Shown: piece by piece, positions 1 to 64,000 of the stretch
Layout: each line of letters begins with the position of its first letter
Numbering within the stretch: the stretch's first letter is position 1
DNA from: an uncultured virus (IMG/VR IMGVR_UViG_3300046003_003079)
Lineage: Duplodnaviria > Heunggongvirae > Uroviricota > Caudoviricetes > Crassvirales
Length of the DNA stretch: 64,000 nt
Reading direction: 5' to 3' (one strand)
IMG/VR virus record: IMGVR_UViG_3300046003_003079
Translations under genes and position numbers: made by a program
The notes under the pieces: model-generated
The model's database searches: none
Told to the model about the DNA's origin: nothing
The model's input: the letters and a program-made list of their open reading frames with translations, nothing else

Positions 1-248
1 ATTTTGTAAGTGCAGGAGCCGTGAATGTAGCGCCCTGACGAACATAAACGGAACCCGATACTTCGGTAAGTGCAGGAGCCGTGAATGTAGCGCCCTGACG
101 AACATAAACGGAACCCGATACTTCGGTAAGTGCAGGAGCCGTGAATGTAGCGCCCTCTTGAACATAAACGGAACCCGATTTTGTAAGTGCAGGAGCCGTG
201 AATGTAGCGCCCTCTTGAACATAAACGGAACCCGATACTTCGGTAAGT
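1..248. repeat. Coding tandem repeat, 57/60-bp units
   Basis: Four near-identical copies of gtaagtgcaggagccgtgaatgtagcgccct(gac g/ctt g)aacataaacggaacccgat; unit lengths are multiples of 3. Confidence 0.95.
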
Positions 249-304
249 TTCTTGAAGGTTTTACAGTTTTCCTTTGTGATGATTAAATCTCCTAAGTGTT
301 TCAT
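1..304 (-). CDS. Tandem-repeat (beta-solenoid/LRR-like) protein, N-terminal part; runs off the window edge
   Basis: Not in the ORF track. ATG at 304-302 overlaps the TGA of the upstream gene (ATGA). Translation: MKHLGDLIITKENCKTFKKLTEVSGSVYVQEGATFTAPALTKSGSVYVQEGATFTAPALTEVSGSVYVRQGATFTAPAL..., open to position 1. Confidence 0.85.
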   Translation of the reverse strand, partial: MKHLGDLIITKENCKTFKKLTEVSGSVYVQEGATFTAPALTKSGSVYVQEGATFTAPALTEVSGSVYVRQGATFTAPALTEVSGSVYVRQGATFTAPALTK

Positions 305-834
305 TCTATTATAGATTTTAATTTGGTTACATAATTAGGGTCTTCAGCGTAGTTTTGCGCCAAGTAATTCAAATACTGCTCACGAGTCTTTAAATCACGC
401 AGGAATGCAGCTTGAAACAGCGCGTAGTCCATGACTGATTGTTTCCAGTCTGAATACATGGCATGACCTCTGTGCGTACTAGTGCATGTAGTGGGGCGCT
501 GCATAGCTTTCTTCATGCCAAACAGATTGTTTGACTCAATGAATATGCGCGACTTAAAATTGTTTGACTCAAGTACTGCCTGAGCGTATACAATATCAGC
601 GTGTCGTATGTTTAACGAACGGATGTACTGCTTTAATTCGTGACTAGAGAAATGACTGCCTTCCTTTATGATTACAGGATGTGCCTCAGTCTCAATATAC
701 TTTATTTCTTTCTTCTCACTTACTGACAGACCAATCATTATGGCGAGTGACGTGATGAGAATTAGGATTACTGCCAGCCCATACCTGACGGGCTGATAGT
801 TTAATGTCTTGCTGTTGAATTTGTATAACTTCAT
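301..834 (-). CDS. Membrane-anchored glucosaminidase (GH73-like) peptidoglycan hydrolase
   Basis: N-terminal TM segment; motifs AQAVLES, NNLFGMK and YAEDPNY typical of the FlgJ/GH73 domain. Confidence 0.8.
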   Translation of the reverse strand: MKLYKFNSKTLNYQPVRYGLAVILILITSLAIMIGLSVSEKKEIKYIETEAHPVIIKEGSHFSSHELKQYIRSLNIRHADIVYAQAVLESNNFKSRIFIESNNLFGMKKAMQRPTTCTSTHRGHAMYSDWKQSVMDYALFQAAFLRDLKTREQYLNYLAQNYAEDPNYVTKLKSIIE

Positions 835-844
835 GATTGCTCGA

Positions 845-1321
845 TTAATTTAACTTTTCAACTTGCCCTTTGTAGTTTTTTCTTTGTTCCTTCAAATATA
901 TTTGTAAAACTCTGATTGTTTTTTCTATATCTGATATGAATTCACCCTTTTTTCTGCACCTAACAGTTCTTTTTATGACTTCAAATTCATACGAATTCAA
1001 TTTGTGTTTTTCAGCGAATTTATATAAGCTACCTCCAGTATTATCGTAGTGACTATCTATCTTAGGTCCCTGTTCACAATCACGCTTGTATACAAATCGC
1101 TCCTTTCCTTTGTCATCCAATACCAGATGCGCCTCATGCTCTGGATCATCACCCACAACTTCGAACTTCTGTCCTACTTTCTTTTCATACCAGTGCATTA
1201 CTGGCCCATTCATAATTGTTATTTCCATATATTCTTGAATTAATGCTGTTATTTTTGTGCCCATTGATTTAGGCAAATCTGATCCTAATTTCTGTTCTAG
1301 GAATTCACGTGGGGTCACCAT
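845..1321 (-). CDS. Hypothetical protein with DUF3310-like C-terminal domain
   Basis: C-terminal SHYD...IKRTVRCRKKG...DIEK pattern resembles phage DUF3310 proteins. Confidence 0.5.
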   Translation of the reverse strand: MVTPREFLEQKLGSDLPKSMGTKITALIQEYMEITIMNGPVMHWYEKKVGQKFEVVGDDPEHEAHLVLDDKGKERFVYKRDCEQGPKIDSHYDNTGGSLYKFAEKHKLNSYEFEVIKRTVRCRKKGEFISDIEKTIRVLQIYLKEQRKNYKGQVEKLN

Positions 1322-1505
1322 TTGTTATGTTTTTAAGTAGGTTAAATACTTGTTGTGAATTATCTCCCCAATACATATCGCAATTTGAATCTTTGTATGG
1401 AGGTTCTAAAAAGTATGACTGCATCATCGAACTGTCTACTTTATATCGGTAACAACTTTCTTTGAGTGGGCATCCTTCGCCTGTGCATTTAGTTATGTCG
1501 CTCAT
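1305..1505 (-). CDS. Small Cys-rich phage protein
   Basis: DITKC.GEGCPLKESCYRY motif; in operon with neighbours. Confidence 0.6.
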   Translation of the reverse strand: MSDITKCTGEGCPLKESCYRYKVDSSMMQSYFLEPPYKDSNCDMYWGDNSQQVFNLLKNITNGDPT

Positions 1506-1599
1506 TTTATTTTGATTTAAAGGTTAATAATCATCCCAATAATATACTATAAGAGTTATAATTGTTAAGATACTAATCCATCCTAATATTTCTTTCATC

Positions 1600-1848
1600 T
1601 TATTCTGATTTAAAGGTTTGTTTTAAACTTTCAAGTCTTAAAAACACTCTCATTACACTTGAATCATTACCATGTAGTCTAAGCATTTCTAATACTGATT
1701 CATTCTCCTCTATCTGTACTTTTAATTTTTCTTGCTTCTCCATTTCTTTGGCTAATATAATTTCATTCTCAAATTCTGCAATATTATTAGTTGAGAAACC
1801 AATTGCTTCTAACTGCTCTACAAAATACTCTACTGCTGTTTGTTTCAT
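1600..1848 (-). CDS. Hypothetical protein, 'TAVE..AKEMEKQ..KSE' paralogue family
   Basis: Likely start MKQTAVEY just after the stop of 1850-2071; shares motifs with 1850-2071 and 61620-61826. Confidence 0.65.
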   Translation of the reverse strand: MKQTAVEYFVEQLEAIGFSTNNIAEFENEIILAKEMEKQEKLKVQIEENESVLEMLRLHGNDSSVMRVFLRLESLKQTFKSE

Positions 1849-1849
1849 A

Positions 1850-2071
1850 TTATTCTGATTTAAAAGTTCTATTATAATAATCCTCAAAACATTCTCCATG
1901 CCCATTTTCTATAACAGCCCACTGACCATGGTTATAAAACTGCTCAAGTTCCTGCTTTTCCATTTCTTTGGCTTGTTGGATTTTATTTTTAAACTTTAAT
2001 TGACTACCAATATCATTTGGTATTAAATCTTTAATGCTTTCTTCAAGCCATTCTACTGCTGTTTTCATCAT
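1850..2071 (-). CDS. Hypothetical protein, 'TAVE..AKEMEKQ..KSE' paralogue family
   Basis: MKTAVEWLEE...QAKEMEKQ...TFKSE. Confidence 0.7.
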   Translation of the reverse strand: MMKTAVEWLEESIKDLIPNDIGSQLKFKNKIQQAKEMEKQELEQFYNHGQWAVIENGHGECFEDYYNRTFKSE

Positions 2072-3053
2072 TTCTCGGTTTTAAGGGTTGGTTTAAATAG
2101 GGTAACGCCCCAATCATCTTCTTCTTTTTCTCCATTATATTCAGCAGCTGAATAACTCACGTTCATTTGTAAGATATATCCAGCATTACAACAACTTGAA
2201 GCAACTAAAACAGAACCGCCTACTTTATAACTTTCTAAGTTTCTATAAGCGTTTGAAGGTATTACTAATTCTTTTTTGCATTTTTTACATTCCATCTCTA
2301 CTGATTTTTAAGTATTTCTTCTAGTTGGGGGAGGGTTAATATAACTTCATCTACAAAAAAGCTAATAAACCACACCTCTTCAGGGTCTGAATATAATAAG
2401 TAGTTTTCCAAAGGACTAAAGTTTAACTCAAACATATCCTTATCAATGTGCTGACAATTCTTTATTAGTACATTCTCAACTTCCTTTAGCATTTCTTCAT
2501 TCTCAATGAATACTGCTATCTCGTGTTTTTTGTGGGTCATGTTATAAATCTTTAAGAACCTTGTCAGCTACACCGTCAGCGTAATCTTTTATCTTATCCT
2601 CTAGTCTCTCGGTGATAGCTTTTTGAATCTTCTGTCTAAACTCCCAACTATCCGTTGCTGAATGTATAGCATCTTTAATAGCTTTTTTAGCCCCTTCTTT
2701 TACATAGCCAATAAACCCATCTTCGTCTGATATTTCATCAATAGCTTTTTGTATTCCAATTACTATCTGTTCTTCAATAAGCAAGTTATTAACCATAACC
2801 TGTGATGCTATTTGTTGTGCATTTATTCCTAAATCCACTCTTAATGTTGTCATGTTTTCCATTTCTCTATTTTTAATTCTCCATCATTTCATCCTCTCAA
2901 TCCAGCCAGTACGACATGAATATATATTTGAACCATTAAATACGCCATCCCAAGAAATAATGGTATAGACAATATTCTGATCAATGCGTATTTCGATAAG
3001 CTCACAAGGCACATAAGCGCGAATGAAGCTATAAGTAGCAAGAAGTAAATCAT
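2068..3053 (-). CDS. Four small hypothetical early genes (2068-2295, 2298-2540, 2542-2862, 2889-3053 membrane protein)
   Basis: Tightly packed co-oriented ORFs; the last is hydrophobic and likely starts at the ATG at 3053. Confidence 0.65.
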
Positions 3054-3065
3054 GACTGTGAATTT

Positions 3066-3095
3066 AAATAAAGGCGGGAACACTCCTCTCCCGCC
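3066..3095 (-). terminator. Intrinsic terminator-like hairpin
   Basis: GGCGGGA-N9-TCCCGCC followed by TTTATTT on the minus strand. Confidence 0.6.
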
Positions 3096-3108
3096 ATTCG
3101 AGCTTACC

Positions 3109-3350
3109 TAAAAATTAAGAGTTTGTCCAGCACCCCTCATATCATTTATACGTTTAGTCGCGCTATAGATAAGAGTAGGGTCCGCGTAGTTAGTTACCTC
3201 CTTTCGATGTGTAAGTGGGAGGATTACTGAATTCACACCTGACTAACCACTTGCTGAGAATCATTCCGTAGCACCAATCTGTTATCGCTAACATGCATGC
3301 TTCCTCAAGGCATACTACAGTCCAACATTACTGCTGATATCCAATTTTTA
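3109..3350 (-). ncRNA. Candidate ~240-nt structured ncRNA of unknown family
   Basis: ORF-free gap. Ends pair (TAAAAATT/AATTTTTA); internal helices GTGGTTAGT/ACTAACTAC and CCTCC/GGAGG; possible pseudoknot GTGTGA/TTACAC; terminator follows. Confidence 0.5.
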
Positions 3351-3382
3351 AAGAGCCTTTCAATGTTTAGTGCTCTGCTGAC

Positions 3383-3712
3383 TTAACGACATTCGGTCAG
3401 CAACGAGATCTTCTCGCCTATCTCATTGTACGTGGAGTTAGGACTGAATCCAGAATCAGCTAACGTCTTACGAATCCATTTGGTAGTTGACTTCAATGTG
3501 TTGCCACCTACATAAAATCCTTGGGCGGTAAAACTTTGCTTGTACTGTGATTCATTATTTTTTAATGCTGTTAATAACTCACTTAATTTCTGACCATCAG
3601 TTCGGTCATCTCGCTTGTATTCTACGAATCTGGTTCTATTTCTTCGTGGAGTAAAGTCATACTGTTGACCCATCATGCTTAACGCCATTAATGAGTAAAG
3701 ATTTGCTTTCAT
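3383..3712 (-). CDS. Hypothetical protein
   Basis: ORF track; ATGA overlap with the upstream gene. Confidence 0.6.
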   Translation of the reverse strand: MKANLYSLMALSMMGQQYDFTPRRNRTRFVEYKRDDRTDGQKLSELLTALKNNESQYKQSFTAQGFYVGGNTLKSTTKWIRKTLADSGFSPNSTYNEIGEKISLLTECR

Positions 3713-4131
3713 GCTAATGGTTTCAAGTATTTATATGCTTTCTGATACTTTTTTAACAGGCTGCTATTAAACCCATCCATCCTAGAAATATCCATGTTGT
3801 GCTCCAAGTCTGCAATCTTTACTGCACGAGCAATTGGATTGGTAGCTAATAGCATGATGTAATCCATGTATGGAAGTCCTTCGTCATGCTGTAAAACTGC
3901 AACTGCATACACGACTTTAACGTTAAATCCATGTTTAGCTAAATCATGTATGGTAACATCGCTATCCTCCAGTACATCATGCATGACCGCTGCCATCATG
4001 TAATCATCGCCTAAATGACTGACTTTATTCATCACATGAAGCGGATGAAGGATGTATGGTCTGCCACCCTTGTCTAATTGATTTAGGTGGGCATTCGATG
4101 CTATAAATATTGCTGTTGCTAAGTTGCTCAT
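3709..4131 (-). CDS. HD-domain (p)ppGpp hydrolase-like protein (Mesh1/SpoT-HD-like)
   Basis: Motifs H..Q.DKGGRPYILHP, HDVLED and VKIADLEHN. Confidence 0.8.
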   Translation of the reverse strand: MSNLATAIFIASNAHLNQLDKGGRPYILHPLHVMNKVSHLGDDYMMAAVMHDVLEDSDVTIHDLAKHGFNVKVVYAVAVLQHDEGLPYMDYIMLLATNPIARAVKIADLEHNMDISRMDGFNSSLLKKYQKAYKYLKPLA

Positions 4132-4373
4132 TTTTTCTCCTTTACATGGTAGGTAACTCCTATCTTTTTGCCATTCTTGACTTTATAGATAGTTTCAATC
4201 TCGTAGCCCTTGTGGTTTGATTTGCGGACTGATTCTTGGTCGACAAGAATGGCGCCTAATAACATTGATACCAGTGTCACTGAAAACATAAATGGAAGTA
4301 CCTCTGTCCCTATTACTTTTGCATCAACCACAATAAGAACAATTATTATTAATACTAATAAAAAAATCAACAT
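4128..4373 (-). CDS. Small membrane protein
   Basis: Two hydrophobic segments. Confidence 0.6.
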   Translation of the reverse strand: MLIFLLVLIIIVLIVVDAKVIGTEVLPFMFSVTLVSMLLGAILVDQESVRKSNHKGYEIETIYKVKNGKKIGVTYHVKEKK

Positions 4374-4385
4374 AATTTAAAATTT

Positions 4386-4424
4386 AAAAATAAAATCAGG
4401 CAGTACTACACTTCCTGCCTGATT
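4386..4424 (-). terminator. Intrinsic terminator after the tmRNA coding piece
   Basis: Perfect 10-bp stem AATCAGGCAG/CTGCCTGATT followed by TTATTTTT on the minus strand. Confidence 0.8.
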
Positions 4425-4429
4425 AAACA

Positions 4430-4722
4430 CCCTACTTTACGCTACTGCGCGAAGTTGTGGATTCATTTGGATAACATTTGCGGTTATCTTTAAAGTAGTC
4501 TTAATCCTTTTACCTCTTTCTTGCTGTCAAGCCTAGAAACGCCCCCCATATGTTAGATTTTATTCTGCTCTAACTACAGCATTTAATAGTTCACAGGATT
4601 ACTGTTATCCTCAAGGGCAGTTTTCTGTGTTGACAACTACTGGTGGAGGCGGAGGGTTCTGCCCCCTCGTCCAAACAAGCGACTAATAATCAGACGGCAT
4701 GCAAGATGCCTAGACTAATTTG
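4430..4722 (-). ncRNA. ssrA: Circularly permuted (two-piece) tmRNA gene
   Basis: Minus strand, in order: acceptor piece ...TGGAC GAGGG GGCAGAA CCCTC CGCCTCC A CCA (ends 4641); 94-nt intervening segment; coding piece starting GGGGGCG TTTCTAGGCTTGAC (4546). Acceptor stem has G3-U70 and discriminator A. ATAACC precedes resume codon GCA (4481); tag ANVIQMNPQLRAVA* ends 4437. Confidence 0.9.
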
Positions 4723-4760
4723 TGACTGTGAACCAAACCAATAGTCCACAGCCAATTAAT

Positions 4761-5093
4761 TTAATCTAACAACGCTTCATTCTCTTTCAAGAATGCAATA
4801 AGCAAAGTATTCTCTTCCAATGCTTCCTCGGCCTCGGTAACTCGATTCTTTGCTGCAATCAAAGTAGCAACGTAATCGTCACCATCCGTAACTGGCTGAC
4901 CGAAATTCAGTCTTGCTTTCATTAAGTTTTCCTTTGCTAACTCAACTTCTTCTTCCAGCTTTACAGCATTGCCTTCCTTGATGCAGATATGCGTTTTTAA
5001 TGCTGCTTTAGATGTTCGTTGAGCACGGATTGCTTGAACTTCTGTTGTCTCACCTGCTGCCATAGCGATGAATTCTTTGATGTAACTTTTCAT
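4761..5093 (-). CDS. Hypothetical coiled-coil protein
   Basis: ORF track; helical, Ala/Glu-rich. Confidence 0.65.
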   Translation of the reverse strand: MKSYIKEFIAMAAGETTEVQAIRAQRTSKAALKTHICIKEGNAVKLEEEVELAKENLMKARLNFGQPVTDGDDYVATLIAAKNRVTEAEEALEENTLLIAFLKENEALLD

Positions 5094-5094
5094 T

Positions 5095-5847
5095 TTACTT
5101 TAATTTATGGTTTATATTCTTCGTATTCGGGACAAATGTACTGAATGTTTTCTTTTTTCGCAAATTTAATTTTGGTTGTTCTGGATTCCATGTTATAACA
5201 TGGCCTGTTTGCTGGAGCGCTTCGTTTTCGGTGACTGGGTAGTCTCGAGTTTTAATATCAATAAATGGAGAAGATGTTGCTATTTTAATGATTTCATCCC
5301 ATTTAAAATCTGGAGTATTTGTGTGATAATGTCCAGCTCTTATGTCGTGATTGAAGCGCACTGGATTATACCCAATAATCTCACATGCTTCTTTGAAGTT
5401 GATAAATCTATCCATTCTTTCATGGCTATGATTATCTATCCCATATATAACATTTGATTGAACTTTACAATCCCATCCATTATTTAATATGTAATACTTT
5501 TTGGACTTGAAATTCTCAAATGTGTCGGGTATATAATTTCGATGAACATGAAATGGAGTGATGTTTTTCTTAACAAACTCCATCCATGCATCAAAAAATT
5601 CTGGAGTCATTTCATCCGAGTATTTTAGACAGACTCTATCCGTGAAGTACCCATGCTCTTTTAGAAAGTCTATTGGGTGGACTTCTGTAGTACCAGTATG
5701 CATACTGATGTAATCCCATAATTTATCGTCTATATATATGATAGAGTCAGTTAAATCTCTAACTCCAAGCCTAACTTTATCAGACACGAAGTTAAACTGC
5801 GCTTTAGTGTTGCAAATGACGTATCTCATGTCGTAAAAATGTTGCAT
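5095..5847 (-). CDS. Hypothetical protein (start may be the ATG at 5829)
   Basis: 250-aa ORF co-oriented with neighbours. Confidence 0.65.
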   Translation of the reverse strand: MQHFYDMRYVICNTKAQFNFVSDKVRLGVRDLTDSIIYIDDKLWDYISMHTGTTEVHPIDFLKEHGYFTDRVCLKYSDEMTPEFFDAWMEFVKKNITPFHVHRNYIPDTFENFKSKKYYILNNGWDCKVQSNVIYGIDNHSHERMDRFINFKEACEIIGYNPVRFNHDIRAGHYHTNTPDFKWDEIIKIATSSPFIDIKTRDYPVTENEALQQTGHVITWNPEQPKLNLRKKKTFSTFVPNTKNINHKLK

Positions 5848-5870
5848 AAACCCAAGTAAACACTGAGAAA

Positions 5871-5997
5871 ATTGCAGAGTGTCGAAGAGGGCTTATTTAT
5901 TAGTAATAATTTATTTTACACTTCCTTTTTTATTTTTTCGCCAAATAAATAGAGGTGATGCTACATACTGCAATAGTGACTGTGAATCAGGCAGTTA
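5871..5997. repeat. Origin-like element, copy 1 (IR-flanked AT-rich core plus IHF-like box)
   Basis: ATTGCAGAGTGT (5871-5882)...ACATACTGCAAT (5963-5974); core homologous to the reverse complement of 12926-13036; AATCAGGCAGTTA at 5985-5997. Confidence 0.6.
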
Positions 5998-6726
5998 TGC
6001 AACACGAATCTGCAATACTATCGTCATCTCCGTCACTCTTCCGTACATGAAGTTTGGATGTTCGGATAATTTTTCGGCATGGTCGCGTACAAAAATTGAT
6101 ACCAGACTTGATAAAAACTTTTCTGATGGATTGGATACATGCGTTACTTCTTGCACGATTACATTGTGCTCTGTCGCTACTATATCAGCGTTTAAACTAT
6201 GTGCTGCCTCGCCATCTTTCAATAGCTTCTGCACAAACTGTCTTAAATTTTTCATTTCATAAGTGCATCAATCGCCTTCTGGATGTCGACGAATAGTAAA
6301 TAATTGTCTAATCGTAGGTCAACCTTGCTGCCTACTGCACGGAATACCACCTCCAGCTTGTTGTCTATCTTTTGGTATTCTATTATTCGCACTTGGAAGA
6401 TCTTACCTCCTGTTGGCTTGCCTATGAAACCTCTGTTTATGGCGAATGCCTTACTGCCTATTGTGAGTGGTTTATACATGACTGAATGTATTTTTTGCTC
6501 GGCCTTTGAATTGGCGGAATGTTAGTTCCTGTTTGCATGCTGATTTCTTAGAATGAAGTAGATTAGAATCTGAGTATACAAATCCATTTTTGAAATAATT
6601 TTTCGTGTCTATATCATTATGGTCGTATATGTGGGTATATCTACGGCTATTATTCTCAATATCCAGCAACTCATTCCATTGCTTCTCTGTTAAATTCTTA
6701 ACATAATCTCCTTCTTGTAGTTTCAT
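5995..6726 (-). CDS. Three small hypothetical early genes (5995-6255, 6252-6479, 6472-6726)
   Basis: Overlapping start/stop arrangement on the minus strand. Confidence 0.65.
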
Positions 6727-6748
6727 GATATTTGATTTAATTTGTTAG

Positions 6749-6875
6749 TGGTCGCAAAAGGATTCGAACCTGTATCTATCATTGGGTTTCCCCTAAGTAT
6801 GAGGTGTGCTTACGATTATACTTCCAAATCTTTATCACTCCATCCTATAACGTCTACCAATTCCGCCATGCGACC
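6749..6875 (-). tRNA. tRNA-like RNA (127 nt) with abnormal extended anticodon arm; no assignable anticodon
   Basis: Acceptor stem GGTCGCA/TGCGACC+A; D-arm TGGCGGAATTGGTAGACG (Leu/Ser-type); T-arm AGG-TTCGAAT-CCT; ~75 nt between the D and T arms. Confidence 0.7.
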
Positions 6876-6957
6876 TGTTTGGAAAGGCTGTACCACTACA
6901 GCACAGCCTTTTATTTGTTCGATATCTTTCTATATTATAAATTAAATTTTAGGGTAA

Positions 6958-9900
6958 CTACAACCCATCATAGTACAAGACCCATTGGAAGATTATCGCC
7001 CTTCGGTCCGTCAGACGATATCTTTTGCATAATGTGGTCGGTCCAAATATATGGACCAAAATATCTAGCGCATCTTCAGTGAAGAATACAGTAGTGAATA
7101 TTATCCTGTAATACAGTGGGAAGATAGAACCTAAATTACCAACGTCTAAGCTGGCAATAAGATATGGCTTGTATATCTTCATGACTGTGAATTTAGTTAA
7201 AGTTAGCCGCCCGATACGGGAGTACAGGCGGCATAGAGGCATTACTGATTTTTTACTGGCTGTCCACTAAACATGCCGACGTACTGTTATGTTGCCTCAA
7301 TTAGTTTATACTTGTCTGTATGGTATGTTATACCCATCAAAAGAACTTCTGCTTCTGTTTTTGAATAGGCATCTATACTTATTACAATACGTGAATTCTC
7401 AACGTGTTGAAATTTGAATGTTTTTAATGGTGGCATGATTGTGATATTAAAGGTTAATATTTTGTTTAATATGAGTAGATACTGTACGTCCTGTTTGAAT
7501 AATAACATCAAACTCATCTTTCAATTCATCAATTAAGTCTTTGTAAGACTTTAAATATTTACCACCAAGGCATCCGTCCCATACATTTATTCCACCTTCA
7601 TCCTCAATGATTGAGATATGCCTACATCTTCGATAGGTGGTTTTATTATCAATACATGTAAGTGATGTGGTAATTTTTGTAGATAGCAACTTTTCTTCAT
7701 TACTCATTACTAATATCTATTAAGTTGAACACCCAATTCCTCGCACTTAACACGTGCTGTATCAATGATTTTTTGATTCAATTCCATTGAGCCTGTATGC
7801 TTGTAATCGAATTCATCAAGCGGAATAATAAAACCTTTATCATCTAGCTTTAATATTGTTAATACTCCTTCTTCTTTATATCCAGCGTGTGGATATTCTA
7901 ATACAGTCAAGATTCCAAATCTGAATGATGTACTGTCTACTTCGATTAAATGTGTCATGGGTTCCTGTTTTTAGTTAATTCTTGTTACTGTCATGAATGA
8001 ATGCTCATCATCACGATTTGATCGGAGGGAGTACATCTCGCCTACGTTTAAGTCGAGTAGTTTGTCGAACTCATCACATATAGCGTATGCCCATTCAAAG
8101 TCTAATCGAATTAAATGATTAATGCCGAAAGGCTCAACATTGAATGCTTCTCCTTGCTCTATTCCGATTACTTTGAATCGTCTATTGGATAGTATGTCGT
8201 TTATGTGGCTCATGATAATAATTGTTTAGCTTCGTTTGTTGGTAGTCCGTTTAATCCCAATACACCTGTTACTATTTGGCGCAAGTCATGGACTGTTAAA
8301 TGCGTTTGGCATGTGCCGTGAAGATTGTTCTTAATGACTGCTTTCATGCTTTCAATAATTCTTTCAATCTGTTCTTTAGTCCATAAGTCTGGATTGAATG
8401 TAATCTTAAGGCAATTCTTTACTCCATCGCCTTCTCTCAACACTCTAATCTTTGCTTTTCTATAGTCTCCACTATACACGCGTGGAATGTAAACTGCATA
8501 CTGGCTGTATTGATTGCCGTAATGCGTTTCTACCTTTAGCCCTTTCTGAATTGCTAAATGCTTTGCTAATTCGCTGTATGTTTTCATGACTGTGAATTTA
8601 AATGTGACTAATACGGCAGTATTTCATGCCGTTTCGGATAATTAATCCTCGTCAGTTAGTCTTGTTAGCACCCAACGGCATGAATAATAATTTCTTTAAT
8701 CTAATCAGACTTGAATCGTCGTACAAGTCCATTAATTCCTGCGCTCTTGATGGCTGGATTGTTAGCTGTCCTAACATCGGGTGATTAATTTCGCCAGCCT
8801 GTCTGCTCATTGCTATTTGCTGTAATCTCTCACGGATTGATAGCTGTCTGATTGTGCCGCTTGTCGCTTGAAAGCCTACACTATTTGGGATTTGTCCGTT
8901 CATTATAAATGGGTTTTAGAAGTTTAAATCTTTCAATTGCTCCTGTGCAATTTTTTCTGAGGAATGCAAGTCACCTTTAAATAATTCAACATGCATAAGT
9001 CCGTCCGTTATTGAATCGGGTGAAAGTATCTCAGATACCAATACTGGGTCATCTGATTTATCGTCGTAATCAATTACCACAATATCGGCATCAACATTCG
9101 TACAGATACTTTGAACGATGCCACCTTCAACGGTGATTAATATTTTTAGCTTTCCCATGGTCTTTATTTGATGTTAAAATTCAATTGTTTCCTCCTCATT
9201 ACCCACTAATTCAATGATGAATGTGGGAAAGTTTTCCTTCAGTCTATCAACTAATTCTTCATTGTCGTATAAAAAATCTCCGTCATTTTCTTCTGCCCAT
9301 TCTCTGTCCTCCTCAATTAATGGCTTCAAAAATAGCTTAACTTGAGTTACTGGCAAATTAGTTACAATTGTAAAATCGTCTTCACTTGCACTTGTTGGTT
9401 TAATGATTATAGTTTTCATGACTTGCTGTATTTAATGATTTCATCTAATGTGGATTGACTGACTGTTGGGTATTTTTCATCATAACAAGAGTTACAGTAG
9501 TCTGTAAATTCGTTAGAATTATTTGGACATCCTTTACACTTACATAGTCTTTGCCCTTTGTAATTTACATCTGTAGATTTTACTCTATCTAAATAATCCT
9601 CATGACCACTCATATCTACATAGTCAGTCTTGTCTGTATTCCATCTTCTACTAGGCCAAATTTCGTCCTGTATCGGATATTCTTTGATTATTTGTTCGTT
9701 AGTCATGACTTTATAATTTACTGTAAACACTTGTGCCATCTGAAAATCCACCTACACGGTTTAAAACGTCAGCGTATTTATTCAATTCCTTTTGTAGTTT
9801 GTCCCAAATTTTATTGATAAATGACTCAGCTAATCCATGTTTGCCGTATTCGTCTGCATGCTGATTAGGACGCGCTGAAATACTAACTAATCCACAATAT

Positions 9901-10636
9901 TCAGATATGCCGATTTCAACAATACGGTTTTCAAGAATGATTCTTGTTTCTCTACCGTCGTATCTACCGTCTACATCTTTAAATGAAGGATATAATTCTT
10001 TGATGACTGATATTATATTATCATGCAAATCATCAAATGCGAATTCATCATCAACCATTTCACCATCTTCATTTTCGTACTCAGTCTCATATTTTATATA
10101 TAAAACCTTAGTTGCATTGCTTAAATAATCTACAGAACGTCCCATGACTTTAGTTTTAAATGATTAATTATAAATACTTGCATCTGTTCAATGCATCTAA
10201 ATACTCTTCATTTGTTCCAATGAAATAGCATTTGTTTAGTCTACTCAACATTTTATTATTACCCGAAGCAATTCCGAAGATGGGGAGTAAATAATTATAT
10301 TGTTTTTGAGTTAATGGAAATGAATAGTCTCTCATAGCGCATGTTTTAAATGATTAATTAATTCCCATGCTGAAATTCGCCATCAATAAATACTGGCTCA
10401 TATTCCCCATGGTCTGCTGTCATATCGTCCAATTCAAAGAAGTCTGTAGTCGACGCTAATTTTAACTCATGACATACTGCGATTACAGGATATTCGTCAC
10501 CTTTTGTTGGATGCTCAACAAATACTATTTCTTGTCCTAAACTGTTAGTCATTCTACCGTACTCAGTAGGATTTAGACTGATTAATTTCTCGTAGTTTAA
10601 CATGATGTATGATTTTAAGGTTTTGCCCATCTGCAT
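6958..10636 (-). CDS. Cluster of ~13 small hypothetical early genes (6958-7182, 7287-~7437, 7447-7707, 7710-7958, 7971-8213, 8210-8587, 8652-8903, 8916-9158, 9174-9419, 9416-~9706, 9711-10145, 10168-10335, 10358-~10603)
   Basis: Contiguous co-oriented short ORFs, several acidic. 10168-10335 (MRDYSFPL...) is below the track cutoff. No recognisable domains. Confidence 0.6.
8606..8661 (-). ncRNA. Type I hammerhead ribozyme
   Basis: Minus strand: GACTAA CTGACGA GGAT-TAATT-ATCC GAAA C-GGCA-TGAAATAC-TGCC-G TA TTAGTC. Complete core (CUGANGA, GAAA, GUA triplet) and stems I-III. Confidence 0.9.
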
Positions 10637-10684
10637 TGACTTAATTTATAGAATCGTCTATCATTTTACTAACTGTTACATATA

Positions 10685-10786
10685 CCTAGAAATGTAATTT
10701 CGAAACGCAAATTGAGATTAACACAATTCGTTTAGTAATTTAAATAGCATTCACGTATAGCCTAGGAACGTGCTTTCGAAACGCAA
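10685..10786. repeat. Pair of 26-bp direct repeats containing palindrome TTTCGAAA
   Basis: CCTAGAAATGTAATTTCGAAACGCAA (10685-10710) vs CCTAGGAACGTGCTTTCGAAACGCAA (10761-10786), 22/26 identical. Confidence 0.75.
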
Positions 10787-10829
10787 TCCTATAAATTAAG
10801 TCCTACACCTTTGGAATGTAGAATGATGC

Positions 10830-11405
10830 ATTAACAAACGAGTTGGCTTAGACTTTTCAGCCCCGCTCGTTTAAATCGGATGTCTTAAATGCTTTCTTGT
10901 TTCAATGGTATATTGTCGAAAGTATAGAGAAACAATAAGGTCTATACTACCAAGGTCTTCCACCTCTAATCAAACCACATAGGGAACTATTTTACTGACT
11001 ATCTTTTGGTTGCTATCTTTTGCACTAGCTGTTATGTCAATGAACTAAGTATTAGACTGAACTACTGGCTACTTACTTAAAACTGTTTCAAACCGAAGTA
11101 AGGCATGCTCTAAACTTTCACTCTTCATTCACCTTACTAGCATACTGATTCATCATCGTAACATCTTAAAGGCTGTCATGTTGTATTGCTTATTTGACTG
11201 ATACGCTAGACAATTTCAATCTATTTAGTCTGCGCATCGCTTTTGTAATCGTTCTAAGTAGGCTACTATTCCTTTGAAACAGAGACCGAAGCCTCAAACC
11301 TTTACTTTCACCTAGTCTCTGTCGTAATGACTGCTAGGACAGGTTCATTGTTGTTCACCCCTACATGTGTCACTTGTCAAATAAAAGTCAGCTCGTTTGC
11401 TTGAC
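10830..11405 (-). ncRNA. Long structured non-coding leader/ncRNA upstream of the early operon
   Basis: No ORF of 60 aa or more; at least five 7-9-bp perfect helices (see findings); starts just downstream of a TAnnTTTG box. Confidence 0.45.
11033..11046 (-). promoter_or_regulatory. boxA-like antitermination element
   Basis: AGTTCATTGACATA on the minus strand resembles the rrn boxA form of Bacteroidota. Confidence 0.5.
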
Positions 11406-11410
11406 TGAAA

Positions 11411-11418
11411 CAAACATA
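11411..11418 (-). promoter_or_regulatory. Bacteroidota-type -7 promoter box for leftward early transcription
   Basis: TATGTTTG (TAnnTTTG) on the minus strand at the head of the leftward arm. Confidence 0.6.
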
Positions 11419-11765
11419 CGGCGTTTGATTGGATTGACAATGCTTGCACTATCATTATTTTTGATAAATTAGACGAACGTCTTAATTCCTTCGACGAATG
11501 ATGTCATTTCTTCGATCAACTTCAAATTCTTAATTGCGTGACTTTTTGATTGCATGCTAAATGGCTGAAATACAGGCAGTTATGACTCTATACGCGCGTG
11601 CAGGATTCTATATGGGGAAGGGAGGTTTTCTGAAATGGGGGGAGAATGGTGGTCTAACACAATAAGTTAGACTAACCTAACTCTATCAATTAGATGAGCC
11701 GAATTCACGACAAACGGCAGGAATGACTGACTGACTGACGGCTTGGATCCCTTGGTATCATTGAG

Positions 11766-11793
11766 TTGTCTTATAATTAACATTATGTTAAAT
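11766..11793 (+). other. dif-like XerC/XerD recombination site
   Basis: TTGTCTTATAA-TTAACA-TTATGTTAAAT: 11-6-11 geometry; right arm identical to the canonical XerD arm; left arm ends in ATAA like XerC arms. Confidence 0.75.
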
Positions 11794-12034
11794 AGATAGC
11801 TAAACAATTGACAATCAGCACGTTATATCGTTAAACAGGCAAGCATGAATGCATGCATGACGAACGAATACAGCCCAATGATAGCAGGCCATCAGACAAA
11901 AAGCTAAAAAGTTTGAACGGAATTTCTGAAATCAGCACCCCCCATCGACTTTTTCGAACGTTTTCCTTTTAGGTTGGTTCGCGTCAGATAGCTATGTTAT
12001 CCAAACTCTCTGCACATACAACAATATTTTTTTA

Positions 12035-12042
12035 TATCTTTG
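12035..12042 (+). promoter_or_regulatory. Bacteroidota-type -7 promoter box (representative of many)
   Basis: TATCTTTG upstream of 12071. Same TAnnTTTG box at 12433, 14286, 16424, 16781, ~21840, ~24647, ~30597, ~33949, ~34567, ~43910, ~44666 (+) and 57528-57535 (-), almost all just upstream of gene starts. Confidence 0.75.
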
Positions 12043-12070
12043 CATCGTATATACATAAAAACAAATAGCT

Positions 12071-12316
12071 ATGAAAACAAAAATGACAGTAAAAAAGACT
12101 GACACTGGTAAGGGTAAAAAGACAACTCTTAAGATGAGTGACAGTGCAGCATCTAAGTCTGCAGCTAAGTACAAGCCTACAGCATCTACAAGTGCTAAAG
12201 CAGCTAAATCTGTAAAGAATGACATTGGGCGTATCAATCCTGTAACTGGAAAGGTAATGACCAAAGCTGATGCAGATGCTAAAGCTCGTCAATTAGAGAA
12301 AAAGAAGAGATCTTAA
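12071..12316 (+). CDS. Small Lys/Ala-rich basic protein (possible nucleic-acid-binding, H1-like)
   Basis: Strongly basic, low-complexity KA-rich sequence; own promoter and terminator. Confidence 0.7.
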   Translation: MKTKMTVKKTDTGKGKKTTLKMSDSAASKSAAKYKPTASTSAKAAKSVKNDIGRINPVTGKVMTKADADAKARQLEKKKRS

Positions 12317-12339
12317 TTCATTAAGACGTACCTTTTCAG

Positions 12340-12369
12340 ACCTCACTATTTACTTAGTGGGGTTTTTTT
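12340..12369 (+). terminator. Intrinsic terminator
   Basis: cctcacta-tttact-tagtgggg followed by T7. Confidence 0.7.
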
Positions 12370-12465
12370 ATGCATTAGTCGAAGCATTTCTGTTATTCGT
12401 CGAAAAGATTTGCAGGAATGAAAAAGAATATATATGTTTGATCCATAACTTTAAAACTAGAAAAA

Positions 12466-12837
12466 ATGAAAACAACAATCTTTACAGCAGCAATGATCAT
12501 GGTATCATTATTCTCTTCAGCACAAACTTTAGAGAATCCATTAAGCTGGGATGAATTAATGGAAGACGTAAATGCATTACCAATTCATTACGCATGGTAT
12601 GAAGACCAGAATGATGGAAGTTTGACAATGAGTATTCCAGACACAAAAGAAGGAAGAAAATTCTTATCTGATTTGATCGATAGTTTTGGAGGAGATATTA
12701 AGTCACCCACGTCAAAAAGACCAATGGGTAAATCGACATACTTTTATCACAATACGACATTGGTAGAATATTTTTTCTACTACAATTTCCAAGTGTTGGA
12801 TTTTGAACCAGAGCTTGTAATTGTACTAAAACAGTGA
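12466..12837 (+). CDS. Secreted/periplasmic hypothetical protein
   Basis: Signal peptide MKTTIFTAAMIMVSLFSSA-Q, typical Bacteroidota SPI cleavage before Gln. Confidence 0.7.
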   Translation: MKTTIFTAAMIMVSLFSSAQTLENPLSWDELMEDVNALPIHYAWYEDQNDGSLTMSIPDTKEGRKFLSDLIDSFGGDIKSPTSKRPMGKSTYFYHNTTLVEYFFYYNFQVLDFEPELVIVLKQ

Positions 12838-12925
12838 TTTTTCGCAAAATTCAACATTTTTAGTGTCGAAGATGTTGCAAGAATGACGCAAAAATGACGC
12901 AAAGAACCGCAGAAACACTGGAATA

Positions 12926-13122
12926 ATTGCAGTATGTAGTATGTACCCTCTTTATTTAGCGAAAAAAAATTATTAATAAGAGAAAGGAGAAAAACTTTTT
13001 TTATAAATAAATGACCTCTCTTCGACATACTGCAATACTCGCTGATTATCAGACAGTTAGCCTACACAGAAGCGACATTTTACTGACACTCTTTGCAATA
13101 CTGCCTGATAATCAAGCAGTTG
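12926..13122. repeat. Origin-like element, copy 2 (perfect 12-bp IR around AT-rich core, plus two IHF-like boxes)
   Basis: ATTGCAGTATGT (12926-12937)/ACATACTGCAAT (13025-13036); CTGATTATCAGACAGTTA (13042-13059) and CTGATAATCAAGCAGTTG (13105-13122), each preceded by TGCAATACT. Confidence 0.6.
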
Positions 13123-13164
13123 GACGACACTCAACTAAATAATTAATTAAATAAACAAATAAAA

Positions 13165-14120
13165 ATGAAAAGAACAAAAATCGATTTCAGTAGACATGAA
13201 CTTGAAATCACAACACTTGAAATCACTCCAAACAAAAAGGTAAGAATACATACATTTAAAAGGCCCGATACTACTAATTGCATGTTGGTATTTATAAACG
13301 CTTGTGGCGTTATGACGGTAACTGGAGATTTTGGTAATTGGGTATTTTGTAGAGAATTTCATCCATCAGCAAATGGAGACGGAGTAAGCGGAGGATACTG
13401 GGATGAGAAGTTGGAGATAGCATCTGTACAAAAATCAGATCAGTACGACTCGGAAAAGACAATGGAAGCTATAAATGACTTTAAAAATGACTTCGAAGAT
13501 AATTATGGAAGACCAATGAGTGAAGAGGAGATGGATTGGGTAGAAAGATTGGAAGGAAGTATAGATGATGAGCATGAGTACGTTTATATAGCCTACAGAG
13601 AAAACCCAAGTAGCATAGATTACGAATCAGTGCCATTTGGCAAAAAACGTCATGTATGGCTTGATGCGGTTTATGATGGATTTAATGAGATATGTGCTGT
13701 GATGAAAAGAGAAGGTTGGTCATGAAAAGCTTAACGAATAAACAACTAGAAGAAGCACCATTATTAATTCAACAGATCCACTTTACGTGGATGATTGGAC
13801 GACCAATTGGTAGCTCGACATATGAAAAAGCAATCGCTGATCATCCAGAATATTTTCCAGATGAGGTTGAAGCAAAAAGAAAATGGGATCTTGTTCCACA
13901 AGAAGTACATGATAAGTATTTGGAAGAATACTGGCAGGTTCATCGCGAAATATTCAAGGACGTGACAGATGGAGGTGGGTTTATGGATACGATAAATAAT
14001 TCATCAGCACATCAAGCATGGAGAAAAGCAAATGATGAGGCTTATGCTAAAATGAAGCCATTAGAAAAGAAGTTACACAACAAGTACTATTTGAAGTACG
14101 GAATTAAATATAATGGATAA
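13165..14120 (+). CDS. Two hypothetical proteins (13165-13725; ~13722-14120)
   Basis: ORF track; the second probably starts at MKSLTNK (ATGA overlap). Confidence 0.7.
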
Positions 14121-14297
14121 TGAAAAACAAACTTCGCATCAAGAAAATGGACCAAGCTCGCGAACGGGAGAAAGGTCGCCAACCTGTCGGTTGGGCACGG
14201 AATGAGGACGGGTCATTTAGCTGGCTTTATAAAGGTTGGGTAAAAATAAATTCAGCCAGATCGTTAAACCCATAGGAATAAATTATATATTTGCGAC

Positions 14298-14651
14298 ATG
14301 AAAGTAATCATTGCAGGCAGCCGTTCATTTAGCGACTATGAATTTCTTTGCAGGATATGCGACCAGCTACTCGTCAATCAGTCAGACGTAGAGATAGTCA
14401 GCGGTGGATGCTATGGTCCAGATAGACTTGGAGAACGATACGCTATAGTGCGAAAACACAAGTTAAAACAAATGCCAGCAAACTGGAAGTCATTAGGTAA
14501 GAAAGCTGGTCCAATCAGGAATGAAGAGATGGCTAAATACGCTGACGCACTGATTGCTTTCTGGGATGGGAAAAGCAAGGGAACCATGCATATGATCAGC
14601 ATGGCAGATAAGTATAAATTAAAAACAAGAATAATTAATTATGGAATTTAA
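14298..14651 (+). CDS. SLOG-family / DUF2493 (YspA-like) nucleotide-binding protein
   Basis: Motifs VIIAGSR.F.DY, IVSGG..GPD, AGPIRNEEM and IAFWDGKSKGT. Confidence 0.8.
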   Translation: MKVIIAGSRSFSDYEFLCRICDQLLVNQSDVEIVSGGCYGPDRLGERYAIVRKHKLKQMPANWKSLGKKAGPIRNEEMAKYADALIAFWDGKSKGTMHMISMADKYKLKTRIINYGI

Positions 14652-16407
14652 AGGAACAAAAGGAGAGTGGAAGATTGGTAATTCAGAATTATCAGTAATT
14701 GAACCCAACAAAGGATTGATTATTGCTTATGTTGGTTCAAGAAATGAATTATCAATTGAAGAACAGAAATCTAACGCCAAAATAATCGCAGCAGCACCTG
14801 AGTTGTTGGAAGCGTTGCAGATATACCTAAACGCAGGATGTAAGAATCAAAGACGTGACGCATCTGTTATAGCTAAAAAAGCAATCAACAAAGCACTCCT
14901 ATGATCAACCAAATATTCAAAACTCACTTCGAGCGCACAATGATCAATAAAATCAATAAAAAATGACAGAAAAAGAAAATCAAATAGCAGAAGCTAAAAG
15001 ACTACTAGAAAAAATGCCATTAGACATGGCAATAACTGTATGTGAAGAGGTTGGAAGTAAGCTTCCAAACATAAATGAAACACCTCCAATACATAGAAAA
15101 TCAGAGAGGCATTATATGCAGTTCTGGCGTTATGGAGTAGTATCTGAGCTTAAGAAACTAGCCCATATAAAAAGCGATCTAGAATCACTAAAAGACAAGG
15201 TGTTAAAGGAATATGAAAACGGAAATGTAGTCGTATATGGACCGTTAGGATTCACTATATTGGATATTGACAGTCTTATAAACCAACCGATTGATGGATT
15301 GCTTTACGATCTAAATAGAAACGAGTCAACAATACTTTTGTTCATAGAGGATTTTAAATGGATAAACGACTTTGCTATGATGAAGGTATTGCAAAAAATC
15401 AAGAAAGACTCCTACACCATCGACGACATTGAACGCGCAGTAAACCACTGGTCCATGACGACAGTAGAAAAGGAAAACATAATTAAATTTTTAGAGAAAT
15501 GAGTAAAAACGCCAACAAACCAGCCTTCGCAGCAGCCGCTGTGGACGGACAGAATAACTACTTGAGTGTTGGACTAACCAAGCGCGAGTATATTGCGACA
15601 GCAATAACCAAGGAGTTGTCACATGACTTCGAAAACATAGACGCTATGATTGACACAGCTATTGAAATAACTGACAAACTATTAGAAAAACTAGAGGTAT
15701 GAAAATCACCCCACAAGAACAAGTATCAAGACTGGAATATATCTGCGGAAACACTCAGGAAGCAATTAATTTCGTTGAAAAAGACTTACAAGAAGAGATG
15801 ACAGAAAGTCAGAGAGAATACATGAATGAAGTACTAACAGAATTAAAAAGAAGATTATGAAATACTTTTGGCATTTTATACACATTTTGCAAATACTATT
15901 TAGCATTACAATGTGTGTGCTGTTTCCATATTGGATCAGCGAAGGATATTTAAGCGATCCATATCCAATTATTGGAGCATTCATCGGATCATATGGTGGA
16001 TTTATCGGAGGAGTGATTTGGTATTACAGAAACTTTAAACACATCCAATGATTATAGCAGCAGCCATACTCATACTAGTCTCTGCTGTATTCGAAGCAGT
16101 GATGGACTTCCTTCAGTTTAAATACACTGGTAGAAGTCAGTTCTGGAATCCAGAATTAAGCTGGATGAATAAATGGGACTACTCAACAATACCACGAAAA
16201 GAACGATTCCCACTATCATCCACAGTACTTGTATTTCTGACTGACGGCTGGCATCTAATGAAGTGGTGCAGAAATAGATGCTTGGATGTAGCCATGTTTT
16301 TAGTCGCGATTGGACTGACTGATTTCTGGATGGCATTCTGGATTACAATTACCATCAGATCGGCTTATGGAATTATTTTTGAATTTGTTTTTCGAAAACT
16401 CAAATAG
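14641..16407 (+). CDS. Five small hypothetical genes (14641-14904, 14963-15502, 15499-15702, 15857-16051 TM, 16048-16407 TM)
   Basis: Common phage motifs NAKIIAAAPELLEAL and GLTKREYIA; last two hydrophobic. Confidence 0.65.
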
Positions 16408-16436
16408 TGTCGCATTTATTGACTATATTTGCGACA

Positions 16437-16606
16437 ACAGTACCTAATACGGTTCTCGTTGGAACACCGCACCCGATTAGGTCTTTTCACGTGTAAAGGA
16501 AATTGGTTGCTGCAGCACCTGAAGAAATTCATAACTGCTCTGCCATATAACTTATGACGAACCCCCATGTAAGACTATTGACGAATAGAAACTGCATGGG
16601 TTTTTT
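16437..16606 (+). ncRNA. Candidate stand-alone ~170-nt small RNA
   Basis: Promoter box TATATTTG (16424-16431), ORF-free hairpin-rich segment (ACCTAAT/ATTAGGT, CGGT/ACCG), terminator CCCATG...CATGGG-T6. Confidence 0.5.
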
Positions 16607-16809
16607 ATGCTAAATACTTTTTACAAAACATGCATAAATTGTAAATAATATTTGTACATGAAAACTGAAACATGTATAAAAAGCAAATTATTTTATACTT
16701 TTCTGCGAGATTATCGCAAAATCTCGAAGCATTTATACAAATTATTTTATGTATATAAGTCGCAAGTATCAAAAAATAACTATATTTGCCAAAACTAAAT
16801 TTAATTAAA

Positions 16810-18405
16810 ATGATACCAAAGCACGTATATCTTGACGGAGACGGTCAAGACAAACTAAAGGCTGGCATTAAGAAATTGTCAGGAGCAGTCAAATCAACCC
16901 TTGGTCCATTCGGCAGGAATGTAATCATGGAGTCAGAAAATCATGTAGGCGGTACGACAATCACAAAAGACGGTGTGTCAGTAGCCAAGAATATCAACCT
17001 GTATGACCCAGTAGAAAATCTTGCTGTAACAATCGTAAAAGAGGCCGCAAACCGAACTGCATCAGTAGCAGGCGACGGAACCAGTACTTCGATAGTACTT
17101 ACAGAGGCACTTCTAGACGAGGCTGAAAAAATGATTGACGACAAAACAAACGTCACAGAAGTCATCCGTCATATGAATGACATCAAAGAGGACGTGATCA
17201 AATACCTCAGCAAAAAATCAAAAAAAGTTACAGATCGTAACCTGTTGGATGTAGCAACAATATCCTCAAACAATGACCCAGTACTTGGGAAGCTTATTGC
17301 CGACATGTTCAAGAAAGTAAAAGTTGTAACAGTTGAGGATTCAAAAACTCCAACAACCCACACAGACGTTATCGAAGGGCTTAAGTTTGATCGCGGGTAT
17401 TCATCCGTTGCAATGATCACCAACGAAGAAATGGAAACATGTGAGTTAATCAATCCATTCATCCTACTTACAGACATGGAGATCAACAATCTTTCTCACA
17501 TGGAAAAGATACTTGTTCCAATCATGCAAGCAGACAGGTCTTTACTTATCATCGGACGCATGTCTCCAGCAGCAATCAACACATTCAATTTAAATATCAA
17601 GAAAGGCAACATCAAAGGATGCCATGTCGAGCCGCCAAATCACGGATACAGACAAAAAGAAATGATGCGCGATTTAGAGGCTGCATTCGACGCTAAATTC
17701 TATTCTGAAGAGATAGGAGATGGATTACATTTAATCACGTCAGAAGGGCTAGGAAATGCCGCAAAAGCGATTATATCAAAAGACAGAACAGTTCTATATC
17801 GCAAGGACGGACAAGATGATGAAAAATTGCAACACAGACTTGAAGAATTAAGAAGCAAACTTACTGGAGAACTTTCATTATTCGAAAAGAAAGACATCAC
17901 TGACCGAATTTCAAATATCGACGGTGGAGTTGGTATCATCTACGTTGGAGCCAATTCTCCAGTAGAAGCAAAAGAAAAGAAAGATCGAGCAGACGATGCA
18001 GTTCGCGCAGTATCTGCAGCGATGGAAGACGGAATCATTGCTGGAGGCGGTGTCTCACTATTCAACGCAGCATCTATTATTCCAGTTGATCATTTCGAGC
18101 AGAACAAAGATCTATATGCAGCGCGTGAGATCATGTCTCATGCATTAATGACTCCATTCAAGCAGATAATTATAAATGCAGGTCAAGATCCAAGAGTGAT
18201 CATGGATGAGATTGAATTCAAAGCAGAAGAAGGATACGGCAAAAATCTTAAGACTGGAAAGTTTGGGAACATGATTAAAATGGGAGTAACAGACCCAACT
18301 CTCGTGACTAAATCAGCACTTAACAATGCAGTATCAGTTGCTACAACAATCATTTCTTCAAGTGCAATAATCACAAATATGAGAGCAGATGAAAGCGTTA
18401 AATGA
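16810..18405 (+). CDS. groEL: Phage chaperonin GroEL (Cpn60)
   Basis: TLGPFGRNV, ITKDGVSVAK, AGDGTSTS, DRGY and GGGV motifs; probable ATG start at 16810 downstream of a promoter box. Confidence 0.95.
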   Translation: MIPKHVYLDGDGQDKLKAGIKKLSGAVKSTLGPFGRNVIMESENHVGGTTITKDGVSVAKNINLYDPVENLAVTIVKEAANRTASVAGDGTSTSIVLTEALLDEAEKMIDDKTNVTEVIRHMNDIKEDVIKYLSKKSKKVTDRNLLDVATISSNNDPVLGKLIADMFKKVKVVTVEDSKTPTTHTDVIEGLKFDRGYSSVAMITNEEMETCELINPFILLTDMEINNLSHMEKILVPIMQADRSLLIIGRMSPAAINTFNLNIKKGNIKGCHVEPPNHGYRQKEMMRDLEAAFDAKFYSEEIGDGLHLITSEGLGNAAKAIISKDRTVLYRKDGQDDEKLQHRLEELRSKLTGELSLFEKKDITDRISNIDGGVGIIYVGANSPVEAKEKKDRADDAVRAVSAAMEDGIIAGGGVSLFNAASIIPVDHFEQNKDLYAAREIMSHALMTPFKQIIINAGQDPRVIMDEIEFKAEEGYGKNLKTGKFGNMIKMGVTDPTLVTKSALNNAVSVATTIISSSAIITNMRADESVK

Positions 18406-18649
18406 TTTTATAATTATCAACAAGGTAATCGAGGAGCATAAAACTTCTGGAGGATTACTTTTAACTGCTGAAGACACGAAAGAATTACGGTACCAGAGGG
18501 GTACTGTAATTTCTTTTGGACCACTAGTCAAATCAGCTAGAGAAGGTGTTGATATTTACTACGACAAGGTTAATGCCTTTGACGTTAGAATGGACGGGGA
18601 ATTATTTACAATGATCAGAGAGCGCGATTTAATAGCGGTGTGTGAATGA
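18389..18649 (+). CDS. groES: Co-chaperonin GroES (Cpn10)
   Basis: MKALND.III...KTSGGLLL mobile loop, GTVISFG, IRERDLIAV; adjacent to groEL. Confidence 0.88.
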   Translation: MKALNDFIIINKVIEEHKTSGGLLLTAEDTKELRYQRGTVISFGPLVKSAREGVDIYYDKVNAFDVRMDGELFTMIRERDLIAVCE

Positions 18650-18787
18650 ATTGGTCAAAGGTAAATAAATCTACCAGCAAGCCACTAATGTGGTGGTATC
18701 ACAAATTTATGTGCGAACACGGATACAATATCGGAAATCTAAAAATGTACTACAAGCATCTGAATATCATGTGCAACAAGTATGGCA

Positions 18788-19318
18788 TTAACTTGTACGG
18801 GGATCATATACCGTACTAGTTGGAACACGTTGTTTTCGAACTTCTTCATTAAACTTTAAAATCCCCATGGCAAGAATCTTATCTGAGTAGGTTTCCCTTC
18901 TGAAGATAGGATTTTTTGCTGGGATTATACAAATCTCTTCTTGGAAATTTAAATTCTTGTACATCTCAGTTAGCATATATCTGCATTTACGAGTAACTTC
19001 ATAAAGTCTATGTTCACCACCCATTTTATCTCGGTACAAATGAATCCATCCGCCCTCTCTTAATTTCAAGAATCTTTTTCGGTCCCATCCAAAGAAGTTT
19101 CCATACTCAACAAACTTGTAGTAGTTAAAAAGTCCTTCAGAATATAAAAACAGCAGCATATCAAGCTCTGGCTCACGAAGTTTATTTCGTCTACATACAG
19201 TCCGTCTAATAATTCTCCAATACTTCAGCACATCAAGACTTGGCTCACGTCTGTAATAATGCTTTCTAACTATCTGTACTTCGTACTTCTTTTTCTTAAC
19301 TCTTCTTGCCATTTTCAA
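18788..19318 (-). CDS. Basic protein, possible winged-helix transcription regulator
   Basis: Lone antisense gene in the rightward arm; ELDMLLFLY...FLKLREGGWI...RLYEVT pattern resembles wHTH. Confidence 0.45.
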   Translation of the reverse strand: MKMARRVKKKKYEVQIVRKHYYRREPSLDVLKYWRIIRRTVCRRNKLREPELDMLLFLYSEGLFNYYKFVEYGNFFGWDRKRFLKLREGGWIHLYRDKMGGEHRLYEVTRKCRYMLTEMYKNLNFQEEICIIPAKNPIFRRETYSDKILAMGILKFNEEVRKQRVPTSTVYDPRTS

Positions 19319-19363
19319 TTATTTGTACAAATTTCGTAAATTTGCAGGTAAATAGCAATTAGT

Positions 19364-19707
19364 ATGAAAAATAAAGTTAGATATTCAGAAGTTACTGGCA
19401 TTGGTAAAATGATAGAAGTAAAAAAAGCTAGAGAAAAAGCAAAAGAAATGGATGAGGCCTTATTGGAAGCTAAAGCAATGAAGATCAAAAGAAAGTAATG
19501 AGAAAAGTTAATACCAGACTAGCAAAGTTAGTTAGAGGTGTAATTCATCCAGTAACAGCTGATGATAAAATACCTGCTGAAATACTTGCGTCTGGAGACA
19601 CTGCTATTGATAAATATGTGGGAGTTGATGCAGATGGTAATCCAGTATGGAAAACAGTAACTGGAGCTACTGGATCATCAAATGGCTATTATCCTCAAGG
19701 TTGGTAA
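19364..19707 (+). CDS. Two small hypothetical genes (19364-19498, 19498-19707)
   Basis: TAATG overlap; TAAATTTG promoter box upstream. Confidence 0.55.
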
Positions 19708-19722
19708 AATAAACGATAAATT

Positions 19723-21828
19723 ATGAGTAGTATTTCAAATACATTTGGTAATGAATTAGCATTACACTTATTTAACAATTCAGACATTGCTAATATAGGC
19801 GATGTTTCTGGATTACAAAATTCAGCAACTGTAGGTGACTTTTTTGTTGCACTACATACTGCTGATGCAGGAGATGCAGGAGATGCAACTACAAATGAGG
19901 CAGCATACGACGGATATGCTAGAGTTGCTGTTCCTAGAAGTGGAGCAGGATGGACAGTTGCACTTCGTAATATAAAAAATACGGCAGATGTTATTTTTCC
20001 GTCAAGAACTCTTGCAGGAACTGAAACACTTACACATTGGTCAATTGTAAAGGAATCAGCAGGAGTATCCGTGATTTTATTTAAAGGTTCTCTTGTTGAT
20101 CCTATTATTGTCACATTAAACATAGCACCAAGAATTACAGCTAACTCACTTCAAATAAACGTATAATGGCAATTACAGGATTAGATTCGATATATGCTGC
20201 CAAAGCAGCAGGTAAATCAAATAAAGGATTATTTCAGAAAACAACAGTCAACGGAGCTGCTTCCGCTGCAGGTAGATGGCATGAGTTTTTTACAGCAAAT
20301 GGTATTCCAACAGCAGGGGCATTTAGTGGTTCAGCAGGTGTTGCAACAGTTATGAATGGATCAACACAAGGGGCATTAAATGTTGGAACAGCTTCTGTAA
20401 CTCCAGATGTTCGTCATGCTACAGCTTTAAAGATTCAATCTCCAACAGCAACACTTGTTCCTACTACATTTTACCTTGTAGATTTCTTATTATATTATCC
20501 ATCGTTAGTTGTTACAGGCACTCCTACAGTATTAAATAATGCAGCAACACTTCCGAGATATACAAATGGTAATAATGTATTTCCAATTATTACTGTTCAA
20601 ACAGCATTAGGTGCTGCTTCTCCAGCGCTTACATTTACATATACAGATGATGGTGGGACAGGAAGTAATGTTGGTTTAGCAATGACATCTCCTGCCAATT
20701 CAGCCCCTGTATCTACATTGTTTTTAAACAATGGTAATCCATTCTTACCATTAGCAGGGACAGACAAAGGAGTTCGTAAAATTGATTCATATACATTAGC
20801 ATCTGGAACAACAGGAACCGTAGCTGTTTGTTTAGTAAAAGTTTTAGCAGAGATTGATATTTATGCTATCAATACAGGAAATTTAATTGATTTTTTAACT
20901 GGATCTGACATCTTACCTGTTATTGAGGATAATGCTTGTTTGGGGCTTATTGGAGTAACTGGTGGAGCGATGGTTTCGTCAAGTGTATTTAGTGGAACAT
21001 TATCAAATATTTGGGGATAATGATACTCGTAAACGGAAAAGAAGATTTTATTTCAGAAGAAGTTAATAATGGCTCTGTAATTGAATTTGAAGATGGAAGA
21101 TCTTTTAAAATTTACTCTACAGAGGAAGTTTCAGAGCTAATTGATGTACTTATTAAAATAAAAGACAATAATAATTTACAATGATTAGAGGATCTATAAT
21201 TAATTCTCAAAGAATTAAGGGAGGTATTGGTGTTGGAGGTAGTGGAGTTAGTATGCGATTTAAGTTAAATCGCATAAATCCAAGTGTTGCGTTACAATCA
21301 ATACCTCAAGTTTCTTCTATTACATCTTTTCCAAATGGATATAGACTACCCAAAGCGATATTATTTCCATTAGAAAATGGTGAAATTGCAGGCTACTCTT
21401 ATTCCGCATTTGATACTTCATGTAGTATTATAGGATTTGGATACATTGAAAGTTCTATTACAGTAACATTTACCGTTAGTTGTTCTGCTCAGTTATTAGC
21501 TGACATGTTTGGATCAACAACAGTAACATTTAGTACTCTATGTGAAGTTATTGGATATGGTTATATTCAAGGTACAGCAAATATTTCAGCATTACCTTCT
21601 GCAGCAGATATTGCAGGTGAGGTATTTGCTACTAAACTAGAAGGTGAATATTCTATGCGAGATATTATGAAATTAATGAGTGCTGTTTCATTTGGAAAAT
21701 CAACTATTGTAGATTTAGGAGGAGGTATAGCAACTGTAACATTCAGAGATATTAATGATACGGTTGATAGAGTTGAAGCAGATATGACAAGTTCAGAAAG
21801 AACAAACGTTACTAAAAACCTAAGTTAA
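19723..21828 (+). CDS. Putative virion structural/fibre-associated genes (19723-20166, 20166-21020, 21020-21184, 21181-21828)
   Basis: G/T/A/S-rich beta-type composition; VALHTAD.G...NEA.Y.GYARV motif seen in phage tail-associated proteins; AT-richer codon style than the core genes. Confidence 0.6.
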
Positions 21829-21854
21829 AAATAAATCACTAACTTTGTATTTCA

Positions 21855-22540
21855 ATGCAAATCAGGTTAATTAAAAAGCAAGTTGGGCTGGGTGATGCTG
21901 TAGAATCTGTATTAAAAATGACAGGTATCCATCAGTTGACCAATCTGATCGTAAATGGAGACACAAAAATACCTTGTGTGCCATGTATGGAAAGAAAAGA
22001 AAAGTTAAATAAGTAATTATGGCATTAGGCAAGACAGCACAGTTCTATAGAGATAATCCAGATTCCCGCAAGAAGCATCAGGAGACATCAAAAAAGGCAG
22101 CTGCAAAACCAGAAGCCATTAAGAAACGTACTGAGGCAAATGCAGCAAGAAAGAAGTTAGGTATTCCAAAAGGAAGTCCAATTGATGCAAGCCATAATAA
22201 AGACGGAACAATTGTTAAAGAACATCGCAAAACCAACAGGGGTCGCGGGGGATCAAAAAAGTGTTAAACTATGAACTACAACGACATACTAACAGCTAGA
22301 GCTGGATCAAAAGTAATCAATGATGCCACAGAATATGAAGGCACAATCTACAGAATCCAAGTATTGGAAGATACTGTATTTGCATCATTAAAGGTTGCTG
22401 GAGTGGACGTGAAATCAACATACATTTCAACACCAGCCACAGCAGTAAAAGCAGGAGCTATAATCACTCCAGTAGATATTAATAAGCCATTCTCGGCAGT
22501 TGATTTAACTAGCGGATCTATCTGCATAACTCTCGGATAA
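21855..22540 (+). CDS. Three small genes: 21855-22016 (GLGD..CxxC), 22019-22267 (basic, degenerate HNH-like DASH..NRGR), 22271-22540 (putative virion protein)
   Basis: ORF packing downstream of a promoter box at ~21840; motif recognition only. Confidence 0.55.
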
Positions 22541-22541
22541 T

Positions 22542-23005
22542 ATGACTGCTCTTAGTGTTATAGAACTATTAAAAAAACATAATCTGTTAGGATTTGTTGT
22601 TATTGCTGCATTCTATTTTAATACAAGGATGAATTCCTTTGAAGATAGACTAGCAGCATGTCAAGGAGAATTGATTTTAACATACAAGAGCATGTCATCA
22701 TCGGTTGATGTAAATGAAGATATTATGTATCGCGATATGCAATACGCAGTACTTCCAAATGATCCAGTAGGAAAAATAAAATGGGGTTAAGAAAAGTTAT
22801 AAGTGATACATTAAAGCCGAAAGGCAGATATGAGCTGAAAAGAATGGCAGCAATATCTGCATTTTTTGCTGCATTAATGTATGCATTCATTCCTATATTC
22901 AAGCCAGAATTTATAGTTCTTGAATTTGTTTTCTGGGGATTTGTAACATATTCAGCATCTGCAATTGGCCTTAGTGTTTGGAATAAAAAAATCGACAAAG
23001 AATGA
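22542..23005 (+). CDS. Two small membrane proteins, putative holin/antiholin (22542-22790, 22781-23005)
   Basis: One and two TM segments respectively, directly upstream of spanin and endolysin. Confidence 0.55.
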
Positions 23006-23487
23006 AATTTATAATCTACATGTTATTCGTAATATTAGCCGCCAGCTGTGATACAGCAAAGCAAGCAATCAAGCATCACAACAAAGCTGAAGCTCTTGGA
23101 TATGTTTATAAGTGCGATCCAGTAACGGTAACATTAAGAGATACTATCAAAGGCAAAGATGGCAAGGATTCTATTGTAGAGGTTTTAGTGGAAGTGCCAT
23201 GTCCAAAAGTCGAGCCACCTAAAACAAAGTGGGAGATTCGTCACATGGCAAAAGCTGAACGAGATAGTTTTGAACACGCTGAGAAGATGCTTAAACTAAA
23301 GAATAAGTTATTAGAGGATAGTCTTGCTGGATTATTGAAAATCAAGAAAGTCGAAAAGAAAATAGTCAACTCTGACAACAACGCTAAAAAGAAAATTGAG
23401 AAGCCATTTCCTTGGGGCGTATTCTTGGTTATTGTCGGCCTATTAATCATACTTATTTTATACTTAATCTACAAATTCAAAAAATAA
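23002..23487 (+). CDS. Putative unimolecular spanin
   Basis: N-terminal lipoprotein signal (LAAS-C) and C-terminal TM helix ending KFKK, within the lysis cassette. Confidence 0.7.
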   Translation: MKFIIYMLFVILAASCDTAKQAIKHHNKAEALGYVYKCDPVTVTLRDTIKGKDGKDSIVEVLVEVPCPKVEPPKTKWEIRHMAKAERDSFEHAEKMLKLKNKLLEDSLAGLLKIKKVEKKIVNSDNNAKKKIEKPFPWGVFLVIVGLLIILILYLIYKFKK

Positions 23488-24005
23488 TGAGCTACGACTT
23501 TTTAAAGAATGAGACTGCGCCACAGATATTAGTACAGGCAGTGAAGATGATTGGCGTAAAAGAAATTGCTGGATATAAACATAATCCAGAGATATTAAGA
23601 TGGGCCAAAGTAACTGGACTTGATAACGTATATAAGGCTGACGAAGTTCCTTGGTGCGGATTAGCTATTGCATACGCAGCTCACATGGCAAAAGTTGATT
23701 ACCCAAAACAACCATTATGGGCATTAAACTGGGCTAAATACGGAACAGAAGTAAGCGAGCCAATGCTTGGAGATATCCTTACATTTAAACGCGATGGTGG
23801 AGGTCATGTAGGTATTTATGTAGGAGAAGATAAAGATTGTTATCACGTCCTTGGAGGAAATCAAGGAAACATGATGTGTGTCACTAGAATACTTAAATCA
23901 AGACTTTATAAGGCAAGACGAACAGCATGGAAAGTATCTCAGCCAGCAAGTGTTCGGAAGATAGAATTAAGCGCAAAAGGAGAAATAAGCAAAAACGAAG
24001 CATAA
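23487..24005 (+). CDS. Endolysin, TIGR02594/CHAP-NlpC/P60-type
   Basis: DEVPWCG (catalytic Cys), GGHVG (His), LGGNQ; likely ATG at 23487 (TAATG overlap). Confidence 0.88.
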   Translation: MSYDFLKNETAPQILVQAVKMIGVKEIAGYKHNPEILRWAKVTGLDNVYKADEVPWCGLAIAYAAHMAKVDYPKQPLWALNWAKYGTEVSEPMLGDILTFKRDGGGHVGIYVGEDKDCYHVLGGNQGNMMCVTRILKSRLYKARRTAWKVSQPASVRKIELSAKGEISKNEA

Positions 24006-24006
24006 A

Positions 24007-24579
24007 ATGATTGAAGACGGAGTAAAATTTTTAGGTGTTGACGCGTCAGTACCTACACCAGAGAACAGATCATCCCAATCGAATGGGTTGTCATCAATGG
24101 TAACGATTGAAGAGATTGCAGAGAAAGTTGGAGCTATCAACGGTGGCGGTTCTGAATACACCGAAACAATAGTAAACATTTCATCTGCTGAGATATTTAA
24201 TAGCACAACAACAGCTATTGAATTACTACCAGCATTAACTGACAATAATAAGTATTATGATATTCAAAAAATTATTTTTGAGTATCAGGGTGGAGATACT
24301 GAATTTTCATATGACGGTAGTTATTGGAATATTCAGATTAGAGATAATGACATATTGTTTTTACTGAAACCTGAAATTTTAACTACAACAGATAAGAAGT
24401 ATGCCATTTATACTCCTTCATTAAATAGAAATGCTGACTCTGGAAGCATTTTTGTCCTTAGCGATTTTTCAATCGGTTCATCATTATATATTATAAGTAC
24501 TACTGATGATGTTATAACACAAGGAAACGGCACATTAAGAGTTAAAATCTACCACAAAACAATCACATTCGGGGCCTAA
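24007..24579 (+). CDS. Hypothetical, putative virion protein
   Basis: 190-aa ORF followed by a terminator at ~24612-24642. Confidence 0.6.
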   Translation: MIEDGVKFLGVDASVPTPENRSSQSNGLSSMVTIEEIAEKVGAINGGGSEYTETIVNISSAEIFNSTTTAIELLPALTDNNKYYDIQKIIFEYQGGDTEFSYDGSYWNIQIRDNDILFLLKPEILTTTDKKYAIYTPSLNRNADSGSIFVLSDFSIGSSLYIISTTDDVITQGNGTLRVKIYHKTITFGA

Positions 24580-24675
24580 CAACCACACATTAATGAGTAA
24601 TTAATGTCAGACCCTCAGCGCAATCTGAGGGTTTCTTTTTTTTAACTATATTTGCAGTAACTAAATTAAATCAAA

Positions 24676-25105
24676 ATGAAGAAATTATCAGAAAAGGAAT
24701 TGAGTGAACTTACTCACTTAACTAAGATGCATTCAGAACTTAGAAACAGAGTATCTGAATTAGCACTAGCTAACTTTCGAGCAGTATCACATCTAGAAAG
24801 TATTGACCACCAATTAAATGAGAAGCGATCAGCACTAGCCAAGAAATATGGAGAAGGAGCTTCCATTAATATGGAAACAGGCGAAGTCAATGTTAATTCG
24901 TAAGATATCAATAGGCACTGATCCTCTTCACTCGATGAACTTTCAAGTGGGAGGATCAGTTCTTTCTAATTCCCATGAGGTATCTGAGATTAGAAAGACA
25001 GATAACGGATTTGATGTTTGGGTGAAAAACAAGGACCAAGAGATCATTAAGTGGAAGTCAATAATCAATATGCCAGTAATGGTTGAACATTATCTAGAAT
25101 TCTAA
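24676..25105 (+). CDS. Two small conserved-looking proteins (24676-24903; 24890-25105)
   Basis: KKYGEGASINMETGE and IRKISIG...MPVMVEHYLEF; start of the packaging operon. Confidence 0.65.
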
Positions 25106-25683
25106 TGAGATCCCCAAACTGTTTTATAGCCAAACCAAAGGATGGAGATAGATACAGTAATAAAAAAGATGTTGAAGGAGTAGAATTAATCACCTCAGCA
25201 TCCAAAGAAGACCATCTATCTACACAACGAATAGCTGTGGTATTAAATACTCCAGTTAATTATTCTGGGCCAGTGTCAATTGGCGACGAAATAATCGTGC
25301 ATCATAATACATTCAGACTTTATAACGACATGAAAGGAAAGGAGCGTAGTTCTTGGTCTTTTATGTTTGGAGATAATTATCTAATCGATCCACTGGAAGC
25401 ATACGCATACAGATCAGCTGGAGGAGATTGGAATGCAATCGCGCCATTCTGTTTCGTTGAGCCAATTCAAAACGATAATTCAGCATCTACAGTGCATACG
25501 GCATCTGAGGAGGCATACCTTTTTGGTATCATGGTTTATCCAAATTCAGATCAATCGGACATAAAGTCAGGAACTAAGATTGGATTTATGCCAGACTCTG
25601 AATATGAATTCAATATTGAAGGAAGGAAGTTATATCGAATGAAAACAAATATGATATGTCTGAAAAGCGAACAGAAATACTAG
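25105..25683 (+). CDS. Putative GroES-fold (co-chaperonin-like) protein
   Basis: Two GroES-like halves (AVVLNTP...GDEIIVHH; GIMVY...GTKIGF...EFNIEGRKLYRM). Confidence 0.45.
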   Translation: MRSPNCFIAKPKDGDRYSNKKDVEGVELITSASKEDHLSTQRIAVVLNTPVNYSGPVSIGDEIIVHHNTFRLYNDMKGKERSSWSFMFGDNYLIDPLEAYAYRSAGGDWNAIAPFCFVEPIQNDNSASTVHTASEEAYLFGIMVYPNSDQSDIKSGTKIGFMPDSEYEFNIEGRKLYRMKTNMICLKSEQKY

Positions 25684-25940
25684 AGGCAGGACTTATTGCT
25701 GTAGATGAATTAATCAAGGTACTTAGAGATCCAATTCTTACTGGAGGCTCAGAAGACTTATCTGCTGACAAAATGAAGACTGCTGCAGCTGCAAAAAGAC
25801 TAGCATTTGAAGATGCAATCGCAATACTTACTAAGATCGAGGACGAACAGCCATCAGCTGATCAGGCAGATATTGCAGCAAAAGCTGCATTAATACCAAC
25901 ATCATTCGCTGAAAACTCAGCCAAAGACCCAAAGAAATAA
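25656..25940 (+). CDS. Hypothetical protein, candidate terminase small subunit
   Basis: Helical protein directly upstream of terL; positional inference. Confidence 0.4.
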   Translation: MSEKRTEILEAGLIAVDELIKVLRDPILTGGSEDLSADKMKTAAAAKRLAFEDAIAILTKIEDEQPSADQADIAAKAALIPTSFAENSAKDPKK

Positions 25941-28145
25941 ATGTCACTATACTCCATACTTGATAATGTTTTACCCGCTGGGACCGCCAAAAATAAAGGG
26001 TGGGATTATGGATACAACAAAAAACATGATATCATTGTCATATCTAAGGATGGAACCATAGGGGATATTTACGAAATAAACGGACTTAAAATTGCACTTC
26101 CATCAAAACCGAAAGACATTCCAAAAGGCATAAATAAATGGGAGCCAGTTGAATATCCGAAAGAACTAGCAAGACTCAAGACTATATTTGATTGGAACGC
26201 ACAGCCAAACGAATTCAAGGTAAAGTGGGTAGACTTCATTCAAGATGCATTCGAAAAAAGAGACGTTGGAACGTGGTTTATAAACAGAGGCAAGCCAACA
26301 TACATAACTGGAAGCCATTATATGTATTTGCAGTGGTCCAAGATCGATGTTGGACTACCAGACTTTCGTGAATCAAATAGGATCTTCTGGATCTTCTGGG
26401 AAGCATGCAAGGCAGACGACAGATGTTTTGGTATGTGCTATCTTAAGAATAGACGTTCTGGATTCTCATTCATGTCTTCATCCGAAATTGTCAATCAAGG
26501 TACATTATCAAAAGATGCAAAACTTGGCATCCTATCTAAGACTGGAGCCGATGCGAAAGAAATGTTTACTGGAAAGGTAGTTCCAATTCAGAGACACTAT
26601 CCGTTCTTCTTTAAGCCCATACAAGATGGTATGGATAATCCAAAGACTGAGCTTTCATTCCGAATTCCAGCCAAAAAGATTACCAAAAAGAACATGTCTG
26701 AGAATGACGTTGATGAGATAGCAGGACTAGACACAACTATCGATTGGCAGAATACAGCAGACAACTCATATGATGGTCAAAAGCTACTCACATTAGTTCA
26801 CGATGAATCTGGTAAATGGTTGGCACCCAACAACATAAAGAATAACTGGCGTGTAACAAAGACATGTTTACGACTTGGATCTAGAATCATCGGTAAGTGC
26901 TTAATGGGATCAACTGTTAATGCACTAGCTAAGGGAGGGCAGAATTTCAAGGATATGTACTATGACTCAAATCCATCTAAAAGAGATAAAAACGGTCAAA
27001 CAAAAAGCGGACTATACGCTCTATTCATACCAATGGATTATAACTATGAAGGATTCATAGATGAATACGGACATGCAGTCATTGAAGATCCATCGAAGCC
27101 AATCATGGGTATCGACGGTAGAATGATCGAGATTGGAGTTGTTACGTACTGGAATAATGAGATCGAAGCATTAAAGTCGGACCCAGATGCATTAAATGAG
27201 CAATACAGACAATACCCAAGAACTGAGTCTCACGCGTTCAGAGATGAGTCAAAGGCATCAATCTATAACTTAACAAAGATATATCAGCAGATCGACAGTA
27301 ATGAAGGTCTAATGCGAGACAGAGTGCTTACACGAGGTTATTTTTCATGGAGAGGAGGAGTACAAGATTCTGAGGTTATATGGACTCCAGATCCAAGAGG
27401 TAGATTCCTAGTATCTTGGATTCCGCCAAAAGATATGCAGAATAGGTTTATCATGAAGGAAGGCAAAAAGCATCCAGCAAATGAAGACTTAGGCGCATTT
27501 GGATGTGACCCTTATGATATTTCTGGTGTAGTAGGAGGAGGAGGATCGAACGGTGCACTTCATGGACTTACCGCATACAACATGGACCCATCGGTCCCAT
27601 CTAACTTTTTCTTCCTTGAGTACATTGCACGTCCAGCAACTGCAGAGATATTCTTCGAGGACGTACTTATGGCTTGTCATTTCTACGGCATGCCAATACT
27701 TGCAGAAAACAACAAGGCAAGACTTTTGTATCACTTCAAAAACAGAGGATACAGAAAGTATTCAATCAATCGTCCAGACAAGCCGTTAGAAAAGCTATCT
27801 CCAACAGAGAAAGAACTCGGTGGTGTACCTAACTCGTCGGAAGACATGATTCAGACTCATGCCGCTGGCATTGGATCGTACATTGAACAGTATGTTGGAT
27901 ATGACACAGAAGGTGAATATAGAAGTCCAGAATTTTGTGGAGAGATGTATTTCAACAAGACTCTAGAAGACTGGGCTAAATTCACTCCATCTAATAGAAC
28001 CAAGCATGATGCATCCATTTCATCTGGACTTGCAATCATGGCGGTTAGACGACACAGCTTTAGACCTCAAACCAAAAAGTCGAAAATTTCCATTAACTTT
28101 GTAAAATACAACAATAATGGTCACAATAGCGAGATAATTAAATGA
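25941..28145 (+). CDS. terL: Terminase large subunit
   Basis: Walker A-like KNRRSGFS, Walker B LVHDESG, coupling GST, RNase H-like nuclease FGCDPYD and AENN. Confidence 0.9.
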   Translation: MSLYSILDNVLPAGTAKNKGWDYGYNKKHDIIVISKDGTIGDIYEINGLKIALPSKPKDIPKGINKWEPVEYPKELARLKTIFDWNAQPNEFKVKWVDFIQDAFEKRDVGTWFINRGKPTYITGSHYMYLQWSKIDVGLPDFRESNRIFWIFWEACKADDRCFGMCYLKNRRSGFSFMSSSEIVNQGTLSKDAKLGILSKTGADAKEMFTGKVVPIQRHYPFFFKPIQDGMDNPKTELSFRIPAKKITKKNMSENDVDEIAGLDTTIDWQNTADNSYDGQKLLTLVHDESGKWLAPNNIKNNWRVTKTCLRLGSRIIGKCLMGSTVNALAKGGQNFKDMYYDSNPSKRDKNGQTKSGLYALFIPMDYNYEGFIDEYGHAVIEDPSKPIMGIDGRMIEIGVVTYWNNEIEALKSDPDALNEQYRQYPRTESHAFRDESKASIYNLTKIYQQIDSNEGLMRDRVLTRGYFSWRGGVQDSEVIWTPDPRGRFLVSWIPPKDMQNRFIMKEGKKHPANEDLGAFGCDPYDISGVVGGGGSNGALHGLTAYNMDPSVPSNFFFLEYIARPATAEIFFEDVLMACHFYGMPILAENNKARLLYHFKNRGYRKYSINRPDKPLEKLSPTEKELGGVPNSSEDMIQTHAAGIGSYIEQYVGYDTEGEYRSPEFCGEMYFNKTLEDWAKFTPSNRTKHDASISSGLAIMAVRRHSFRPQTKKSKISINFVKYNNNGHNSEIIK

Positions 28146-30562
28146 AGCCAGAAATCATACTAACTCCTCAGTCATTCCCAAGTAGCGACATATCAGAGAG
28201 TCAAAAAGATACACCTGAGTTCGGATTACGAATCGGACAAGCTATTCAGCATGAATGGTTTAATAAGGACGGAGGTAGCTGTAGATACTACAGTCAGAGA
28301 GCTGAGTTTCACAGATTAAGACTTTACGCTAGAGGAAATCAACCAATAGGCAAATATAAGAAAGAGATGTCCGTTGATGGAGACTTGTCTTATATGAACC
28401 TAAACTGGGATGTCGTACCGATCATCCCTAAGTTTGTTGATATTGTTGTAAACGGCATGTCTGAAAGAGGTTACAAAATCAAGGCAACAGCTCAAGATTC
28501 AACCTCAGCAGAAAAGAAAAACCTCTTCCAAGATATGGTTGAGGCAGATATGGTTGCTAAGGAATTCTTACTTCAAACTCAACAGCAATTCGGCATAAAT
28601 GCATTTAATGTAGATCCAAAAGAATTGCCTCAAAGCGATGATGAGATGTCGCTATATATGGAGCTTAAATATAAGCCGTCCATTGAAATTGCAGAAGAAA
28701 TCGCTCTTGACACCGTACTTGAATTAAATGACTTCAAACTTATACAGTCTCAGATCGACAAAGATCAAGTAGAGATTGGAGTATCTTTCGTAAGTCATGA
28801 CTTCCAGAAAGGAAATGGAGTTGTTGTGACGTATGAAGATCCAGCTAAAATGGTATGGAGTTATACAGAGAAGCCAGACTTTTCTGATTGCTTCTATTTT
28901 GGTAAGGTTGATACAGTCCATTATACAGAACTATTAAAAATCAATCCAGACTTGACTTCAGAGCGATTAGCGGAGTTAAGAGTATATGGGACATCATGGC
29001 TTAGTGCATATCCAGAAATAAGTAAGTATCAAGATGATATCTTCTCGAAAGATACCGTTACATTACTTCATTTCAATTATCTTATGGACAAGCGATTTGT
29101 CTACAAGAATAAGAAAACTAAGATTGGAGGAAATAAAATAATCAAGAAGGACTCAAGTTTCTCACCAGAGGAAAACGAAAACTTTGAAGTTATTGATATA
29201 TTGAAGCCAGTTTGGTATACTGGGATCATGGTTGCAGGTACAAATGAAATCCTTAAGTGGGAGATGTCTACCAATATGGTGCGACCTAAATCCCCATCTA
29301 ATCGACCTCTTCCAAACTTTATCGGATTTGCACCAAGAATGTACAAAGGAAATATCGACTCTTTAGTTAAGAGAATGATTCCTTTTGCCGATAGTATCCA
29401 ATTGGATCACTTGAAGCTACAACAAATTAAAGCTAGAATTGTTCCTGACGGTGTATTTATTGATGCTGACGGTATTAATGAAGTCGATTTAGGAAGCGGA
29501 GCTGCATACAATCCAGAGGACGCATTAAAGTTATATTTTCAGACTGGATCGGTAGTTGGTAGATCTTACACTGAAGAAGGTGGATTTAATAACGGACGCG
29601 TACCAATTCAAGAATTAAATAGTAGCGGAGGACAAAGTAAGATACAAGGTCTTATCGCCTCATACGACTTTAACTTGAACATGATTCGCGATGTGACTGG
29701 TCTTAATGAAGCGCGTGATGGGTCAATGCCAAATGAGGATTCATTGGTTGGACTTCAGAAGCTTGCCGCATTAAACAGTAATACCGCTACCAAGCATGTA
29801 CTTGACGGTAGACTAATGACAGTTCGAAGATTGGCATTATGTCTTTCATTAAGGATTGCTGACATACTTGAATACGCGAGCTTTAAAGAACAGTTTGCTA
29901 TGCAAATAGGCAAATACAACATCGCAATCCTTGAAGACATTAAGAATTTATATCTACATGATTTTGGTATATCTATCGACCTTGAGCCAGATCAAGAACA
30001 AAAAGATGCCCTAGAGCGAGATATTCAGATTTCACTTCAAAGAGAGCAGATATTCCTTGAGGATGCAATTGAAATTAGAGGAATCAAGAACATTAAGCTT
30101 GCAAACGAGGTATTAAAACTTAAGCGACGACTTAGACAGGAAGACTTAAGAGCACGTGAGGACCAACAAGCAGCTCAACAAGCAGAAATTAATGCACAAT
30201 CTCAACAAGCAGCTACATCAGCCAAAAAGGAGCAAATCCAAATGGAAGCTGAAGCAAAAATGCAAGTAAAACAAAATGAAGTTGCATTGGATATTCAGCG
30301 AATGGGTGCTGAGGTTGAGTACAAGCGTCAATTAATGAAGGAAGAGTTCGATTATAATATGCAACTGAAAGGATTAGAGGTTGAAGGCATAAACAAAAAG
30401 GAAAAAGAGAAGGAAGATAGAAAGGATAAGCGAGTGGACTTAGAAGCTACACGTCAGTCTGATTTAATTGAACAGAGACAAAACAATCTTCCAGCAAAGA
30501 GCTTTGAAAGCACAAATGACAATTTTGATGCATTCGACTTCTCAGCATTTGGACCTAAGTAA
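28142..30562 (+). CDS. Portal protein
   Basis: 806 aa directly after terL; VPIIPKFVDIVVNG and IRDVTGLNEARDG motifs; long C-terminal coiled coil. Confidence 0.85.
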   Translation: MKPEIILTPQSFPSSDISESQKDTPEFGLRIGQAIQHEWFNKDGGSCRYYSQRAEFHRLRLYARGNQPIGKYKKEMSVDGDLSYMNLNWDVVPIIPKFVDIVVNGMSERGYKIKATAQDSTSAEKKNLFQDMVEADMVAKEFLLQTQQQFGINAFNVDPKELPQSDDEMSLYMELKYKPSIEIAEEIALDTVLELNDFKLIQSQIDKDQVEIGVSFVSHDFQKGNGVVVTYEDPAKMVWSYTEKPDFSDCFYFGKVDTVHYTELLKINPDLTSERLAELRVYGTSWLSAYPEISKYQDDIFSKDTVTLLHFNYLMDKRFVYKNKKTKIGGNKIIKKDSSFSPEENENFEVIDILKPVWYTGIMVAGTNEILKWEMSTNMVRPKSPSNRPLPNFIGFAPRMYKGNIDSLVKRMIPFADSIQLDHLKLQQIKARIVPDGVFIDADGINEVDLGSGAAYNPEDALKLYFQTGSVVGRSYTEEGGFNNGRVPIQELNSSGGQSKIQGLIASYDFNLNMIRDVTGLNEARDGSMPNEDSLVGLQKLAALNSNTATKHVLDGRLMTVRRLALCLSLRIADILEYASFKEQFAMQIGKYNIAILEDIKNLYLHDFGISIDLEPDQEQKDALERDIQISLQREQIFLEDAIEIRGIKNIKLANEVLKLKRRLRQEDLRAREDQQAAQQAEINAQSQQAATSAKKEQIQMEAEAKMQVKQNEVALDIQRMGAEVEYKRQLMKEEFDYNMQLKGLEVEGINKKEKEKEDRKDKRVDLEATRQSDLIEQRQNNLPAKSFESTNDNFDAFDFSAFGPK

Positions 30563-30626
30563 TTTTAACAAAAAACACTCGTATTAAACTTTTTGTTAAA
30601 TTTGTAACAATTTAAATCAAATATAA

Positions 30627-31718
30627 ATGGAAATCAAAGGAGTAAAAGTGACTGATGGAGAGTCTAGATCTGCTGTAGAAGTAGAGAAAGAATTGGTCCA
30701 AAAGCACGAAGACGAAATTAAAGCAGACATTCCACCAGTAGTAACAGTTGCAGATCCAGTGATCGACCCAGTTGTGACTAAGGCAGAATTAACTGAAGAT
30801 GAAGTTCTTTCTTTTATTAAAACAAAAACAAATAGAGAAGTTAAATCTCTTGATGAATTTAATGAACTGTTGAATCAACCAAAGGTAGAAGTGCCAGAGG
30901 ACGTGGCAGCATTCTTGAAATACAAGGATGAAACAGGACGCGGATGGGATGACTACCAAAAGTTACAACGCGACTTCACAACAGTTGACCCAAAGAAATT
31001 AATCAGAGACTTTTATAAGGAATCAGACCCAACCTTATCTGACAAAGAAATTGAATTCAAAATGAAGAAATTCAATTATGATGAGGAAATCGATGATGAG
31101 GACGAAGTAATCGAAAAACAACTCGAATTAAAACAAGAGCTTAATAAAGCAACAAAGCATTTTGAGTCTCTAAAGGAACAGTATAAAGCTCCACTTGTGT
31201 CAAATGGGGATTTTGTTTCTAAGGAAGACAAAGAAAGCTACGAGGCTTATAAGAAGTATAAAGAATCGAGCCAAGCAAGTGCTAGTGACGTTCAAAAGCG
31301 TTCTACTTATTTTGCTGAAAAAACGAACGAAGTATTGTCTGATAATTTTGAAGGTTTCAATTTTACATTAGGCGAAGAAAAAGTTACGTTTAAACCAGCA
31401 GATGGTAAGACATTAAGAGAAAAACAGTCCAACGTTGAGAATTTCTTAAATCAATTCGTGGATGAAAATGGCTTAATCAAAGACGCTGAGAAGTATCACA
31501 AAACATTAGCAGCAGCTGCTGACATTGACAAGTTTTTTGAGTTTGCTTATAACCAAGGCAAAGCCGCTGGAGTAGCAGACATCTCAAAAGATTCCAAGAA
31601 CATCGACATGGGAGGAGTTAAATCTCAACCAGAAGGAGTTCGAAAAGATGGAATAACTGTCAGATCAGTAGATGCAGGTAACGAGGCTTCATACAAGATA
31701 AAAAGTAAAAAGCAATAA
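30627..31718 (+). CDS. Scaffolding protein (putative)
   Basis: Acidic, helical, between portal and capsid genes. Confidence 0.65.
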   Translation: MEIKGVKVTDGESRSAVEVEKELVQKHEDEIKADIPPVVTVADPVIDPVVTKAELTEDEVLSFIKTKTNREVKSLDEFNELLNQPKVEVPEDVAAFLKYKDETGRGWDDYQKLQRDFTTVDPKKLIRDFYKESDPTLSDKEIEFKMKKFNYDEEIDDEDEVIEKQLELKQELNKATKHFESLKEQYKAPLVSNGDFVSKEDKESYEAYKKYKESSQASASDVQKRSTYFAEKTNEVLSDNFEGFNFTLGEEKVTFKPADGKTLREKQSNVENFLNQFVDENGLIKDAEKYHKTLAAAADIDKFFEFAYNQGKAAGVADISKDSKNIDMGGVKSQPEGVRKDGITVRSVDAGNEASYKIKSKKQ

Positions 31719-31739
31719 TAACCAAACACCTAAACAAAA

Positions 31740-33107
31740 ATGGCAGGTACAATCGGTGGGTCATTCAATTTGACTCCAAGTTCAACAAAGTCAGTATTGC
31801 AAAGCAACTACTTGACAAATTTTGACTTTTTAAGTCAATACTTACCAGACACTTACGAGCAAGAATTTGCACGTTATGGAGATCGCTCTATTCCGTCTTT
31901 CTTACGTCAAATGTCTGCTGAAATCCCTTCTACATCTGATTTGATCAAATGGACAGAAGAAGGTCGTTTACATACAAAATACACTTCAGTTACATCTGCT
32001 GCTGCTATCAATTCTGATACTGCTGTATTTACTGTTGCTGATGCTGGAATCACTGCATGTAACTTCCGCGTAGGTCAAACTGTATTCTTGTCTTCTGCTA
32101 CTGTAGCAAATAAGGCTATTATCACAGCTGTATCTGGACTTACATTTACAGTTGCTTTCTATGAGGCTGCTGGTCAAGCGTTTGCTTTAGGAGCTACGGT
32201 AACTGCATTCGTTTACGGTTCTGAGTTCAAGAAAGGTACAAATGGTATGGACGGGTCTTTAGAGGCTGAAGTTGATATCTTCGAGGTATCTCCAGTTATC
32301 ATGAAAGACAAGTATGAAATCGCTGCTTCAGACATGGCTCAAATTTCTTGGGTTGAAGTTGAAACAGACGAAGGCATGTCTTACTTGTGGTACTTGAAGT
32401 CTAAGTCAGAAACTCGTATGCGTTTCGATGACTACTTGGAAACAGGTATGATTGAAGGTACAGAGGCTGCTACTGGATCTGGAGCGTTAGCTGCTGGATT
32501 TAAAGGTACTCAAGGTTTATTCGATTCAATCGAAGACCGTGGTAACACTTGGTCTGGTGGGGTTCCATCAACATTGGCTGATTTCGATACAATTCTTACT
32601 CGTCTTGACAAGCAAGGATCTATCCAAGAAAACACATTGTTCTTAGATCGTACATTCTCTTTGAATATCGATGACATGTTAGCTGCTCAAAACGCTTATG
32701 GCGCTGGTGGTACGTCTTACGGATTGTTCGACAATGACAAAGACATGGCTCTTAACTTAGGATTCACAGGATTCCGTCGAGGATCTTATGATTTCTATAA
32801 GACTGACTGGAAATACTTAAATGATGCAACTCGTCGAGGTGGTATCGTTGGTGGAGCAGTTCATGGAGTAATGGTTCCAGCTGGAACAATGAACGTATAC
32901 GATCAAGTATTAGGACAACGTGCTGCACGTCCGTTCTTACACGTTCGTTACCGTCAGTCTGAGACTGAATCAAGAAAGTACAAAACATGGATTACAGGAT
33001 CTGCTGGTGGCGCAAGCAACAGCGACTTGGATGCAATGCAAGTACAATTCTTGTCTGAGAGATGTTTAGTTTCTTTAGGAGCTAATAACTTCTTCTTATT
33101 CAAATAA
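31740..33107 (+). CDS. Major capsid protein
   Basis: Position after scaffold; strongly biased high-expression codon usage; IKWTEEGRLH and SERCL..LGANNF motifs; strong terminator follows. Confidence 0.88.
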   Translation: MAGTIGGSFNLTPSSTKSVLQSNYLTNFDFLSQYLPDTYEQEFARYGDRSIPSFLRQMSAEIPSTSDLIKWTEEGRLHTKYTSVTSAAAINSDTAVFTVADAGITACNFRVGQTVFLSSATVANKAIITAVSGLTFTVAFYEAAGQAFALGATVTAFVYGSEFKKGTNGMDGSLEAEVDIFEVSPVIMKDKYEIAASDMAQISWVEVETDEGMSYLWYLKSKSETRMRFDDYLETGMIEGTEAATGSGALAAGFKGTQGLFDSIEDRGNTWSGGVPSTLADFDTILTRLDKQGSIQENTLFLDRTFSLNIDDMLAAQNAYGAGGTSYGLFDNDKDMALNLGFTGFRRGSYDFYKTDWKYLNDATRRGGIVGGAVHGVMVPAGTMNVYDQVLGQRAARPFLHVRYRQSETESRKYKTWITGSAGGASNSDLDAMQVQFLSERCLVSLGANNFFLFK

Positions 33108-33115
33108 GCATGACT

Positions 33116-33145
33116 AGAGAGGGGTAGCAATATCCCTCTCTTTTT
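33116..33145 (+). terminator. Intrinsic terminator after capsid gene
   Basis: agagagggg-tagcaata-tccctctct followed by a T-run. Similar terminators at 33917-33946 and 34538-34564. Confidence 0.8.
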
Positions 33146-33171
33146 ATTATTTTAATTTTAATCAAATAACA

Positions 33172-33906
33172 ATGAAAACAGAAAACATTTACCTATTGGT
33201 ATCTGGAAAGACTCCAGCATCCACGATTATTCAATCGAAAGACGTTCCATCACGAAGATTACTCTGGTATGATGAGAAAAAACAAAAAAACCGAAGCTTA
33301 AGATATTCATCAAATCAATCATCTATTTTTGTAGATGCTCAGGATGACAATGTAGTATTGGAACCAATCATCATGGAAGATGGTGAATTACGCGTTCCAT
33401 CAACTAATCACGCACTTATTGAGTTTTTGGAAAAACACCCAGACAATAAAGTGTTGTTTTACAAATGGGACCCAGAAGCTGACGCTGAAGAGAAGATGAA
33501 CCTTGAGAATTTGATTCTTGATGCTCAATTAGCAGCACGAGAATTATCTATTGATCGCAAGGCAGCAATGCTTCGAATCTTTACAGATCACAACCCAGAT
33601 AAGATGGATCCAAAAACTATCAACTGGCATGTAAACAACTTAGCCAAAGACATTCCTCGGGAATTCTTGGATGCATTAGATGATCCAGACTTGAATGTGG
33701 AAGATTTAGCAGTCCGAGCAATCAAAGATGGTTTTGTTGGTATCAGAAACAATAACAGAGATATCTTCTACAACTTGAAAGATAAGAAGAGTAAGCTCAT
33801 GACTATCCCATTAAACGAAACAGCTGAAGGAGCGCTATCACTCTGGTTTAAAACAGATGATGGACTCGAATTATATCAATACTTAACTAAGCACTACGAA
33901 GAGTAA
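33172..33906 (+). CDS. Conserved hypothetical virion-module protein
   Basis: ORF track; position downstream of capsid gene. Confidence 0.65.
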   Translation: MKTENIYLLVSGKTPASTIIQSKDVPSRRLLWYDEKKQKNRSLRYSSNQSSIFVDAQDDNVVLEPIIMEDGELRVPSTNHALIEFLEKHPDNKVLFYKWDPEADAEEKMNLENLILDAQLAARELSIDRKAAMLRIFTDHNPDKMDPKTINWHVNNLAKDIPREFLDALDDPDLNVEDLAVRAIKDGFVGIRNNNRDIFYNLKDKKSKLMTIPLNETAEGALSLWFKTDDGLELYQYLTKHYEE

Positions 33907-33983
33907 ACAACAGAAGCCCATGCAATTATAAAGCATGGGTTTTTTTATTACCTTTGTATTTCAAAAACATAAAAGGTTTAACT

Positions 33984-34514
33984 ATGGCAAAATTTCTTAA
34001 ATTCGCTATCGCGCCAAGCGTAGATAGTGGCACAACAGACGGCTCTCCGTCAGGAGCAAATGACTTGATTGATTCTGGTCAGAACTTCTTAACTACAGTA
34101 AAGGCAGGCGACTTGGTTCACAATACAACTGACGATGCATGGGACGTAGTTGCAGCGGTTGTTGATAACGACAACTTAACGTTAGTAACTGGAACAGTAG
34201 CTACTGCTAAAGCTTACGTTATCTATTCTGGAAACACAGCATTATATGAAGATCAATTGGTATCAGCTGAAAATGTTGTTATCGTAGAGCAAGCAACTCA
34301 GTCAACAGCTACAATTGCATACACCGCAGGAGGAACTGGAACTGACATCATTACTGTAACTCACGGTAAATTGTCATCTGCTACTAGCAATGATATGCGT
34401 GCAGCAATCCAAAATGCAATCCTTGATTTACACTCTGGAAAAACTAAGCCAGAAGCATTCAAGGTTGTTTCTATCCCAACTGGAGTTGTTGTAACTGGAA
34501 TCGCAGTAGCATAA
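33984..34514 (+). CDS. Putative capsid decoration/structural protein
   Basis: ATG at 33984; T/A/V/G-rich; own promoter and terminator. Confidence 0.55.
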   Translation: MAKFLKFAIAPSVDSGTTDGSPSGANDLIDSGQNFLTTVKAGDLVHNTTDDAWDVVAAVVDNDNLTLVTGTVATAKAYVIYSGNTALYEDQLVSAENVVIVEQATQSTATIAYTAGGTGTDIITVTHGKLSSATSNDMRAAIQNAILDLHSGKTKPEAFKVVSIPTGVVVTGIAVA

Positions 34515-34578
34515 TCTAGTTTCACAGTCATTTAATCGGGGGTACACATTGTACCCCCTTTTTTATTATCTTTGCATT

Positions 34579-35328
34579 ATGATTAATATTATAAGAAATA
34601 CAGTCCTATCTATAATCAGTAAAGACAACAACGGATACTTAACTCCAGAAGAGTTCAATCTGTTGTCGCGTCAAGCTCAACTGGAGATATTCACTCAGTA
34701 CATGTACGATCTGAATAATGCAATTATAAAGCAAAACGCAAGATTAAATGGTGGAAGCGGGTACTCAAATGTCCCAGCACAACTAACTGAAGTTTTAGAT
34801 AAATTTTTAGTTGAAGATGTTTTAGAATATGATGCTACAACATTGAAGTTCTACATGCCATCAGATAATCCTGCTCAACCAGATGAGCCAGCAGCATATA
34901 AGCTTGAAAGGTTGACGTACAATGGATCAAGAGAGATTGAAAAAGTTTCTCATACAAAGGCATTGAATCTAGTTTCTTCCAATCTTACAGCTCCAACATT
35001 GCTATTTCCAGTATATACACTAAACGAAAATGGTATATCAGGACAAGCAAGTATTCAAATATACCCCACATCAATTGTAGCTGGAGATGTAACTATTTCA
35101 TACTTAAGATACCCAAGAGATCCAAAATGGACATACACATCACTGACTGGAGGGGAGGCATTATTTAATCAATCCGCATCTGACTTTCAAGATTTTGAAA
35201 TTCCAATATCTGACTCTGTAAGACTTATAATACTCATATGTAAATATGCTGGAGTATCAATAAGAGAAGGGGATGTAGTTACTGCAATGGCAAATGATGA
35301 CGCAATGATTAAACAACAAAAAGCTTAA
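34579..35328 (+). CDS. Head-tail adaptor/tail ring protein (putative)
   Basis: SKDNNGYLTPEEFN...AQLEIF and YLRYPRDPKW motifs; first gene of tail operon. Confidence 0.6.
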   Translation: MINIIRNTVLSIISKDNNGYLTPEEFNLLSRQAQLEIFTQYMYDLNNAIIKQNARLNGGSGYSNVPAQLTEVLDKFLVEDVLEYDATTLKFYMPSDNPAQPDEPAAYKLERLTYNGSREIEKVSHTKALNLVSSNLTAPTLLFPVYTLNENGISGQASIQIYPTSIVAGDVTISYLRYPRDPKWTYTSLTGGEALFNQSASDFQDFEIPISDSVRLIILICKYAGVSIREGDVVTAMANDDAMIKQQKA

Positions 35329-35331
35329 TAG

Positions 35332-36240
35332 ATGGCATTCATATCAGATTACGCGTATTACGACAACTCAGGAGCCTCGCCAGCTAGTGCTAATTGGGGA
35401 TCATATCAGTATGTATCACTAGATGATATTGTAAATAATTTCATGCTCGTAAACGTAGGCGAAGACAAGCTTATTCATAACGTAAAACGATATGAAGTTG
35501 TATTTCATGCAAAACACGCGATACAGGACTTAAATTACAACGCACTAAAGGAAGTTAAGGCGATAGAGTTTATCGTCGGTAGTGACCTTAAAATGATACT
35601 TCCTCACGATTATGTGAACTACGTAAGACTTTCATTAGAAACTAATGGAGTGCTTTATGTGATGTCAGAAAACCAGCAAGCTATTTCCGCTACCGCATAT
35701 ACTCAGGATAACAATTTAGATCTTACATTCGATATTAACGGAAACGTAGTTACTGGTCAATCGAAACTTGATATACACAGATTAGCTCAAGAAGTGTATA
35801 CTGGAGCAGGAATTTATAGCGGGAGTCTTGGATGGAATTGCGATGGAAACTGGTATTTCCCCCACACATTTGGAGGTAGATATGGACTTGATACATCGAA
35901 GGCCAATTCAAATCCAACATTCAGAATAAACAGAGCGTCTGGAGTAATTGATTTCGCATCTAATATTTCCGATCAAGTAGTCGTTCTTGAATACATTTCT
36001 GATGGAATGAAAAACGGAATTGAGTCAGAGATAAATGTGAATAAGCTTTTTGAAGAATATATGTATGCTTACTTGAAATGGGCACTACTTAGCAATAAAC
36101 ACGGTATTCAAGAGTATGTTGTTAAAAGATGTTCTGATGAAAAAGCGAGGTTAAAAAGAAATGCTAAACTAGCACTCAGCAATATGCATCCATCAAGACT
36201 TCTTATGGCTATGAGAGGTAAGGACCAACAATTGAAGTAA
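35332..36240 (+). CDS. Tail ring/tubular structural protein (putative)
   Basis: ILPHDYVNYVRLS and VLEYISDG motifs; position. Confidence 0.6.
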   Translation: MAFISDYAYYDNSGASPASANWGSYQYVSLDDIVNNFMLVNVGEDKLIHNVKRYEVVFHAKHAIQDLNYNALKEVKAIEFIVGSDLKMILPHDYVNYVRLSLETNGVLYVMSENQQAISATAYTQDNNLDLTFDINGNVVTGQSKLDIHRLAQEVYTGAGIYSGSLGWNCDGNWYFPHTFGGRYGLDTSKANSNPTFRINRASGVIDFASNISDQVVVLEYISDGMKNGIESEINVNKLFEEYMYAYLKWALLSNKHGIQEYVVKRCSDEKARLKRNAKLALSNMHPSRLLMAMRGKDQQLK

Positions 36241-36243
36241 TAT

Positions 36244-39200
36244 ATGTCAGAAGTTAAAAATACATTCGTAGCTGGAGCAATGAATAAAGATCTTGATGAC
36301 CGATTGGTCCCTCAGGGTTATTATCGCGATGCTCAAAATATAAACGTTGATACTTCGGAAGGAGGTAGTATTGGTGCTGCTCAAAATTCTTTAGGAAATA
36401 CTATCACTACAGACATAGCTACAATATCAGGAAGATCAGCGACTGGAGCCAGAACAATTGGATCGGTTACTTATGAAGCTGGAGGGCTTATTTATTGGTG
36501 CGTAGCTGGAGACTTTTTTGACGGAATATATGAATACAATGAAGAAACTCAAACATCAGTCAGAGTTCTTCAGTCAAACAAAGCTAATGCAAATACTCCA
36601 AGCAAACTAAACTTCAACAAAAACTACCCAATAACGGGTATAAATTTCGTGCTAGGGCCAGACAATAATTCATTCCTTTACATAACGGATGACTATAATC
36701 CTCCTAGAAGAATAAATATCAAGCGTGCAAAGAGCTATAATATAGATGACGACATGATCGACATCGATATTGACGTGGCATTAAACCCGCCTTTATATGC
36801 ACCTTACATAAAGTTAGTATCAGACCCAACCACTGAGTCTGATTCAATGGAGAGAAAGTTTTTATACTTCTCATACAGATGGAAGTATGAAGATAATCAG
36901 TATAGTTCAATAGCGCCATTTTCTGCAGTAGCATTTGATCCAAGCAATTATTTTTTCGACTATGGAGTTGGAAATAACAAGTCGATGCTTAATAAATACA
37001 ATTCAGTTGAGATCGAATTCGAAACTGGGAATCAACTTGTAAAGGAAATTCAGCTAATAGTTAGAGACTCGTCTGGTATCAATGTAGGTATAATTGAAAC
37101 ATACTCCAAAGATTCTATCGGCATTTCTGACAATACATCATACAAGGTTGTTTTTAATAACAACAAAATCTACGCATCACTTCCTACAGATCAAGTAACT
37201 AGATTGTTTGACAATGTACCATTGCTAGCAAAAGCTCAGGACATAGTAGGGAATAGACTTACTTATGGAAACTATACGCAGTTCAGAAACATAACAAACT
37301 CCAACGGAGATGAAATAAAGATTGACTTTACTTTAAACCTAGTAAGTGAATCAGTAACTGTAAGTGAACCGAAACAAACTTGGAAATCTGGTAGAGACTA
37401 TGAGGCTGGATTGGTGTATCTTGATGAGAAAGGCAGAATGACAACCGTTCTTACATCGATAAATAATACACTATCAATTCCACTTTCAAATACGAATTCT
37501 GCCAACACTATAAAATTAAAAATAAATAGTGCACCTCCAAGCTGGGCAACACACTACAGAATATTCATAAAGCAGTCAAAAAGAGGATATTATAACGTAT
37601 TTCCAGTTCTGTACTACGCATACGGAACATATAGATATTTCTTGATAAATCAATCAGATGTAGATAAATTCAAAACAGGAGACTATATCACATTTAAGAA
37701 TGATGGATCAGGCCCAGCAACTACATTTAAGAAGTACAAGATATTAGCAGCTGAAAATAGAGTATCTGATTTTATCGGAGGTAATGGCATTACAGAGATT
37801 TCAGGATTTTACATTAAGATAAAAGTAAATAGTCAGACTGAATTTCCAGCTGGAGCGCAAGCTGTATACCAGCATAACGAAGCCAATATGGATCCATCTG
37901 TAGGAATTCAATTGATAACTGATGGAACAAAATTAGCCGAGCAACCCATACACTACGGCACTGGAGATCCTAATGCCATGACATTATTCAGTAATATATA
38001 CTACGGAAACAATGATTATAGAGTTTATATAGAAATACAATCACAATCTACATTCAGATATACACTTGACAGAACTTTATCTGGATCATGGGTAGAGGGT
38101 AATGCTATAGTAGCTGGGCCTATAACTATTCAATTTTTGGATGCGATATTCTTTATTCAATTTGACATATCATCTACATTAACCATAGGTGACAGATGGG
38201 TAGTTAACTTAAGAACAAATCCATCGCTTACTCAATACACAAATTATTATGGAGGATTAGGAACTACAGGACTCATAAATCAAGGTATAGCTAGGGCTGG
38301 ATCAATAGTAACTTCAGAATGGGTAGATTCATCCACTGGAGATAAGCCTATACAAACAGGAGCAACAATTAGAATTACTTGTATAGATGATGCTGGAGGT
38401 CAACCATATACAAATACGCAATCCTTTTCTTCTGATGCTACTTATGTAAATATCGAAGAATGGTTTAACGAGTCTGGAGCTTGGCAAGAATTTGTTTCAT
38501 ATAATGCACAGGGAACAGCTGTGTACTCTCAACCAGTAAACTTTAGAAGAGGCATATACTTTAATGATGATTCTGGAGGGTTTTTAAGAAGAACAGTAAA
38601 GCAAAATAGCGGATTCAATAATGACCTAACAACTACATTATCATCTCCAGTCCATATGATTATAATGGGATACGGAGCCGTGTCTAATAATGGTGGATAT
38701 GTACATAGAGTAGAGTACAAGCTGGAGATTTATCAAACAGACGAGCAAATTGCTTTCGAAACCATACCATCTGAGTCTAGTGATGAAATATTTCACGAGC
38801 TTCACGAGACGTATCCAATCAAAAATGGCAATCACTTAGTAATGTGGGATTATGACGACTATCAATTTGCCGCTGGAAACAAGACAAGGCTAACTCAGCT
38901 TGACAAGAGAAGACCCCATTATTACAATGTTGGTGATGAAATATCTGTGGTTTCGGATAATACTTTATTAATGCCATCAGGTAATTATACAATCTTAGCT
39001 ATTGAAGATAGATATTCAGTTATACTAGATTTTACATTCCCAACTTCTGGACCAGTTACTGGAGGAAAAATAAAGTATCAGATATCAGACGAGCAAGATC
39101 AAACATCATCCTTCACTCCAGCTATTATTGAAATAAATAAGCCATATTCTGATAATTCAGATTTCAATGCTTGGACATTTGGAAATGGACTTGAATCTGA

Positions 39201-40134
39201 CAGAATATATGATGACTTTAATCAATCAACACTTGATTTTAGCGTTAGAGCATCATCAACTATCGATAACTACAAACAAGTAAGAAGCGATGCAAGCCTT
39301 TGTCATAGTGAGATATACAATGAAAATTCTCAATACAACAGACTTAATGAGTTCAATTTAAGTAATGCTAATTTCAAATACTTGGATAGAGAGTTTGGGT
39401 CTATACAAAAACTTTTCGCTAGAGATACCGATCTAATTGTTTTACAAGAAAACAAGATCAGTAAGGTTCTTTATGGTAAGAATATACTATCAGATTCGAT
39501 TGGAGGCGGACAAGTATCTTCAGTAAAAGAAGTATTTGGAACTCAGATAGCATTTAGCGGGGAATGGGGTATATCAAGGAATCCAGAATCTTTCTCTACA
39601 TGGGGAACTGATTCATTCTTTACAGATGCAAGAAGAGGAGTCGTACTGCAATTATCTGGTGATAGTGTATCTGAAATATCTTCTTTTGGAATGAGCGACT
39701 ATTTTAGAGACATAATGAAGGACAATCCTTTAACTCAAAAGATAGGAGCTTATGATCCGCATAATCATAAATACATACTAGGATTCAACGATCAAAGAGG
39801 TATTCCTTGTAACTTATCAATAAGCAGAAATTTACTGAAGGTGCCTAGTAATTCATTGGGGTATAATTTATTCTCAATAAATTCTGATTCGCCTTGGACA
39901 ATTACATTGCAAGATGAAGGATTTGGTACTAACTGGGTTGATGATTTTCCATCTTCTGGATTTGGAAGTCAGGTGATTAATGGGTCCGTATCCACAAATA
40001 CTACATTCTCAAATAGAAGAGTTACTTTTGTAATTGCTTATTGTGATGGAATGACGGAAACATTCATTCTTGAGCAATCAAAGGGTAGAAAAGGTAAGAT
40101 AATTTTAGCTGTATTTAACAAACAAGATAGATAA
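36244..40134 (+). CDS. Tail nozzle/'stabilization' protein, N-terminal major part
   Basis: Starts F..G.MNKDLDDRLVPQGYYRDAQN; later FGSIQKLFARDTDLIVLQENK and GISRNPESF, a beta-propeller nozzle-type pattern. Confidence 0.75.
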   Translation: MSEVKNTFVAGAMNKDLDDRLVPQGYYRDAQNINVDTSEGGSIGAAQNSLGNTITTDIATISGRSATGARTIGSVTYEAGGLIYWCVAGDFFDGIYEYNEETQTSVRVLQSNKANANTPSKLNFNKNYPITGINFVLGPDNNSFLYITDDYNPPRRINIKRAKSYNIDDDMIDIDIDVALNPPLYAPYIKLVSDPTTESDSMERKFLYFSYRWKYEDNQYSSIAPFSAVAFDPSNYFFDYGVGNNKSMLNKYNSVEIEFETGNQLVKEIQLIVRDSSGINVGIIETYSKDSIGISDNTSYKVVFNNNKIYASLPTDQVTRLFDNVPLLAKAQDIVGNRLTYGNYTQFRNITNSNGDEIKIDFTLNLVSESVTVSEPKQTWKSGRDYEAGLVYLDEKGRMTTVLTSINNTLSIPLSNTNSANTIKLKINSAPPSWATHYRIFIKQSKRGYYNVFPVLYYAYGTYRYFLINQSDVDKFKTGDYITFKNDGSGPATTFKKYKILAAENRVSDFIGGNGITEISGFYIKIKVNSQTEFPAGAQAVYQHNEANMDPSVGIQLITDGTKLAEQPIHYGTGDPNAMTLFSNIYYGNNDYRVYIEIQSQSTFRYTLDRTLSGSWVEGNAIVAGPITIQFLDAIFFIQFDISSTLTIGDRWVVNLRTNPSLTQYTNYYGGLGTTGLINQGIARAGSIVTSEWVDSSTGDKPIQTGATIRITCIDDAGGQPYTNTQSFSSDATYVNIEEWFNESGAWQEFVSYNAQGTAVYSQPVNFRRGIYFNDDSGGFLRRTVKQNSGFNNDLTTTLSSPVHMIIMGYGAVSNNGGYVHRVEYKLEIYQTDEQIAFETIPSESSDEIFHELHETYPIKNGNHLVMWDYDDYQFAAGNKTRLTQLDKRRPHYYNVGDEISVVSDNTLLMPSGNYTILAIEDRYSVILDFTFPTSGPVTGGKIKYQISDEQDQTSSFTPAIIEINKPYSDNSDFNAWTFGNGLESDRIYDDFNQSTLDFSVRASSTIDNYKQVRSDASLCHSEIYNENSQYNRLNEFNLSNANFKYLDREFGSIQKLFARDTDLIVLQENKISKVLYGKNILSDSIGGGQVSSVKEVFGTQIAFSGEWGISRNPESFSTWGTDSFFTDARRGVVLQLSGDSVSEISSFGMSDYFRDIMKDNPLTQKIGAYDPHNHKYILGFNDQRGIPCNLSISRNLLKVPSNSLGYNLFSINSDSPWTITLQDEGFGTNWVDDFPSSGFGSQVINGSVSTNTTFSNRRVTFVIAYCDGMTETFILEQSKGRKGKIILAVFNKQDR

Positions 40135-43001
40135 TGAAATTAAATCAATCATTCACAGTTGACGGAGGAACACAATATTCTATAGATGATATAGATACAA
40201 GTGATTTCGGTGTAGCTTTATTCGATATGAAATCAGGCATAGGCGGTGTGGATTACATGCCAGCTGATGGAGACGAAGTGCTTATGATAACAGGATATGC
40301 TGGACTATCTCCAAAAGGTAATTTATCTTTTGAGCCATCAATGAATGACAAGGCGTATTATCTAGTCTCTAACATTGAATACACATCTGCAGACAAGGAT
40401 ACAATAATATCACTAGCTACAGAGGTGCCATTATCATATGCAGTGGTAGATTTTGTTGGCAGATACCAAGGATCGTTCATCTTTAATAATCCATATAATC
40501 ATGAATATTTATATTTGATATGGGATTACAACGATAATTTAGATGAAGGATCAATATCATACGCTGGAAACGCTACAAACAGAGTTGTATCAGCTGATTT
40601 AACTACAGATATCGGAAGTGCAGGTATTGACTATGTAATTCCAAATGTTCCAGTAAGGATTCAGATAAAATGGAACGGAAACATCGTAACAGATACTAAA
40701 TACGTTGGTTTAAACAGCAATGCTAATTACACAAATCTAATAGCAGCTGGAATTGATCCAGATGATATAGGACTGGTATATCCATATGACGGATTAGTTA
40801 ATAATGGAACTGGCTCATCTATATTTAGAAAACACATATCGCTTCAAGATGCTGATGTAATTATATCTGCACCATTAAGCAGCTCTGTTTTCTTTATAGA
40901 ACAGAGAGATACCAATATGAGAAGAGTCTATACCGACAATACTTCTGGCACAAGATCAAATGTATGCTCTCAAATACCAAATGACATGGTGTTTCATGAC
41001 GGGTCAACTACTCTTCCTATAAACGGGGACAGAATTTACACAGACGGAACAGGATCTGCTGTTTTTAATGGCGATAATGCTTACCACTTAATAAGCGAAA
41101 CATCTTTAGGCGCAGCTCCCGTGAGTGGAGGCACTTGGTATCTAATATCAAAGGATGGATATGTATTACAACATGGCAGTTGCGATTGCGATCAGTATGC
41201 ATCACCTCTTATTTTTCAAGAAGATTTATTTTTAACAAAAAACACTGCGGTTGATATTGAAATCCAATCGACAGGCACTCCAACTGAATTCACAGTCATA
41301 ACTGATTGCGATGAATACAACCTAACTGGAGGTACAAGCGGATCAATATTCACAATTACCACGTGCGATGGAGTTGCAAAGAATGTGACTATAAATAGAA
41401 ACTTGAATGCCAATTACCAGTCAACATCTACTCCAGTATTAATTGGAGGAAATGGCACTTTTTCATTAACTGGCCCATCTACATATAGATCACTTCCATT
41501 AGGACTTGCTATTTCCAATGGTAGAATACAAGGTACCCCTCAAGATACATGTAGTTATTCATTAACACTTACGGCTACGAATTGTTTTGGAACTGGAGAT
41601 CCTAAAACAATTGCAATATCAGTTGAGACAGGAATTCAACTAACTCCATTTTTAATTGATACAGAGAACTTTGGAGATACAGGAGATGACGCATGCGCGT
41701 TAAGCCCTATTTACACTGTTCTGTATCATAACGGTATTGGTAGAGTTCCAGATACTGGCGATCATGTATTCAAGGATGATAAAGGAGCTGAACCATTAAT
41801 GGGAGGTGATAGATGGTATAATATCGATCCATCTTCATATAGCATAAAAGTAAATCATGTAGGAAAAGTCTGCTCTAAGAATGAATGTCCTTCTAGCACA
41901 ACCACTACGACTACTACAACATCAACAACCACTACAACTACATTACCAACAGGAGACTGGTTTAATGCTGAGATGTGTACGAATACAGACATAACTGCTG
42001 TTTTGTTCGATGTAACTGCTGGAACAATAACAGTTGGTGATATTGTAAAAACAACAGATGGTAACTGCTGGGAGATATTAAGTACAACTACTGGATCATA
42101 TCCTTACAAGTCTATAGAAAATCCAGTGGGGACATATACCGATTGTGCTGATTGCGTCGGAGCAACTACTACCACAACTACCACAACTACCACAACAGCA
42201 GCTCCAATTACATCGTTTACGATACTTAACACTCCATATCCTTCATCATATGAAGCATGTGCAGGAGGAACGCCAGCAACAACTGTTTATCATAATGGGG
42301 CAGGTGCAGAGCCAGCAATTGGAGATTTTGTATTTACTGACGCTGGAGGAACAATTACTTTTGACGGAGGAGCATCTTGGTATAAAACATCTGGAGGGTT
42401 ATCAATTCAAATATCAAGACTTACTGGTCAGGTATTGAATTCGATTGGTTGCTCAACAACGACAACGACAACGACAACGACAATACCAACGTTCTACTAT
42501 TCAGCACTTGAATGTGGGTCAGCTGGTCCTGCAGTTAAGTTGAGTCAACTATCATTTGATGAATTAGCAGCTGGAGTAGTTGTGAAAGCTGCAAATGGAA
42601 CTTGCTATACAATTCAATCCACAACAACTGGGCCAGCTATAAGCAATATTCTATTTACCTATGAGAACTGTGTTGATTGTCAAGGAGTAACTACTACCAC
42701 AACTACGACTACGACTACGACCAGCACGACAACAACAAGCACGACAACAACAACTACTACCACGGCAGTTCCGTTGATCAAAGTATTAGTTAGATTTGGA
42801 ACAGATACCACAGTATGTTCTGGAACAATATTGGAACAGTGGATTGACGGAGCATTAGGAGTAAGTGGTAATAATATCTATAAAAATGCTGACGGATCAA
42901 TTACTTCTGATGCTGGGTATTATAAGTTGCTTAATTCATCTATTGCGTATGAATGGAATGGAACCGATTGGACCGAAGTAGACAATGTAACATGCAGTTA
43001 A
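40134..43001 (+). CDS. Tail fibre/spike-like protein with Cys-containing repeated modules and four poly-Thr linkers
   Basis: Repeated YHNG...P..GD.VF.D..G modules, CxxC modules, Ig-like segment; Thr tracts of about 9-25 residues at ~41898, 42164, 42456 and 42690. Confidence 0.7.
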   Translation: MKLNQSFTVDGGTQYSIDDIDTSDFGVALFDMKSGIGGVDYMPADGDEVLMITGYAGLSPKGNLSFEPSMNDKAYYLVSNIEYTSADKDTIISLATEVPLSYAVVDFVGRYQGSFIFNNPYNHEYLYLIWDYNDNLDEGSISYAGNATNRVVSADLTTDIGSAGIDYVIPNVPVRIQIKWNGNIVTDTKYVGLNSNANYTNLIAAGIDPDDIGLVYPYDGLVNNGTGSSIFRKHISLQDADVIISAPLSSSVFFIEQRDTNMRRVYTDNTSGTRSNVCSQIPNDMVFHDGSTTLPINGDRIYTDGTGSAVFNGDNAYHLISETSLGAAPVSGGTWYLISKDGYVLQHGSCDCDQYASPLIFQEDLFLTKNTAVDIEIQSTGTPTEFTVITDCDEYNLTGGTSGSIFTITTCDGVAKNVTINRNLNANYQSTSTPVLIGGNGTFSLTGPSTYRSLPLGLAISNGRIQGTPQDTCSYSLTLTATNCFGTGDPKTIAISVETGIQLTPFLIDTENFGDTGDDACALSPIYTVLYHNGIGRVPDTGDHVFKDDKGAEPLMGGDRWYNIDPSSYSIKVNHVGKVCSKNECPSSTTTTTTTTSTTTTTTLPTGDWFNAEMCTNTDITAVLFDVTAGTITVGDIVKTTDGNCWEILSTTTGSYPYKSIENPVGTYTDCADCVGATTTTTTTTTTTAAPITSFTILNTPYPSSYEACAGGTPATTVYHNGAGAEPAIGDFVFTDAGGTITFDGGASWYKTSGGLSIQISRLTGQVLNSIGCSTTTTTTTTTIPTFYYSALECGSAGPAVKLSQLSFDELAAGVVVKAANGTCYTIQSTTTGPAISNILFTYENCVDCQGVTTTTTTTTTTTSTTTTSTTTTTTTTAVPLIKVLVRFGTDTTVCSGTILEQWIDGALGVSGNNIYKNADGSITSDAGYYKLLNSSIAYEWNGTDWTEVDNVTCS

Positions 43002-43909
43002 AATTTATAAACGCTCAACCTGCTACCGATTATTACGCGTGGCAGGTTGAGGTTGCAATTACTCAATTCATCAGGCTTGGATATAATCCAGAAGATATTC
43101 ATGTGATTGGAGGATACACAGATTCAGTTCCTGATAGCTGGGTTAAGTTGCAGAAAAAGTTTGATAATGTTAAAATCTTAACATATAAGCATGATCTTGT
43201 TAATTTAGAATATCAACCAGCAATCCAATCGGCACTGCTTAAAATGCATTGGGATGCTCATCCATACTTAAGGGATTGCGCGATATTTTTCCATGACGCA
43301 GATTTTGTATTGACCAAGCATTTTAATTTTGATCCATTCCTAGATGACGACACTTGGCATTTTTCTGATACGATATCATACATCGGTGCCGACTACATAA
43401 AAAGCAAGAGTCCTTTAGTTCTTGATATAATGTGCCATACAGTAGGGATCAACAAGTCTACCGTCGAATCAAACCAGCAAAACTCTGGTGGTGCACAGAA
43501 ATTAATGAAGAATGTAAATAGTGCTTACTGGGAGGATGTATTTCATAATTCCATAAATCTATACGACGTATTAAAAAAAGTGTCTCACATCAAACAAGAA
43601 GGGGATGAATACGGTATACAGGTGTGGACTGCTAGTATGTGGGCTGAACTATGGACCGCATGGAAGTGCGGGTACAAAATAAACGTACCTAAAGAATTTG
43701 ATTTTGCATGGGCGACATGCAATTCAAAGAAATGGGATTCATTGGCATTCTTCCATAACGCTGGAGTTCCCAATTCTAGTTCTGGAATGTTCTTTAAGGC
43801 TCAATACATAGACAAGTATCCATTCAGTGAAGTGCTTGATTTAGACAAGAATAGATGCTCTAGTAGGTACTTTGATCTAATCAAATCAATAGATAGTTGT
43901 TTAATTTAG
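42992..43909 (+). CDS. Putative GT-A glycosyltransferase (resembles peptidyl Ser/Hyp O-glycosyltransferases)
   Basis: YYAWQ near the N-terminus, DxD motif FFHDADF, W..SMWA and FFHNAG; start MQLKF at 42992 overlaps the Thr-rich gene. Confidence 0.65.
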   Translation: MQLKFINAQPATDYYAWQVEVAITQFIRLGYNPEDIHVIGGYTDSVPDSWVKLQKKFDNVKILTYKHDLVNLEYQPAIQSALLKMHWDAHPYLRDCAIFFHDADFVLTKHFNFDPFLDDDTWHFSDTISYIGADYIKSKSPLVLDIMCHTVGINKSTVESNQQNSGGAQKLMKNVNSAYWEDVFHNSINLYDVLKKVSHIKQEGDEYGIQVWTASMWAELWTAWKCGYKINVPKEFDFAWATCNSKKWDSLAFFHNAGVPNSSSGMFFKAQYIDKYPFSEVLDLDKNRCSSRYFDLIKSIDSCLI

Positions 43910-43921
43910 TATCTTTGCATT

Positions 43922-44647
43922 ATGTCTGAAGTAACAGTTTCATATTCACCTCAAAGTTCTGGATGGACTTCATTCTGGTCCTATAAGCCAGACTGGATGA
44001 TCGGTATGAATAATTCTTTCTATACTTGGAAAGAAGGTAGTCTGTATAAGCATGATACTAATTCGGCTAGAAATAGATTCTATGGTTCTGATAATGAGTC
44101 ATCTATAACTACAATACTAAATCAAGATCCAACTACAAGCAAGATGTTTAAAACATTATATCTTGATAGTAATGTATCTTGGGATGCACAAGTGAATACA
44201 GATTTAAATGCTGGGGAGATTGTTTCTTCTTCTTTCAACGAGAAGGAAGGAATGTGGTACGGCTACATTAGAAGAAATGATGGAGACCTTGATCACAGAG
44301 CAATATCAACGCAAGGGATTGGAGAAGTAGATTCATTTGCATCAAACATATTAACATTTAGTTTTAGACTAAATACATCAGTAAGTCAGGGGGATTCCTT
44401 ATACAAGGTAGTGGGCGGAGCATTAACTTTAATTGGTGTAGTTGCATCGCATAACACAACAACCATAACACTCGTGTCGACGATATCCGCCCCTTCCTCT
44501 GGCGACTTAATTGTATATGTAAAAGATAGTGTTGCTGAGTCATATGGAACTCGCGGAGACTTTTTAACGGTTACACTTACCAATGCTTCAGCCAATAATG
44601 TAGAAATATTTGAAGTTGGAGCTAGCGTTTTTAAATCTTTTCCTTGA
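43922..44647 (+). CDS. Tail protein resembling the C-terminal part of nozzle/stabilization proteins
   Basis: VSYS....GWTSFWSYKP...MNNSFYTWKEG.LYKH, NQDP...KMFKTL and EKEGMWYG motifs. Confidence 0.6.
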   Translation: MSEVTVSYSPQSSGWTSFWSYKPDWMIGMNNSFYTWKEGSLYKHDTNSARNRFYGSDNESSITTILNQDPTTSKMFKTLYLDSNVSWDAQVNTDLNAGEIVSSSFNEKEGMWYGYIRRNDGDLDHRAISTQGIGEVDSFASNILTFSFRLNTSVSQGDSLYKVVGGALTLIGVVASHNTTTITLVSTISAPSSGDLIVYVKDSVAESYGTRGDFLTVTLTNASANNVEIFEVGASVFKSFP

Positions 44648-44695
44648 TAATTAAGTAAAAATAACTATCTTTGCTAAATATAACTCAGCAAGAAA

Positions 44696-45265
44696 ATGAT
44701 AGGAGCAATTATAGGCGGACTTTCTGCAGTGGCATCTGGCATCTCAGCCATAAAGAACATGAATGATGCGAAGAGAGCAGATGAGTCAGCAAAGAATTTC
44801 ACAAATAAATTAATGAATCTTCAAGAACAGAACGCTTACAAGGGCCTTCAAGTTCCAGACATTCAAAAATTACAGCAAGACTATATAAACAGATCGCAAA
44901 CTCAAAGTGTTGATGCCCTTCAATCTGGAGGTGCTGAAGCAGTACTTGGGGGTGTACCAATGGTAAACCAAAACGCTATCGATGCTGGAGCAAAAGCTAC
45001 GCAAGATCAAGCTATATTGATGAGTGAAAGAGATCAGCAAATAGCTCAGTCACAACAAGGAATCAATGAAAGACAAGCTCTAAGACAAGGAGAGGTGTTA
45101 GCGTCACAAGCTACTGGTGCTGGTTTATCTGCTGCAAATTCAAGAACAAATGCAAACAATGCAGTTACTGGAATGTTCTCAAGTCTTGGAGGTGTAGCTA
45201 CTGATGTTATGGATAATGAGAATTATGAGAGATGGTTAGCTGAACAACAAAATAAGAAAGTGTAA
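44696..45265 (+). CDS. Internal virion/ejection protein (putative)
   Basis: N-terminal GAIIGGLSAVASG, Gln/Ala-rich helical body; position. Confidence 0.6.
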   Translation: MIGAIIGGLSAVASGISAIKNMNDAKRADESAKNFTNKLMNLQEQNAYKGLQVPDIQKLQQDYINRSQTQSVDALQSGGAEAVLGGVPMVNQNAIDAGAKATQDQAILMSERDQQIAQSQQGINERQALRQGEVLASQATGAGLSAANSRTNANNAVTGMFSSLGGVATDVMDNENYERWLAEQQNKKV

Positions 45266-46731
45266 TGCCAGAATATTACGGATATACGCCAACGAAGGCG
45301 ATAGATTGGTCTAGCATCGGCAAAGGACTGTCTGATACTTTTAGCGATATAAAAGTAAATAGGGAGGCACGCGCTGCAAAAAATGAAGAGATTTATCAAT
45401 CAGCTAAGAAATCAGTAGATAGTTTAGATACAATGAAAACTCAGTCTCTTGAGTCATTTGTTGGTTCAAGTGCTGATGAGGTTCGAAATAACCTACTTCA
45501 AGCCAATAAAGATTTAAAGGCAGGTAGAATTCATCCAAGAGACTATAGAAATCTAGTAAACAATATCAATTCCTCTTGGGGTACATTTGCAACTACAGCC
45601 AAAACTCTTGATGAAAGAGTAATGTCGGCTATGCAAAGACAACAAACAGGAGAAGATGGAACTCCTCCGCCAGCTTCTACATTTGAGATGTTCAATATGA
45701 AGCAAGCTTTGTCAATGAAAGATCTTGCTAATAAAAAAGTAAAAGTAAGTGGTAACGGAGATTTGATTATGTATGATCAAAATGATCCATCCAATGAAAT
45801 AAACTTGCGAACTATTGGTAACATTGAAGAGCTGGTTGATAACAGAGTTAATGTAAACAAAGCAGTCCAAGCAAATGTTGAAAACTGGAGTGAGTATATT
45901 CGTCAAAATGTTACTGGTGGAGGTAGAGAAAAAATGATTGAAGACTTAACTCAGAGTCCTTATTTCAAAGAGACTGAGTACGACTTAATTAATTCAATCG
46001 CCAATCCAAATAATCCAAGAGCGATTACATCAATCTTACTTGACAACTCTGATAACGGATATGTATTATTCAAGAGTGAAGGGGAAAAGAACGGACTTAT
46101 TGTTGATGCGATTAGACGAAAAGAATCTATCGACGGTAAGGAGATGTCTGAGGATGATAGAAAGAAATATGCAGAGGAATATCTGAATAACAAAATGATT
46201 AAAGTAGCTACTGATGAGAATGGAAATTCACAGCCAGTCGTTACTGATAAAATGATCAAGGAAGCTCAAGATGTAGTTAAAGGTCAGATTAGATTGCAAT
46301 TGAAGAATTCAATGACTGAATCTAGAGGATTTGCTCCACAAAGCTATGGTGGATCTGGAGGAGGATCTGGAGCTGATAATGGTACAAATGATTATGCTGG
46401 GTACGAAGTAATCTATTCATCTTGGACTACTGGCAACATGGATAAGTTAAATGCTGCAAACCCAGATTATGAATTCAAAAGAGTTAGCCCTACTGAGATT
46501 GAGATATATAAACGAAAAGGCATTAATGTCAAAGGAGAGATTGTAGACCAACCAAAGAAAATAGCTAAAGTAACAAACGCTAGAGACTTGGCTCCATATA
46601 TATTTGGGGAAGGTGGTACTAAAGGAGCTAATGCATCATACCAAATGTTTGATGATCAGAAGAAAGCATTCAATGCTGCAGGAAAGGGAAGTAAAGGAAA
46701 TAATAACGATCCATTAGGATTAGGAATTTAA
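45265..46731 (+). CDS. Internal virion/ejection protein (putative)
   Basis: Helical 488-aa protein between tail genes and the giant ORF. Confidence 0.55.
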   Translation: MPEYYGYTPTKAIDWSSIGKGLSDTFSDIKVNREARAAKNEEIYQSAKKSVDSLDTMKTQSLESFVGSSADEVRNNLLQANKDLKAGRIHPRDYRNLVNNINSSWGTFATTAKTLDERVMSAMQRQQTGEDGTPPPASTFEMFNMKQALSMKDLANKKVKVSGNGDLIMYDQNDPSNEINLRTIGNIEELVDNRVNVNKAVQANVENWSEYIRQNVTGGGREKMIEDLTQSPYFKETEYDLINSIANPNNPRAITSILLDNSDNGYVLFKSEGEKNGLIVDAIRRKESIDGKEMSEDDRKKYAEEYLNNKMIKVATDENGNSQPVVTDKMIKEAQDVVKGQIRLQLKNSMTESRGFAPQSYGGSGGGSGADNGTNDYAGYEVIYSSWTTGNMDKLNAANPDYEFKRVSPTEIEIYKRKGINVKGEIVDQPKKIAKVTNARDLAPYIFGEGGTKGANASYQMFDDQKKAFNAAGKGSKGNNNDPLGLGI

Positions 46732-46742
46732 TATAATAAGTT

Positions 46743-49700
46743 ATGCCAGTTGATTATAAAGAATTTGCGAAGACAATAAAGGCTAAATATCCACAGTACA
46801 AAGATGCTGACGACTTGACTCTAGCTAAGAAGATGGTCGAAAAATTTCCAGAATACAAGGATAAGGTAACATTTGAGCCAGTAAAAAAAAAAGAAAAGTC
46901 GGAATCGGATTCTCAATCTGGGGCAAGTACTTCTTCTTCGGTTACGCCAAGCAAACAAATGCCTTCGCCTTCGGGTTCATCTGCTCAAGGATATGACCCA
47001 AACAAGAACCTATTAAAGGCAGATCAAATAGCTCCAAAGCAGGAGTCAGTTTCGCGGACACAGGTATTTACTGGATATCCAACAAAAGAAAAGAATGAAT
47101 ACCGAGTTCAAGATGGTATTTGGCAAAGAAGACAGCCGAACGAATCTGGATGGCAGAATGTATTAAATGAAGGATCAGTAAATGCCCTAAACAAGCAATT
47201 CAACCAAAAAGTTGCTTACAGTTCAGCTAAAGAAAAGTATATTGGGGTAACTTCAAGTAAGAAAGAAGTTATGGATAGCAAGCTTACCGCTATAAACTCA
47301 AAACTTATTGATAAGGCAGAGGATGAAGTTGTTCCTAAAATGAAGTCTTTATTTCCAGACTTTGATTTTGCTACAAGCGGAACACTTACTGATGAAATGA
47401 AGGTAATAGCACCGAATGGTAAGACGCACACTGTTTCACTGGATAATTTCACATACGATTCAGATAAGAATGAAGCTGTATTATTGCGTGAATTCTTAAG
47501 AGCAAATTCAAACGATGAGTTAAATGCAGCTCAAAAAGAATTGAATGAAGCTCAAAAAGAAGCGGCTGTATTCGATATTCCATTATTCCAACCAAGAATA
47601 ACGTTGGGTGAAGGTGATGAAAGAATTATCACAAACCCAGAAGATATAAAGCAAGCTCCAAAAGCTGAAGGTAATATAATGTCTGCAAATGTAAGGTTAG
47701 ATGCAGCTACGAAAGCCTATGCGAAAGAAACCGTACAGGCATTTGAAGATGTAATGGACCGACAAGTACAGGCTGGAAAAACATCTGGCAAACTAGATGA
47801 TGAGGAAGCAAGAGCAGCCTATGCAGTCCTAAATCATGATTGGAAAACTGTTAAGGCTTACAATGACTTTTCAGCAGACATGAAGTCATCTGCCGATGAA
47901 CTTACAAAGCAATTTACTGATTTTTCAACTTGGGTAGATGGAATAAATGCCAGAGTGAAGAATGGTGAAATTTCTAAAGAGCAGTATGAAAGTGAGTATC
48001 TTCCACAGATGCAATCTGGACAAGAAGCCTTGAGAGCTAAGGCGGTTGAGATCGATGCTGACATAAAGACATCAAACAATATGTACACATCAATCGAAAG
48101 GTCTTCTGCTGAAAACTTGGTGATACAAGAATCTAGAGGATCAATTGGTGGCGGTATTGCATACAATTTCACGAAAGGACTTACAGATATTGCTAGGCTG
48201 GCTTCTATGGGAGCTGTATCAAAAGATGCTCAAGAGGATATTGTTAGATCAATCGTAGGTCAAGGAACTACTGCTGAATATATGTCTTCAGATAAGAGAA
48301 ACGACTTAACTAAAGTATTATTTAGTTTGTCTCAAACTCTTGGGCAAGCAGCTACTGGAGGTGTTCTTGGTGGGGGCGCTTCAGCTGCGAGTAAGGCAGC
48401 ATCATTCGCCCCATTCTACGCTGGTAGTTACTATGAAATGAGAGATCAGTTTGATAGCCCAGAGTTTGCTGATGTATCAGATGCTCAGAAAATATTGTTT
48501 TCATCTCTTTATGGAACCGCATCAGCTGTACTTGAGAAATATGGTTTAACGAAATCCATAGCAAAGACACCTATGGGTCAAGGACTGACTAATAGAATAT
48601 TAAATTCAGCTATTAAAGGACTTCCAAAAGATGCTACTGAAACACAAGTGAGAGATGCTATTGAGAATAGCGTTATAAATAAGCTAAAGGAAGCTGGAGT
48701 CAGAACGGTGAGTGCTGCCGTAATAGAAGGATCAACTGAAGCAGCTCAATCAGCTACTCAAATAACATTAAAGGAAACTTTTGATTTACTAAATGATAAT
48801 AATTATTTTGATAACGGTACTGGTTGGGACATTGCTAAGCAAATCGCAACTGAAGCATACTTAGGTGCGATTGGCGGGGGAATGATGAGCGTGGCTTCTA
48901 GCGGAACTAGAATCATGGCTGATGGAATAAATAAATCGCTGAATAAAGGTCAGATGGAAATGCTTGATGCTATCTCTAAGTTAGATGGTATGGATGCTGC
49001 ATTTGATGCTCATTTAAAGAGTAAGGTTATTAGCGGTGAAATAACTCCAGCAGAGGCTTCAGAAATGAATAAATCATTCCGAGAAGTTAAGGCAAACATG
49101 GATAAAATCCCAACTGACATCTCAATCGAAAAGAAATCAGAAGCGTTCGATTTAATGATTGAAAGATCTAAGATTGAAAAAGAGATTGAAGGCAAGGAGG
49201 ATAACTTAGTTGTTGGTCAAAAGGAAAGAATTAAAGAAATCAATCTTTCATTACAAGAATTAAGTACTGCTAAAGCGGAACCAATAGAAGCTAACGACCA
49301 AGTTGACGTGCAAATTAACGACCAAGTTGTGGTTGATAAGCCAGTCATTGCAAAAAATGCAACTGTTGAGGTAGAAAGATTAAAAACATTAGCTCCAGAA
49401 GTTGAGGATGGCGCTACATTAAATCTAGACGGATCTAAATATGAAGGAGTTGGATTAGTGGTACCAGTTGATAGTATCAATACAACTACTGAAGAAATTA
49501 CTCCAGAAATGATTGCTGACTTTGTTGAGTCACGTCAAGAAATGATTGGAGATGCTGGAGTAGTAAAAGCTGGAGTATATAAATTCCCAAATAGTAATCA
49601 GGTATCTATCGATTTGTCAGTAGTCGTTCCAGAAACATCAAGAGAACAAGCAATTGAATTCGGGAAGTTGGCTGATCAAGAGTCCTTATTTGACTTAGGT

Positions 49701-52700
49701 ACATTTGAAAATGTGAAAACTGGGGGGACTGGATTAAATCCAATGAAATTTACTCCAGAGCAACATAGAGAAATTGCGACTGCATTAAAAGAAGGAAGAG
49801 TTCCAAATGTATTTGGTTCACAATCACAAGCTGTAGAGCAAAACGAACTCACACTTGATAATTATTCAGACGTTGAGAAATCAATTGTAACGAACGATAA
49901 GGATGGTAGAGCTACGAATATAGCAAAAGCAGCTAGAGCTGTGCTTAAATCTCTTCCTAGTGCAAAAATATACCTACATAATACCACTGAAGAATATCGA
50001 GATGCAATCGCGAAGGCAGAAGGATCAGATCGTGAGCAGGTGGATATCGATGAGAATGGGGACCAGCAGTCAAACGGTACATACTTAAATGGAGGAATTC
50101 ATATAGACATGTCTAGAGCTGATGCGTCAACAGTATTCCACGAAGCATTTCATCATGCAGTTGTTACTACAGAAATGAAGAAAGAACTGATGCGTGACTG
50201 GGTGGATGGACTGAAGAAAATTGTATCAGATAAAGATCTTATTGCAAAGCTTGAAGGTTTTGAGTCCAGATACGATGGGGATGTGGATTCCGATAAGGCT
50301 GAAGAATTTCTTGCCGAACTAAATGCAATACTAGCTGAAGCAAAGACTGAATTAACAACTACTAAGCTGCAACAATTTAAGCAGTTAGTAAATTCTATTG
50401 CTAAAAAGTTAGGGCTTCCTGCTGTGTTTAAGGATTCAGATACTGCTCAAGAGGTTTTGAATTTTATGAACGACATGGCTAAAAACATGCGTCAAGGGAA
50501 GGAGATAAAAACTACTTCTGTAGTTGGAGATATTGCTTCTCGTAAAAAACGTATGTCTGAGCCAGTTGCTGGGAATAAATTATTCAGCGAGCCTCTTAAG
50601 GATGCATCTGTAATTGCAGAAAGATATTCAGAGAAATCTGGTATTGAGTATGTCGATCCAGCGAAAATCTCAAAACTTGATGAAAGCAATTCAAAAGCAA
50701 TTGCTGCTGAGTACGACAAAATGAAAAATGATCCTACTGATCCAGAAGTGAAAGCTGCGTATGACGCAATGATTAGTGAGACAATCGATCAATATGAAGA
50801 GATCATTAAGGATGGATATGTAATCGAAGTGAATAACAACGAGCCATACTCTAGTTCTGAAGAGATGATAAAAGATCTTCGTGATAATAAGCGAATGAAA
50901 ATATTCTCTACTGAGTCTGGATTTGGAGATGATCCAATTACTGATGAGCAGAGAGCAGAAAACCCATTACTTCAAAGAACTAAGTATTCAGATTCGAATG
51001 GAGTTCCATTACTAGCGAATGATATATTTAGATTTGTGCATGACTTCTTTGGTCACGCTAAATTTGGAAATGGATTTGGTCCAGTTGGGGAGGAAAATGC
51101 TTGGAGAATTCATTCAGTTATGTATTCTGAATTAGCCAGAAGAGCTGTTACTTCTGAAACGAGAGGTCAAAATAGCTGGGTTAATTTTAGTGGGGTGAAT
51201 GACGCTGCATTTAAACTGCGTGATAAAGCCAGAGAGTTACGTAAGCAAGGTAAAATTAATGAAGCAAATGAAATGGTTGGTCAAGTTTATGATCAAATGC
51301 AATTTGCTGAACAGAAGGTTGGATTAATGCCAGAGTGGGTATCAGAAACTGGGCCTCGTAAAAAACAAAAGTCAGGTAAGAAGCCACTTCAAAAAGCAAT
51401 CGATAAGTCATTCGCGAAGTCTACTAAAAAAGTAGTTATAAATGAGCGTGTTGCACTTAGAGATCAAATAAAATCAGAAGTGAAAGCTGCGCGTACAGCT
51501 GGCCTTGATAAGGTAAGAAAATTCAGAGCGATTGCTGGTGCAGTAAATGCAATGAAGCGTAATGGATCGATCACTTCGAAGCAAGCAATCACTATTGTAA
51601 ACAAGCTTGCAAAAGTTAATTTAGATAGTCCAGTAGCTACGCAGAAATTCATAGATTACGCATCGAAAGTATTCGATAATGCTGATTACAAACAGCAATT
51701 GTCTGATGCATTTAAGATTCAACGACAAATTAAAAACAAGTTAAAAAATGGTCAAGCATCAACTATTGCAGCAGCTAAGGCTTTTGCGTCAATCGATCCA
51801 CTTCTTGTGGATGACTTTAGTGAATACATGGAGTACGCGAACAGAGTGTATTCAGCTGTACGCTCATCTCGTACCACTAATTCAGCGGTAGAATTAAAGT
51901 CTGCTATGGATATCCAAGCGATTAGTGAATATACTGACGCTATGATTGAAGTACAGAATGAAAAAAGAAAGGAAGAAATTCTTGCAGTATACCAAGAACT
52001 AGTAGATGCTGGAGTTATATCTGAAGACATGTCTTTGAAAGATATTCAATCAGTAATAAATTCACTTAAGGACCCGTCCAATAAAGACATCCAAGAGGAA
52101 AGTATTCGTGCATTCATCAATGGAAGAATTGAATTATTAAATAATGATATCCAGTTCATCCTTAAGAATAGCATTGATCCATCTGGAGATAATTTAGAGA
52201 TCACTCCAAGACAGCGAGAACTTATTTCGAAACTGATTAAAATAGATGCGTCAAAACTTTCTATAAAAGAAGCGATTAGACTTGTTGAATTCATGGATAA
52301 CTTCACAGCTAATGGAGTAGTTGATGGGATTGAGGAGGTTAGTTCTATTTACGAAGGTAAAGAAGGCGCTGCTAGAATTAAGAAAGAAGGAATTGTAGCT
52401 AGGTCTTTGAAGACACTTAATGGAAAATTGAGTGGGTCCAAAACAAAAGCTTACGGAGGTGCTATTTGGGCGCAACAGATGATGACATTTGTTACTCTGA
52501 ATGACATGATGTTCAAGGGTGTTCGTAGAGCTGGGAAGGTTCTTACTGAGATGGGATTTTATGCCTTTTCCAATGGTGCCAATAAGGCGAATAATACTTG
52601 GAATAAGATTGTAAATGAATATTCTGACACATTCACTAAGCTAAAACCTAATGGAGAAAAATTTAACACAGCTAAAAATATCTATGAGCGCGGGATGTAT

Positions 52701-55040
52701 GCGTTCATTAATAGAACTGTAGCTGGTACTGAGGCTCAACAAAAAGAAGAGCTAGCAAGAAAGGTTGGATTGCTTAAGGAAAGTATCTCAAGACTTAAAA
52801 AGAAAGGGGATTTGAAGCAGCAGAAAATGGCTGACATCTACCAAGAGCTATTTGATAAGCTTGGTCTTGATGAAAACAATCTTATCATTTCTGATATTGA
52901 GTCTAGAATCGATCCAATAAATAAGGATGCTGTAAACTGGTGGATTGATGAATGGGGTAAGCACTACTCTGACCTTGCTGATGTAAGTTCAAGCGTGTAT
53001 AATACCATTCTTGGTAAAGATGTAAACTATACCCCAGATGCATTCTCAAAGATTACATCTACGGCTGACAATATTGAACAGATACTTGAGGATAATGGCG
53101 GAGCTTTTGCTGCATCACTTAACTACGTGTACGATAAAAAAGCTGGAGCATTAATGGAATCGAAGAAGTTATCTGGAATGGATATAGATAGATTCGTTAA
53201 TCTAGACTTTGATGCTGTAAATTCTCGTGCGGTTAAATCAGCATTAATTGATATCAATACTGCTGCAGCTACAAGACAGATTCAAGGATTTCTTTCTTCT
53301 GATGAGTGGAGCGAAATAATTCCAAGTAAAGAAGACAGGGATTTGTATGAAGCAAAACTTAAATCATACATTTTCAGATCTAGAAATAAAATGGCTGGAT
53401 CAGCTGACAAAGATTCAACACTTGCAACTATTGAGCGTATCACTAGAACTATGGGTCTTTTAGGTACAACTAAGGCATTAGGTGGAGTTCTTCAGTCAAT
53501 CAAGCAAACTGTTCCAGTTATGATTAATACTGCAATCAATACTGGAGAAACAATGAGAATTCTGACTCCATTTAAGGATAAGGATATTCATGACTGGATT
53601 GATAGAAGTGGGATGGCTATTTCGAATCGTGGAGCTGAATCAAGAACAAACATCGAGGCGGCCCATGACGTATTAGAGAAAGCATTTGAAGGGTCTGCAA
53701 TTGGAAGAGCTACTGAAGAAACATGGAAAGCTATTGAAAAAGCAAATACAATGTGGCTTAAAGTGTTCCTTGCTAATCCAGATGTTTGGGTAGCGAGAAG
53801 CGCATTCATTTCTTACTACAAGCAGGACTTGAAAAGACAAGGAATTGATGCAAGTAATATTGATTGGACTAATCACGAGATGAATACTGAGGCAGCAAAC
53901 TATGCTCAACACATGGTTGATCGCCAGCAGAACGTATCTGATACAAATCTTGGAGGTGAGTTGTTTACAAATGAAAACTTCTACGCAAAAATGCTTAAGA
54001 ATATTTTATTCCCATTTGCATCATTTGCTATAAACCAGAAGTCAAGAATGTATTCAGATGTCGCGACACTCACTTCAACTGATGGTTCATACGAGGATAA
54101 AGTAACAGCAATGAGATCTCTTGGAGGTGTTATTGTTGAGATGCTTGCTTACCAATCGTTAGGTGTAATGATCAGATATGCAATTATTACTGCAGTCAGA
54201 GAAGCACTTACTGGATATGAGCCAGATGAAGAAGAAAAGGATAAGTGGTTTGCAAATCAAGCAAAATACGCATCAAGACAAACAATAGTCGATCTTGCAT
54301 CTCCAGCTCCAATTGCTGATTACTGGGTGATTGAGGCGGTGAATAAAATGATCGGAGCAGTATCTGATCCATCTGATTCTACAATCCAAGATGCAGTAAA
54401 TGTTGAGAATGAAGCAAGAATGCTTAAAGGTGAAGACCCGCTTGATGGATACAAGAAGGATGAATGGATTGCTAACTGGAAGAAAGAACAAGTAAAAGAC
54501 AATCAGTTCTTAAATGATTCAGATATGTCATTCGGTACGCTTGGAATTATTGGCGATAAGGCTGGAAAACTTCTTGATATGATTGAAGTCGCCAATACTG
54601 GAGTACTTAACTATGAGTTTGCAGGACAGAAGCAAGAGAAATTCATTATGGAAAAAGATCGTGAAGCAGTTAAAACAATGATTCCATACATGGCGCTATA
54701 CGTGGCTGGATTCGCACCTAAAGAGGTGGAAGATGCATCGAGATATGTGATAGCTGACACTAAGAAAATGGGTGTTTCAATGAAAAAGGGAGTTACTTAT
54801 CAAGAAATTGTAGATTACAATAAAGGGAAAGAAGTTGATAAAATTCAAGCATTCTTGATTGATAAGATGAGAGGTACCGATGACATGAAGGCATCAGAAA
54901 GAATTATTGAGGAGATCGACTGGATCAATGAGAAAGGTGGATTAAGCAATGATAAGCAGATGGATAAATATATCGAAATCTACGAAAGAGATGGCAGCGT
55001 TGGAGCTACCGACATGGAGAAAATCCAGAAGTTAAAGTAA
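46743..55040 (+). CDS. Giant internal virion / polyvalent protein (2765 aa)
   Basis: Last gene of the structural arm; HEAFH...EEFLAE zincin-like motif (~50139) and RFVHDFFGH..GEENAW..H..ETRGQNSW domain (~51030-51190). Confidence 0.7.
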   Translation: MPVDYKEFAKTIKAKYPQYKDADDLTLAKKMVEKFPEYKDKVTFEPVKKKEKSESDSQSGASTSSSVTPSKQMPSPSGSSAQGYDPNKNLLKADQIAPKQESVSRTQVFTGYPTKEKNEYRVQDGIWQRRQPNESGWQNVLNEGSVNALNKQFNQKVAYSSAKEKYIGVTSSKKEVMDSKLTAINSKLIDKAEDEVVPKMKSLFPDFDFATSGTLTDEMKVIAPNGKTHTVSLDNFTYDSDKNEAVLLREFLRANSNDELNAAQKELNEAQKEAAVFDIPLFQPRITLGEGDERIITNPEDIKQAPKAEGNIMSANVRLDAATKAYAKETVQAFEDVMDRQVQAGKTSGKLDDEEARAAYAVLNHDWKTVKAYNDFSADMKSSADELTKQFTDFSTWVDGINARVKNGEISKEQYESEYLPQMQSGQEALRAKAVEIDADIKTSNNMYTSIERSSAENLVIQESRGSIGGGIAYNFTKGLTDIARLASMGAVSKDAQEDIVRSIVGQGTTAEYMSSDKRNDLTKVLFSLSQTLGQAATGGVLGGGASAASKAASFAPFYAGSYYEMRDQFDSPEFADVSDAQKILFSSLYGTASAVLEKYGLTKSIAKTPMGQGLTNRILNSAIKGLPKDATETQVRDAIENSVINKLKEAGVRTVSAAVIEGSTEAAQSATQITLKETFDLLNDNNYFDNGTGWDIAKQIATEAYLGAIGGGMMSVASSGTRIMADGINKSLNKGQMEMLDAISKLDGMDAAFDAHLKSKVISGEITPAEASEMNKSFREVKANMDKIPTDISIEKKSEAFDLMIERSKIEKEIEGKEDNLVVGQKERIKEINLSLQELSTAKAEPIEANDQVDVQINDQVVVDKPVIAKNATVEVERLKTLAPEVEDGATLNLDGSKYEGVGLVVPVDSINTTTEEITPEMIADFVESRQEMIGDAGVVKAGVYKFPNSNQVSIDLSVVVPETSREQAIEFGKLADQESLFDLGTFENVKTGGTGLNPMKFTPEQHREIATALKEGRVPNVFGSQSQAVEQNELTLDNYSDVEKSIVTNDKDGRATNIAKAARAVLKSLPSAKIYLHNTTEEYRDAIAKAEGSDREQVDIDENGDQQSNGTYLNGGIHIDMSRADASTVFHEAFHHAVVTTEMKKELMRDWVDGLKKIVSDKDLIAKLEGFESRYDGDVDSDKAEEFLAELNAILAEAKTELTTTKLQQFKQLVNSIAKKLGLPAVFKDSDTAQEVLNFMNDMAKNMRQGKEIKTTSVVGDIASRKKRMSEPVAGNKLFSEPLKDASVIAERYSEKSGIEYVDPAKISKLDESNSKAIAAEYDKMKNDPTDPEVKAAYDAMISETIDQYEEIIKDGYVIEVNNNEPYSSSEEMIKDLRDNKRMKIFSTESGFGDDPITDEQRAENPLLQRTKYSDSNGVPLLANDIFRFVHDFFGHAKFGNGFGPVGEENAWRIHSVMYSELARRAVTSETRGQNSWVNFSGVNDAAFKLRDKARELRKQGKINEANEMVGQVYDQMQFAEQKVGLMPEWVSETGPRKKQKSGKKPLQKAIDKSFAKSTKKVVINERVALRDQIKSEVKAARTAGLDKVRKFRAIAGAVNAMKRNGSITSKQAITIVNKLAKVNLDSPVATQKFIDYASKVFDNADYKQQLSDAFKIQRQIKNKLKNGQASTIAAAKAFASIDPLLVDDFSEYMEYANRVYSAVRSSRTTNSAVELKSAMDIQAISEYTDAMIEVQNEKRKEEILAVYQELVDAGVISEDMSLKDIQSVINSLKDPSNKDIQEESIRAFINGRIELLNNDIQFILKNSIDPSGDNLEITPRQRELISKLIKIDASKLSIKEAIRLVEFMDNFTANGVVDGIEEVSSIYEGKEGAARIKKEGIVARSLKTLNGKLSGSKTKAYGGAIWAQQMMTFVTLNDMMFKGVRRAGKVLTEMGFYAFSNGANKANNTWNKIVNEYSDTFTKLKPNGEKFNTAKNIYERGMYAFINRTVAGTEAQQKEELARKVGLLKESISRLKKKGDLKQQKMADIYQELFDKLGLDENNLIISDIESRIDPINKDAVNWWIDEWGKHYSDLADVSSSVYNTILGKDVNYTPDAFSKITSTADNIEQILEDNGGAFAASLNYVYDKKAGALMESKKLSGMDIDRFVNLDFDAVNSRAVKSALIDINTAAATRQIQGFLSSDEWSEIIPSKEDRDLYEAKLKSYIFRSRNKMAGSADKDSTLATIERITRTMGLLGTTKALGGVLQSIKQTVPVMINTAINTGETMRILTPFKDKDIHDWIDRSGMAISNRGAESRTNIEAAHDVLEKAFEGSAIGRATEETWKAIEKANTMWLKVFLANPDVWVARSAFISYYKQDLKRQGIDASNIDWTNHEMNTEAANYAQHMVDRQQNVSDTNLGGELFTNENFYAKMLKNILFPFASFAINQKSRMYSDVATLTSTDGSYEDKVTAMRSLGGVIVEMLAYQSLGVMIRYAIITAVREALTGYEPDEEEKDKWFANQAKYASRQTIVDLASPAPIADYWVIEAVNKMIGAVSDPSDSTIQDAVNVENEARMLKGEDPLDGYKKDEWIANWKKEQVKDNQFLNDSDMSFGTLGIIGDKAGKLLDMIEVANTGVLNYEFAGQKQEKFIMEKDREAVKTMIPYMALYVAGFAPKEVEDASRYVIADTKKMGVSMKKGVTYQEIVDYNKGKEVDKIQAFLIDKMRGTDDMKASERIIEEIDWINEKGGLSNDKQMDKYIEIYERDGSVGATDMEKIQKLK

Positions 55041-55043
55041 AAG

Positions 55044-55073
55044 AAAAACCCGCATAGTGATATGCGGGTTTTT
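55044..55073. terminator. Bidirectional terminator where the two arms converge
   Basis: AAAAACCCGCAT-agtgat-ATGCGGGTTTTT. Confidence 0.85.
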
Positions 55074-55107
55074 GTTAAACAACAGCTTAATTGTCTCACC
55101 GATTAAG

Positions 55108-55404
55108 TTAGTTTTTAATTACGATCCAATCTTCAGCAAGCATATCTGTTTGAGATGCTAGCCAACCCATTAATATCTTATTATCTGCTGTCTTCATTGT
55201 GATAACTGATAATACATCAGCAGATCCTCCATTTTGTTCTGCAAATGATTTGTTATGCTTATTCCAGAACTTATCCGAAGGTAATGCATCTGTTCCAACT
55301 AAAAGTGCTAACCACATTCCTTTACCGTTCCATCCAGAACGCGCTACTTTTTCTCCATTTTTTAAAGCCTCAATAGCTCCTCCAAATGTCATTTGATTTT
55401 CCAT
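55108..55404 (-). CDS. DUF2829 protein (Tad2-like anti-defence sponge family)
   Basis: MTFG.AIEALKNG.KVARSGWNGKGMW...GWLASQTDMLAEDW signature. Confidence 0.85.
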   Translation of the reverse strand: MENQMTFGGAIEALKNGEKVARSGWNGKGMWLALLVGTDALPSDKFWNKHNKSFAEQNGGSADVLSVITMKTADNKILMGWLASQTDMLAEDWIVIKN

Positions 55405-55424
55405 TTATATTTGATTTTAAATTA

Positions 55425-55667
55425 TTACTCCGTAAAATTAGCTTTTACTGCCCACATTGCAGCCTCTTCATAACTTGTCTGAGCAATTGAGATAACTCTA
55501 TGTTTTTCGGAAGAAATATAAGCGCCTTCTACTTCGTGAATCCTCATTTTTTCAACTAAATCAATCAATTCAGCTGATTTGTCTTTGATTTGACTCACCA
55601 AATCGCTTTTTGCAGGATTAAACTCTGCCTTTACTCGTTTTTGTCCTAATGTTTGAGACATATTCAT
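55425..55667 (-). CDS. Acb2/Tad1-like helical-hairpin protein (putative nucleotide-signal sponge)
   Basis: IKDKSAELIDL...R.ISIAQTSYEEAAMWAVKA motif. Confidence 0.6.
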   Translation of the reverse strand: MNMSQTLGQKRVKAEFNPAKSDLVSQIKDKSAELIDLVEKMRIHEVEGAYISSEKHRVISIAQTSYEEAAMWAVKANFTE

Positions 55668-55713
55668 TTAATTTAAATTATTACTAGACTATTAAGCCTG
55701 CCTAGTTTCGGCT

Positions 55714-56207
55714 TTATTCAATTATATAAATTCTTGTTGGACGCGTAAACTTATGGATTCCAGTAGCATTATCTACAGTGTAATCCTCAATATCGGATGA
55801 GTGAGGCTTATCACATTTAACTGCATAATGTATTTGGCATCCAGCAATTATAATGTGATTCTCTTCGCTTCCAATTCTTACATACCAGTTAGATGCATTT
55901 CTATTGGTCTTTATTCCAAGAATAGAGTCGTCCATAGTTTCAACTTCACCCCAAACGGCAGCATACTGCTTGCCATCTGGAGCTACAAACCAATTGTCAG
56001 TTGTAATTAAATACTTTCCTTTCATATTAACATCAAGTAAATAAATATTTTGTTAATCATTTCAGTTATCGAATATGTGATATGCACACCAAACAACGAA
56101 AGTGCAGTAAAAACTGTCCAAACTGTTAATTTGAATCTCAATGTTTCAGTCTTGTCGTGGATAATTAACGCTGTAAGCGTGATCCACAATAGTATAAAGG
56201 CCCACAT
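55714..56207 (-). CDS. Two small hypothetical genes (55714-56025; 56022-56207 membrane)
   Basis: ORF packing. Confidence 0.6.
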
Positions 56208-57364
56208 TAGTTAAAGAAATAAGTCTTTAAATGCTTTCTGTCTGAATACATATCAATATTCTGCAGTACAAATCCGCTGCGTCCCTTCTTAAAGTTTGTT
56301 TGAACCCACTCAGATGACGGACTGAATGCTGGAAAGTTGAAATAGTCGAATTCATCTGATGTGCACATGTCAAATAGACACTGATGCGAGTCTCCCTTGC
56401 TGAATTCTATGTACTTACACGCACGTAATTCATTATTATGACGAATGTATTGAGAAATCTTTTCTGTGGTTCTAGGATCAAGTTGAGGTTTAAACCCAAA
56501 CTTCATATTATGAGAATCCTTACCATGTGAGATAATGAATCCGTGATCTCCAATAATATAGAAGTTGATGAATTTTTGATGATTGATCACAATCACGTTT
56601 GGAAACTTGCAGTCAACAATTGCTTTGAATGCTGAGTTAAGAATATATGAAAAAGATCCTGAATGATTATCGTTGCATAGGTTGTTGCATGTAATATACT
56701 CAAAATGAGGGGCTAGCTTTTCGATCATATACAGTTTTGCGCGAAGTCCATTATCAAATGCTTCTTCATTAGTCATGTTCTGCGGAAGCTTATGACCTTT
56801 TCGAGTTGTTTCACCGTCCCATCCATCAAGATAATCTCCAAGTTCATCAATGATTAATGTATTGCTGGTCCTATTGTCGATAACAAAATCAACCATCATG
56901 TCTACACGCTTCATTAGCTCAACAGCATTCCATTCAGCATCATATAGTGCCAATCCCTTTCTTGATGCATCCATTCCAACATGCACGTCGGTCCAGATTA
57001 ATCGATCAAATAATTTTGTTTTTGGTGCTTTGACTTTCTTTACTGGCTTAAATCCAGCCATACATTCAGAAATGATTGCGTCGAAGTCGATTGATGATAC
57101 TTTGTAGTTTGGGTTTCTCACAAACAGGCTGGCCTCCTTTGTTTTAAGCCATAAGTAAGGCACATTTGTTACACTTACTTCTAAACTTTCGGCTGCACTA
57201 GCTATTCCTTTGTCGCCCTTCTTGGCGTAATGCCTGACTCTTAATCTGTATTTATCACTGTAAGGTTCTCCTAATTCCTTGCATGCATGCTTTGCGGCTG
57301 CCATTGCATTTTGGGAGACGTTATTATAGTAATCCATTGCTATTGTAGCAAAATCTCTACTCAT
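56207..57364 (-). CDS. Calcineurin-like metallophosphoesterase
   Basis: TDVHVG, LGDYLDG, NDNH, SHG and GDSH motif series. Confidence 0.75.
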   Translation of the reverse strand: MSRDFATIAMDYYNNVSQNAMAAAKHACKELGEPYSDKYRLRVRHYAKKGDKGIASAAESLEVSVTNVPYLWLKTKEASLFVRNPNYKVSSIDFDAIISECMAGFKPVKKVKAPKTKLFDRLIWTDVHVGMDASRKGLALYDAEWNAVELMKRVDMMVDFVIDNRTSNTLIIDELGDYLDGWDGETTRKGHKLPQNMTNEEAFDNGLRAKLYMIEKLAPHFEYITCNNLCNDNHSGSFSYILNSAFKAIVDCKFPNVIVINHQKFINFYIIGDHGFIISHGKDSHNMKFGFKPQLDPRTTEKISQYIRHNNELRACKYIEFSKGDSHQCLFDMCTSDEFDYFNFPAFSPSSEWVQTNFKKGRSGFVLQNIDMYSDRKHLKTYFFN

Positions 57365-58871
57365 GGTATGATTTTTTGATATCTAATAATGCTTTATTCA
57401 TTTTCTTGATAGATAGATCGATATCTTCGATACAGCCATCCATCATTGCTTCATAAAGCTCTGTCTTGATGTCATCCAGCTCGTCTATAGCTGAAGTGAC
57501 GTATGGTACGTTTACAATCATATACGGCAAATGTATAGATTATAAATGTAAGTGGCAAATAAAATTGAAATTAATTCAACACATCATCAAGCATTTGCTC
57601 GAACTTGCTTTTCTTTTTTCGTAAATCTACAGATCGTTGTCTTGTCTTTGGGTCTGTTGCAGCTAATTTATGATCAACAAGTCTATATCCGTTCATAACA
57701 ATTTTACCACCTATATTCTCATACTTGGGTATTGGATAAGCGCACAAGCAAATCCATTCCATAAGTCTTTCAGACACTATATCTTCAGCATAAGCTATAG
57801 GTTCCATTTTCTTGTAGTATGAAGCTGTTGAATGATCAACATGAAGTAGTTTTAATACATGCTTGTTTCTAGCTCCTTTATTGTACATTTCTACAGCTAT
57901 CTGGCGCTTCATTTCTGAAACCCAATCAGACACTCTATTTCCGTCGATCAGATCGAAATAGTATTTTATTTCTACTAATGCTTCTACGTCCAATTGCATT
58001 TTGTTGAGAGTTTAGGGTTATTAATCTTGTATGTCACATTGTATTTAGTCATGTCTTTTCCGCTTCCCTTATACATCCGAGTAACTGATTCCATAAATGA
58101 TTTATGATGGACTTCAAGTTGTTCATTCATCACTACTGGAAATCGTTCGTAATACTTGGATGACGGTAGAAGCCTACTCCCCTTTTTTATGGGAGTAAGC
58201 TTGATAGCTACCTCGGCTATGTAAACTGCATAACTCATTTGAATTTAACTGGGAATTTGTTTAAGTATTCAGCAACTTTTTCAAGATCTGCTAGTTTAAT
58301 ACATTTTCCATTCTCGTCCAATACTCTAATTTGGCTTATAACAATGCCAGTTCCTTTTACGAACTCATACCTTGTAATTTCAAGCGATGTAGGTGTTGGT
58401 TTTTGTAAATCCATAACTTCTATTAACAGTTTAACATTCGGATCATCTAAGACTCCCATTGTATTTTGATTTGATTAGGGCATTCAGATTCTAGTTCAAT
58501 CAACTTATCTTTGAGCTTCTGTATATTCCTATCGACTCTTCGTCTTTCAGCTTCCAAATATCGAATGGATTCTTTAGTGTCGCTGATCTCTCGGTTTATT
58601 TGCTCTCTAGTTCGCATATGATTGATCGTATTACTTTGAGCCTGTTTGCTCTTCCAGTCACAGTCATGCCGTGACATTTAGCGTCTTCTTTTTCCATTGA
58701 GTTTTTCATCAAAAATGAAATCATCTTTCTCTTTGGATAGTCAAGCTCCTTGAAGTATGTATTAAGACCATATCTCGTGCCTTTGTATCCAAACAATCTA
58801 CATTTCCATAGAGGTCTGCTCCAATCAGCTTCTGCTTTTCGCATTAACTTTAAAAATTCATCATGTTCCAT
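57357..58871 (-). CDS. Six small hypothetical genes (57357-57521, 57571-57999, 57984-58238, 58235-58459, 58447-~58617, 58596-58871)
   Basis: Overlapping co-oriented ORFs; 57357-57521 is below the track cutoff and has a TACATTTG promoter box. Confidence 0.55.
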
Positions 58872-60537
58872 AAAGCGGTATATTTAATCTGTTTCTTAAT
58901 TCAATTTGTCTCTGAGGCAACTGGTATATCTCATTGGAAATAAAAGTCCCAGAAGCATCAATTTTTGTATTCTTTTCAACATGCTCGATGATATGATACA
59001 CATCAAGAATACTTTCAGCAATAAACGCCAGTACTCTTTGCTGAGTCATTTCTGGCAGCGTTATTTTCTGATGGTCGGTAAGCCGTCCGTGAGGCAGTTT
59101 AAGTTCTATTCCAAAAAACAGTGATGACTTACTGAAGAATACACTGTTGTCTGGAAGTCCGTTCTTCGAAGCGAAATGGACCCATTGGCCTTTATCTTTT
59201 GGATTTTTATGATCCTTAATAAACGCCTTGCCGCTATTCTGTCTCCACCAGAAATATCCAGTTTTCTTAAGAAAGCTATTTACATCTTCCTGCAGATCAG
59301 ACTCAAGTTTATAAACCTTTCCATCATAGATATCAAGTAAACTTCCAATACGCTTCAAATATATCTGTTTTTCTTCAGATAATACAAGTTTTATTTCATT
59401 TCTTTTTTCATTATCCAGATCTAGGCCCAATTGCCTATCAATCACCTTGGATATTTTCTTCTTGAAAAGCAGCGTCTTACGATCATCTGGAAGTCCGTGT
59501 TCCTCAATGTTTCCAACACAGTCCATAAGAATACAGTCTGGCTTGCCGTTCGCAATTGACTCTTCTAATGACTGGCCTAGCAGTCTAATGCCACGCCCGC
59601 ATTCCTGTACGTACTTTCTCCATGACTTTGTAATGGTAGCAAGCACAACACACATAACTGTTGGATCATCAAATCCAGCGGTAAGAATCTCAATTGATAT
59701 AAGTCCTTTCAATTCTCCGTCAGCATATGCCTTTAGAATCTTCAAACGTTTAGCTGGGGACGTGTCTGCTGTTATTATTTCAGTCTGGATTCCCTTTCTA
59801 CCGAACGCATCTTTTAAGTCGCTACAGTGCTTCTTATTGACGGCAAAACATATAAACTTTCTGTTCTCACAGATTTTAATGTAGTTGTCAACAATAGAGT
59901 CATTTATGTCGTCCTTATTAATTACCTCCGATAATGACTTCTCATCGTAATCAGAATCATTTTGCTTAACCTTGGATACATTCACACTCATGGGGCAGAA
60001 TACTTTGAAGGGTGTTAACCATCCAAGCTCCATCAGATCTTTCGTCTGGTAGTCATCAATGATTGAATCAAATCCTTCTAAAAGAAATCCACGGTCATCT
60101 ACTGGTGTAGCAGACAGTCCGATAAATATCGCATCTGGAAACTTATCAAACAGTGATTGAATCAGGTTTGACTCGTATGCATAATGGACCTCATCGACTA
60201 TAATTATTTTTGGTGGACGTATTTCAGTATTGATTAATGTCTGGATGGTTGCAACTGTAAGTAGTGATTCTTCCTTAAAGTCTGTACTGTTTCCTTGAAG
60301 ATAGTTTGGATTAAGCGATTCAAACTTCTTTGCCGACTGCTCGGCAAGAACTATCCTATGGCTCGTAAATAAGACACCATTTCCTTTTGCAAGGGCGCTT
60401 CTAATGATGTCAAATGATAGGATTGTCTTGCCGAATGAAGTCGGTGCAAAAACCAATATCTTCTTGCTTCCTTGACTGATTGCTGTCTTGATTTTATCTC
60501 TGACAACAATCTGCGGTGGTCGTAGTTGGTAGGACAT
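58861..60537 (-). CDS. SF2 (DEAH-box) helicase fused to C-terminal VRR-NUC-like nuclease domain
   Basis: APTSFGKT, DEVH, SAT, GFDDP, QECGRGIR; C-terminal ESDLQ...GLPD...GIELK...LTDHQ (PD-(D/E)xK). Confidence 0.85.
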   Translation of the reverse strand: MSYQLRPPQIVVRDKIKTAISQGSKKILVFAPTSFGKTILSFDIIRSALAKGNGVLFTSHRIVLAEQSAKKFESLNPNYLQGNSTDFKEESLLTVATIQTLINTEIRPPKIIIVDEVHYAYESNLIQSLFDKFPDAIFIGLSATPVDDRGFLLEGFDSIIDDYQTKDLMELGWLTPFKVFCPMSVNVSKVKQNDSDYDEKSLSEVINKDDINDSIVDNYIKICENRKFICFAVNKKHCSDLKDAFGRKGIQTEIITADTSPAKRLKILKAYADGELKGLISIEILTAGFDDPTVMCVVLATITKSWRKYVQECGRGIRLLGQSLEESIANGKPDCILMDCVGNIEEHGLPDDRKTLLFKKKISKVIDRQLGLDLDNEKRNEIKLVLSEEKQIYLKRIGSLLDIYDGKVYKLESDLQEDVNSFLKKTGYFWWRQNSGKAFIKDHKNPKDKGQWVHFASKNGLPDNSVFFSKSSLFFGIELKLPHGRLTDHQKITLPEMTQQRVLAFIAESILDVYHIIEHVEKNTKIDASGTFISNEIYQLPQRQIELRNRLNIPLYGT

Positions 60538-60538
60538 A

Positions 60539-61444
60539 TTACTCTACGTTTTCGCTGTCGTTAAATACACGATCAATGATTTCGTTTAAGTATTCCCTGC
60601 TCAATTCAAATGAAGGTGTCTTTTCCATCTTATCTCTCAGTATTTTTATGAGCATTGAGAAATAAGCGATATCAACTCCGATCAATTGCTCTTCAAGAAC
60701 ATCTGGATCTTTTAAATTAAGTTCTGATATCTGAAACATAATCTTCAAGTACTCTCCAGCTCCAATCTTCCACCCTCTATTGATGAATTTCTTTGATCGA
60801 ATGATTGATGTAAGTGGGTACAAAGATCCTTGATACTTAAGTTGCTTTGTGAGTAACGACTCCAATGCCTCCTTGTTTGTTACAAGTCCATCTTTGAAGG
60901 TGAAATAATTTGTAGCATGAATGAAGTCAAATGTTTTATGAATCTGTTCATTGTCACCGTGGAATCTACAAACTATTTGCAAGTCGTCAGTAAGGCTTAT
61001 TGCGTTTGGAGAGAAGAATGCTGGAGCATATTTTTTTGTTACTCCTTCAGTTGTATTTTCAATTGCTGGGACCTTGAATCCTTCGTTCACATTGATCTTG
61101 ATTTGATCATATTTAACTGTTCGAAGAGCTACTATTCTTTGGCATTTGTTATTTAGCGATACGTCTCCAAACTCATTGGCAATCATTGCTGCAGTTTTTC
61201 TTCCATCAAGCACTTCCAGATTGAATGGACTTGTGTAGTAAATAACTAATTTCTTGAGTACATCCATTGACTTGATGTACACATCAAAGTCATTTACTGG
61301 TTCGTTCAGCATCATTGATGCGATTGATCCTCCAGATACAAGTAAGTTATCCTTAACTTCTTTTCTTAATGATTCATCAGTTATTGTTGATAACCAATCA
61401 TTCATTTTGTGTTCTAATACTGATTTAATTGTTTTTAGTTGCAT
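60539..61444 (-). CDS. Pol-beta-superfamily nucleotidyltransferase-like protein
   Basis: VSGGSI...VNDFDVY (hG[GS]..DxD) and TFDF motifs resembling the CCA/poly(A) polymerase head. Confidence 0.65.
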   Translation of the reverse strand: MQLKTIKSVLEHKMNDWLSTITDESLRKEVKDNLLVSGGSIASMMLNEPVNDFDVYIKSMDVLKKLVIYYTSPFNLEVLDGRKTAAMIANEFGDVSLNNKCQRIVALRTVKYDQIKINVNEGFKVPAIENTTEGVTKKYAPAFFSPNAISLTDDLQIVCRFHGDNEQIHKTFDFIHATNYFTFKDGLVTNKEALESLLTKQLKYQGSLYPLTSIIRSKKFINRGWKIGAGEYLKIMFQISELNLKDPDVLEEQLIGVDIAYFSMLIKILRDKMEKTPSFELSREYLNEIIDRVFNDSENVE

Positions 61445-61619
61445 GTTTAATATTTTTGTTGTTTAATTACTGATATAGTTTGATTGATAGTTCTTTCCTT
61501 TACTTCTCGTGCAAATTCAACAAGAAAATTATCTAGAAATTGCCCTCCATGATCGCGTTTAACCCTTTGTCTTGGATCCATACCTCTCTTTTCAAGGTAT
61601 TTAATTACAGCTTCTTTTG

Positions 61620-62175
61620 TCATGATTTAAATTTTTGGTTGTAGTATTGTTCAAACGATTCGTGCTTAAATCCAATCATATGATAAGTTAATCTTGATTC
61701 ATTGAAAGCGTCTTCAGTATTTTGCTTTTCCATTTCTTTGGCTTGTTTGATTAATGGTATCAACTTATCACTATTGGATATTTGAAACCTTATTTGTTCT
61801 TCAAGCCATTCTACTGCTGTTTTCATAGTTATACATTTATGGTTTTCCCAATCCCATTTTATAAAAGTGTCACCAATTATTTGTTGAATGGATGGTAAAT
61901 CACTTTGGTCTTTATAAATTGCATGAATTATTCCATTGCATTTAGGACATTTTGGATTTGCTCTTATTACTGCCATATCTCTACTGATTTTTAAGTATTT
62001 CTTCTAGTCTTTCAAGTCTTAATTTTAATGCTTGATTTTCTTGTTCTTGTTTTTTAATTCTTGAATTATAATTCACACAACGATTACATCGTAACTGTGG
62101 AAACGGAAATGAATATCCTGTACGAACTGTTTTACCACCACATTTAGGGCATTTTGGATTGCTAAATAGTCCCAT
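61620..62175 (-). CDS. Two small Zn-finger-like proteins (61620-61976, 61981-62175)
   Basis: Both begin with NPKCPKC; the first is fused in frame to a 'MKTAVEWLEE' module. Confidence 0.6.
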
Positions 62176-62176
62176 A

Positions 62177-64000
62177 TTAAAATAATTTAGTTTGTTTTTC
62201 TTTACTCGTGAATCTTATCATCTTACCATTCGATCCTCGACGGTCCACATACGGCTCTCCGTACTTGAATATCGCGTACTTATTAAGCCAGTCATAGAAC
62301 GTTCGATGAGGTAACTTATACTTACCAAACTGACCGAAATCTGGATAGTTAGTAGTGAATTCATTCATCACATCTTGACCAATTAAATCACAGTTCGGTA
62401 GCAAGAACGGACGAGCATCATTACTCGTAACCCACTCTCTAAACTCGTATGATGTGGATGATTCAAGCTTTCTTAACTCTAAATTTTTAAACTCAGCCTC
62501 AATAAATCCTTTAGTCAAATATGTCTGAAGGCAGTAAAGCATGTAATTGTCGAACTTAAGATACTCCTCATCTGTCCAGTCATTGAATAGCGTATGTCCG
62601 AACTCCTTAAATGGCGTGAAGTCCTTATTGTAGTACTGAGCGAATTCCAGTTCCCATTTACGTCTTTCGAATGAATTTCCTTCACCCTTAACAGCATAAT
62701 TGGTAGAGATAATCATCTTTGGCGAGTCCTCGAACTCAATGTATATCTCCTGCTGGTTTTTCTTTTCTACAGTGATACCGTCAGTACTGATTGAAAACAG
62801 TTTTTCAAGATTGAATGTCTTCTCAATATCTTGGAATGTTAATACCTGAGTGTCTGTGTTTACCCTCTGGTAGTTAAAATTCTTTGATGCCGTGAATGAC
62901 TTCCCATCAATCGTTACGTTGTTCTTCATCTTACTGATGGCATGTATAAAGATCCCCTTACCTGTACCGCCTTCTGGCTTTGATGATATCGACTCGTCAT
63001 TAAGTATGACTATCGGACAGTAATCAGCTGGTTTATATGAGTGAAGTAGGAATCCAATGGTTGACTCCATCGATTTCATTCTAACGTCATCATTTCCAGA
63101 TACATTTCGAATAAACTGTCGGAATTCACAGTCATGAAATTCTACTACCTTGAAGTCTCGATTGATGATCTGCTTGGACCAAACATTGCCTTCAAGATTA
63201 TTGTAGGCTATCGGCTCAATTTTGTCCTTATATACACGTATCGCACAGTTATTGTAGTAGATATTCGCGCTGTCAATCCTGTCTTTAAGTATTACTGGAT
63301 TAGCATTCTCCAAGAAGCCAAGGAATCTTTCCTCGCCCATCTTGGTCTTCTCTGCATACGCATCATCGATTGATCGGTCCTCAATGTCGTTCAGATATCC
63401 GAATACGAAATCTCGTATCTGATTATCTGATACTGGAGTCATGATGTTGTCAATGATTCTTACAAATATAAACCTCTCATTGCTCCCATGGTAGTATTTG
63501 TAAAATCCGTTATCCGTTAAGAAATCTCTGTATTTGTGATTGATGAACTTTACGATTCCCTTGTCGGTCTTAAACCAGAAGTCATCTCCAACGATAACTG
63601 TATCGCGAATCTGTCGAATGATTTCATCCGTAACTGTTGGATGCATCAGTTTTATTTCATCAACTGGGACCGATCTTACAATCATCTCAGCAACACTGCT
63701 TACCTTCTCGTTATCCTCAAATTGTTTCGTTCCGAACTTTTCAACTGATGCATATGCTGAGTCAACTGTCTGTTTGATCTCTTCTTCTGGAAAATCATGC
63801 GCCTCATACTCCATGCATGCATTAAGAGCATCCGCTTTTTGGATGCCGTAATCATTGAATGATGCAGCGAGTACAAACAGGTTGTGATTCCTGCTTCCAG
63901 ACACCATGCCGAAGTCTTTCTGCCACCAAGTTTTCAGTATTTTGATTGCCTTATCCTCGTCCTCAATTGGGAACATGGTTTTAACTTTATCTTTTACTGG
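62177..64000 (-). CDS. Primase-helicase (PriCT domain + SF3-like P-loop helicase), 5' end outside the window
   Basis: GSRNHNLF.LA..FNDYG (PriCT), GGTGKG Walker A, IISTNY motif C. Frame stays open upstream of 63976 (PVKDKVKT) to the window edge. Confidence 0.8.
   Translation of the reverse strand, partial: PVKDKVKTMFPIEDEDKAIKILKTWWQKDFGMVSGSRNHNLFVLAASFNDYGIQKADALNACMEYEAHDFPEEEIKQTVDSAYASVEKFGTKQFEDNEKVSSVAEMIVRSVPVDEIKLMHPTVTDEIIRQIRDTVIVGDDFWFKTDKGIVKFINHKYRDFLTDNGFYKYYHGSNERFIFVRIIDNIMTPVSDNQIRDFVFGYLNDIEDRSIDDAYAEKTKMGEERFLGFLENANPVILKDRIDSANIYYNNCAIRVYKDKIEPIAYNNLEGNVWSKQIINRDFKVVEFHDCEFRQFIRNVSGNDDVRMKSMESTIGFLLHSYKPADYCPIVILNDESISSKPEGGTGKGIFIHAISKMKNNVTIDGKSFTASKNFNYQRVNTDTQVLTFQDIEKTFNLEKLFSISTDGITVEKKNQQEIYIEFEDSPKMIISTNYAVKGEGNSFERRKWELEFAQYYNKDFTPFKEFGHTLFNDWTDEEYLKFDNYMLYCLQTYLTKGFIEAEFKNLELRKLESSTSYEFREWVTSNDARPFLLPNCDLIGQDVMNEFTTNYPDFGQFGKYKLPHRTFYDWLNKYAIFKYGEPYVDRRGSNGKMIRFTSKEKQTKLF

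What the first reader, a model, noticed from the sequence alone, without database searches (positions are those of the whole stretch)
4430..4722. Minimal circularly permuted (two-piece) tmRNA in a Bacteroidota-type phage
Seen: the CCA-ending acceptor piece (~4720-4641) is transcribed before the coding piece (4546-~4430), separated by a 94-nt hairpin-forming spacer. Acceptor stem GGGGGCG/CGCCTCC has G3-U70 and discriminator A. The pieces pair through AGCAAG/CTTGTT, GGTAA/TTATT and AGACTA/TAGTCT. The tag frame ANVIQMNPQLRAVA* is closed by a perfect CTACTTTA/TAAAGTAG helix, and I see no pseudoknots; mature size is about 200 nt. Established: two-piece tmRNAs are known from Alphaproteobacteria (which share the GGC-type T-loop seen here, GGCAGAA), some cyanobacteria and Betaproteobacteria; typical Bacteroidota tmRNA is one-piece with a tag ending YALAA. 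Inference: an independent or horizontally acquired permuted viral tmRNA whose different tag (..RAVA) could redirect or evade host proteolysis.
Basis: partly seen in the sequence, partly recalled or inferred. Interest (0 to 1): 0.92.

Follow-up and report, generated by a model that had tools for sequence, protein, structure and literature searches.

The report
Two-piece tmRNA gene in flavobacterial-type phage
This phage carries a real, back-to-front ("two-piece") and very small gene for tmRNA, the RNA that frees stalled ribosomes; it belongs to a family found in phages of Bacteroidota, but its tRNA-like corner looks like the alphaproteobacterial type.

Summary
ARAGORN calls a permuted tmRNA at 4346-4733(-) with tag ANVIQMNPQLRAVA. 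Rfam's tmRNA_permuted model scores 51 bits, above its cut-off of 47.

It is not an orphan. It belongs to a family of small permuted tmRNAs that I found in:
- Maribacter phage Panino and Chryseobacterium phage MA9V-3;
- a prophage in a Paludibacter genome;
- about 15 viral or metagenome contigs.

Family tags are conserved as peptide; the closest is GNVIQMYPQLRATA. The acceptor stem, T-arm and helix P2a are supported by covariation. The family's 5' half and resume-codon context look like one-piece Bacteroidota tmRNAs. The leader is about 30-45 nt shorter, which leaves no room for pseudoknot 1.

The "tag-closing" helix is not conserved. The spacer folds no better than shuffles. The coding piece probably runs on to a terminator ending near 4386.

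One feature is particular to this copy: T-loop GGCAGAA, D-loop UAGG and an encoded CCA are of the alphaproteobacterial type. An alpha-type profile fits the acceptor piece better than the family profile does; only the family profile finds the coding piece.

This scan reported the same family on other DNA several times. Two-piece phage tmRNAs are already in print.

The parts
4641..4725 (-). Acceptor piece; the 5' end is approximate. It holds distal P2 strand candidates UAGUCU 4717-4712 and UUAUU 4689-4685, a hairpin GGCAU 4710-4706 / AUGCC 4700-4696, the P2a 3' strand CUUG-U-UUG 4679-4672, the T-arm 4668-4652, the acceptor 3' strand 4651-4645, A4644 and CCA 4643-4641.
   Evidence: Contigs of related DNA stop resembling the window at 4729. 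No RNA ends were mapped.
4657..4663 (-). T-loop GGCAGAA, of the alphaproteobacterial GGC type. All 16 other family members read UUCG...
   Evidence: Among 120 alpha-type viral loci the loops are GGCAGUA 93, GGCGGUA 26 and GGCAGAA 1.
4547..4640 (-). Intervening spacer, to be removed by tRNA-type processing. Its first about 14 nt (GUAGUUGUCAACAC) resemble the spacer start of L359/L222/L243.
   Evidence: Fold z -0.75. Three of the four substitutions that one search lists for a 325-nt variant contig lie here.
4386..4546 (-). Coding piece: 5' acceptor strand GGGGGCG 4546-4540, D-loop analogue UUUCUAGGCUU 4539-4529, GAC 4528-4526, P2a 5' strand to 4520, leader, tag frame, and terminator.
   Evidence: The family coding-piece profile hits 4535-4435, E 4.5e-08.
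4437..4481 (-). Tag reading frame: resume codon GCA 4481-4479, ANVIQMNPQLRAVA, stop UAA 4439-4437.
   Evidence: ARAGORN. The Rfam match ends at 4437. Peptide-level conservation in relatives.
4470..4488 (-). 6-bp hairpin GAUAAC/GUUAUC that shows the resume codon in its loop.
   Evidence: Predicted. Paired in 61% of family cells; present only in part of the family.
4434..4455 (-). Hairpin over the end of the tag frame and the stop codon (ACUU-C-GCGC / GCGU-A-AAGU), comparable to helix 5 of standard tmRNA.
   Evidence: The inner pairs are kept in 11-15 of 15 members. Together with the resume hairpin: 62.4% of cells paired, against 28-40% when the partners are slid.
4386..4424 (-). Intrinsic-terminator-like hairpin AAUCAGGCAG 4424-4415 / CUGCCUGAUU 4403-4394 with tail UUAUUUUU.
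   Evidence: The consensus scan missed it because its loop is 11 nt. Related contigs stop resembling the window at 4389. Variant 4423 changes A-U to G.U.

Best explanation
The region is a functional phage ssrA gene in circularly permuted form.

Proposed sequence of events (all inferred):
1. One transcript, read right to left on the window, carries the acceptor piece, a 94-nt spacer and the coding piece, and stops at the hairpin ending near 4386.
2. RNase P cuts before G4546. The 3' side of CCA4641 is trimmed.
3. The two RNAs stay together through the acceptor stem and helix P2.
4. Host AlaRS charges the RNA through G3.U70 and discriminator A.
5. Host SmpB and EF-Tu deliver it to ribosomes stalled on broken mRNAs.
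6. Translation resumes at GCA4481 and adds (A)ANVIQMNPQLRAVA before UAA. The ribosome is freed and the product is marked.

The phage most likely gains rescue capacity during infection, when mRNA decay or host RNase defences make many non-stop messages, and uses a tag of its own.

The gene belongs to a family carried by phages of Bacteroidota. That family looks derived from the one-piece Bacteroidota tmRNA by permutation and loss of the pseudoknots. In this copy the T-arm, acceptor 3' strand and D-loop have become alphaproteobacterial in type, either by patchy recombination with an alpha-type phage tmRNA or by convergence.

Shown: gene anatomy, family membership, covariation of the core helices, peptide-level conservation of the tag. 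Inferred: processing, charging, tagging, benefit to the phage.
For: Detection:
- ARAGORN calls a permuted tmRNA.
- RF04321 scores 51 bits against a cut-off of 47.

Core helices, on 14 family genes:
- 92.5% of cells are paired against 83.0% in shuffles (0 of 500 shuffles reach it) and 51-56% when the partners are slid.
- G3.U70 is present in 14 of 14.
- There are compensatory changes at acceptor pair 6:67 and at two T-stem pairs.
- P2a has at least 6 consecutive pairs, in one of two registers, in 14 of 16 members.

Tag:
- The window against L359 shows 4 synonymous and 3 replacement codons, including CGC/AGA, both Arg.
- L279 against L319 shows 5 synonymous and 2 replacement codons.

Family:
- Members occur in Panino (RF04321 62.2 bits), in MA9V-3 (64.7 bits) and in a Paludibacter prophage beside a portal gene.
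- 12 of 13 further family loci score above the cut-off.
- The family coding-piece profile hits the window at E 4.5e-08; the alpha coding-piece profile gives no hit.

Bacteroidota affinity:
- Host tags are GNNSYALAA, GENNYALAA and GNTQYAMAA, and the 5' halves read GGGGGUGACCGGUUUUGACAGCA...
- Host resume codons lie at 95-98; family resume codons lie at 53-67.

No SmpB gene was found among 88 of the 95 window ORFs scanned against Pfam, so the RNA must use host factors.
Against: - No RNA data. No RNA run holds the stretch, so transcription, the cuts at 4546 and 4641, and charging are unshown.
- No Bacteroidota-type -7 motif (TAnnTTTG, recalled) lies upstream. The motif is not enriched in the window: 84 found against 74 +/- 8 expected.
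- Distal P2 pairing is weak by energy. 13 of 15 members have z below 0, but only 3 of 15 beat 95% of shuffles.
- RNAalifold finds no shared structure over the tag region.
- The gene is sporadic. 0 of 50 TerL-related viral records, 7 of them at least 90% complete, have a match over the cut-off. MW202828.1 and NC_055852.1 also lack it.
- The T-loop departs from all other family members, so fit to a Bacteroidota SmpB and to its modification enzymes is uncertain.
- The host is inferred from relatives only.
Confidence: 0.8

Rival explanations
1. It is a decoy rather than a rescuer. The tRNA-like domain soaks up host SmpB, AlaRS or RNase R and so blocks host trans-translation; the tag frame is not decoded.
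For: PMC11915505 (passages read) reports that a phage tmRNA without a coding sequence, from mycobacteriophage DS6A, inhibits the endogenous tmRNA in E. coli. This copy's elbow differs from the host type. It has no PK1.
Against: The tag frame is kept as peptide across diverged relatives, with synonymous changes. The resume-codon context (A)UAAC/A-N before the resume codon is conserved. A decoy would not need either.
Confidence: 0.08
2. The whole gene was taken from an alphaproteobacterium or from an alpha-type phage tmRNA, as the GGC T-loop suggests. It is simply a diverged member of the alpha lineage.
For: RF01849 matches the tRNA-like domain locally at 36.7 bits. From GGAC to CCA the window differs by one base from alpha-type locus L108. 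The alpha acceptor-piece profile scores 28.6 bits against 12.0 for the family profile. CCA is encoded, as in the alpha-type loci.
Against: RF01849 is below its cut-off of 50 and covers only model positions 82-172 of 355. The alpha coding-piece profile gives no hit, while the family profile gives E 4.5e-08. The tag is 11 of 14 identical to L359 and unlike ANDN..ALAA. The P2a strand CUUGUUUGGACGAGGG equals the Bacteroidota host type. The spacer start is shared with L359.
Confidence: 0.07
3. It is a software false positive or a dead remnant, for example an attachment-site fragment of a host tmRNA.
For: Phages often carry tmRNA 3' fragments as attachment sites (PMC9004378, passages read). The RF04321 score is only 4 bits over the cut-off.
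Against: Both halves, the tag frame and a terminator are present. Covariation supports the helices. Close variants keep the helices: 4513 changes G.U to A-U, and 4423 changes A-U to G.U. No integrase was found among the 88 ORFs scanned.
Confidence: 0.03

Closest known systems
Permuted tmRNAs of Maribacter phage Panino (PP540027.1, 27590-27798) and Chryseobacterium phage MA9V-3 (PV245944.1, 22766-23124, annotated 'transfer-messenger RNA SsrA')
   Same: Same gene order, a short leader without PK1, P2a next to UUUGGAC, and resume context AUAAC/A-N. The tags are related: GKVMNVSFAPTVRQFA and GNVIDINKYVAKLEVAA. The hosts are Bacteroidota. Panino's TerL is 40.5% identical to the window's.
   Different: Their T-loops are UUCGA.., CCA is not encoded, and the resume codon is GGN (Gly) rather than GCA. 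Panino's gene sits between tRNA genes. The passages that mention tmRNA in the two papers (PMC11590407, PMC13120357) name a tmRNA but do not say it is permuted.
Alpha-type two-piece tmRNAs (Rfam RF01849; Caulobacter, pelagiphages, phage Melnitz, Erythrobacter phage vB_EliS-L02)
   Same: Permuted order, GGC-type T-loop, UAGG in the D-loop, GGGGGCG/CGCCUCC acceptor stem, encoded CCA.
   Different: Alpha tags are ANDN..ALAA. The alpha-specific mRNA-like domain is not matched: RF01849 scores 36.7 against a cut-off of 50, and the alpha coding-piece profile gives no hit.
One-piece tmRNAs of Bacteroidota hosts and of Cellulophaga phages Calle and phi38:1
   Same: The 5' half GGGGGUGACCGGUUUUGACAGCA.., the strand ..CUUGUUUGGACGAGGGUUCGA.., and the AUAAxU GGC resume context resemble the family.
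   Different: They are one piece. The resume codon lies at about 95-98 rather than 53-67. Host tags end in YALAA or YAMAA.
ARAGORN 'Permuted' entries for Cellulophaga phage phi4:1 and crAss-like phages cr115_1, cr114_1, cr10_1 and cr50_1 in Table S1 of PMC9004378
   Same: Permuted tmRNAs in phages of Bacteroidota were already listed in 2022 (supplement rows read).
   Different: They are listed only. I did not fetch or compare these genes, so their relation to the window's family is not tested here.

Membership tests
tmRNA (ssrA) in general | 7-bp acceptor stem with G3.U70, discriminator A and 3' CCA | tested here: met
   GGGGGCG 4546-4540 pairs with CGCCUCC 4651-4645, followed by A4644 and CCA 4643-4641. 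G.U is present in 14 of 14 family genes.
tmRNA (ssrA) in general | T-arm and a P2 helix in place of an anticodon arm | tested here: met
   The T-arm is paired in 100% of cells, with compensatory changes. P2a is paired in 79.6% of cells in one register, and 14 of 16 members have at least 6 consecutive pairs.
tmRNA (ssrA) in general | Short tag frame with a resume codon and a stop, conserved as peptide | tested here: met
   ANVIQMNPQLRAVA*. Synonymous changes against relatives.
tmRNA (ssrA) in general | Pseudoknot PK1 before the resume codon. It is usual but not universal. | tested here: not met
   44 nt lie between GAC and the resume codon in the window and 30-53 nt in the family. In the three hosts with a credible call the resume codon lies at 95-98. 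Part of the 44 nt is taken up by P2.
tmRNA (ssrA) in general | Alanylation, SmpB binding, trans-translation | not testable with these tools
   No RNA holder is listed. No SmpB gene was found among the 88 ORFs scanned.
Circularly permuted tmRNA (Rfam RF04321) | The acceptor piece is encoded upstream of the coding piece, and the score reaches the gathering score | tested here: met
   51.0 bits against 47, model positions 1-213. ARAGORN marks the call as permuted (tmRNA*).
Circularly permuted tmRNA (Rfam RF04321) | The precursor is cut into two RNAs | not testable with these tools
   Only DNA contigs could be laid on the stretch.
Alphaproteobacterial two-piece tmRNA (RF01849) | Full-length match at or above 50 bits, including the alpha-specific mRNA-like domain | tested here: not met
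   36.7 bits, model positions 82-172 of 355 only. The alpha coding-piece profile gives no hit.
Alphaproteobacterial two-piece tmRNA (RF01849) | GGC-type T-loop with UAGG in the D-loop | tested here: met
   GGCAGAA and CUAGG. Compare the model consensus GGCgGUA / uAGGA and the alpha-type loci.
Bacteroidota-phage permuted tmRNA family (informal; Panino, MA9V-3, L359 and others) | Coding piece, resume context and tag are alike | tested here: met
   A profile built without the window gives E 4.5e-08. The tag is 11 of 14 identical to L359.
Bacteroidota-phage permuted tmRNA family (informal; Panino, MA9V-3, L359 and others) | T-loop UUCGAnn, as in hosts and all other members | tested here: not met
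   The window has GGCAGAA; 16 of 16 other members have UUCG... The family acceptor-piece profile scores only 12.0 bits.

The most novel reading that the evidence does not exclude
Two readings go together.

1. The family is a fourth, phage-borne origin of two-piece tmRNA, made from the Bacteroidota one-piece gene and stripped of its pseudoknots.
2. This copy is a natural chimera. Its elbow (T-loop, D-loop, acceptor 3' strand with CCA) was exchanged for the alphaproteobacterial type while its mRNA-like half stayed of the family type.

This would show that the D-loop and T-loop change together as one module and can move between tmRNA lineages. It might change which host SmpB, modification enzymes or RNases act on the RNA. 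It might also record a host shift or a mixed infection across phyla.
Probability: 0.3. Interest if true: 0.65.

Novelty: new variant of a known kind. Interest (0 to 1): 0.5.

Why it matters
Print sources name three main bacterial clades with two-piece tmRNA: Alphaproteobacteria, a betaproteobacterial group and cyanobacteria (PMC11915505, sections read). Phage copies have been discussed as taken from those clades (PMC9004378, passages read).

A family that looks Bacteroidota-derived, is carried by phages and has no PK1 would be a separate origin. It would also be among the smallest natural tmRNAs, which is useful for asking what trans-translation minimally needs.

The conserved ..PQLRAVA tag differs from the host's ..YALAA. 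It therefore offers a testable case of a virus marking stalled products in its own way.

The alpha-like elbow in an otherwise family-type gene is a small natural experiment on T-loop and D-loop compatibility.

The limit is that tools already find and label such genes, and this scan has met the family several times.

Tried and rejected
DNA and pattern searches that found nothing:
- blastn of the 401-nt region against 50,697 phage records: no match.
- Exact 26-mer in viral contigs: 0 hits.
- UUGGAC followed by a GGCAGAA loop in viral contigs: 0 hits.

Relatives without the gene:
- G001, the nearest record, has no tmRNA. This says nothing, because it is a 55.5-kb fragment. By the two offsets (my arithmetic) it lacks window 249 to about 14,350.

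Structure tests that failed or were weak:
- Tag-closing helix as a family feature: rejected.
- One shared structure over the tag region: none.
- Energy test of distal P2: weak.
- An unconstrained co-fold pairs the terminator region with the 5' hairpin of the acceptor piece. I take this to follow from two similar hairpins, not from a real helix.

Promoters:
- The sigma-70-like scan finds 4 sites against 2.7 expected.
- TAnnTTTG is not enriched, and there is no copy upstream of the gene.

Expression:
- No RNA holder is listed.
- The contigs laid show no RNA ends.

Literature and supplements:
- In the supplement of PMC11915505 only the model and alignment archive could be read. Its Table S2, the breakdown of forms by taxon, could not be seen. 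It may list permuted forms in phages or in Bacteroidota.
- The AcrIIIA1 paper turned out not to bear on this.

Earlier notes of this scan:
- Look-ups by sequence and by place returned nothing.

Other:
- The genome-contig pattern matches many phyla, so the 3' domain alone does not place the family.

Full report
**1. What is in the sequence**

On the minus strand the upstream ORF ends at 4761. The following elements come next, in order:
- A region with a hairpin: AAUUAG 4720-4715, GGCAU 4710-4706 / AUGCC 4700-4696, CUGAUU 4693-4688.
- CUUGUUUGGAC.
- A T-arm: GAGGG 4668-4664, loop GGCAGAA 4663-4657, CCCUC 4656-4652.
- CGCCUCC 4651-4645, A4644, CCA 4643-4641.
- 94 nt of spacer.
- GGGGGCG 4546-4540, UUUCUAGGCUU, and GAC 4528-4526 followed by AGCAAG.
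- A 38-nt leader.
- The frame GCA4481...UAA4437.
- A 10-bp hairpin 4424-4394 with a U-rich tail to 4386.

The next ORF starts at 4373. ARAGORN makes a single tmRNA call in the window: permuted, 4346-4733(-), tag ANVIQMNPQLRAVA*. Rfam's tmRNA_permuted model (RF04321) scores 51.0 bits against a gathering score of 47, E 4.6e-07, over 4437-4693. The alpha model RF01849 matches only the tRNA-like domain: 36.7 bits against a cut-off of 50, model positions 82-172 of 355.

**2. The carrier**

The window is a phage.
- PHROGs names a large terminase, a portal, virion proteins and GroEL.
- Pfam adds GroES, a crAss muzzle C-terminal domain and an Acb2/Tad1 hairpin domain.
- The large terminase finds 87 phage records: 68 Flavobacterium, 15 Cellulophaga, 2 Tenacibaculum, 1 Maribacter and 1 uncultured. 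The best is 66% identical; cultured phages reach 32-45%.
- Pfam found no SmpB, Clp or integrase family in 88 of the 95 ORFs. Of the other 7 ORFs, 6 went to PHROGs. The 2765-aa ORF was never scanned.

The host is inferred, not shown. Runs that hold the stretch in full are lake-water metagenomes, and they may be its source.

**3. Relatives of the RNA**

The gene is sporadic among the phage's kin.
- 0 of 50 TerL-related IMG/VR records have a match over the cut-off; 7 of the 50 are at least 90% complete. I searched 50 of the 78 loci, choosing the longer records.
- MW202828.1 and NC_055852.1 also have none.

A blastn search with the 42-nt acceptor end found Chryseobacterium phage MA9V-3.
- Its annotated tmRNA is permuted: ARAGORN tag GNVIDINKYVAKLEVAA**, RF04321 64.7 bits.

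Pattern scans of viral contigs gave both permuted and standard phage tmRNAs.
- One search returned 4 loci.

A group among them shares the window's leader and tag (ARAGORN; my reading of the sequences; confirmed by translation):

| Locus | Tag |
|---|---|
| L222 | GNVIEMYPQIRATA |
| L243 | GNVIEMYPQLRATA |
| L279, L293 | GKIIQMFPQQLRAVA |
| L319 | GKTIQMFPTQLRAVA |
| L233 | GKEISMPQLKAVA |
| L238 | GKSISMVPQAFRMAV |
| L309 | GKTISISNAPVRQAA |
| L252 | GKVINLFGNDVKVAA |
| L328 | PKVINLFGNSVQAAA |
| L314 | GNNQFQKQALRIAA |

Further members:
- One metagenome scan gave 4 loci. Two were chance matches; two were family members with tag GNVIQMYPQLRATA, which is 11 of 14 identical to the window.
- Maribacter phage Panino has a permuted tmRNA of 62.2 bits with tag GKVMNVSFAPTVRQFA, set between tRNA genes.
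- Cellulophaga phages Calle_2 and phi38:1 have one-piece tmRNAs.
- phi18:3 and Gundel_1 have no match over the cut-off of either model.
- A 675-kb contig titled as a Paludibacter MAG holds a family member (tag GNKTIQMFTPSLRMAV) beside a phage portal gene (phrog_156, E 6.7e-52). The same contig carries the host's own one-piece tmRNA with tag GENNYALAA.
- 12 of 13 further family loci pass RF04321's cut-off; L217 scores 40.9 bits.

**4. Structure tests**

On 14 whole genes (alignment A1) I tested the acceptor stem, the T-arm and P2a together.
- 92.5% of cells are paired, against 83.0% in shuffles (0 of 500 shuffles reach it) and 51-56% when the partners are slid.
- G3.U70 is invariant.
- Pair 6:67 is A-U in 12 genes and G-C in 2.
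- Two T-stem pairs change on both sides.
- P2a exists in two registers. 14 of 16 members have at least 6 consecutive pairs, L238 has 5, and L314 was anchored wrongly by my script.

Distal P2 is weak by energy: 13 of 15 members have z below 0, but only 3 of 15 beat 95% of shuffles. Within L279, L293 and L319 an 8-bp distal helix (GUAAGUAC/GUACUUAC and its variants) keeps pairing through changes. This is my reading of the sequences.

In the window it also overlaps AGACUA by 3 nt. Two local hairpins do better. One is around the resume codon (4488-4470) and one is over the end of the frame (4455-4434). Together they give 62.4% of cells paired against 59.2% in shuffles (9 of 500 reach it) and 28-40% when slid. 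RNAalifold finds no structure common to all 15. The spacer folds no better than shuffles.

**5. Is the tag decoded?**

Codon comparisons show third-position and synonymous changes.
- Window against L359: 4 synonymous and 3 replacement codons, with Arg as CGC in one and AGA in the other.
- L279 against L293: 1 synonymous and 0 replacement, plus UGA against UAA as the stop.
- L279 against L319: 5 synonymous and 2 replacement.

This is what selection on a peptide gives.

**6. Close variants**

DNA contigs laid on the stretch:
- A 325-nt contig of run X6 covers 4397-4722 with 7 differences and 1 gap.
- Four substitutions are listed. Three lie in the spacer (4564, 4590, 4629). The fourth, 4513, turns a G.U of GGUAA/UUAUU into A-U.
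- One G of the run 4547-4542 is missing, which fits a 5' end at 4546.
- In run X7, 4423 turns an A-U of the terminator stem into G.U.
- In X7 and X14 the likeness stops at 4729 and 4389 and unlike sequence follows. The gene therefore sits as a unit in another context.
- High-depth short pieces over 4643-4678 are other organisms' tmRNA ends.

**7. Origin**

Hosts:
- In three of the four Bacteroidota genomes looked at, the one-piece tmRNA has tag GNNSYALAA, GENNYALAA or GNTQYAMAA, with the resume codon at 95-98. The fourth call is doubtful.
- Their 5' halves read GGGGGUGACCGGUUUUGACAGCA.., their 3' strands ..CUUGUUUGGACGAGGGUUCGA.., and their resume context AUAAxU GGC. All three resemble the family.
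- Among 73 tmRNAs that ARAGORN called in 120 bacterial loci sharing the 3' pattern, the 5' halves nearest to the family come mostly from records titled Alistipes, Rikenellaceae or Chitinophagaceae.
- 0 of 151 genomes sampled from the class of G052 have an RF04321 match. G052 is a record titled Chitinophagaceae; that its GTDB class is Bacteroidia is recalled. The control rang only in Caulobacter.
- Family resume codons lie at 53-67. About 30-45 nt are missing, roughly the size of PK1 as I recall it.

This points to a separate permutation of a Bacteroidota-type gene, carried by phages.

This copy differs.
- Its T-loop GGCAGAA, D-loop UAGG, G6-C67 pair and encoded CCA are as in alpha-type genes. 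The alpha-type loci read GGCAGUA in 93, GGCGGUA in 26 and GGCAGAA in 1 of 120, and their D-loops read ..AGG(A/U/C)U(C/U).
- Profiles built without the window make the mosaic measurable:

| Piece of the window | Family profile | Alpha-type profile |
|---|---|---|
| Acceptor piece | 12.0 bits | 28.6 bits (E 6.1e-08) |
| Coding piece | E 4.5e-08 | no hit |

- The start of the spacer is shared with L359. One block exchange running from the T-loop to the D-loop is therefore unlikely. Patchy exchange or convergence remain open.

**8. What is known**

- Two-piece phage tmRNAs are in print. PMC9004378 counts 53 among 133 unique phage tmRNAs (passages read). Its Table S1 lists 'Permuted' for Cellulophaga phage phi4:1 and four crAss-like phages (rows read).
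[quoted passage not shown] Its Table S2 could not be seen.
- The passages that mention tmRNA in the Panino and MA9V-3 papers do not call it permuted.
- My searches for a description of a Bacteroidota-phage lineage listed none. I saw listings and abstracts only, apart from the papers named above.
- This scan noted the same family on other DNA at least seven times, with the same reading. Those notes are unchecked AI notes, and I reached my reading before I saw them.

**9. Verdict**

- The gene is a real two-piece phage tmRNA.
- It is a new variant of a known kind.
- The family-level points (Bacteroidota-type origin, no PK1, its own tag) and the alpha-like elbow of this copy are the parts worth a specialist's look.

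Noticed in passing
window 6749-6875 (-): A tRNA-like gene with a good acceptor stem, D-arm (GGCGGAAUUGGUAGACG) and T-arm, but 67 nt where the model expects 13 around the anticodon. Rfam tRNA scores 31.8 bits against a cut-off of 29. ARAGORN does not call it. It may be a type II tRNA with an insert or a small intron.
   Followed up: partly
window 55428-55667 (-): An 80-aa protein with an Acb2/Tad1 hairpin domain (PF24729, E 5.1e-13), a family I recall as phage sponges for defence signalling nucleotides.
   Followed up: no
window 16786-18646 (+): Phage-encoded GroEL (539 aa) and GroES (86 aa) side by side. With the tmRNA, this makes a second protein-quality-control function in the same genome.
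   Followed up: no
window 43922-44644 and 46743-55040 (+): A protein with a crAss muzzle C-terminal domain (PF25729, E 5.7e-15), and a 2765-aa ORF that I never scanned.
   Followed up: no
window 1-248; G001:C1:54973-55506: The first 248 bases of the window match three overlapping places at the end of the nearest viral record. This suggests tandem repeats where that contig breaks. The two offsets between window and record imply a genome of about 69.4 kb by my arithmetic.
   Followed up: partly
L293:882-980; spacers of L293, L319, L307: The spacer of a related permuted tmRNA hits the wcaG RNA motif (RF01761) at 34.2 bits, below its cut-off of 42. Three related spacers share a conserved element of about 60 nt (..GGUGGAUUUGCUUAACCAGCAGCCCUGAG..). 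Some spacers may therefore carry a structured RNA of their own.
   Followed up: no
L485 (G055:C2:573200-593100), tmRNA at 9933-10338: A prophage-like region in a genome titled Paludibacter carries a family-type permuted tmRNA next to a portal gene and DNA methyltransferases. The host's one-piece tmRNA lies 325 kb away on the same contig.
   Followed up: partly
window 4688-4720 and 4394-4424 (-): The hairpin at the 5' end of the acceptor piece and the terminator hairpin resemble each other (AAUyAG..GGCA...UGCC..CUGAUU). An unconstrained co-fold therefore pairs the two RNA ends with each other. Whether this is a real end-to-end helix or a by-product is open.
   Followed up: partly
L214, L249, L281, L282, L296, L318, L332 (viral contigs): A second group of very compact permuted phage tmRNAs has only 16-23 nt between CCA and G1, with tags GEQVE(L/M)AMAA or EHVEMAMAA. 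The first 24 nt of L214's 5' half are identical to those of the one-piece phage tmRNA L216.
   Followed up: no

Follow-up and report, generated by a model that had tools for sequence, protein, structure and literature searches.

A predicted type I hammerhead ribozyme at a tightly packed gene junction of a Flavobacteriia-type phage

What fills the one wide gap in an otherwise closely packed run of small phage genes? The window analysed here is a stretch of 64,000 nucleotides from an uncultured virus (IMG/VR record IMGVR_UViG_3300046003_003079), a Flavobacteriia-type tailed phage from lake water whose phage identity is supported by TerL, portal and GroEL. Minus-strand ORFs from 10636 to 7287 are separated by gaps of -4 to 22 nt, the sole exception being a 64-nt gap between ORF83 (83 aa, 8652..8903) and ORF125 (125 aa, 8210..8587). 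Neither gene has an assigned function, and the eight small genes around the gap matched no PHROG and no Pfam family. ORF83 belongs to a conserved small-protein family with homologues in 28 viral loci. In a variant from run X9, 17 of the 22 listed substitutions across 8289-8525 fall at third codon positions of ORF125, which is, as judged from its sequence, a real protein-coding gene. The gap between these two orphan genes appears to hold a catalytic RNA rather than an unannotated peptide or a terminator: positions 8661-8606 of the minus strand are very probably a genuine type I hammerhead ribozyme that would cut a multi-gene transcript between ORF83 and ORF125.

The limits of this operon were taken from gene packing, since promoter and terminator scans were uninformative: in positions 1-15000, a sigma-70 scan returned 49 promoter-like sites where 58.9 were expected, together with 9 terminator-like sites where 7.3 were expected. 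A Bacteroidota-type promoter pattern matched seven times against 3.4 expected and never within 8587-8661, the nearest minus-strand match lying at 9327-9357.

The 56-nt element (8606..8661, minus strand) has type I topology, with an open stem I, loop-closed stems II and III, and the order core, stem II, GAAA, stem III and UH. Stem I comprises 6 bp (8661-8656 with 8611-8606) and is followed by the core stretch C3 to A9, which reads CUGACGA (8655-8649). Stem II has 4 bp (8648-8645 with 8639-8636) closed by loop II (8644-8640), GAA at 8635-8633 provides G12, A13 and A14, and stem III has 6 bp (8632-8627 with 8618-8613, loop 8626-8619), including the A15.1-U16.1 pair. H17 is A8612, which places the predicted cut between 8612 and 8611. 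The element thus carries C3 U4 G5 A6 N7 G8 A9, G12 A13 A14, A15.1-U16.1 and an H17 other than G, and the core-adjacent pairs are all standard, namely U8611-A8656 (1.1-2.1), G8648-C8636 (10.1-11.1) and A8632-U8613 (15.1-16.1). It agrees with the acceptance rules stated by Perreault et al. (2011, PMC3088659), which ask for the core consensus and no core-adjacent mispair. The minimum free energy fold of 8670-8600 is exactly the hammerhead three-way junction, at -16.0 kcal/mol (z -3.67), a value reached by 1 of 200 shuffles. The original prediction of all conserved hammerhead nucleotides and three stems on the sense strand was therefore borne out, with stems of 6, 4 and 6 bp. It was likewise right in that the TGA stop of the ORF at 8652-8903 is the UGA of CUGACGA (8654-8652), and that cleavage is predicted after GUA (8612/8611), 24 nt upstream of the ORF125 ATG at 8587.

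A descriptor of the core plus stems of at least 4, 3 and 4 bp, run over both strands of the 64 kb, found this one site. Among 1500 dinucleotide-preserving shuffled windows, stems of at least 5/4/5 bp arose in two and a loose 3/3/3 version in 127; a 5/4/5 match is rare in any one window yet not over a scan of many windows, so that comparative evidence becomes decisive. I took a pattern from the window, constrained at no positions other than the core and the inner base pairs of stems II and III, and searched viral contigs for it. The likeness of the first members at these positions is partly by construction, because the pattern came from the window. Stem I was unconstrained and formed in all 18 stretches recovered (6 bp in 16, 5 bp in one and 4 bp in one). 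In alignment A2, which holds the window and 13 of these stretches after five near-duplicates were left out, pairing holds in 98.6% of 220 cells, and compensatory changes occur at 9 of 16 pairs, including five of the six in stem I, a level reached in none of 500 shuffles. Alignment A4 gave 99.1% of 428 cells and 13 of 16 pairs, again with 0 of 500 shuffles as high, and its slid controls paired in 17-48%. The covariance model R2, built from A4 with 27 relatives and the window left out, scored the window element at 66.5 bits (E 5.1e-17, filters off). Taken together, this leave-one-out model and the covariation across the family exclude, at the level of sequence, a chance origin of the window element.

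The element is the only copy in the 64 kb by both R1 and R2 (filters off). The R2 runner-up, 12.4 bits at 53292-53335 on the plus strand, is a core-like string inside a 2765-aa ORF with no real stem II or III and was rejected as chance. BLASTN of 8000-9500 against phage records gave no match, and a single ORF83 query yielded 30 pattern stretches in viral contigs and 537 in JGI metagenome contigs, of which none was confirmed in either set. For ORF125, viral contigs provided one weak locus (L001), which had no R2 match. The nearest record compared, G001, begins at ~14.6 kb of the window, so that the ribozyme region is absent from it, and gave no R1 match; the nearest public relative, MW202828.1, has no copy of the hammerhead.

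The Rfam hammerhead models, proposed with the original prediction as a check, did not recognise the element at their thresholds. No ribozyme of any family reached Rfam gathering in the window, and an E-value search of 261 nt returned no hammerhead model up to E 10. A 72-nt search gave Hammerhead_1 (RF00163) a sub-threshold 11.7 bits against a gathering score of 34, with an alignment that spans model positions 1-45 of 45 and matches every core position. The best-scoring Rfam ribozyme model was RAGATH-1-hammerhead (RF03152) at 16.0 bits against 56.3; its positions 26-77, the 3' two-thirds, align with the core and stems of the window, while positions 1-25 have no counterpart there, and the window element is not a member of that family. 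The low scores reflect the models rather than the element, since the Rfam library also gave 0 matches in 10 related loci where R1 finds 19 copies, and the whole class, like the window element, lies far below the gathering score of RF00163.

This class is abundant in viral contigs, with at least 130 stretches, and it has unannotated members in two cultured phages. One is HTVC019P of Pelagibacter (host Pelagibacter ubique HTCC1062), with a predicted element at NC_020483.1 2947-3009; the other is elemoA_7-9A of Flavobacterium (host Flavobacterium sp. BAL314), with a predicted element on the minus strand at NC_055852.1 17289-17348, a site that the elemoA record assigns to a 35-aa ORF on the opposite strand. 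The class signature is a 6-bp stem I, mostly GGUUAA/UUAACC, bounded by invariant unpaired As, then a stem II of 4 bp capped by a U-N-N-N-U loop, and a leader rich in A. The A directly 5' of stem I, at a position unconstrained by the search pattern, is present in 99% of 87 class members, and the first base 3' of stem I, seven positions past the cut (+7), is likewise A in 99%; loop II measures 5 nt in 66 of the 87. The window has A at both positions (8662 and 8605, minus strand) around its 6-bp stem I, together with a 5-nt U-N-N-N-U loop II. This signature was not seen in the passages of PMC3088659 on phage hammerheads, and the alignment in its Dataset S1 may contain members. In relatives, copies also form same-strand arrays: G003 has 8 within 5.4 kb, and G002 has 2. 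As a separate observation, the class-conserved flanking As and the U-N-N-N-U loop II are candidate elements for a tertiary contact between loop II and stem I, the kind of contact that makes hammerhead cleavage fast at physiological Mg2+.

The placement between genes recurs across the class. In a set of 88 distinct contexts, C3 lies no more than 20 nt from the end of the upstream frame in 71 of 77 (+1 in the window). The distance from the cut to the next ATG is 10-40 nt in 59 of 70, with a median of 22 nt and a sharp peak of 51 of 70 at 19-26 nt. The leaders are A-rich and G-poor. The window fits this layout: the leader of its predicted 3' product (8588..8611, minus strand) is 24 nt long, being the 6-nt 3' strand of stem I plus 18 nt, and those 18 nt hold no Shine-Dalgarno-like purine run.

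Does the overlap with the ORF83 stop codon have a function of its own? It is certainly real, as the ORF83 stop supplies U4 to A6 of the core, and the last three sense codons together with this stop (8661-8652) run through the stem I 5' strand into the beginning of the core. A ribosome terminating on ORF83 must melt stem I and the core, and the stop could have been placed there so that terminating ribosomes control folding and couple cleavage to ORF83 translation. To look at this across the class, the upstream coding frame was chosen from upstream sequence only for 71 members. The upstream gene stops inside the ribozyme in 45 of them, at the core UGA in 19, at a stem-I UAA in 21 and in the ribozyme body in 5, and the frame that reads into the body is mildly depleted (frame split 32/27/12; chi-square p 0.01, with contexts that are not independent). 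However, a random frame would place about one stop in three on the core UGA, close to the 19 of 71 observed. The stops range from -28 to +29 with one read-through and keep no fixed register, and 26 of the 71 lie upstream of the ribozyme altogether; the gene annotated upstream in elemoA stops ~80 nt short of the core. The stop codon overlap is a by-product of tight packing.

The relatives of ORF83 point the same way. The family is gathered in alignment A5, and homologues of ORF83 at 25-45% identity were retrieved by protein alone. Of the 28 loci that carry them, 15 have a hammerhead at the corresponding junction and 13 lack it there, so that the ribozyme is dispensable for ORF83. Among 20 distinct proteins of the family, 9 are followed by a hammerhead at the junction and 11 by none, which, with the near-chance frequency at the core UGA, speaks against taking the use of the stop codon as catalytic core, noted in the original prediction, for a special device. 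At the ribozyme-free junctions, the next ORF starts -4 to +28 nt from the stop in 10 of 13, with ATGA overlaps in L177 and L179.

Predicted folding bears on both the ribozyme and its gating by translation. With at least 80 nt of upstream coding sequence, hammerhead-containing folds make up only 0.8-3% of the predicted ensemble in the window, which counts against the ribozyme but lies inside the range of the family (median 7%, with 21 of 72 members below 3%). The family median share is 0.30 without upstream coding sequence and 0.07 with 180 nt of it; as upstream sequence competes in these predictions, ribosomes that clear it could favour folding. Cleavage is irreversible, though, so that ribosomes could only delay it. 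In the window, the competitor is an upstream segment (8683-8674) that can base-pair with the 5' half of stem III and brings the predicted share down to 0.8-3%. It was rejected as a conserved switch, since X9 has 5 changes in it but retains the ribozyme, and since many family members show low shares. Overall, a ribozyme gated by translation is an unlikely explanation of the locus, and the use of ribosome termination for control is unsupported.

Predicted opening energies of the start region were lower after cleavage, with 2.94 kcal/mol for the precursor and 2.50 for the cleaved product in the window, and family medians of 3.78 and 2.21 (product easier in 61 of 68). This was not counted as evidence, since any truncation gives the same effect.

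Natural variants show what is retained at the locus. A contig from run X9, ~7% diverged, spans 8581-8903, and 17 of its 19 substitutions are listed; among those listed, the sole change within the 56 nt turns A8612 into C, and this base, H17, is the only one in the core that may vary. Immediately upstream, the 18 nt of 8663-8680 have 7 substitutions and 3 deleted bases. In X4, one contig (depth 164.5 of 637.3) joins 8634 to 8661 and omits 26 nt including the core; a phage sub-population there may be without an intact ribozyme, and the junction may hold other letters. Both the X9 and X4 contigs diverge completely just below 8581 and beyond 8903, which indicates that ORF83, the ribozyme and the leader up to the next ATG move as a unit between neighbours.

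Such mobility raises the question of whether the 56-nt element and its leader act mainly at the DNA level, as a portable boundary for the shuffling of gene cassettes, with RNA cleavage secondary. Arrays of near-identical copies that flank single genes, presence and absence alternating among homologous junctions, and locus L204, which keeps a typical leader but lacks the ribozyme body, would all suit such a role. A DNA recombination signal, however, needs neither compensatory changes nor catalytic nucleotides, and the compensatory changes in all three helices and the invariant catalytic nucleotides indicate selection on RNA structure. Moreover, the window holds a single copy. I consider a mainly DNA-level role very improbable. 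That the element is a chance look-alike, or an inactive relic that has lost cleavage, is scarcely credible: the shuffled 5/4/5 matches are not negligible over a very large scan, the Rfam scores are low and X4 may hold a core-lacking variant, but the leave-one-out score, the class-specific unpaired As and loop II, the agreement with the rules of the PMC3088659 main text, and a permitted H17 change as the only one listed in the population all stand against it.

Self-cleavage of a multi-gene transcript is the best reading, since a real hammerhead lies on the sense strand of two co-directional ORFs; the processing of a polycistronic mRNA put forward in the original prediction is thus supported as a reading, while the suggested coupling to translation is unsupported. 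Within such a transcript, the 56 nt would adopt the three-way junction and self-cleave 3' of A8612. Of the two products, the upstream one would carry ORF83 and, at its end, nearly the whole ribozyme as two hairpins with a 2',3'-cyclic phosphate, and the downstream one would begin with a 5'-OH and the 24-nt leader, without a Shine-Dalgarno run, ahead of ORF125. The likely effect would be to uncouple the cistrons physically, so that their decay and translation become mutually independent, much as with an insulator. RiboJ-type insulators are engineered hammerheads placed before a translation start, where they give a defined, context-independent 5' end; the likeness to the window would be a functional analogy only.

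Comparison with known systems places the element among bacterial and phage type I hammerheads (Perreault et al., 2011, PMC3088659; RF00163), with which, as far as the main text describes them, it has in common the core, the three helices, the open stem I and the intergenic position in phage. Stem III is longer in that phage and bacterial type, as in the window, than in type I forms of retroelements. According to the text on Figure 3 of PMC3088659, clustered hammerheads flank single genes in polycistronic prophage RNAs, and native polycistronic fragments with hammerhead arrays cleave in vitro, the tested clustered examples coming from prophages of Clostridium, Azorhizobium and Agrobacterium. 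The window element likewise lies on the sense strand between small co-directional phage genes, its relatives carry arrays (G003 and G002), and the role proposed in that text, the division of long phage transcripts into gene-length mRNAs, is the same. It differs in being a single copy, whereas the prophage units hold several, and in belonging to a lytic-type Flavobacteriia phage.

A second precedent from the same text is HHphage of haloviruses HF1/HF2, a hammerhead 13 nt before a start codon in a polycistronic unit, with a mapped 5' end no more than 3 nt from the cleavage site. The core of HHphage contains an atypical insertion, and its activity depends on high salt, whereas the window has a fully canonical core, with the cut 24 nt before the start. 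The type I hammerheads of chrysovirids and fusarivirids, in the passages of PMC13725137 that describe them, lie in UTRs just upstream of ORFs (7 nt in one case), have reportedly no loop-loop contacts, and are proposed to act in translation of the downstream ORF. Type I form, a longer helix III and placement before an ORF are common to these and the window, but those viruses have RNA genomes, fungal and plant hosts and eukaryotic translation, and the window belongs to a DNA phage. Within the body of literature searched, nothing was returned on hammerheads in Flavobacteriia or Pelagibacter phages and nothing on stop codon overlap in phage hammerheads; the words 'stop codon' occur 0 times in the main text of PMC3088659.

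Hammerhead cleavage between genes is thus a common, published way for phages to divide long messages, known since 2011, to which the window adds one further example. A more specific reading of the whole class can be offered tentatively, although I think it unlikely: that it is a portable uncoupling cassette, made up of the 6-bp stem I with its invariant As, the U-N-N-N-U loop II and, beyond stem I, ~16 nt of A-rich leader free of Shine-Dalgarno sequences, which replaces translational coupling at phage junctions. Cleavage would then yield the 5'-OH message with a ~22-nt leader on which the Shine-Dalgarno-blind ribosomes of Flavobacteriia, and perhaps of SAR11, depend for efficient initiation, and the moment of cleavage would be set by ribosomes that terminate at the overlapped stop. 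The sharp peak in ATG distance and the alternation with tightly packed ribozyme-free junctions fit this reading but are no proof of it. What does emerge is an abundant class of canonical type I hammerheads that escapes both Rfam thresholds and reference phage annotation, and with HTVC019P, elemoA and their hosts as phage-host pairs, the long-open role of phage hammerheads becomes testable at the bench.

The element on the minus strand at 8661-8606, between an upstream gene of 83 aa (ORF83, 8652-8903, minus strand) and a downstream gene of 125 aa (ORF125, 8210-8587, minus strand), could be read from the sequence as a complete type I hammerhead. Stem I (6 bp, 8661-8656 with 8611-8606) is followed by the core CUGACGA (8655-8649), a 4-bp stem II with the usual G-C as its first pair (8648-8645 with 8639-8636) that is closed by a loop II of five bases (8644-8640), G12 A13 A14 (8635-8633), and a 6-bp stem III (8632-8627 with 8618-8613) with A15.1-U16.1 as its first pair and an eight-base loop. 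H17 is A8612, which places the predicted cut between 8612 and 8611, 24 nt before the start of ORF125, while the UGA stop of ORF83 falls on positions U4-A6. Sequence and ORF reading bore out every statement of the original prediction about the hammerhead, the stop within the core, the cut site and the ATG spacing. The minimum-energy structure of a 71-nt stretch was exactly the hammerhead junction (z -3.67), and a descriptor of core and stems written for this analysis matched a single site in the window. Stems of at least 5/4/5 were matched in 2 of 1500 dinucleotide-preserving shuffles of the window, a rate that would still give many false matches over a large scan. Rfam returned no ribozyme match in the window at gathering, and the proposed check against its hammerhead models stayed below threshold: in a 72-nt search, Hammerhead_1 aligned end to end but scored 11.7 bits versus the 34 needed. 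Given this shuffle rate and the unhelpful Rfam result, the question was settled by comparison with related sequences.

Viral contigs were searched with a first pattern that specified the core and, of the helices, the inner pairs of stems II and III alone, which yielded 18 stretches. Stem I, which lay outside the pattern, formed in all 18 with differing sequences (6 bp in 16, 5 in one and 4 in one). The pattern was derived from the window's own sequence, so likeness at its fixed positions is partly by construction; stem I, loops, flanks and model-found members are not affected by this. In an alignment of the window and 13 of these stretches, leaving out five near-duplicates, 98.6% of cells were paired and 9 of 16 pairs showed compensatory changes, including 5 of the 6 in stem I. 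A covariance model built from this alignment (R1) and run on whole records found 8 copies on a single strand of a 79-kb contig (G003), all inside 5.4 kb, and 2 copies in another record (G002). I then used a second model (R2) of 27 members that excluded the window; its alignment had 99.1% of cells paired and compensatory changes at 13 of 16 pairs, with 0 of 500 shuffles as high. Under R2 the window element scored 66.5 bits (E about 5e-17, filters off); the second-best match in the 64 kb, at 12.4 bits, was without real stems and was discarded. Rfam at gathering recovered 0 of 19 copies in ten family loci, so the low Rfam score of the window element reflects the models in that library. The element is shown to be a canonical, covarying hammerhead that is maintained by selection and lies between two genes on their sense strand.

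Scanning with the commonest stem I (GGTTAA/TTAACC) gave at least 130 stretches, and class statistics were drawn from 87-88 distinct contexts in 80 loci. The bases just 5' and just 3' of stem I were each A in 99% of contexts, and loop II had five bases in 66 of 87, with U as its first base in 76 and as its last in 73. The window copy carries A8662, A8605 and a loop II of the class form. In natural hammerheads, the contact between stem I and loop II sits at such positions and is needed for speed at cellular Mg2+ (PMC3088659), and by their location these bases and loop II are candidate contact positions. This class signature, which Rfam thresholds miss, is an addition of the present analysis.

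The junction layout was counted over 88 contexts. In 77 of them an open frame of 40 codons or more lay upstream and ended between -60 and +5 of C3 (within 20 nt in 71 of the 77), and 70 had a downstream ORF with an ATG no more than 200 nt away, at 10-40 nt in 59 of the 70 (median and mode 22); the leader of the class was A-rich and G-poor. With its stop at +1 and an ATG at 24, the window is a typical class member. The stop codon had also been proposed to be built in as catalytic core. When the coding frame was picked only from sequence upstream of -30, the stops of 71 contexts were the core UGA in 19, a UAA inside stem I in 21, within the ribozyme body in 5 and further upstream in 26, and the frames were split 32/27/12 (chi-square p 0.01, with contexts that are not independent). 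Ending on the core UGA is thus near the outcome of a random frame when a ribozyme is packed against a gene, and a frame reading into the ribozyme body is at most mildly avoided. The overlap itself stands, whereas its role as a special device does not.

Loci fetched for the hammerhead alone encode ORF83 homologues of 31-45% identity. For an unbiased count, viral contigs were searched by protein with an alignment of five family members (A5), giving 28 loci and 20 distinct proteins. By R2, the ORF83-family gene is directly followed by a junction hammerhead in 15 of these 28 loci, corresponding to 9 of the 20 distinct proteins. Where it was present, the next ORF started 55-74 nt after the stop in 12 of 15 loci, the three exceptions having ATGs inside or before the ribozyme. 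Of the 13 loci lacking it, 10 had the next ORF starting -4 to +28 nt from the stop, with an ATGA overlap in L177 and L179; in two others the distance was 138 and 372 nt. The ribozyme is therefore a facultative and modular element of such junctions, in alternation with tight coupling, and no fixed part of ORF83. This presence/absence pattern at homologous junctions is likewise an addition of the analysis. At L204 (about 920-950), an ORF83-family gene is followed by a typical post-cleavage leader (TTAACC, an A-rich run and ATG) with the ribozyme body absent, which looks like precise hammerhead loss or recombination within the leader. In L107 (738-968, minus strand), equivalent to L184 683-913, the family ORF continues across stem I and the catalytic core to a UAA stop in loop II, at +11 from C3, so that at least 17 nt double as coding sequence and ribozyme. 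The family itself (window 8652-8903, minus strand, and loci L177-L204) comprises conserved small phage proteins of 63-83 aa, with extended forms of 126 and 140 aa, invariant T17, R19, E25, H41-P42 and G45, and, close to the C-terminus, an L-I-R-x-K motif; neither Pfam nor PHROG has a family for it.

Natural variation was assessed by comparing contigs of four lake-water DNA runs with 8200-9200. A contig of run X9, about 7% diverged, spans 8581-8903 and differs by 19 substitutions, of which 17 are listed, and 6 gaps; its sole listed change within the 56 nt is at 8612, turning H17 from A to C in the RNA (GUA to GUC). H17 is the one core position free to vary. Directly upstream, in the 18 nt that encode the C-terminal tail of ORF83 (8663-8680), there are 7 substitutions and 3 bases are deleted. 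Third codon positions take 17 of the 22 listed X9 changes in ORF125, which is therefore a real gene. Contigs of X9 and of a second run, X4, are unrelated to the window just below 8581 and beyond 8903; the unit of ORF83, ribozyme and leader, as far as the next ATG, is therefore a cassette moving between different neighbours. Against conservation of the element counts an X4 contig (depth 164.5 of 637.3), also with the H17 A-to-C change, in which 8634 is joined to 8661, leaving out 26 nt with the core and the stop of ORF83; this may be a natural variant whose ribozyme is lost or replaced, deletion and replacement by other letters looking alike in a contig comparison.

Among the proteins encoded in the window are a large terminase, a portal, virion proteins and a chaperonin resembling GroEL. 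The nearest terminase match was an uncultured podovirus record (66%), followed by Flavobacterium elemo-phages (44.6%) and then Cellulophaga, Tenacibaculum and Maribacter phages, and because of these relatives the host is probably a member of Flavobacteriia. No Shine-Dalgarno runs were seen before window genes, which fits such a host and the description of Flavobacteriia ribosomes as SD-blind (PMC6847099, PMC7797042). The ribozyme lies within a run of small minus-strand genes (10636 to 7287) with gaps of -4 to 22 nt, its own gap of 64 nt being the longest; the eight neighbouring proteins had no Pfam or PHROG families. Separating this block from divergent plus-strand genes, ~1.3 kb at 10640-11990 are nearly without ORFs of at least 45 aa on both strands (only 11667-11807) and may be a regulatory or origin region. 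The chaperonin (16786-18405, plus strand; PHROG 5725, E 5.7e-124) is shared with the nearest public relative, MW202828.1, in which, as in the elemo-phages, a GroES-type co-chaperonin is annotated as well. Rfam also matched a tRNA at 6749-6875 (minus strand; 31.8 bits versus gathering 29), at 127 nt far longer than a tRNA, and ARAGORN found no tRNA over the window; the match may be false or come from an interrupted tRNA. On the strand of the small-gene block, a permuted two-piece tmRNA gene was found at 4346-4733 (minus strand) by ARAGORN (tag peptide ANVIQMNPQLRAVA*) and at 4437-4693 by Rfam tmRNA_permuted (51 bits versus gathering 47), and its presence in a phage of Flavobacteriia type may merit separate attention.

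Type I hammerheads in phage DNA, clustered around single genes, were described by Perreault et al. (2011), who also reported that native polycistronic fragments cleave in vitro and gave one case in which a 5' end was mapped close to a start codon (PMC3088659); in RNA mycoviruses, type I hammerheads lie before ORFs and a translation role was proposed (PMC13725137). The window element, likewise type I, in phage DNA and between genes, therefore belongs to an already known kind. What is added is that the class, judged by sequence, appears unannotated in two cultured phages. In Pelagibacter phage HTVC019P, a predicted member lies between gp09 and gp10 (NC_020483.1 2947-3009, plus strand; L174 1501-1563; R2 47.3 bits), with another stem I sequence, unpaired As on both sides and UUAAU as loop II, and the class therefore extends beyond Bacteroidota phages. 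In Flavobacterium phage elemoA_7-9A, the predicted hammerhead (NC_055852.1 17289-17348, minus strand; R2 44.7 bits) has the gp69 ATG 28 nt after its cut. Exactly over it, between gp67 and gp69 (both on the minus strand), gp68 is annotated as a 35-aa plus-strand ORF (NC_055852.1 17275-17382; L173 976-1083), a call that is probably spurious.

No RNA runs with this stretch were found among the runs listed for it, and predicted long-context folding and start-site accessibility did not discriminate between readings. The purpose of phage hammerheads is described as still undefined in PMC3088659 and the review PMC6765202, where physical uncoupling of cistrons is the reading proposed. At this junction, a multi-gene RNA would most likely cut itself after A8612, releasing an ORF83 message with its stop codon intact and, at its 3' end, the two hairpins of the ribozyme and a cyclic phosphate, and an ORF125 message with a 5'-OH and a 24-nt leader. 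The two cistrons would then be physically uncoupled in an insulator-like manner, allowing independent decay and initiation.

Follow-up and report, generated by a model that had tools for sequence, protein, structure and literature searches.

Measured cases of phage-particle glycosylation are confined to a few mycobacteriophages, in which it reportedly alters antibody recognition (according to papers citing Freeman et al. 2023). Virion O-glycosylation is described for mycobacteriophages Che8, Corndog and Myrna (Freeman et al. 2023, as cited in PMC12619734 and PMC12363180). The proposal there is that phage-encoded glycosyltransferases act in the cytoplasm on disordered ends, containing Ser/Thr, of the phage's own virion proteins. 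Here we explored a 64-kb stretch of DNA from an uncultured crAss-like virus (hereafter the window), in which a first-pass annotation had proposed a possibly undescribed two-gene O-glycosylation system. This novelty held for the enzyme, since the literature searched contained no paper on its family or on a phage poly-Thr/glycosyltransferase pairing, and no measurement of a glycan, a mass shift or catalytic activity for any family member; it did not hold for the principle, phage-encoded virion glycosylation being known in mycobacteriophages.

The two genes lie in the tail module, with crAss muzzle Pfam matches flanking them on both sides, and the portal, terminase and capsid-type PHROGs of the window stand in the order expected for a Crassvirales-type phage. 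The locus comprises:

36244..40134, + strand: crass-type muzzle protein, N-terminal and main part, 1296 aa (PF25731 and phrog_14478)
40134..43001, + strand: 955-aa multi-domain protein, most likely an appendage (AF2 model, alignment A2, phrog_21885)
42992..43909, + strand: 305-aa GT-A glycosyltransferase of phrog_4417, predicted to be soluble (phrog match, AF2 fold)
43922..44647, + strand: 241-aa protein with the crAss muzzle C-terminal domain (PF25729)

The muzzle ORF matched Pfam PF25731 crAss_MUZ (E 5.4e-21, 74.9 bits, cut-off 27) and phrog_14478, a virion structural protein family (E 1.7e-196), while the 241-aa protein matched PF25729 crAss_MUZ_C (E 5.7e-15, 56 bits, cut-off 27) and aligned to long PHROGs of muzzle type at their C-termini. 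The slot from the muzzle gene to the small muzzle-C gene is variable in content and here holds the 955-aa protein. That a once-whole muzzle gene had been split by this cassette was considered and rejected, because the variable slot precedes a separately encoded muzzle-C gene in all 11 relatives whose gene maps were drawn. The ATG of the glycosyltransferase (at 42992) gives a 10-nt overlap with the stop of the 955-aa ORF, so that translational coupling is probable. A DNA similarity search with both genes against isolate phages returned no match. Gene position, the basis for this assignment, suggests that the 955-aa protein belongs to the virion; it is most likely a tail appendage.

This protein has a beta-rich body (aa 1-586) followed by five small Cys-bounded beta modules, joined by four poly-Thr linkers that are predicted to be disordered, and 152 of its 955 residues are Thr. 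The four Thr tracts previously noted in the ORF, which together hold 63 Ser/Thr positions, were located as follows:

41892..41942, + strand: Thr tract 1, aa 587-603, 17 Ser/Thr; position kept in alignment A2
42165..42197, + strand: Thr tract 2, aa 678-688, 11 Thr; in alignment A2; tandem repeat
42453..42482, + strand: Thr tract 3, aa 774-783, 10 Ser/Thr; in alignment A2; tandem repeat
42690..42764, + strand: Thr tract 4, aa 853-877, 25 Ser/Thr; position kept in alignment A2

Runs of eight ACN codons occurred 12 times in the 64-kb window, always within this ORF (12/12), and never in 100 dinucleotide-preserving shuffles of the window. The tracts had been described as encoded by mostly mixed ACN codons; all four codons are indeed used (ACA 22, ACT 16, ACG 11, ACC 8), but tracts 2 and 3 are perfect short repeats, (ACT ACC ACA) x3.2 and (ACA ACG) x4.7, respectively. 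The protein-level selection claimed on that ground was nevertheless supported by the orthologues: tract positions were identical in 19-20 of them, at 37-57% identity (alignment A2), which is better evidence for such selection than the codon mix. Cys-rich modules linked by the tracts were likewise recovered, as the protein contains 22 Cys; beyond aa 500 each module has a Cys near its start and near its end, and a Cys stands 1-4 residues ahead of every Thr tract. In the AF2 model (mean pLDDT 77.7), pLDDT fell below 50 at residues 588-604, 678-689, 775-783 and 853-878, with folded beta domains in between. The protein matched phrog_21885 in three stretches (E 2.2e-25). Whole-protein fold searches with this model gave generic multi-domain beta-sandwich matches (TM 0.05-0.25) and uncharacterised phage proteins, from which no function could be derived, and an ESM-Atlas search with module B (aa 689-773) retrieved unnamed virus-only clusters alone (scores 0.85-0.86).

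The overlapping gene encodes an enzyme matching phrog_4417 over its full length (E 2.4e-58). The DxD, YxxWQ and WxxxMW motifs earlier read from its sequence were all present (Y14xxW17Q18, D102-A-D104 and W212xxxM216W217) and well conserved: among 63 homologues W17, D104, M216 and W217 were invariant, and Y14, Q18, D102 and W212 were conserved in at least 90%. H255, Q169 and K269 were also invariant, down to 28% identity, and conservation of the DxD, His, Gln and Lys, all of catalytic type, speaks in favour of enzymatic activity. The corresponding codons of two of these elements are:

43295..43303, + strand: D102-A-D104 (DxD), conserved in the 63 homologues
43754..43765, + strand: H255-N-A-G258, with H255 and G258 invariant in the 63 homologues

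GT8 enzymes use a His as third metal ligand, and by analogy H255 is a candidate for this role. No membrane segment was found in the 305-aa sequence, whose longest hydrophobic run is at most five residues. A Pfam search of the window enzyme at E up to 0.1 assigned no family, and Glyco_transf_8 matched none of the 63 family members at E up to 1. The family, mainly viral and unnamed, counts 784 representatives at the 50%-identity cluster level (matches at E <= 0.001); in 23 of 150 scanned representatives a second recognised glycosyltransferase domain (GT2, GT6, GT7C, GT25, GT29 or GT32-type) was fused to the enzyme, and some relatives carried Methyltransf_24 and, weakly, GT25 domains. In others a radical-SAM/SPASM domain is attached to the enzyme.

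The AF2 model of the enzyme (pLDDT 97.5) showed a single Rossmann-like GT-A domain. Its closest structural neighbours by VIA-align were glycogenin (1zcu; Z 14.3, rmsd 3.6, 221 aligned residues), LgtC (1g9r; Z 14.1, rmsd 3.6, 231 aligned), Skp1 alpha-galactosyltransferase (6mw8; Z 13.9) and GlyE (5gvv; Z 12.8), and the top Foldseek matches had E values of about 1e-6 with probability 1.00. The GT-A fold that the proposed system presupposes was thus found with confidence, together with the DxD motif, and by its model the enzyme is a GT-A glycosyltransferase nearest to the retaining GT8-like group; a retaining mechanism and metal dependence are predicted from these nearest folds. Searching solved structures with the sequence gave malate synthase alone, at a noise-level E of 0.062. 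TAL-effector repeats from a profile search of solved structures were also judged to be noise, since their score had accumulated from numerous tiny matches to a single 31-residue stretch.

A resemblance to eukaryotic peptide O-glycosyltransferases of GT95 and GT96, suggested in the first-pass annotation, found weak support in comparisons with GT95. The relevant Pfam model is PF23452 HPAT (plant hydroxyproline O-arabinosyltransferase, CAZy GT95); GT96 is peptidyl-serine alpha-galactosyltransferase. In favour of the resemblance, a relative 38% identical to the window enzyme (P0150) matched HPAT at 21.9 bits (E 1.3e-4), below the 23.9-bit cut-off, in a colinear alignment of residues 9-242 with profile positions 9-230 of 307; moreover, 22 of the 30 named ESM-Atlas neighbours of the enzyme fell in an HPAT-bearing set (scores 0.96-0.97), in which HPAT was found on 10-58% of cluster members. 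Against it, the window enzyme itself had no HPAT match at E up to 1 and its nearest folds are GT8-like. At that threshold two of the 63 family members matched HPAT, PF23452 was found on 0 of the 85 matches in a homologue search from P0150, and the HPAT model matched neither a near-identical record of the window (G001, at E up to 10) nor 14 control genomes.

Co-occurrence of the enzyme with poly-Thr ORFs across viral contigs was very strong. In 68 of 80 enzyme-bearing viral contigs a poly-Thr ORF lay on the same strand and at most 700 nt away, ending right at the enzyme start in 61, following the enzyme directly in four and standing within 700 nt or overlapping in three, counts that overstate the number of independent events because contigs within each set are related to one another. 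All 85 poly-Thr ORFs in these 80 contigs were on the strand of the enzyme, and the partner proteins formed 17 sequence clusters. One further contig had its poly-Thr ORF 9 kb away, and 11 had none by the strict rule, although two of these stood beside a gene that is Thr-rich by a looser rule and a third beside a poly-Ser ORF; the other eight and the 9-kb case resemble one lineage, in which the enzyme stands among other genes. In Chryseobacterium phage MA9V-3, two poly-Thr/Ser ORFs lay directly upstream of the enzyme gene. The enzyme-bearing Firmicutes/Actinobacteria phages that we examined carried poly-Thr C-terminal tags on capsid and/or tail-tube proteins in nine cases out of nine, and all nine had the enzyme gene within the head-tail module, following either the capsid gene or the tail-tube gene, from which no more than one short poly-Thr ORF separated it.

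The association also held within the crAss-like clade, for which the control comprised 80 loci centred on muzzle-C homologues. Seven had both the enzyme and a poly-Thr ORF, 73 had neither and none had only one, and the 73 enzyme-less loci contained 0 Thr tracts in 1.16 Mb of sequence. After five of these 73 were left out for an upstream flank below 4 kb, Fisher's exact test on 7 versus the remaining 68 loci gave p = 5e-10, a value that ignores relatedness; the best tree implied three joint changes, of which strongly supported branches force only one. One locus (L092), which has no enzyme gene, encodes an orthologue of the 955-aa protein (44% identity over aa 1-587) that ends exactly before Thr tract 1. 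Helicase-based loci had 0 enzymes and 0 poly-Thr ORFs but were unusable as a control, because only seven were found.

Taken together, the findings make it probable that these two genes of the crAss-like tail module form a unit for virion O-glycosylation, in which a phage-encoded enzyme glycosylates the Thr tracts in the cytoplasm. The original reading as a phage-encoded O-glycosylation system was thereby supported, none of the checks of fold, co-occurrence and DNA modification contradicting it. Other readings have to be weighed against it. GT-A enzymes act on DNA, lipids and glycans as well as on proteins, so that likeness of fold does not fix the acceptor, and the window enzyme could act on phage DNA, a host envelope glycan (LPS, teichoic acid) or a small molecule, its adjacency to poly-Thr ORFs reflecting a shared mobile tail/host-range cassette. 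About nine of the 80 enzyme loci form a lineage lacking a Thr-rich neighbour, as this explanation would allow, and GT-A enzymes of phages do hypermodify DNA. Such enzymes are, however, JGT/TarP-like, with methyltransferase, 5mYOX or thymidylate-synthase genes as neighbours, in the account given in bioRxiv 10.1101/2023.12.21.572611, whereas none of these companions was found in the window, nor were hydroxymethylase or TET-type genes, and the enzyme gene sits in a tail module. The 17 partner clusters, which include capsid and tail-tube proteins, have the Thr run as their common feature; enzyme and Thr tracts were gained or lost jointly, even through truncation of a single protein (as in L092); and the lack of a detected membrane segment also counts against other acceptors. 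We regard this explanation as unlikely.

Still less probable, in our view, is that the tracts are unmodified flexible linkers or tags and that the enzyme acts non-catalytically or in some unrelated way, such as by helping assembly. The proposed glycosylation has been deduced from sequence and models rather than biochemistry, and tracts 2 and 3, being tandem repeats, could have originated by slippage; conversely, the invariance of the catalytic-type residues across distant homologues, the fusions to further glycosyltransferase domains and the complete lack of Thr tracts in enzyme-less relatives all speak for a working enzyme tied to the tracts. We give least credence to a sugar-1-phosphate transferase of the Stealth or GlcNAc-1-phosphotransferase type, which would leave the Thr tracts phosphoglycosylated rather than bearing a simple O-glycoside. 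Pfam Stealth_CR2 did match 4 of the 63 family members weakly (best E 0.0019), and GlcNAc-1-phosphotransferases and CpsY were among the fold matches (Z 10.0-10.3), yet these lie well under the GT8-like matches (Z 13-14) and under Pfam thresholds, and no Stealth region was matched in the window enzyme itself.

In the O-glycosylation unit that we favour, the enzyme would be soluble, cytoplasmic and metal-dependent; expressed late, it would take a host nucleotide-sugar and, before the particle is assembled or while assembly proceeds, attach the sugar to Thr hydroxyls in the linkers, presumably in alpha linkage, as its GT8-like structural neighbours are retaining enzymes. As the 64-kb window yielded no further glycosyltransferase, each Thr would carry a single sugar, or extension would depend on outside genes or the host. 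Glycosylated linkers would become extended, hydrophilic, protease-resistant spacers, and the product may have the "stiff" or "shielded" character previously attributed to it. The fold, the motifs and how well they are conserved, the order of the genes and their co-occurrence were observed directly in sequences and models; from these we infer that sugar is added, to which acceptor, from which donor and in which linkage, that the protein enters the virion and that the phage benefits.

A broader reading, which we hold tentatively and at less than even odds, is that a widespread, portable pairing of poly-Thr tag and dedicated GT-A transferase, the latter distantly akin to HPAT/GT95 and recognising bare Thr runs, sugar-coats any tagged virion protein, whether capsid, tail tube or appendage linkers, in which case phages of Bacteroidota, Firmicutes and Actinobacteria would share one way to mucin-like glycan coats. 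On this reading the radical-SAM/SPASM fusions suggest that peptide-modification loci may use the enzyme too. If the family acts as its gene pairing suggests, virion glycosylation would be common, among environmental crAss-like, dairy lactococcal and therapy-candidate enterococcal and staphylococcal phages, and their stability, adsorption, immunogenicity and mass-spectrometric annotation could be affected. Phrog_4417, a large "hypothetical protein" family, would gain a function, and a Thr-run tag encoded in the gene, together with one small soluble enzyme able to O-glycosylate it in the cytoplasm, would be of interest for glyco-engineering.

Among known systems, glycogenin self-glucosylation, Skp1 modification and GlyE, which acts on Ser-rich repeats in the pneumococcal serine-rich-repeat protein pathway, are all protein modifications in the cytoplasm. 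These GT8-like enzymes (glycogenin, LgtC, GlyE and Skp1 alpha-galactosyltransferase) share with the window enzyme the fold (Z 12.8-14.3, 211-231 aligned residues), the DxD and a distal His, but differ from it in sequence (8-11% identity), the window enzyme lacking a Glyco_transf_8 Pfam match and belonging to a mainly viral and nameless family. HPAT/GT95 and GT96 enzymes O-glycosylate peptides along repetitive, extended stretches rich in hydroxyls, as proposed here; their acceptor is Hyp or Ser, whereas it would be Thr for the window enzyme, which, unlike them, is predicted to be cytoplasmic and has no membrane anchor. Virus-encoded GT-A enzymes of giant viruses decorate their own capsid or fibril, again as proposed here, and the PBCV-1 capsid glycosyltransferase A64R (2p6w) and mimivirus R699 (9dyt) matched the window enzyme at Z 11.8 and Z 10.9; in contrast, they belong to eukaryotic viruses, use other acceptors and score below the GT8-like group.

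Mycobacteriophage glycans have been measured, whereas those of the window system are predicted from genes and models. The tagged proteins are capsid and tail-tube subunits both in mycobacteriophages and in Firmicutes relatives of the window enzyme, and the Che8 accessory domain types Methyltransf_24 and, weakly, GT25 also occur on some relatives of the window enzyme. The enzymes themselves differ: by Pfam, Che8 gp108 is a GT2 plus methyltransferase, gp109 a GT2 and gp110 a GT25, none of which the window enzyme matches, and BLASTP of the window enzyme gave E 0.44 against gp109 and E 1.0 against gp110, gp108 being set apart by Pfam only. Moreover, the Che8 glycosylation genes are far from the structural genes, whereas the window enzyme adjoins its presumed substrate gene, and the last residues of the Che8 capsid and tail-tube proteins are ...KTGS and ...SDGS, without poly-Thr, whereas the window tracts are internal linkers of a probable tail appendage rather than protein ends. 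On the best reading, the proposed unit would act in the manner of mycobacteriophage virion glycosylation, with another enzyme family and another acceptor.

The Thr-tract gene and the adjoining enzyme gene lie inside the tail part of a late operon on the plus strand of the window, itself a section of a crAss-like phage genome of 35-40% G+C.

Late-operon features of the window
25941-28145, plus strand: terminase (phrog_6681, E 1e-175)
28142-30562, plus strand: portal (P22_portal; phrog_6547)
31740-33107, plus strand: capsid-type structural protein, with more structural proteins after it
36244-40134, plus strand: 1296-aa protein matching the crassvirus muzzle protein (PF25731, 74.9 bits)
40134-43001, then 42992-43909, plus strand: 955-aa Thr-tract protein, then 305-aa enzyme, between the muzzle and muzzle-C genes
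43922-44647, plus strand: 241-aa protein with the muzzle C-terminal domain (muzzle-C; PF25729, 56 bits)

On the 3' side of the muzzle-C gene come two smaller ORFs and next a 2765-aa ORF (46743-55040, plus strand), which has a single weak PHROG match of unknown function and no Pfam match, and occupies the position where crAss-like phages keep giant virion or cargo proteins. Elsewhere the window encodes a GroEL-type chaperonin (16786-18405, plus; Cpn60_TCP1, E 1.2e-51) with a Cpn10/GroES ORF immediately after it (18389-18646, plus; E 1.6e-11), an ORF matching a PHROG named co-chaperonin GroES (25105-25680, plus), and a 117-aa ORF (14298-14648, plus) matching the YspA/cpYpsA-related SLOG family (PF10686, E 1.7e-13), whose nucleotide-binding fold is often tied to signalling or defence. 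An 80-aa ORF (55428-55667, minus) matches the hairpin domain of Acb2/Tad1 (PF24729; 49.5 bits against a cut-off of 27, E 5.1e-13) and may act as a sponge for cyclic-nucleotide immune signals.

Threonine makes up 152 of the 955 residues of the tract protein. The four pure Thr/Ser tracts that the first-pass annotation had picked out are borne out, with lengths of 17, 11, 10 and 25 residues: all 12 runs of eight ACN codons in the window fall in this ORF, compared with none in 100 shuffles. The same annotation took mostly mixed codons as a sign of selection at the protein level. The tracts do use all four Thr codons, but tract 2 (42165-42197) repeats a 9-nt unit and tract 3 (42453-42482) a 6-nt unit perfectly in tandem (TRF, 100% matches), so that slippage can probably alter tract length and mixed codons by themselves carry less weight than had been assumed. 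Position is the stronger argument, as the four tracts occupy the identical four places in 19-20 aligned orthologues (37-57% identity) and the intervening modules diverge. The AF2 model (mean pLDDT 77.7) predicts folded beta domains, and its only long internal stretches with pLDDT below 50 are the four tracts, a predicted beads-on-a-string architecture. Past aa 500 two kinds of bead alternate, each with Cys near both ends; Cys also stands 1-4 residues ahead of each tract, and Pro mostly 2-4 residues behind. The tracts link Cys-bearing modules, as noted at first pass, and the Cys pairs may staple these modules by disulfide or metal.

The ATG of the enzyme gene, at 42992, lies 10 nt ahead of the stop of the tract-protein gene. 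Its 305-aa product matches phrog_4417 (function unknown) over its full length (E 2.4e-58) and no Pfam family. The enzyme family is large: 784 representatives at the 50%-identity cluster level match with E <= 0.001, and 273 reach 1e-30 or better. Across 63 aligned members, with identity down to 28%, W17, Y74, D104, Y130, Y135, G167, Q169, M216, W217, F238, H255, G258, K269 and P277 are invariant and D102 is conserved in at least 90%. The overlapping gene and its DxD, YxxWQ and WxxxMW motifs were correctly recognised at first pass, and the motifs constitute a family signature because their residues are conserved across the 63 members. Among 150 scanned representatives, 23 carry a second recognised glycosyltransferase domain C-terminal to the enzyme domain (GT2, GT6, GT7C, GT25, GT29 or GT32-type), fusions that suit a priming transferase with extending or tailoring enzymes; radical-SAM plus SPASM occurs in one representative, and a methyltransferase domain in another. 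As a separate observation, relatives P0131, P0124, P0153, P0184 and P0136 show fusions to radical-SAM plus SPASM, DUF6171 or methyltransferase domains, and in the sequence record of Enterococcus phage 9183 the enzyme is annotated as resembling a PqqD-type peptide-modification chaperone. The fusions and this annotation hint that the family also acts in peptide-modification (RiPP-like) loci.

The AF2 model of the enzyme, of very high confidence (pLDDT 97.5, pTM 0.93), has the GT-A fold presumed at first pass, by a structural search against representatives with which Foldseek concurs. Its neighbours include glycogenin (1zcu; Z 14.3, rmsd 3.6, 221 aligned), LgtC (1g9r; Z 14.1), Skp1 alpha-galactosyltransferase (6mw8; Z 13.9), WbbM (6u4b; Z 13.8), the UGGT catalytic domain (6fsn; Z 13.6), LARGE1 (7ui6; Z 13.4), GlyE (5gvv; Z 12.8) and the PBCV-1 capsid glycosyltransferase (2p6w; Z 11.8). 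The resemblance to GT95/GT96 put forward at first pass is only weakly supported. The window enzyme itself has no match to the Pfam profile of plant hydroxyproline O-arabinosyltransferase (HPAT, PF23452), and its nearest folds are GT8-like; two of the 63 family members match that profile at E up to 1, the better being P0150, a relative 38% identical to the window enzyme (21.9 bits against a cut-off of 23.9, colinear over most of the profile), and in an ESM-Atlas feature search 22 of 30 named neighbours fell in the HPAT-bearing set (HPAT on 10-58% of cluster members). With this sub-cut-off signal and a GT8-like fold, we file the enzyme on its model as GT-A, GT8-like by fold, in no curated family, and possibly distant kin of HPAT. 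Matches of the family profile to TAL-effector repeat proteins among solved structures (E down to 2e-5) were rejected as an artefact, many tiny matches of one 31-residue stretch having been summed over repeats.

Co-occurrence of the enzyme with poly-Thr ORFs across viral contigs, the key expectation of the first-pass annotation, was assessed in the best 80 of 590 confirmed IMG/VR enzyme loci (36-64% identity). With a poly-Thr ORF defined by a run of at least eight S/T, at least six of them T, 69 of these 80 loci held at least one, in 68 within 700 nt: the ORF ended at the enzyme start in 61, lay directly 3' of the enzyme in four, was within 700 nt or overlapping in three, and was 9 kb off in one. 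All 85 poly-Thr ORFs share the enzyme's strand. Of the 11 loci lacking a strict poly-Thr ORF, two have an upstream neighbour that is Thr-rich by a looser measure and a third has a poly-Ser ORF; the other eight and the 9-kb case appear to form a single lineage whose gene surroundings differ. Once the tracts were masked, the partner proteins fell into 17 sequence clusters, the largest of which (n = 48) is probably united by common small modules.

Within the clade, sampled as 80 loci around muzzle-C homologues (33-100% identity), enzyme and poly-Thr ORF were both present in seven and both absent in 73 (1.16 Mb; upstream flank below 4 kb in five of these), with no discordant locus. On a tree of 22 of these muzzle-C proteins, comprising the closest ones and a spread of others, this label changed three times (2-3 in bootstraps) but the starred branches alone force only one change, which makes several joint gains or losses likely. 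Between the muzzle and muzzle-C genes, relatives carry zero to several different, unrelated genes, and such a slot fits a host-range or appendage hot spot. In locus L092 the slot holds an orthologue of the tract protein (aa 1-587 at 44% identity) that ends exactly at the Cys-Pro ahead of Thr tract 1, and the enzyme is absent; distal Thr-linked half and enzyme have thus been gained or lost as a pair. The variable slot was seen at 40134-43909 of the window and at L092, L096, L097, L103, L110, L115, L130, L137 and L154.

The enzyme is also encoded, at below 60% identity, in 75 isolate-phage records, ten of which were inspected, picked to span genera. Chryseobacterium phage MA9V-3 has two ORFs with long Thr/Ser runs immediately 5' of the enzyme gene. 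In the remaining nine (Enterococcus phages phiFL1A and 9183; Lactococcus phages bIL285, 1706 and CHPC836; Lacticaseibacillus phage R3.3; Lactobacillus phage iLp84; Staphylococcus phage SA2; Arcanobacterium phage TPWB06), the enzyme gene comes after the capsid gene, or after the tail-tube gene, from which no more than one short poly-Thr ORF separates it; poly-Thr tags close the capsid proteins, the tail-tube proteins or both. Often the identical C-terminal tag is found on two structural proteins of one phage (L174, which is Lactococcus phage 1706, and L175, L176 and L179). Phage 1706 has T9-10-HHD on orf10 and orf13, R3.3 and CHPC836 have T-run tags ending ...SHA/...HA, iLp84 a T7-SK tag, and 9183 a weaker tail-tube tag, TTTDPVTTTSTT. 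Such endings suggest that the residues behind the Thr run belong to a recognised tag.

We consider it likely that the enzyme O-glycosylates the Thr runs with a host nucleotide-sugar in the cytoplasm, ahead of assembly. The basis is a GT-A enzyme that is soluble, conserved and equipped with catalytic-type motifs, closely adjacent Thr-run ORFs on its strand that often overlap it, joint presence and absence, and tracts predicted to be disordered. No hydrophobic run exceeds five residues, which makes the enzyme soluble and presumably cytoplasmic. Sugar would pass from the host nucleotide-sugar through the enzyme to the Thr runs before assembly, in an alpha linkage by analogy with the retaining structural neighbours, and the glycosylated linkers would serve as extended, protease-resistant spacers of the tail appendage. 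The tract protein and its adjoining enzyme gene are confirmed as observed at first pass, and the O-glycosylation reading is supported by every computational test run (fold, pairing, joint presence/absence); the sugar transfer itself we infer.

Another acceptor, such as DNA or a host glycan, seems unlikely. In excerpts of bioRxiv 10.1101/2023.12.21.572611, the phage GT-A enzymes responsible for DNA hypermodification are JGT/TarP-like and sit inside DNA-modification clusters; among the 77 ORFs of the window we found no thymidylate-synthase, hydroxymethylase or TET-type gene, and no second glycosyltransferase. It is quite improbable that the linkers stay unmodified, and very improbable that the tracts are phosphoglycosylated, a possibility towards which a weak Stealth and GlcNAc-1-phosphotransferase likeness of the enzyme family points.

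The suggestion that an O-glycosylation system of this kind was possibly undescribed stands in part. The full-text literature searched (subscription journals and supplements being outside its scope) held no paper on the enzyme family or on a phage poly-Thr/transferase pairing, but phage virion glycosylation is already known from mycobacteriophages. Going by excerpts of PMC12619734 and PMC12363180, the nearest described system is that of mycobacteriophages Che8, Corndog and Myrna, in which phage-encoded transferases are proposed to modify the Ser/Thr-bearing ends of capsid and tail-tube proteins. The likeness lies in phage-encoded transferases acting on virion proteins, a role deduced here from genes. 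In Che8 these enzymes fall into the GT2, GT25 and methyltransferase families, whereas the window enzyme matches none of these and had no BLASTP similarity to Che8 gp109 and gp110. The Che8 glycosyltransferase genes lie at the opposite genome end from the structural genes, whereas the window enzyme adjoins the Thr-tract gene, and the Che8 capsid and tail-tube proteins end in ...TGS and ...DGS with no poly-Thr. What would be new in phage-encoded virion glycosylation is thus the enzyme family, the acceptor type and the hosts.
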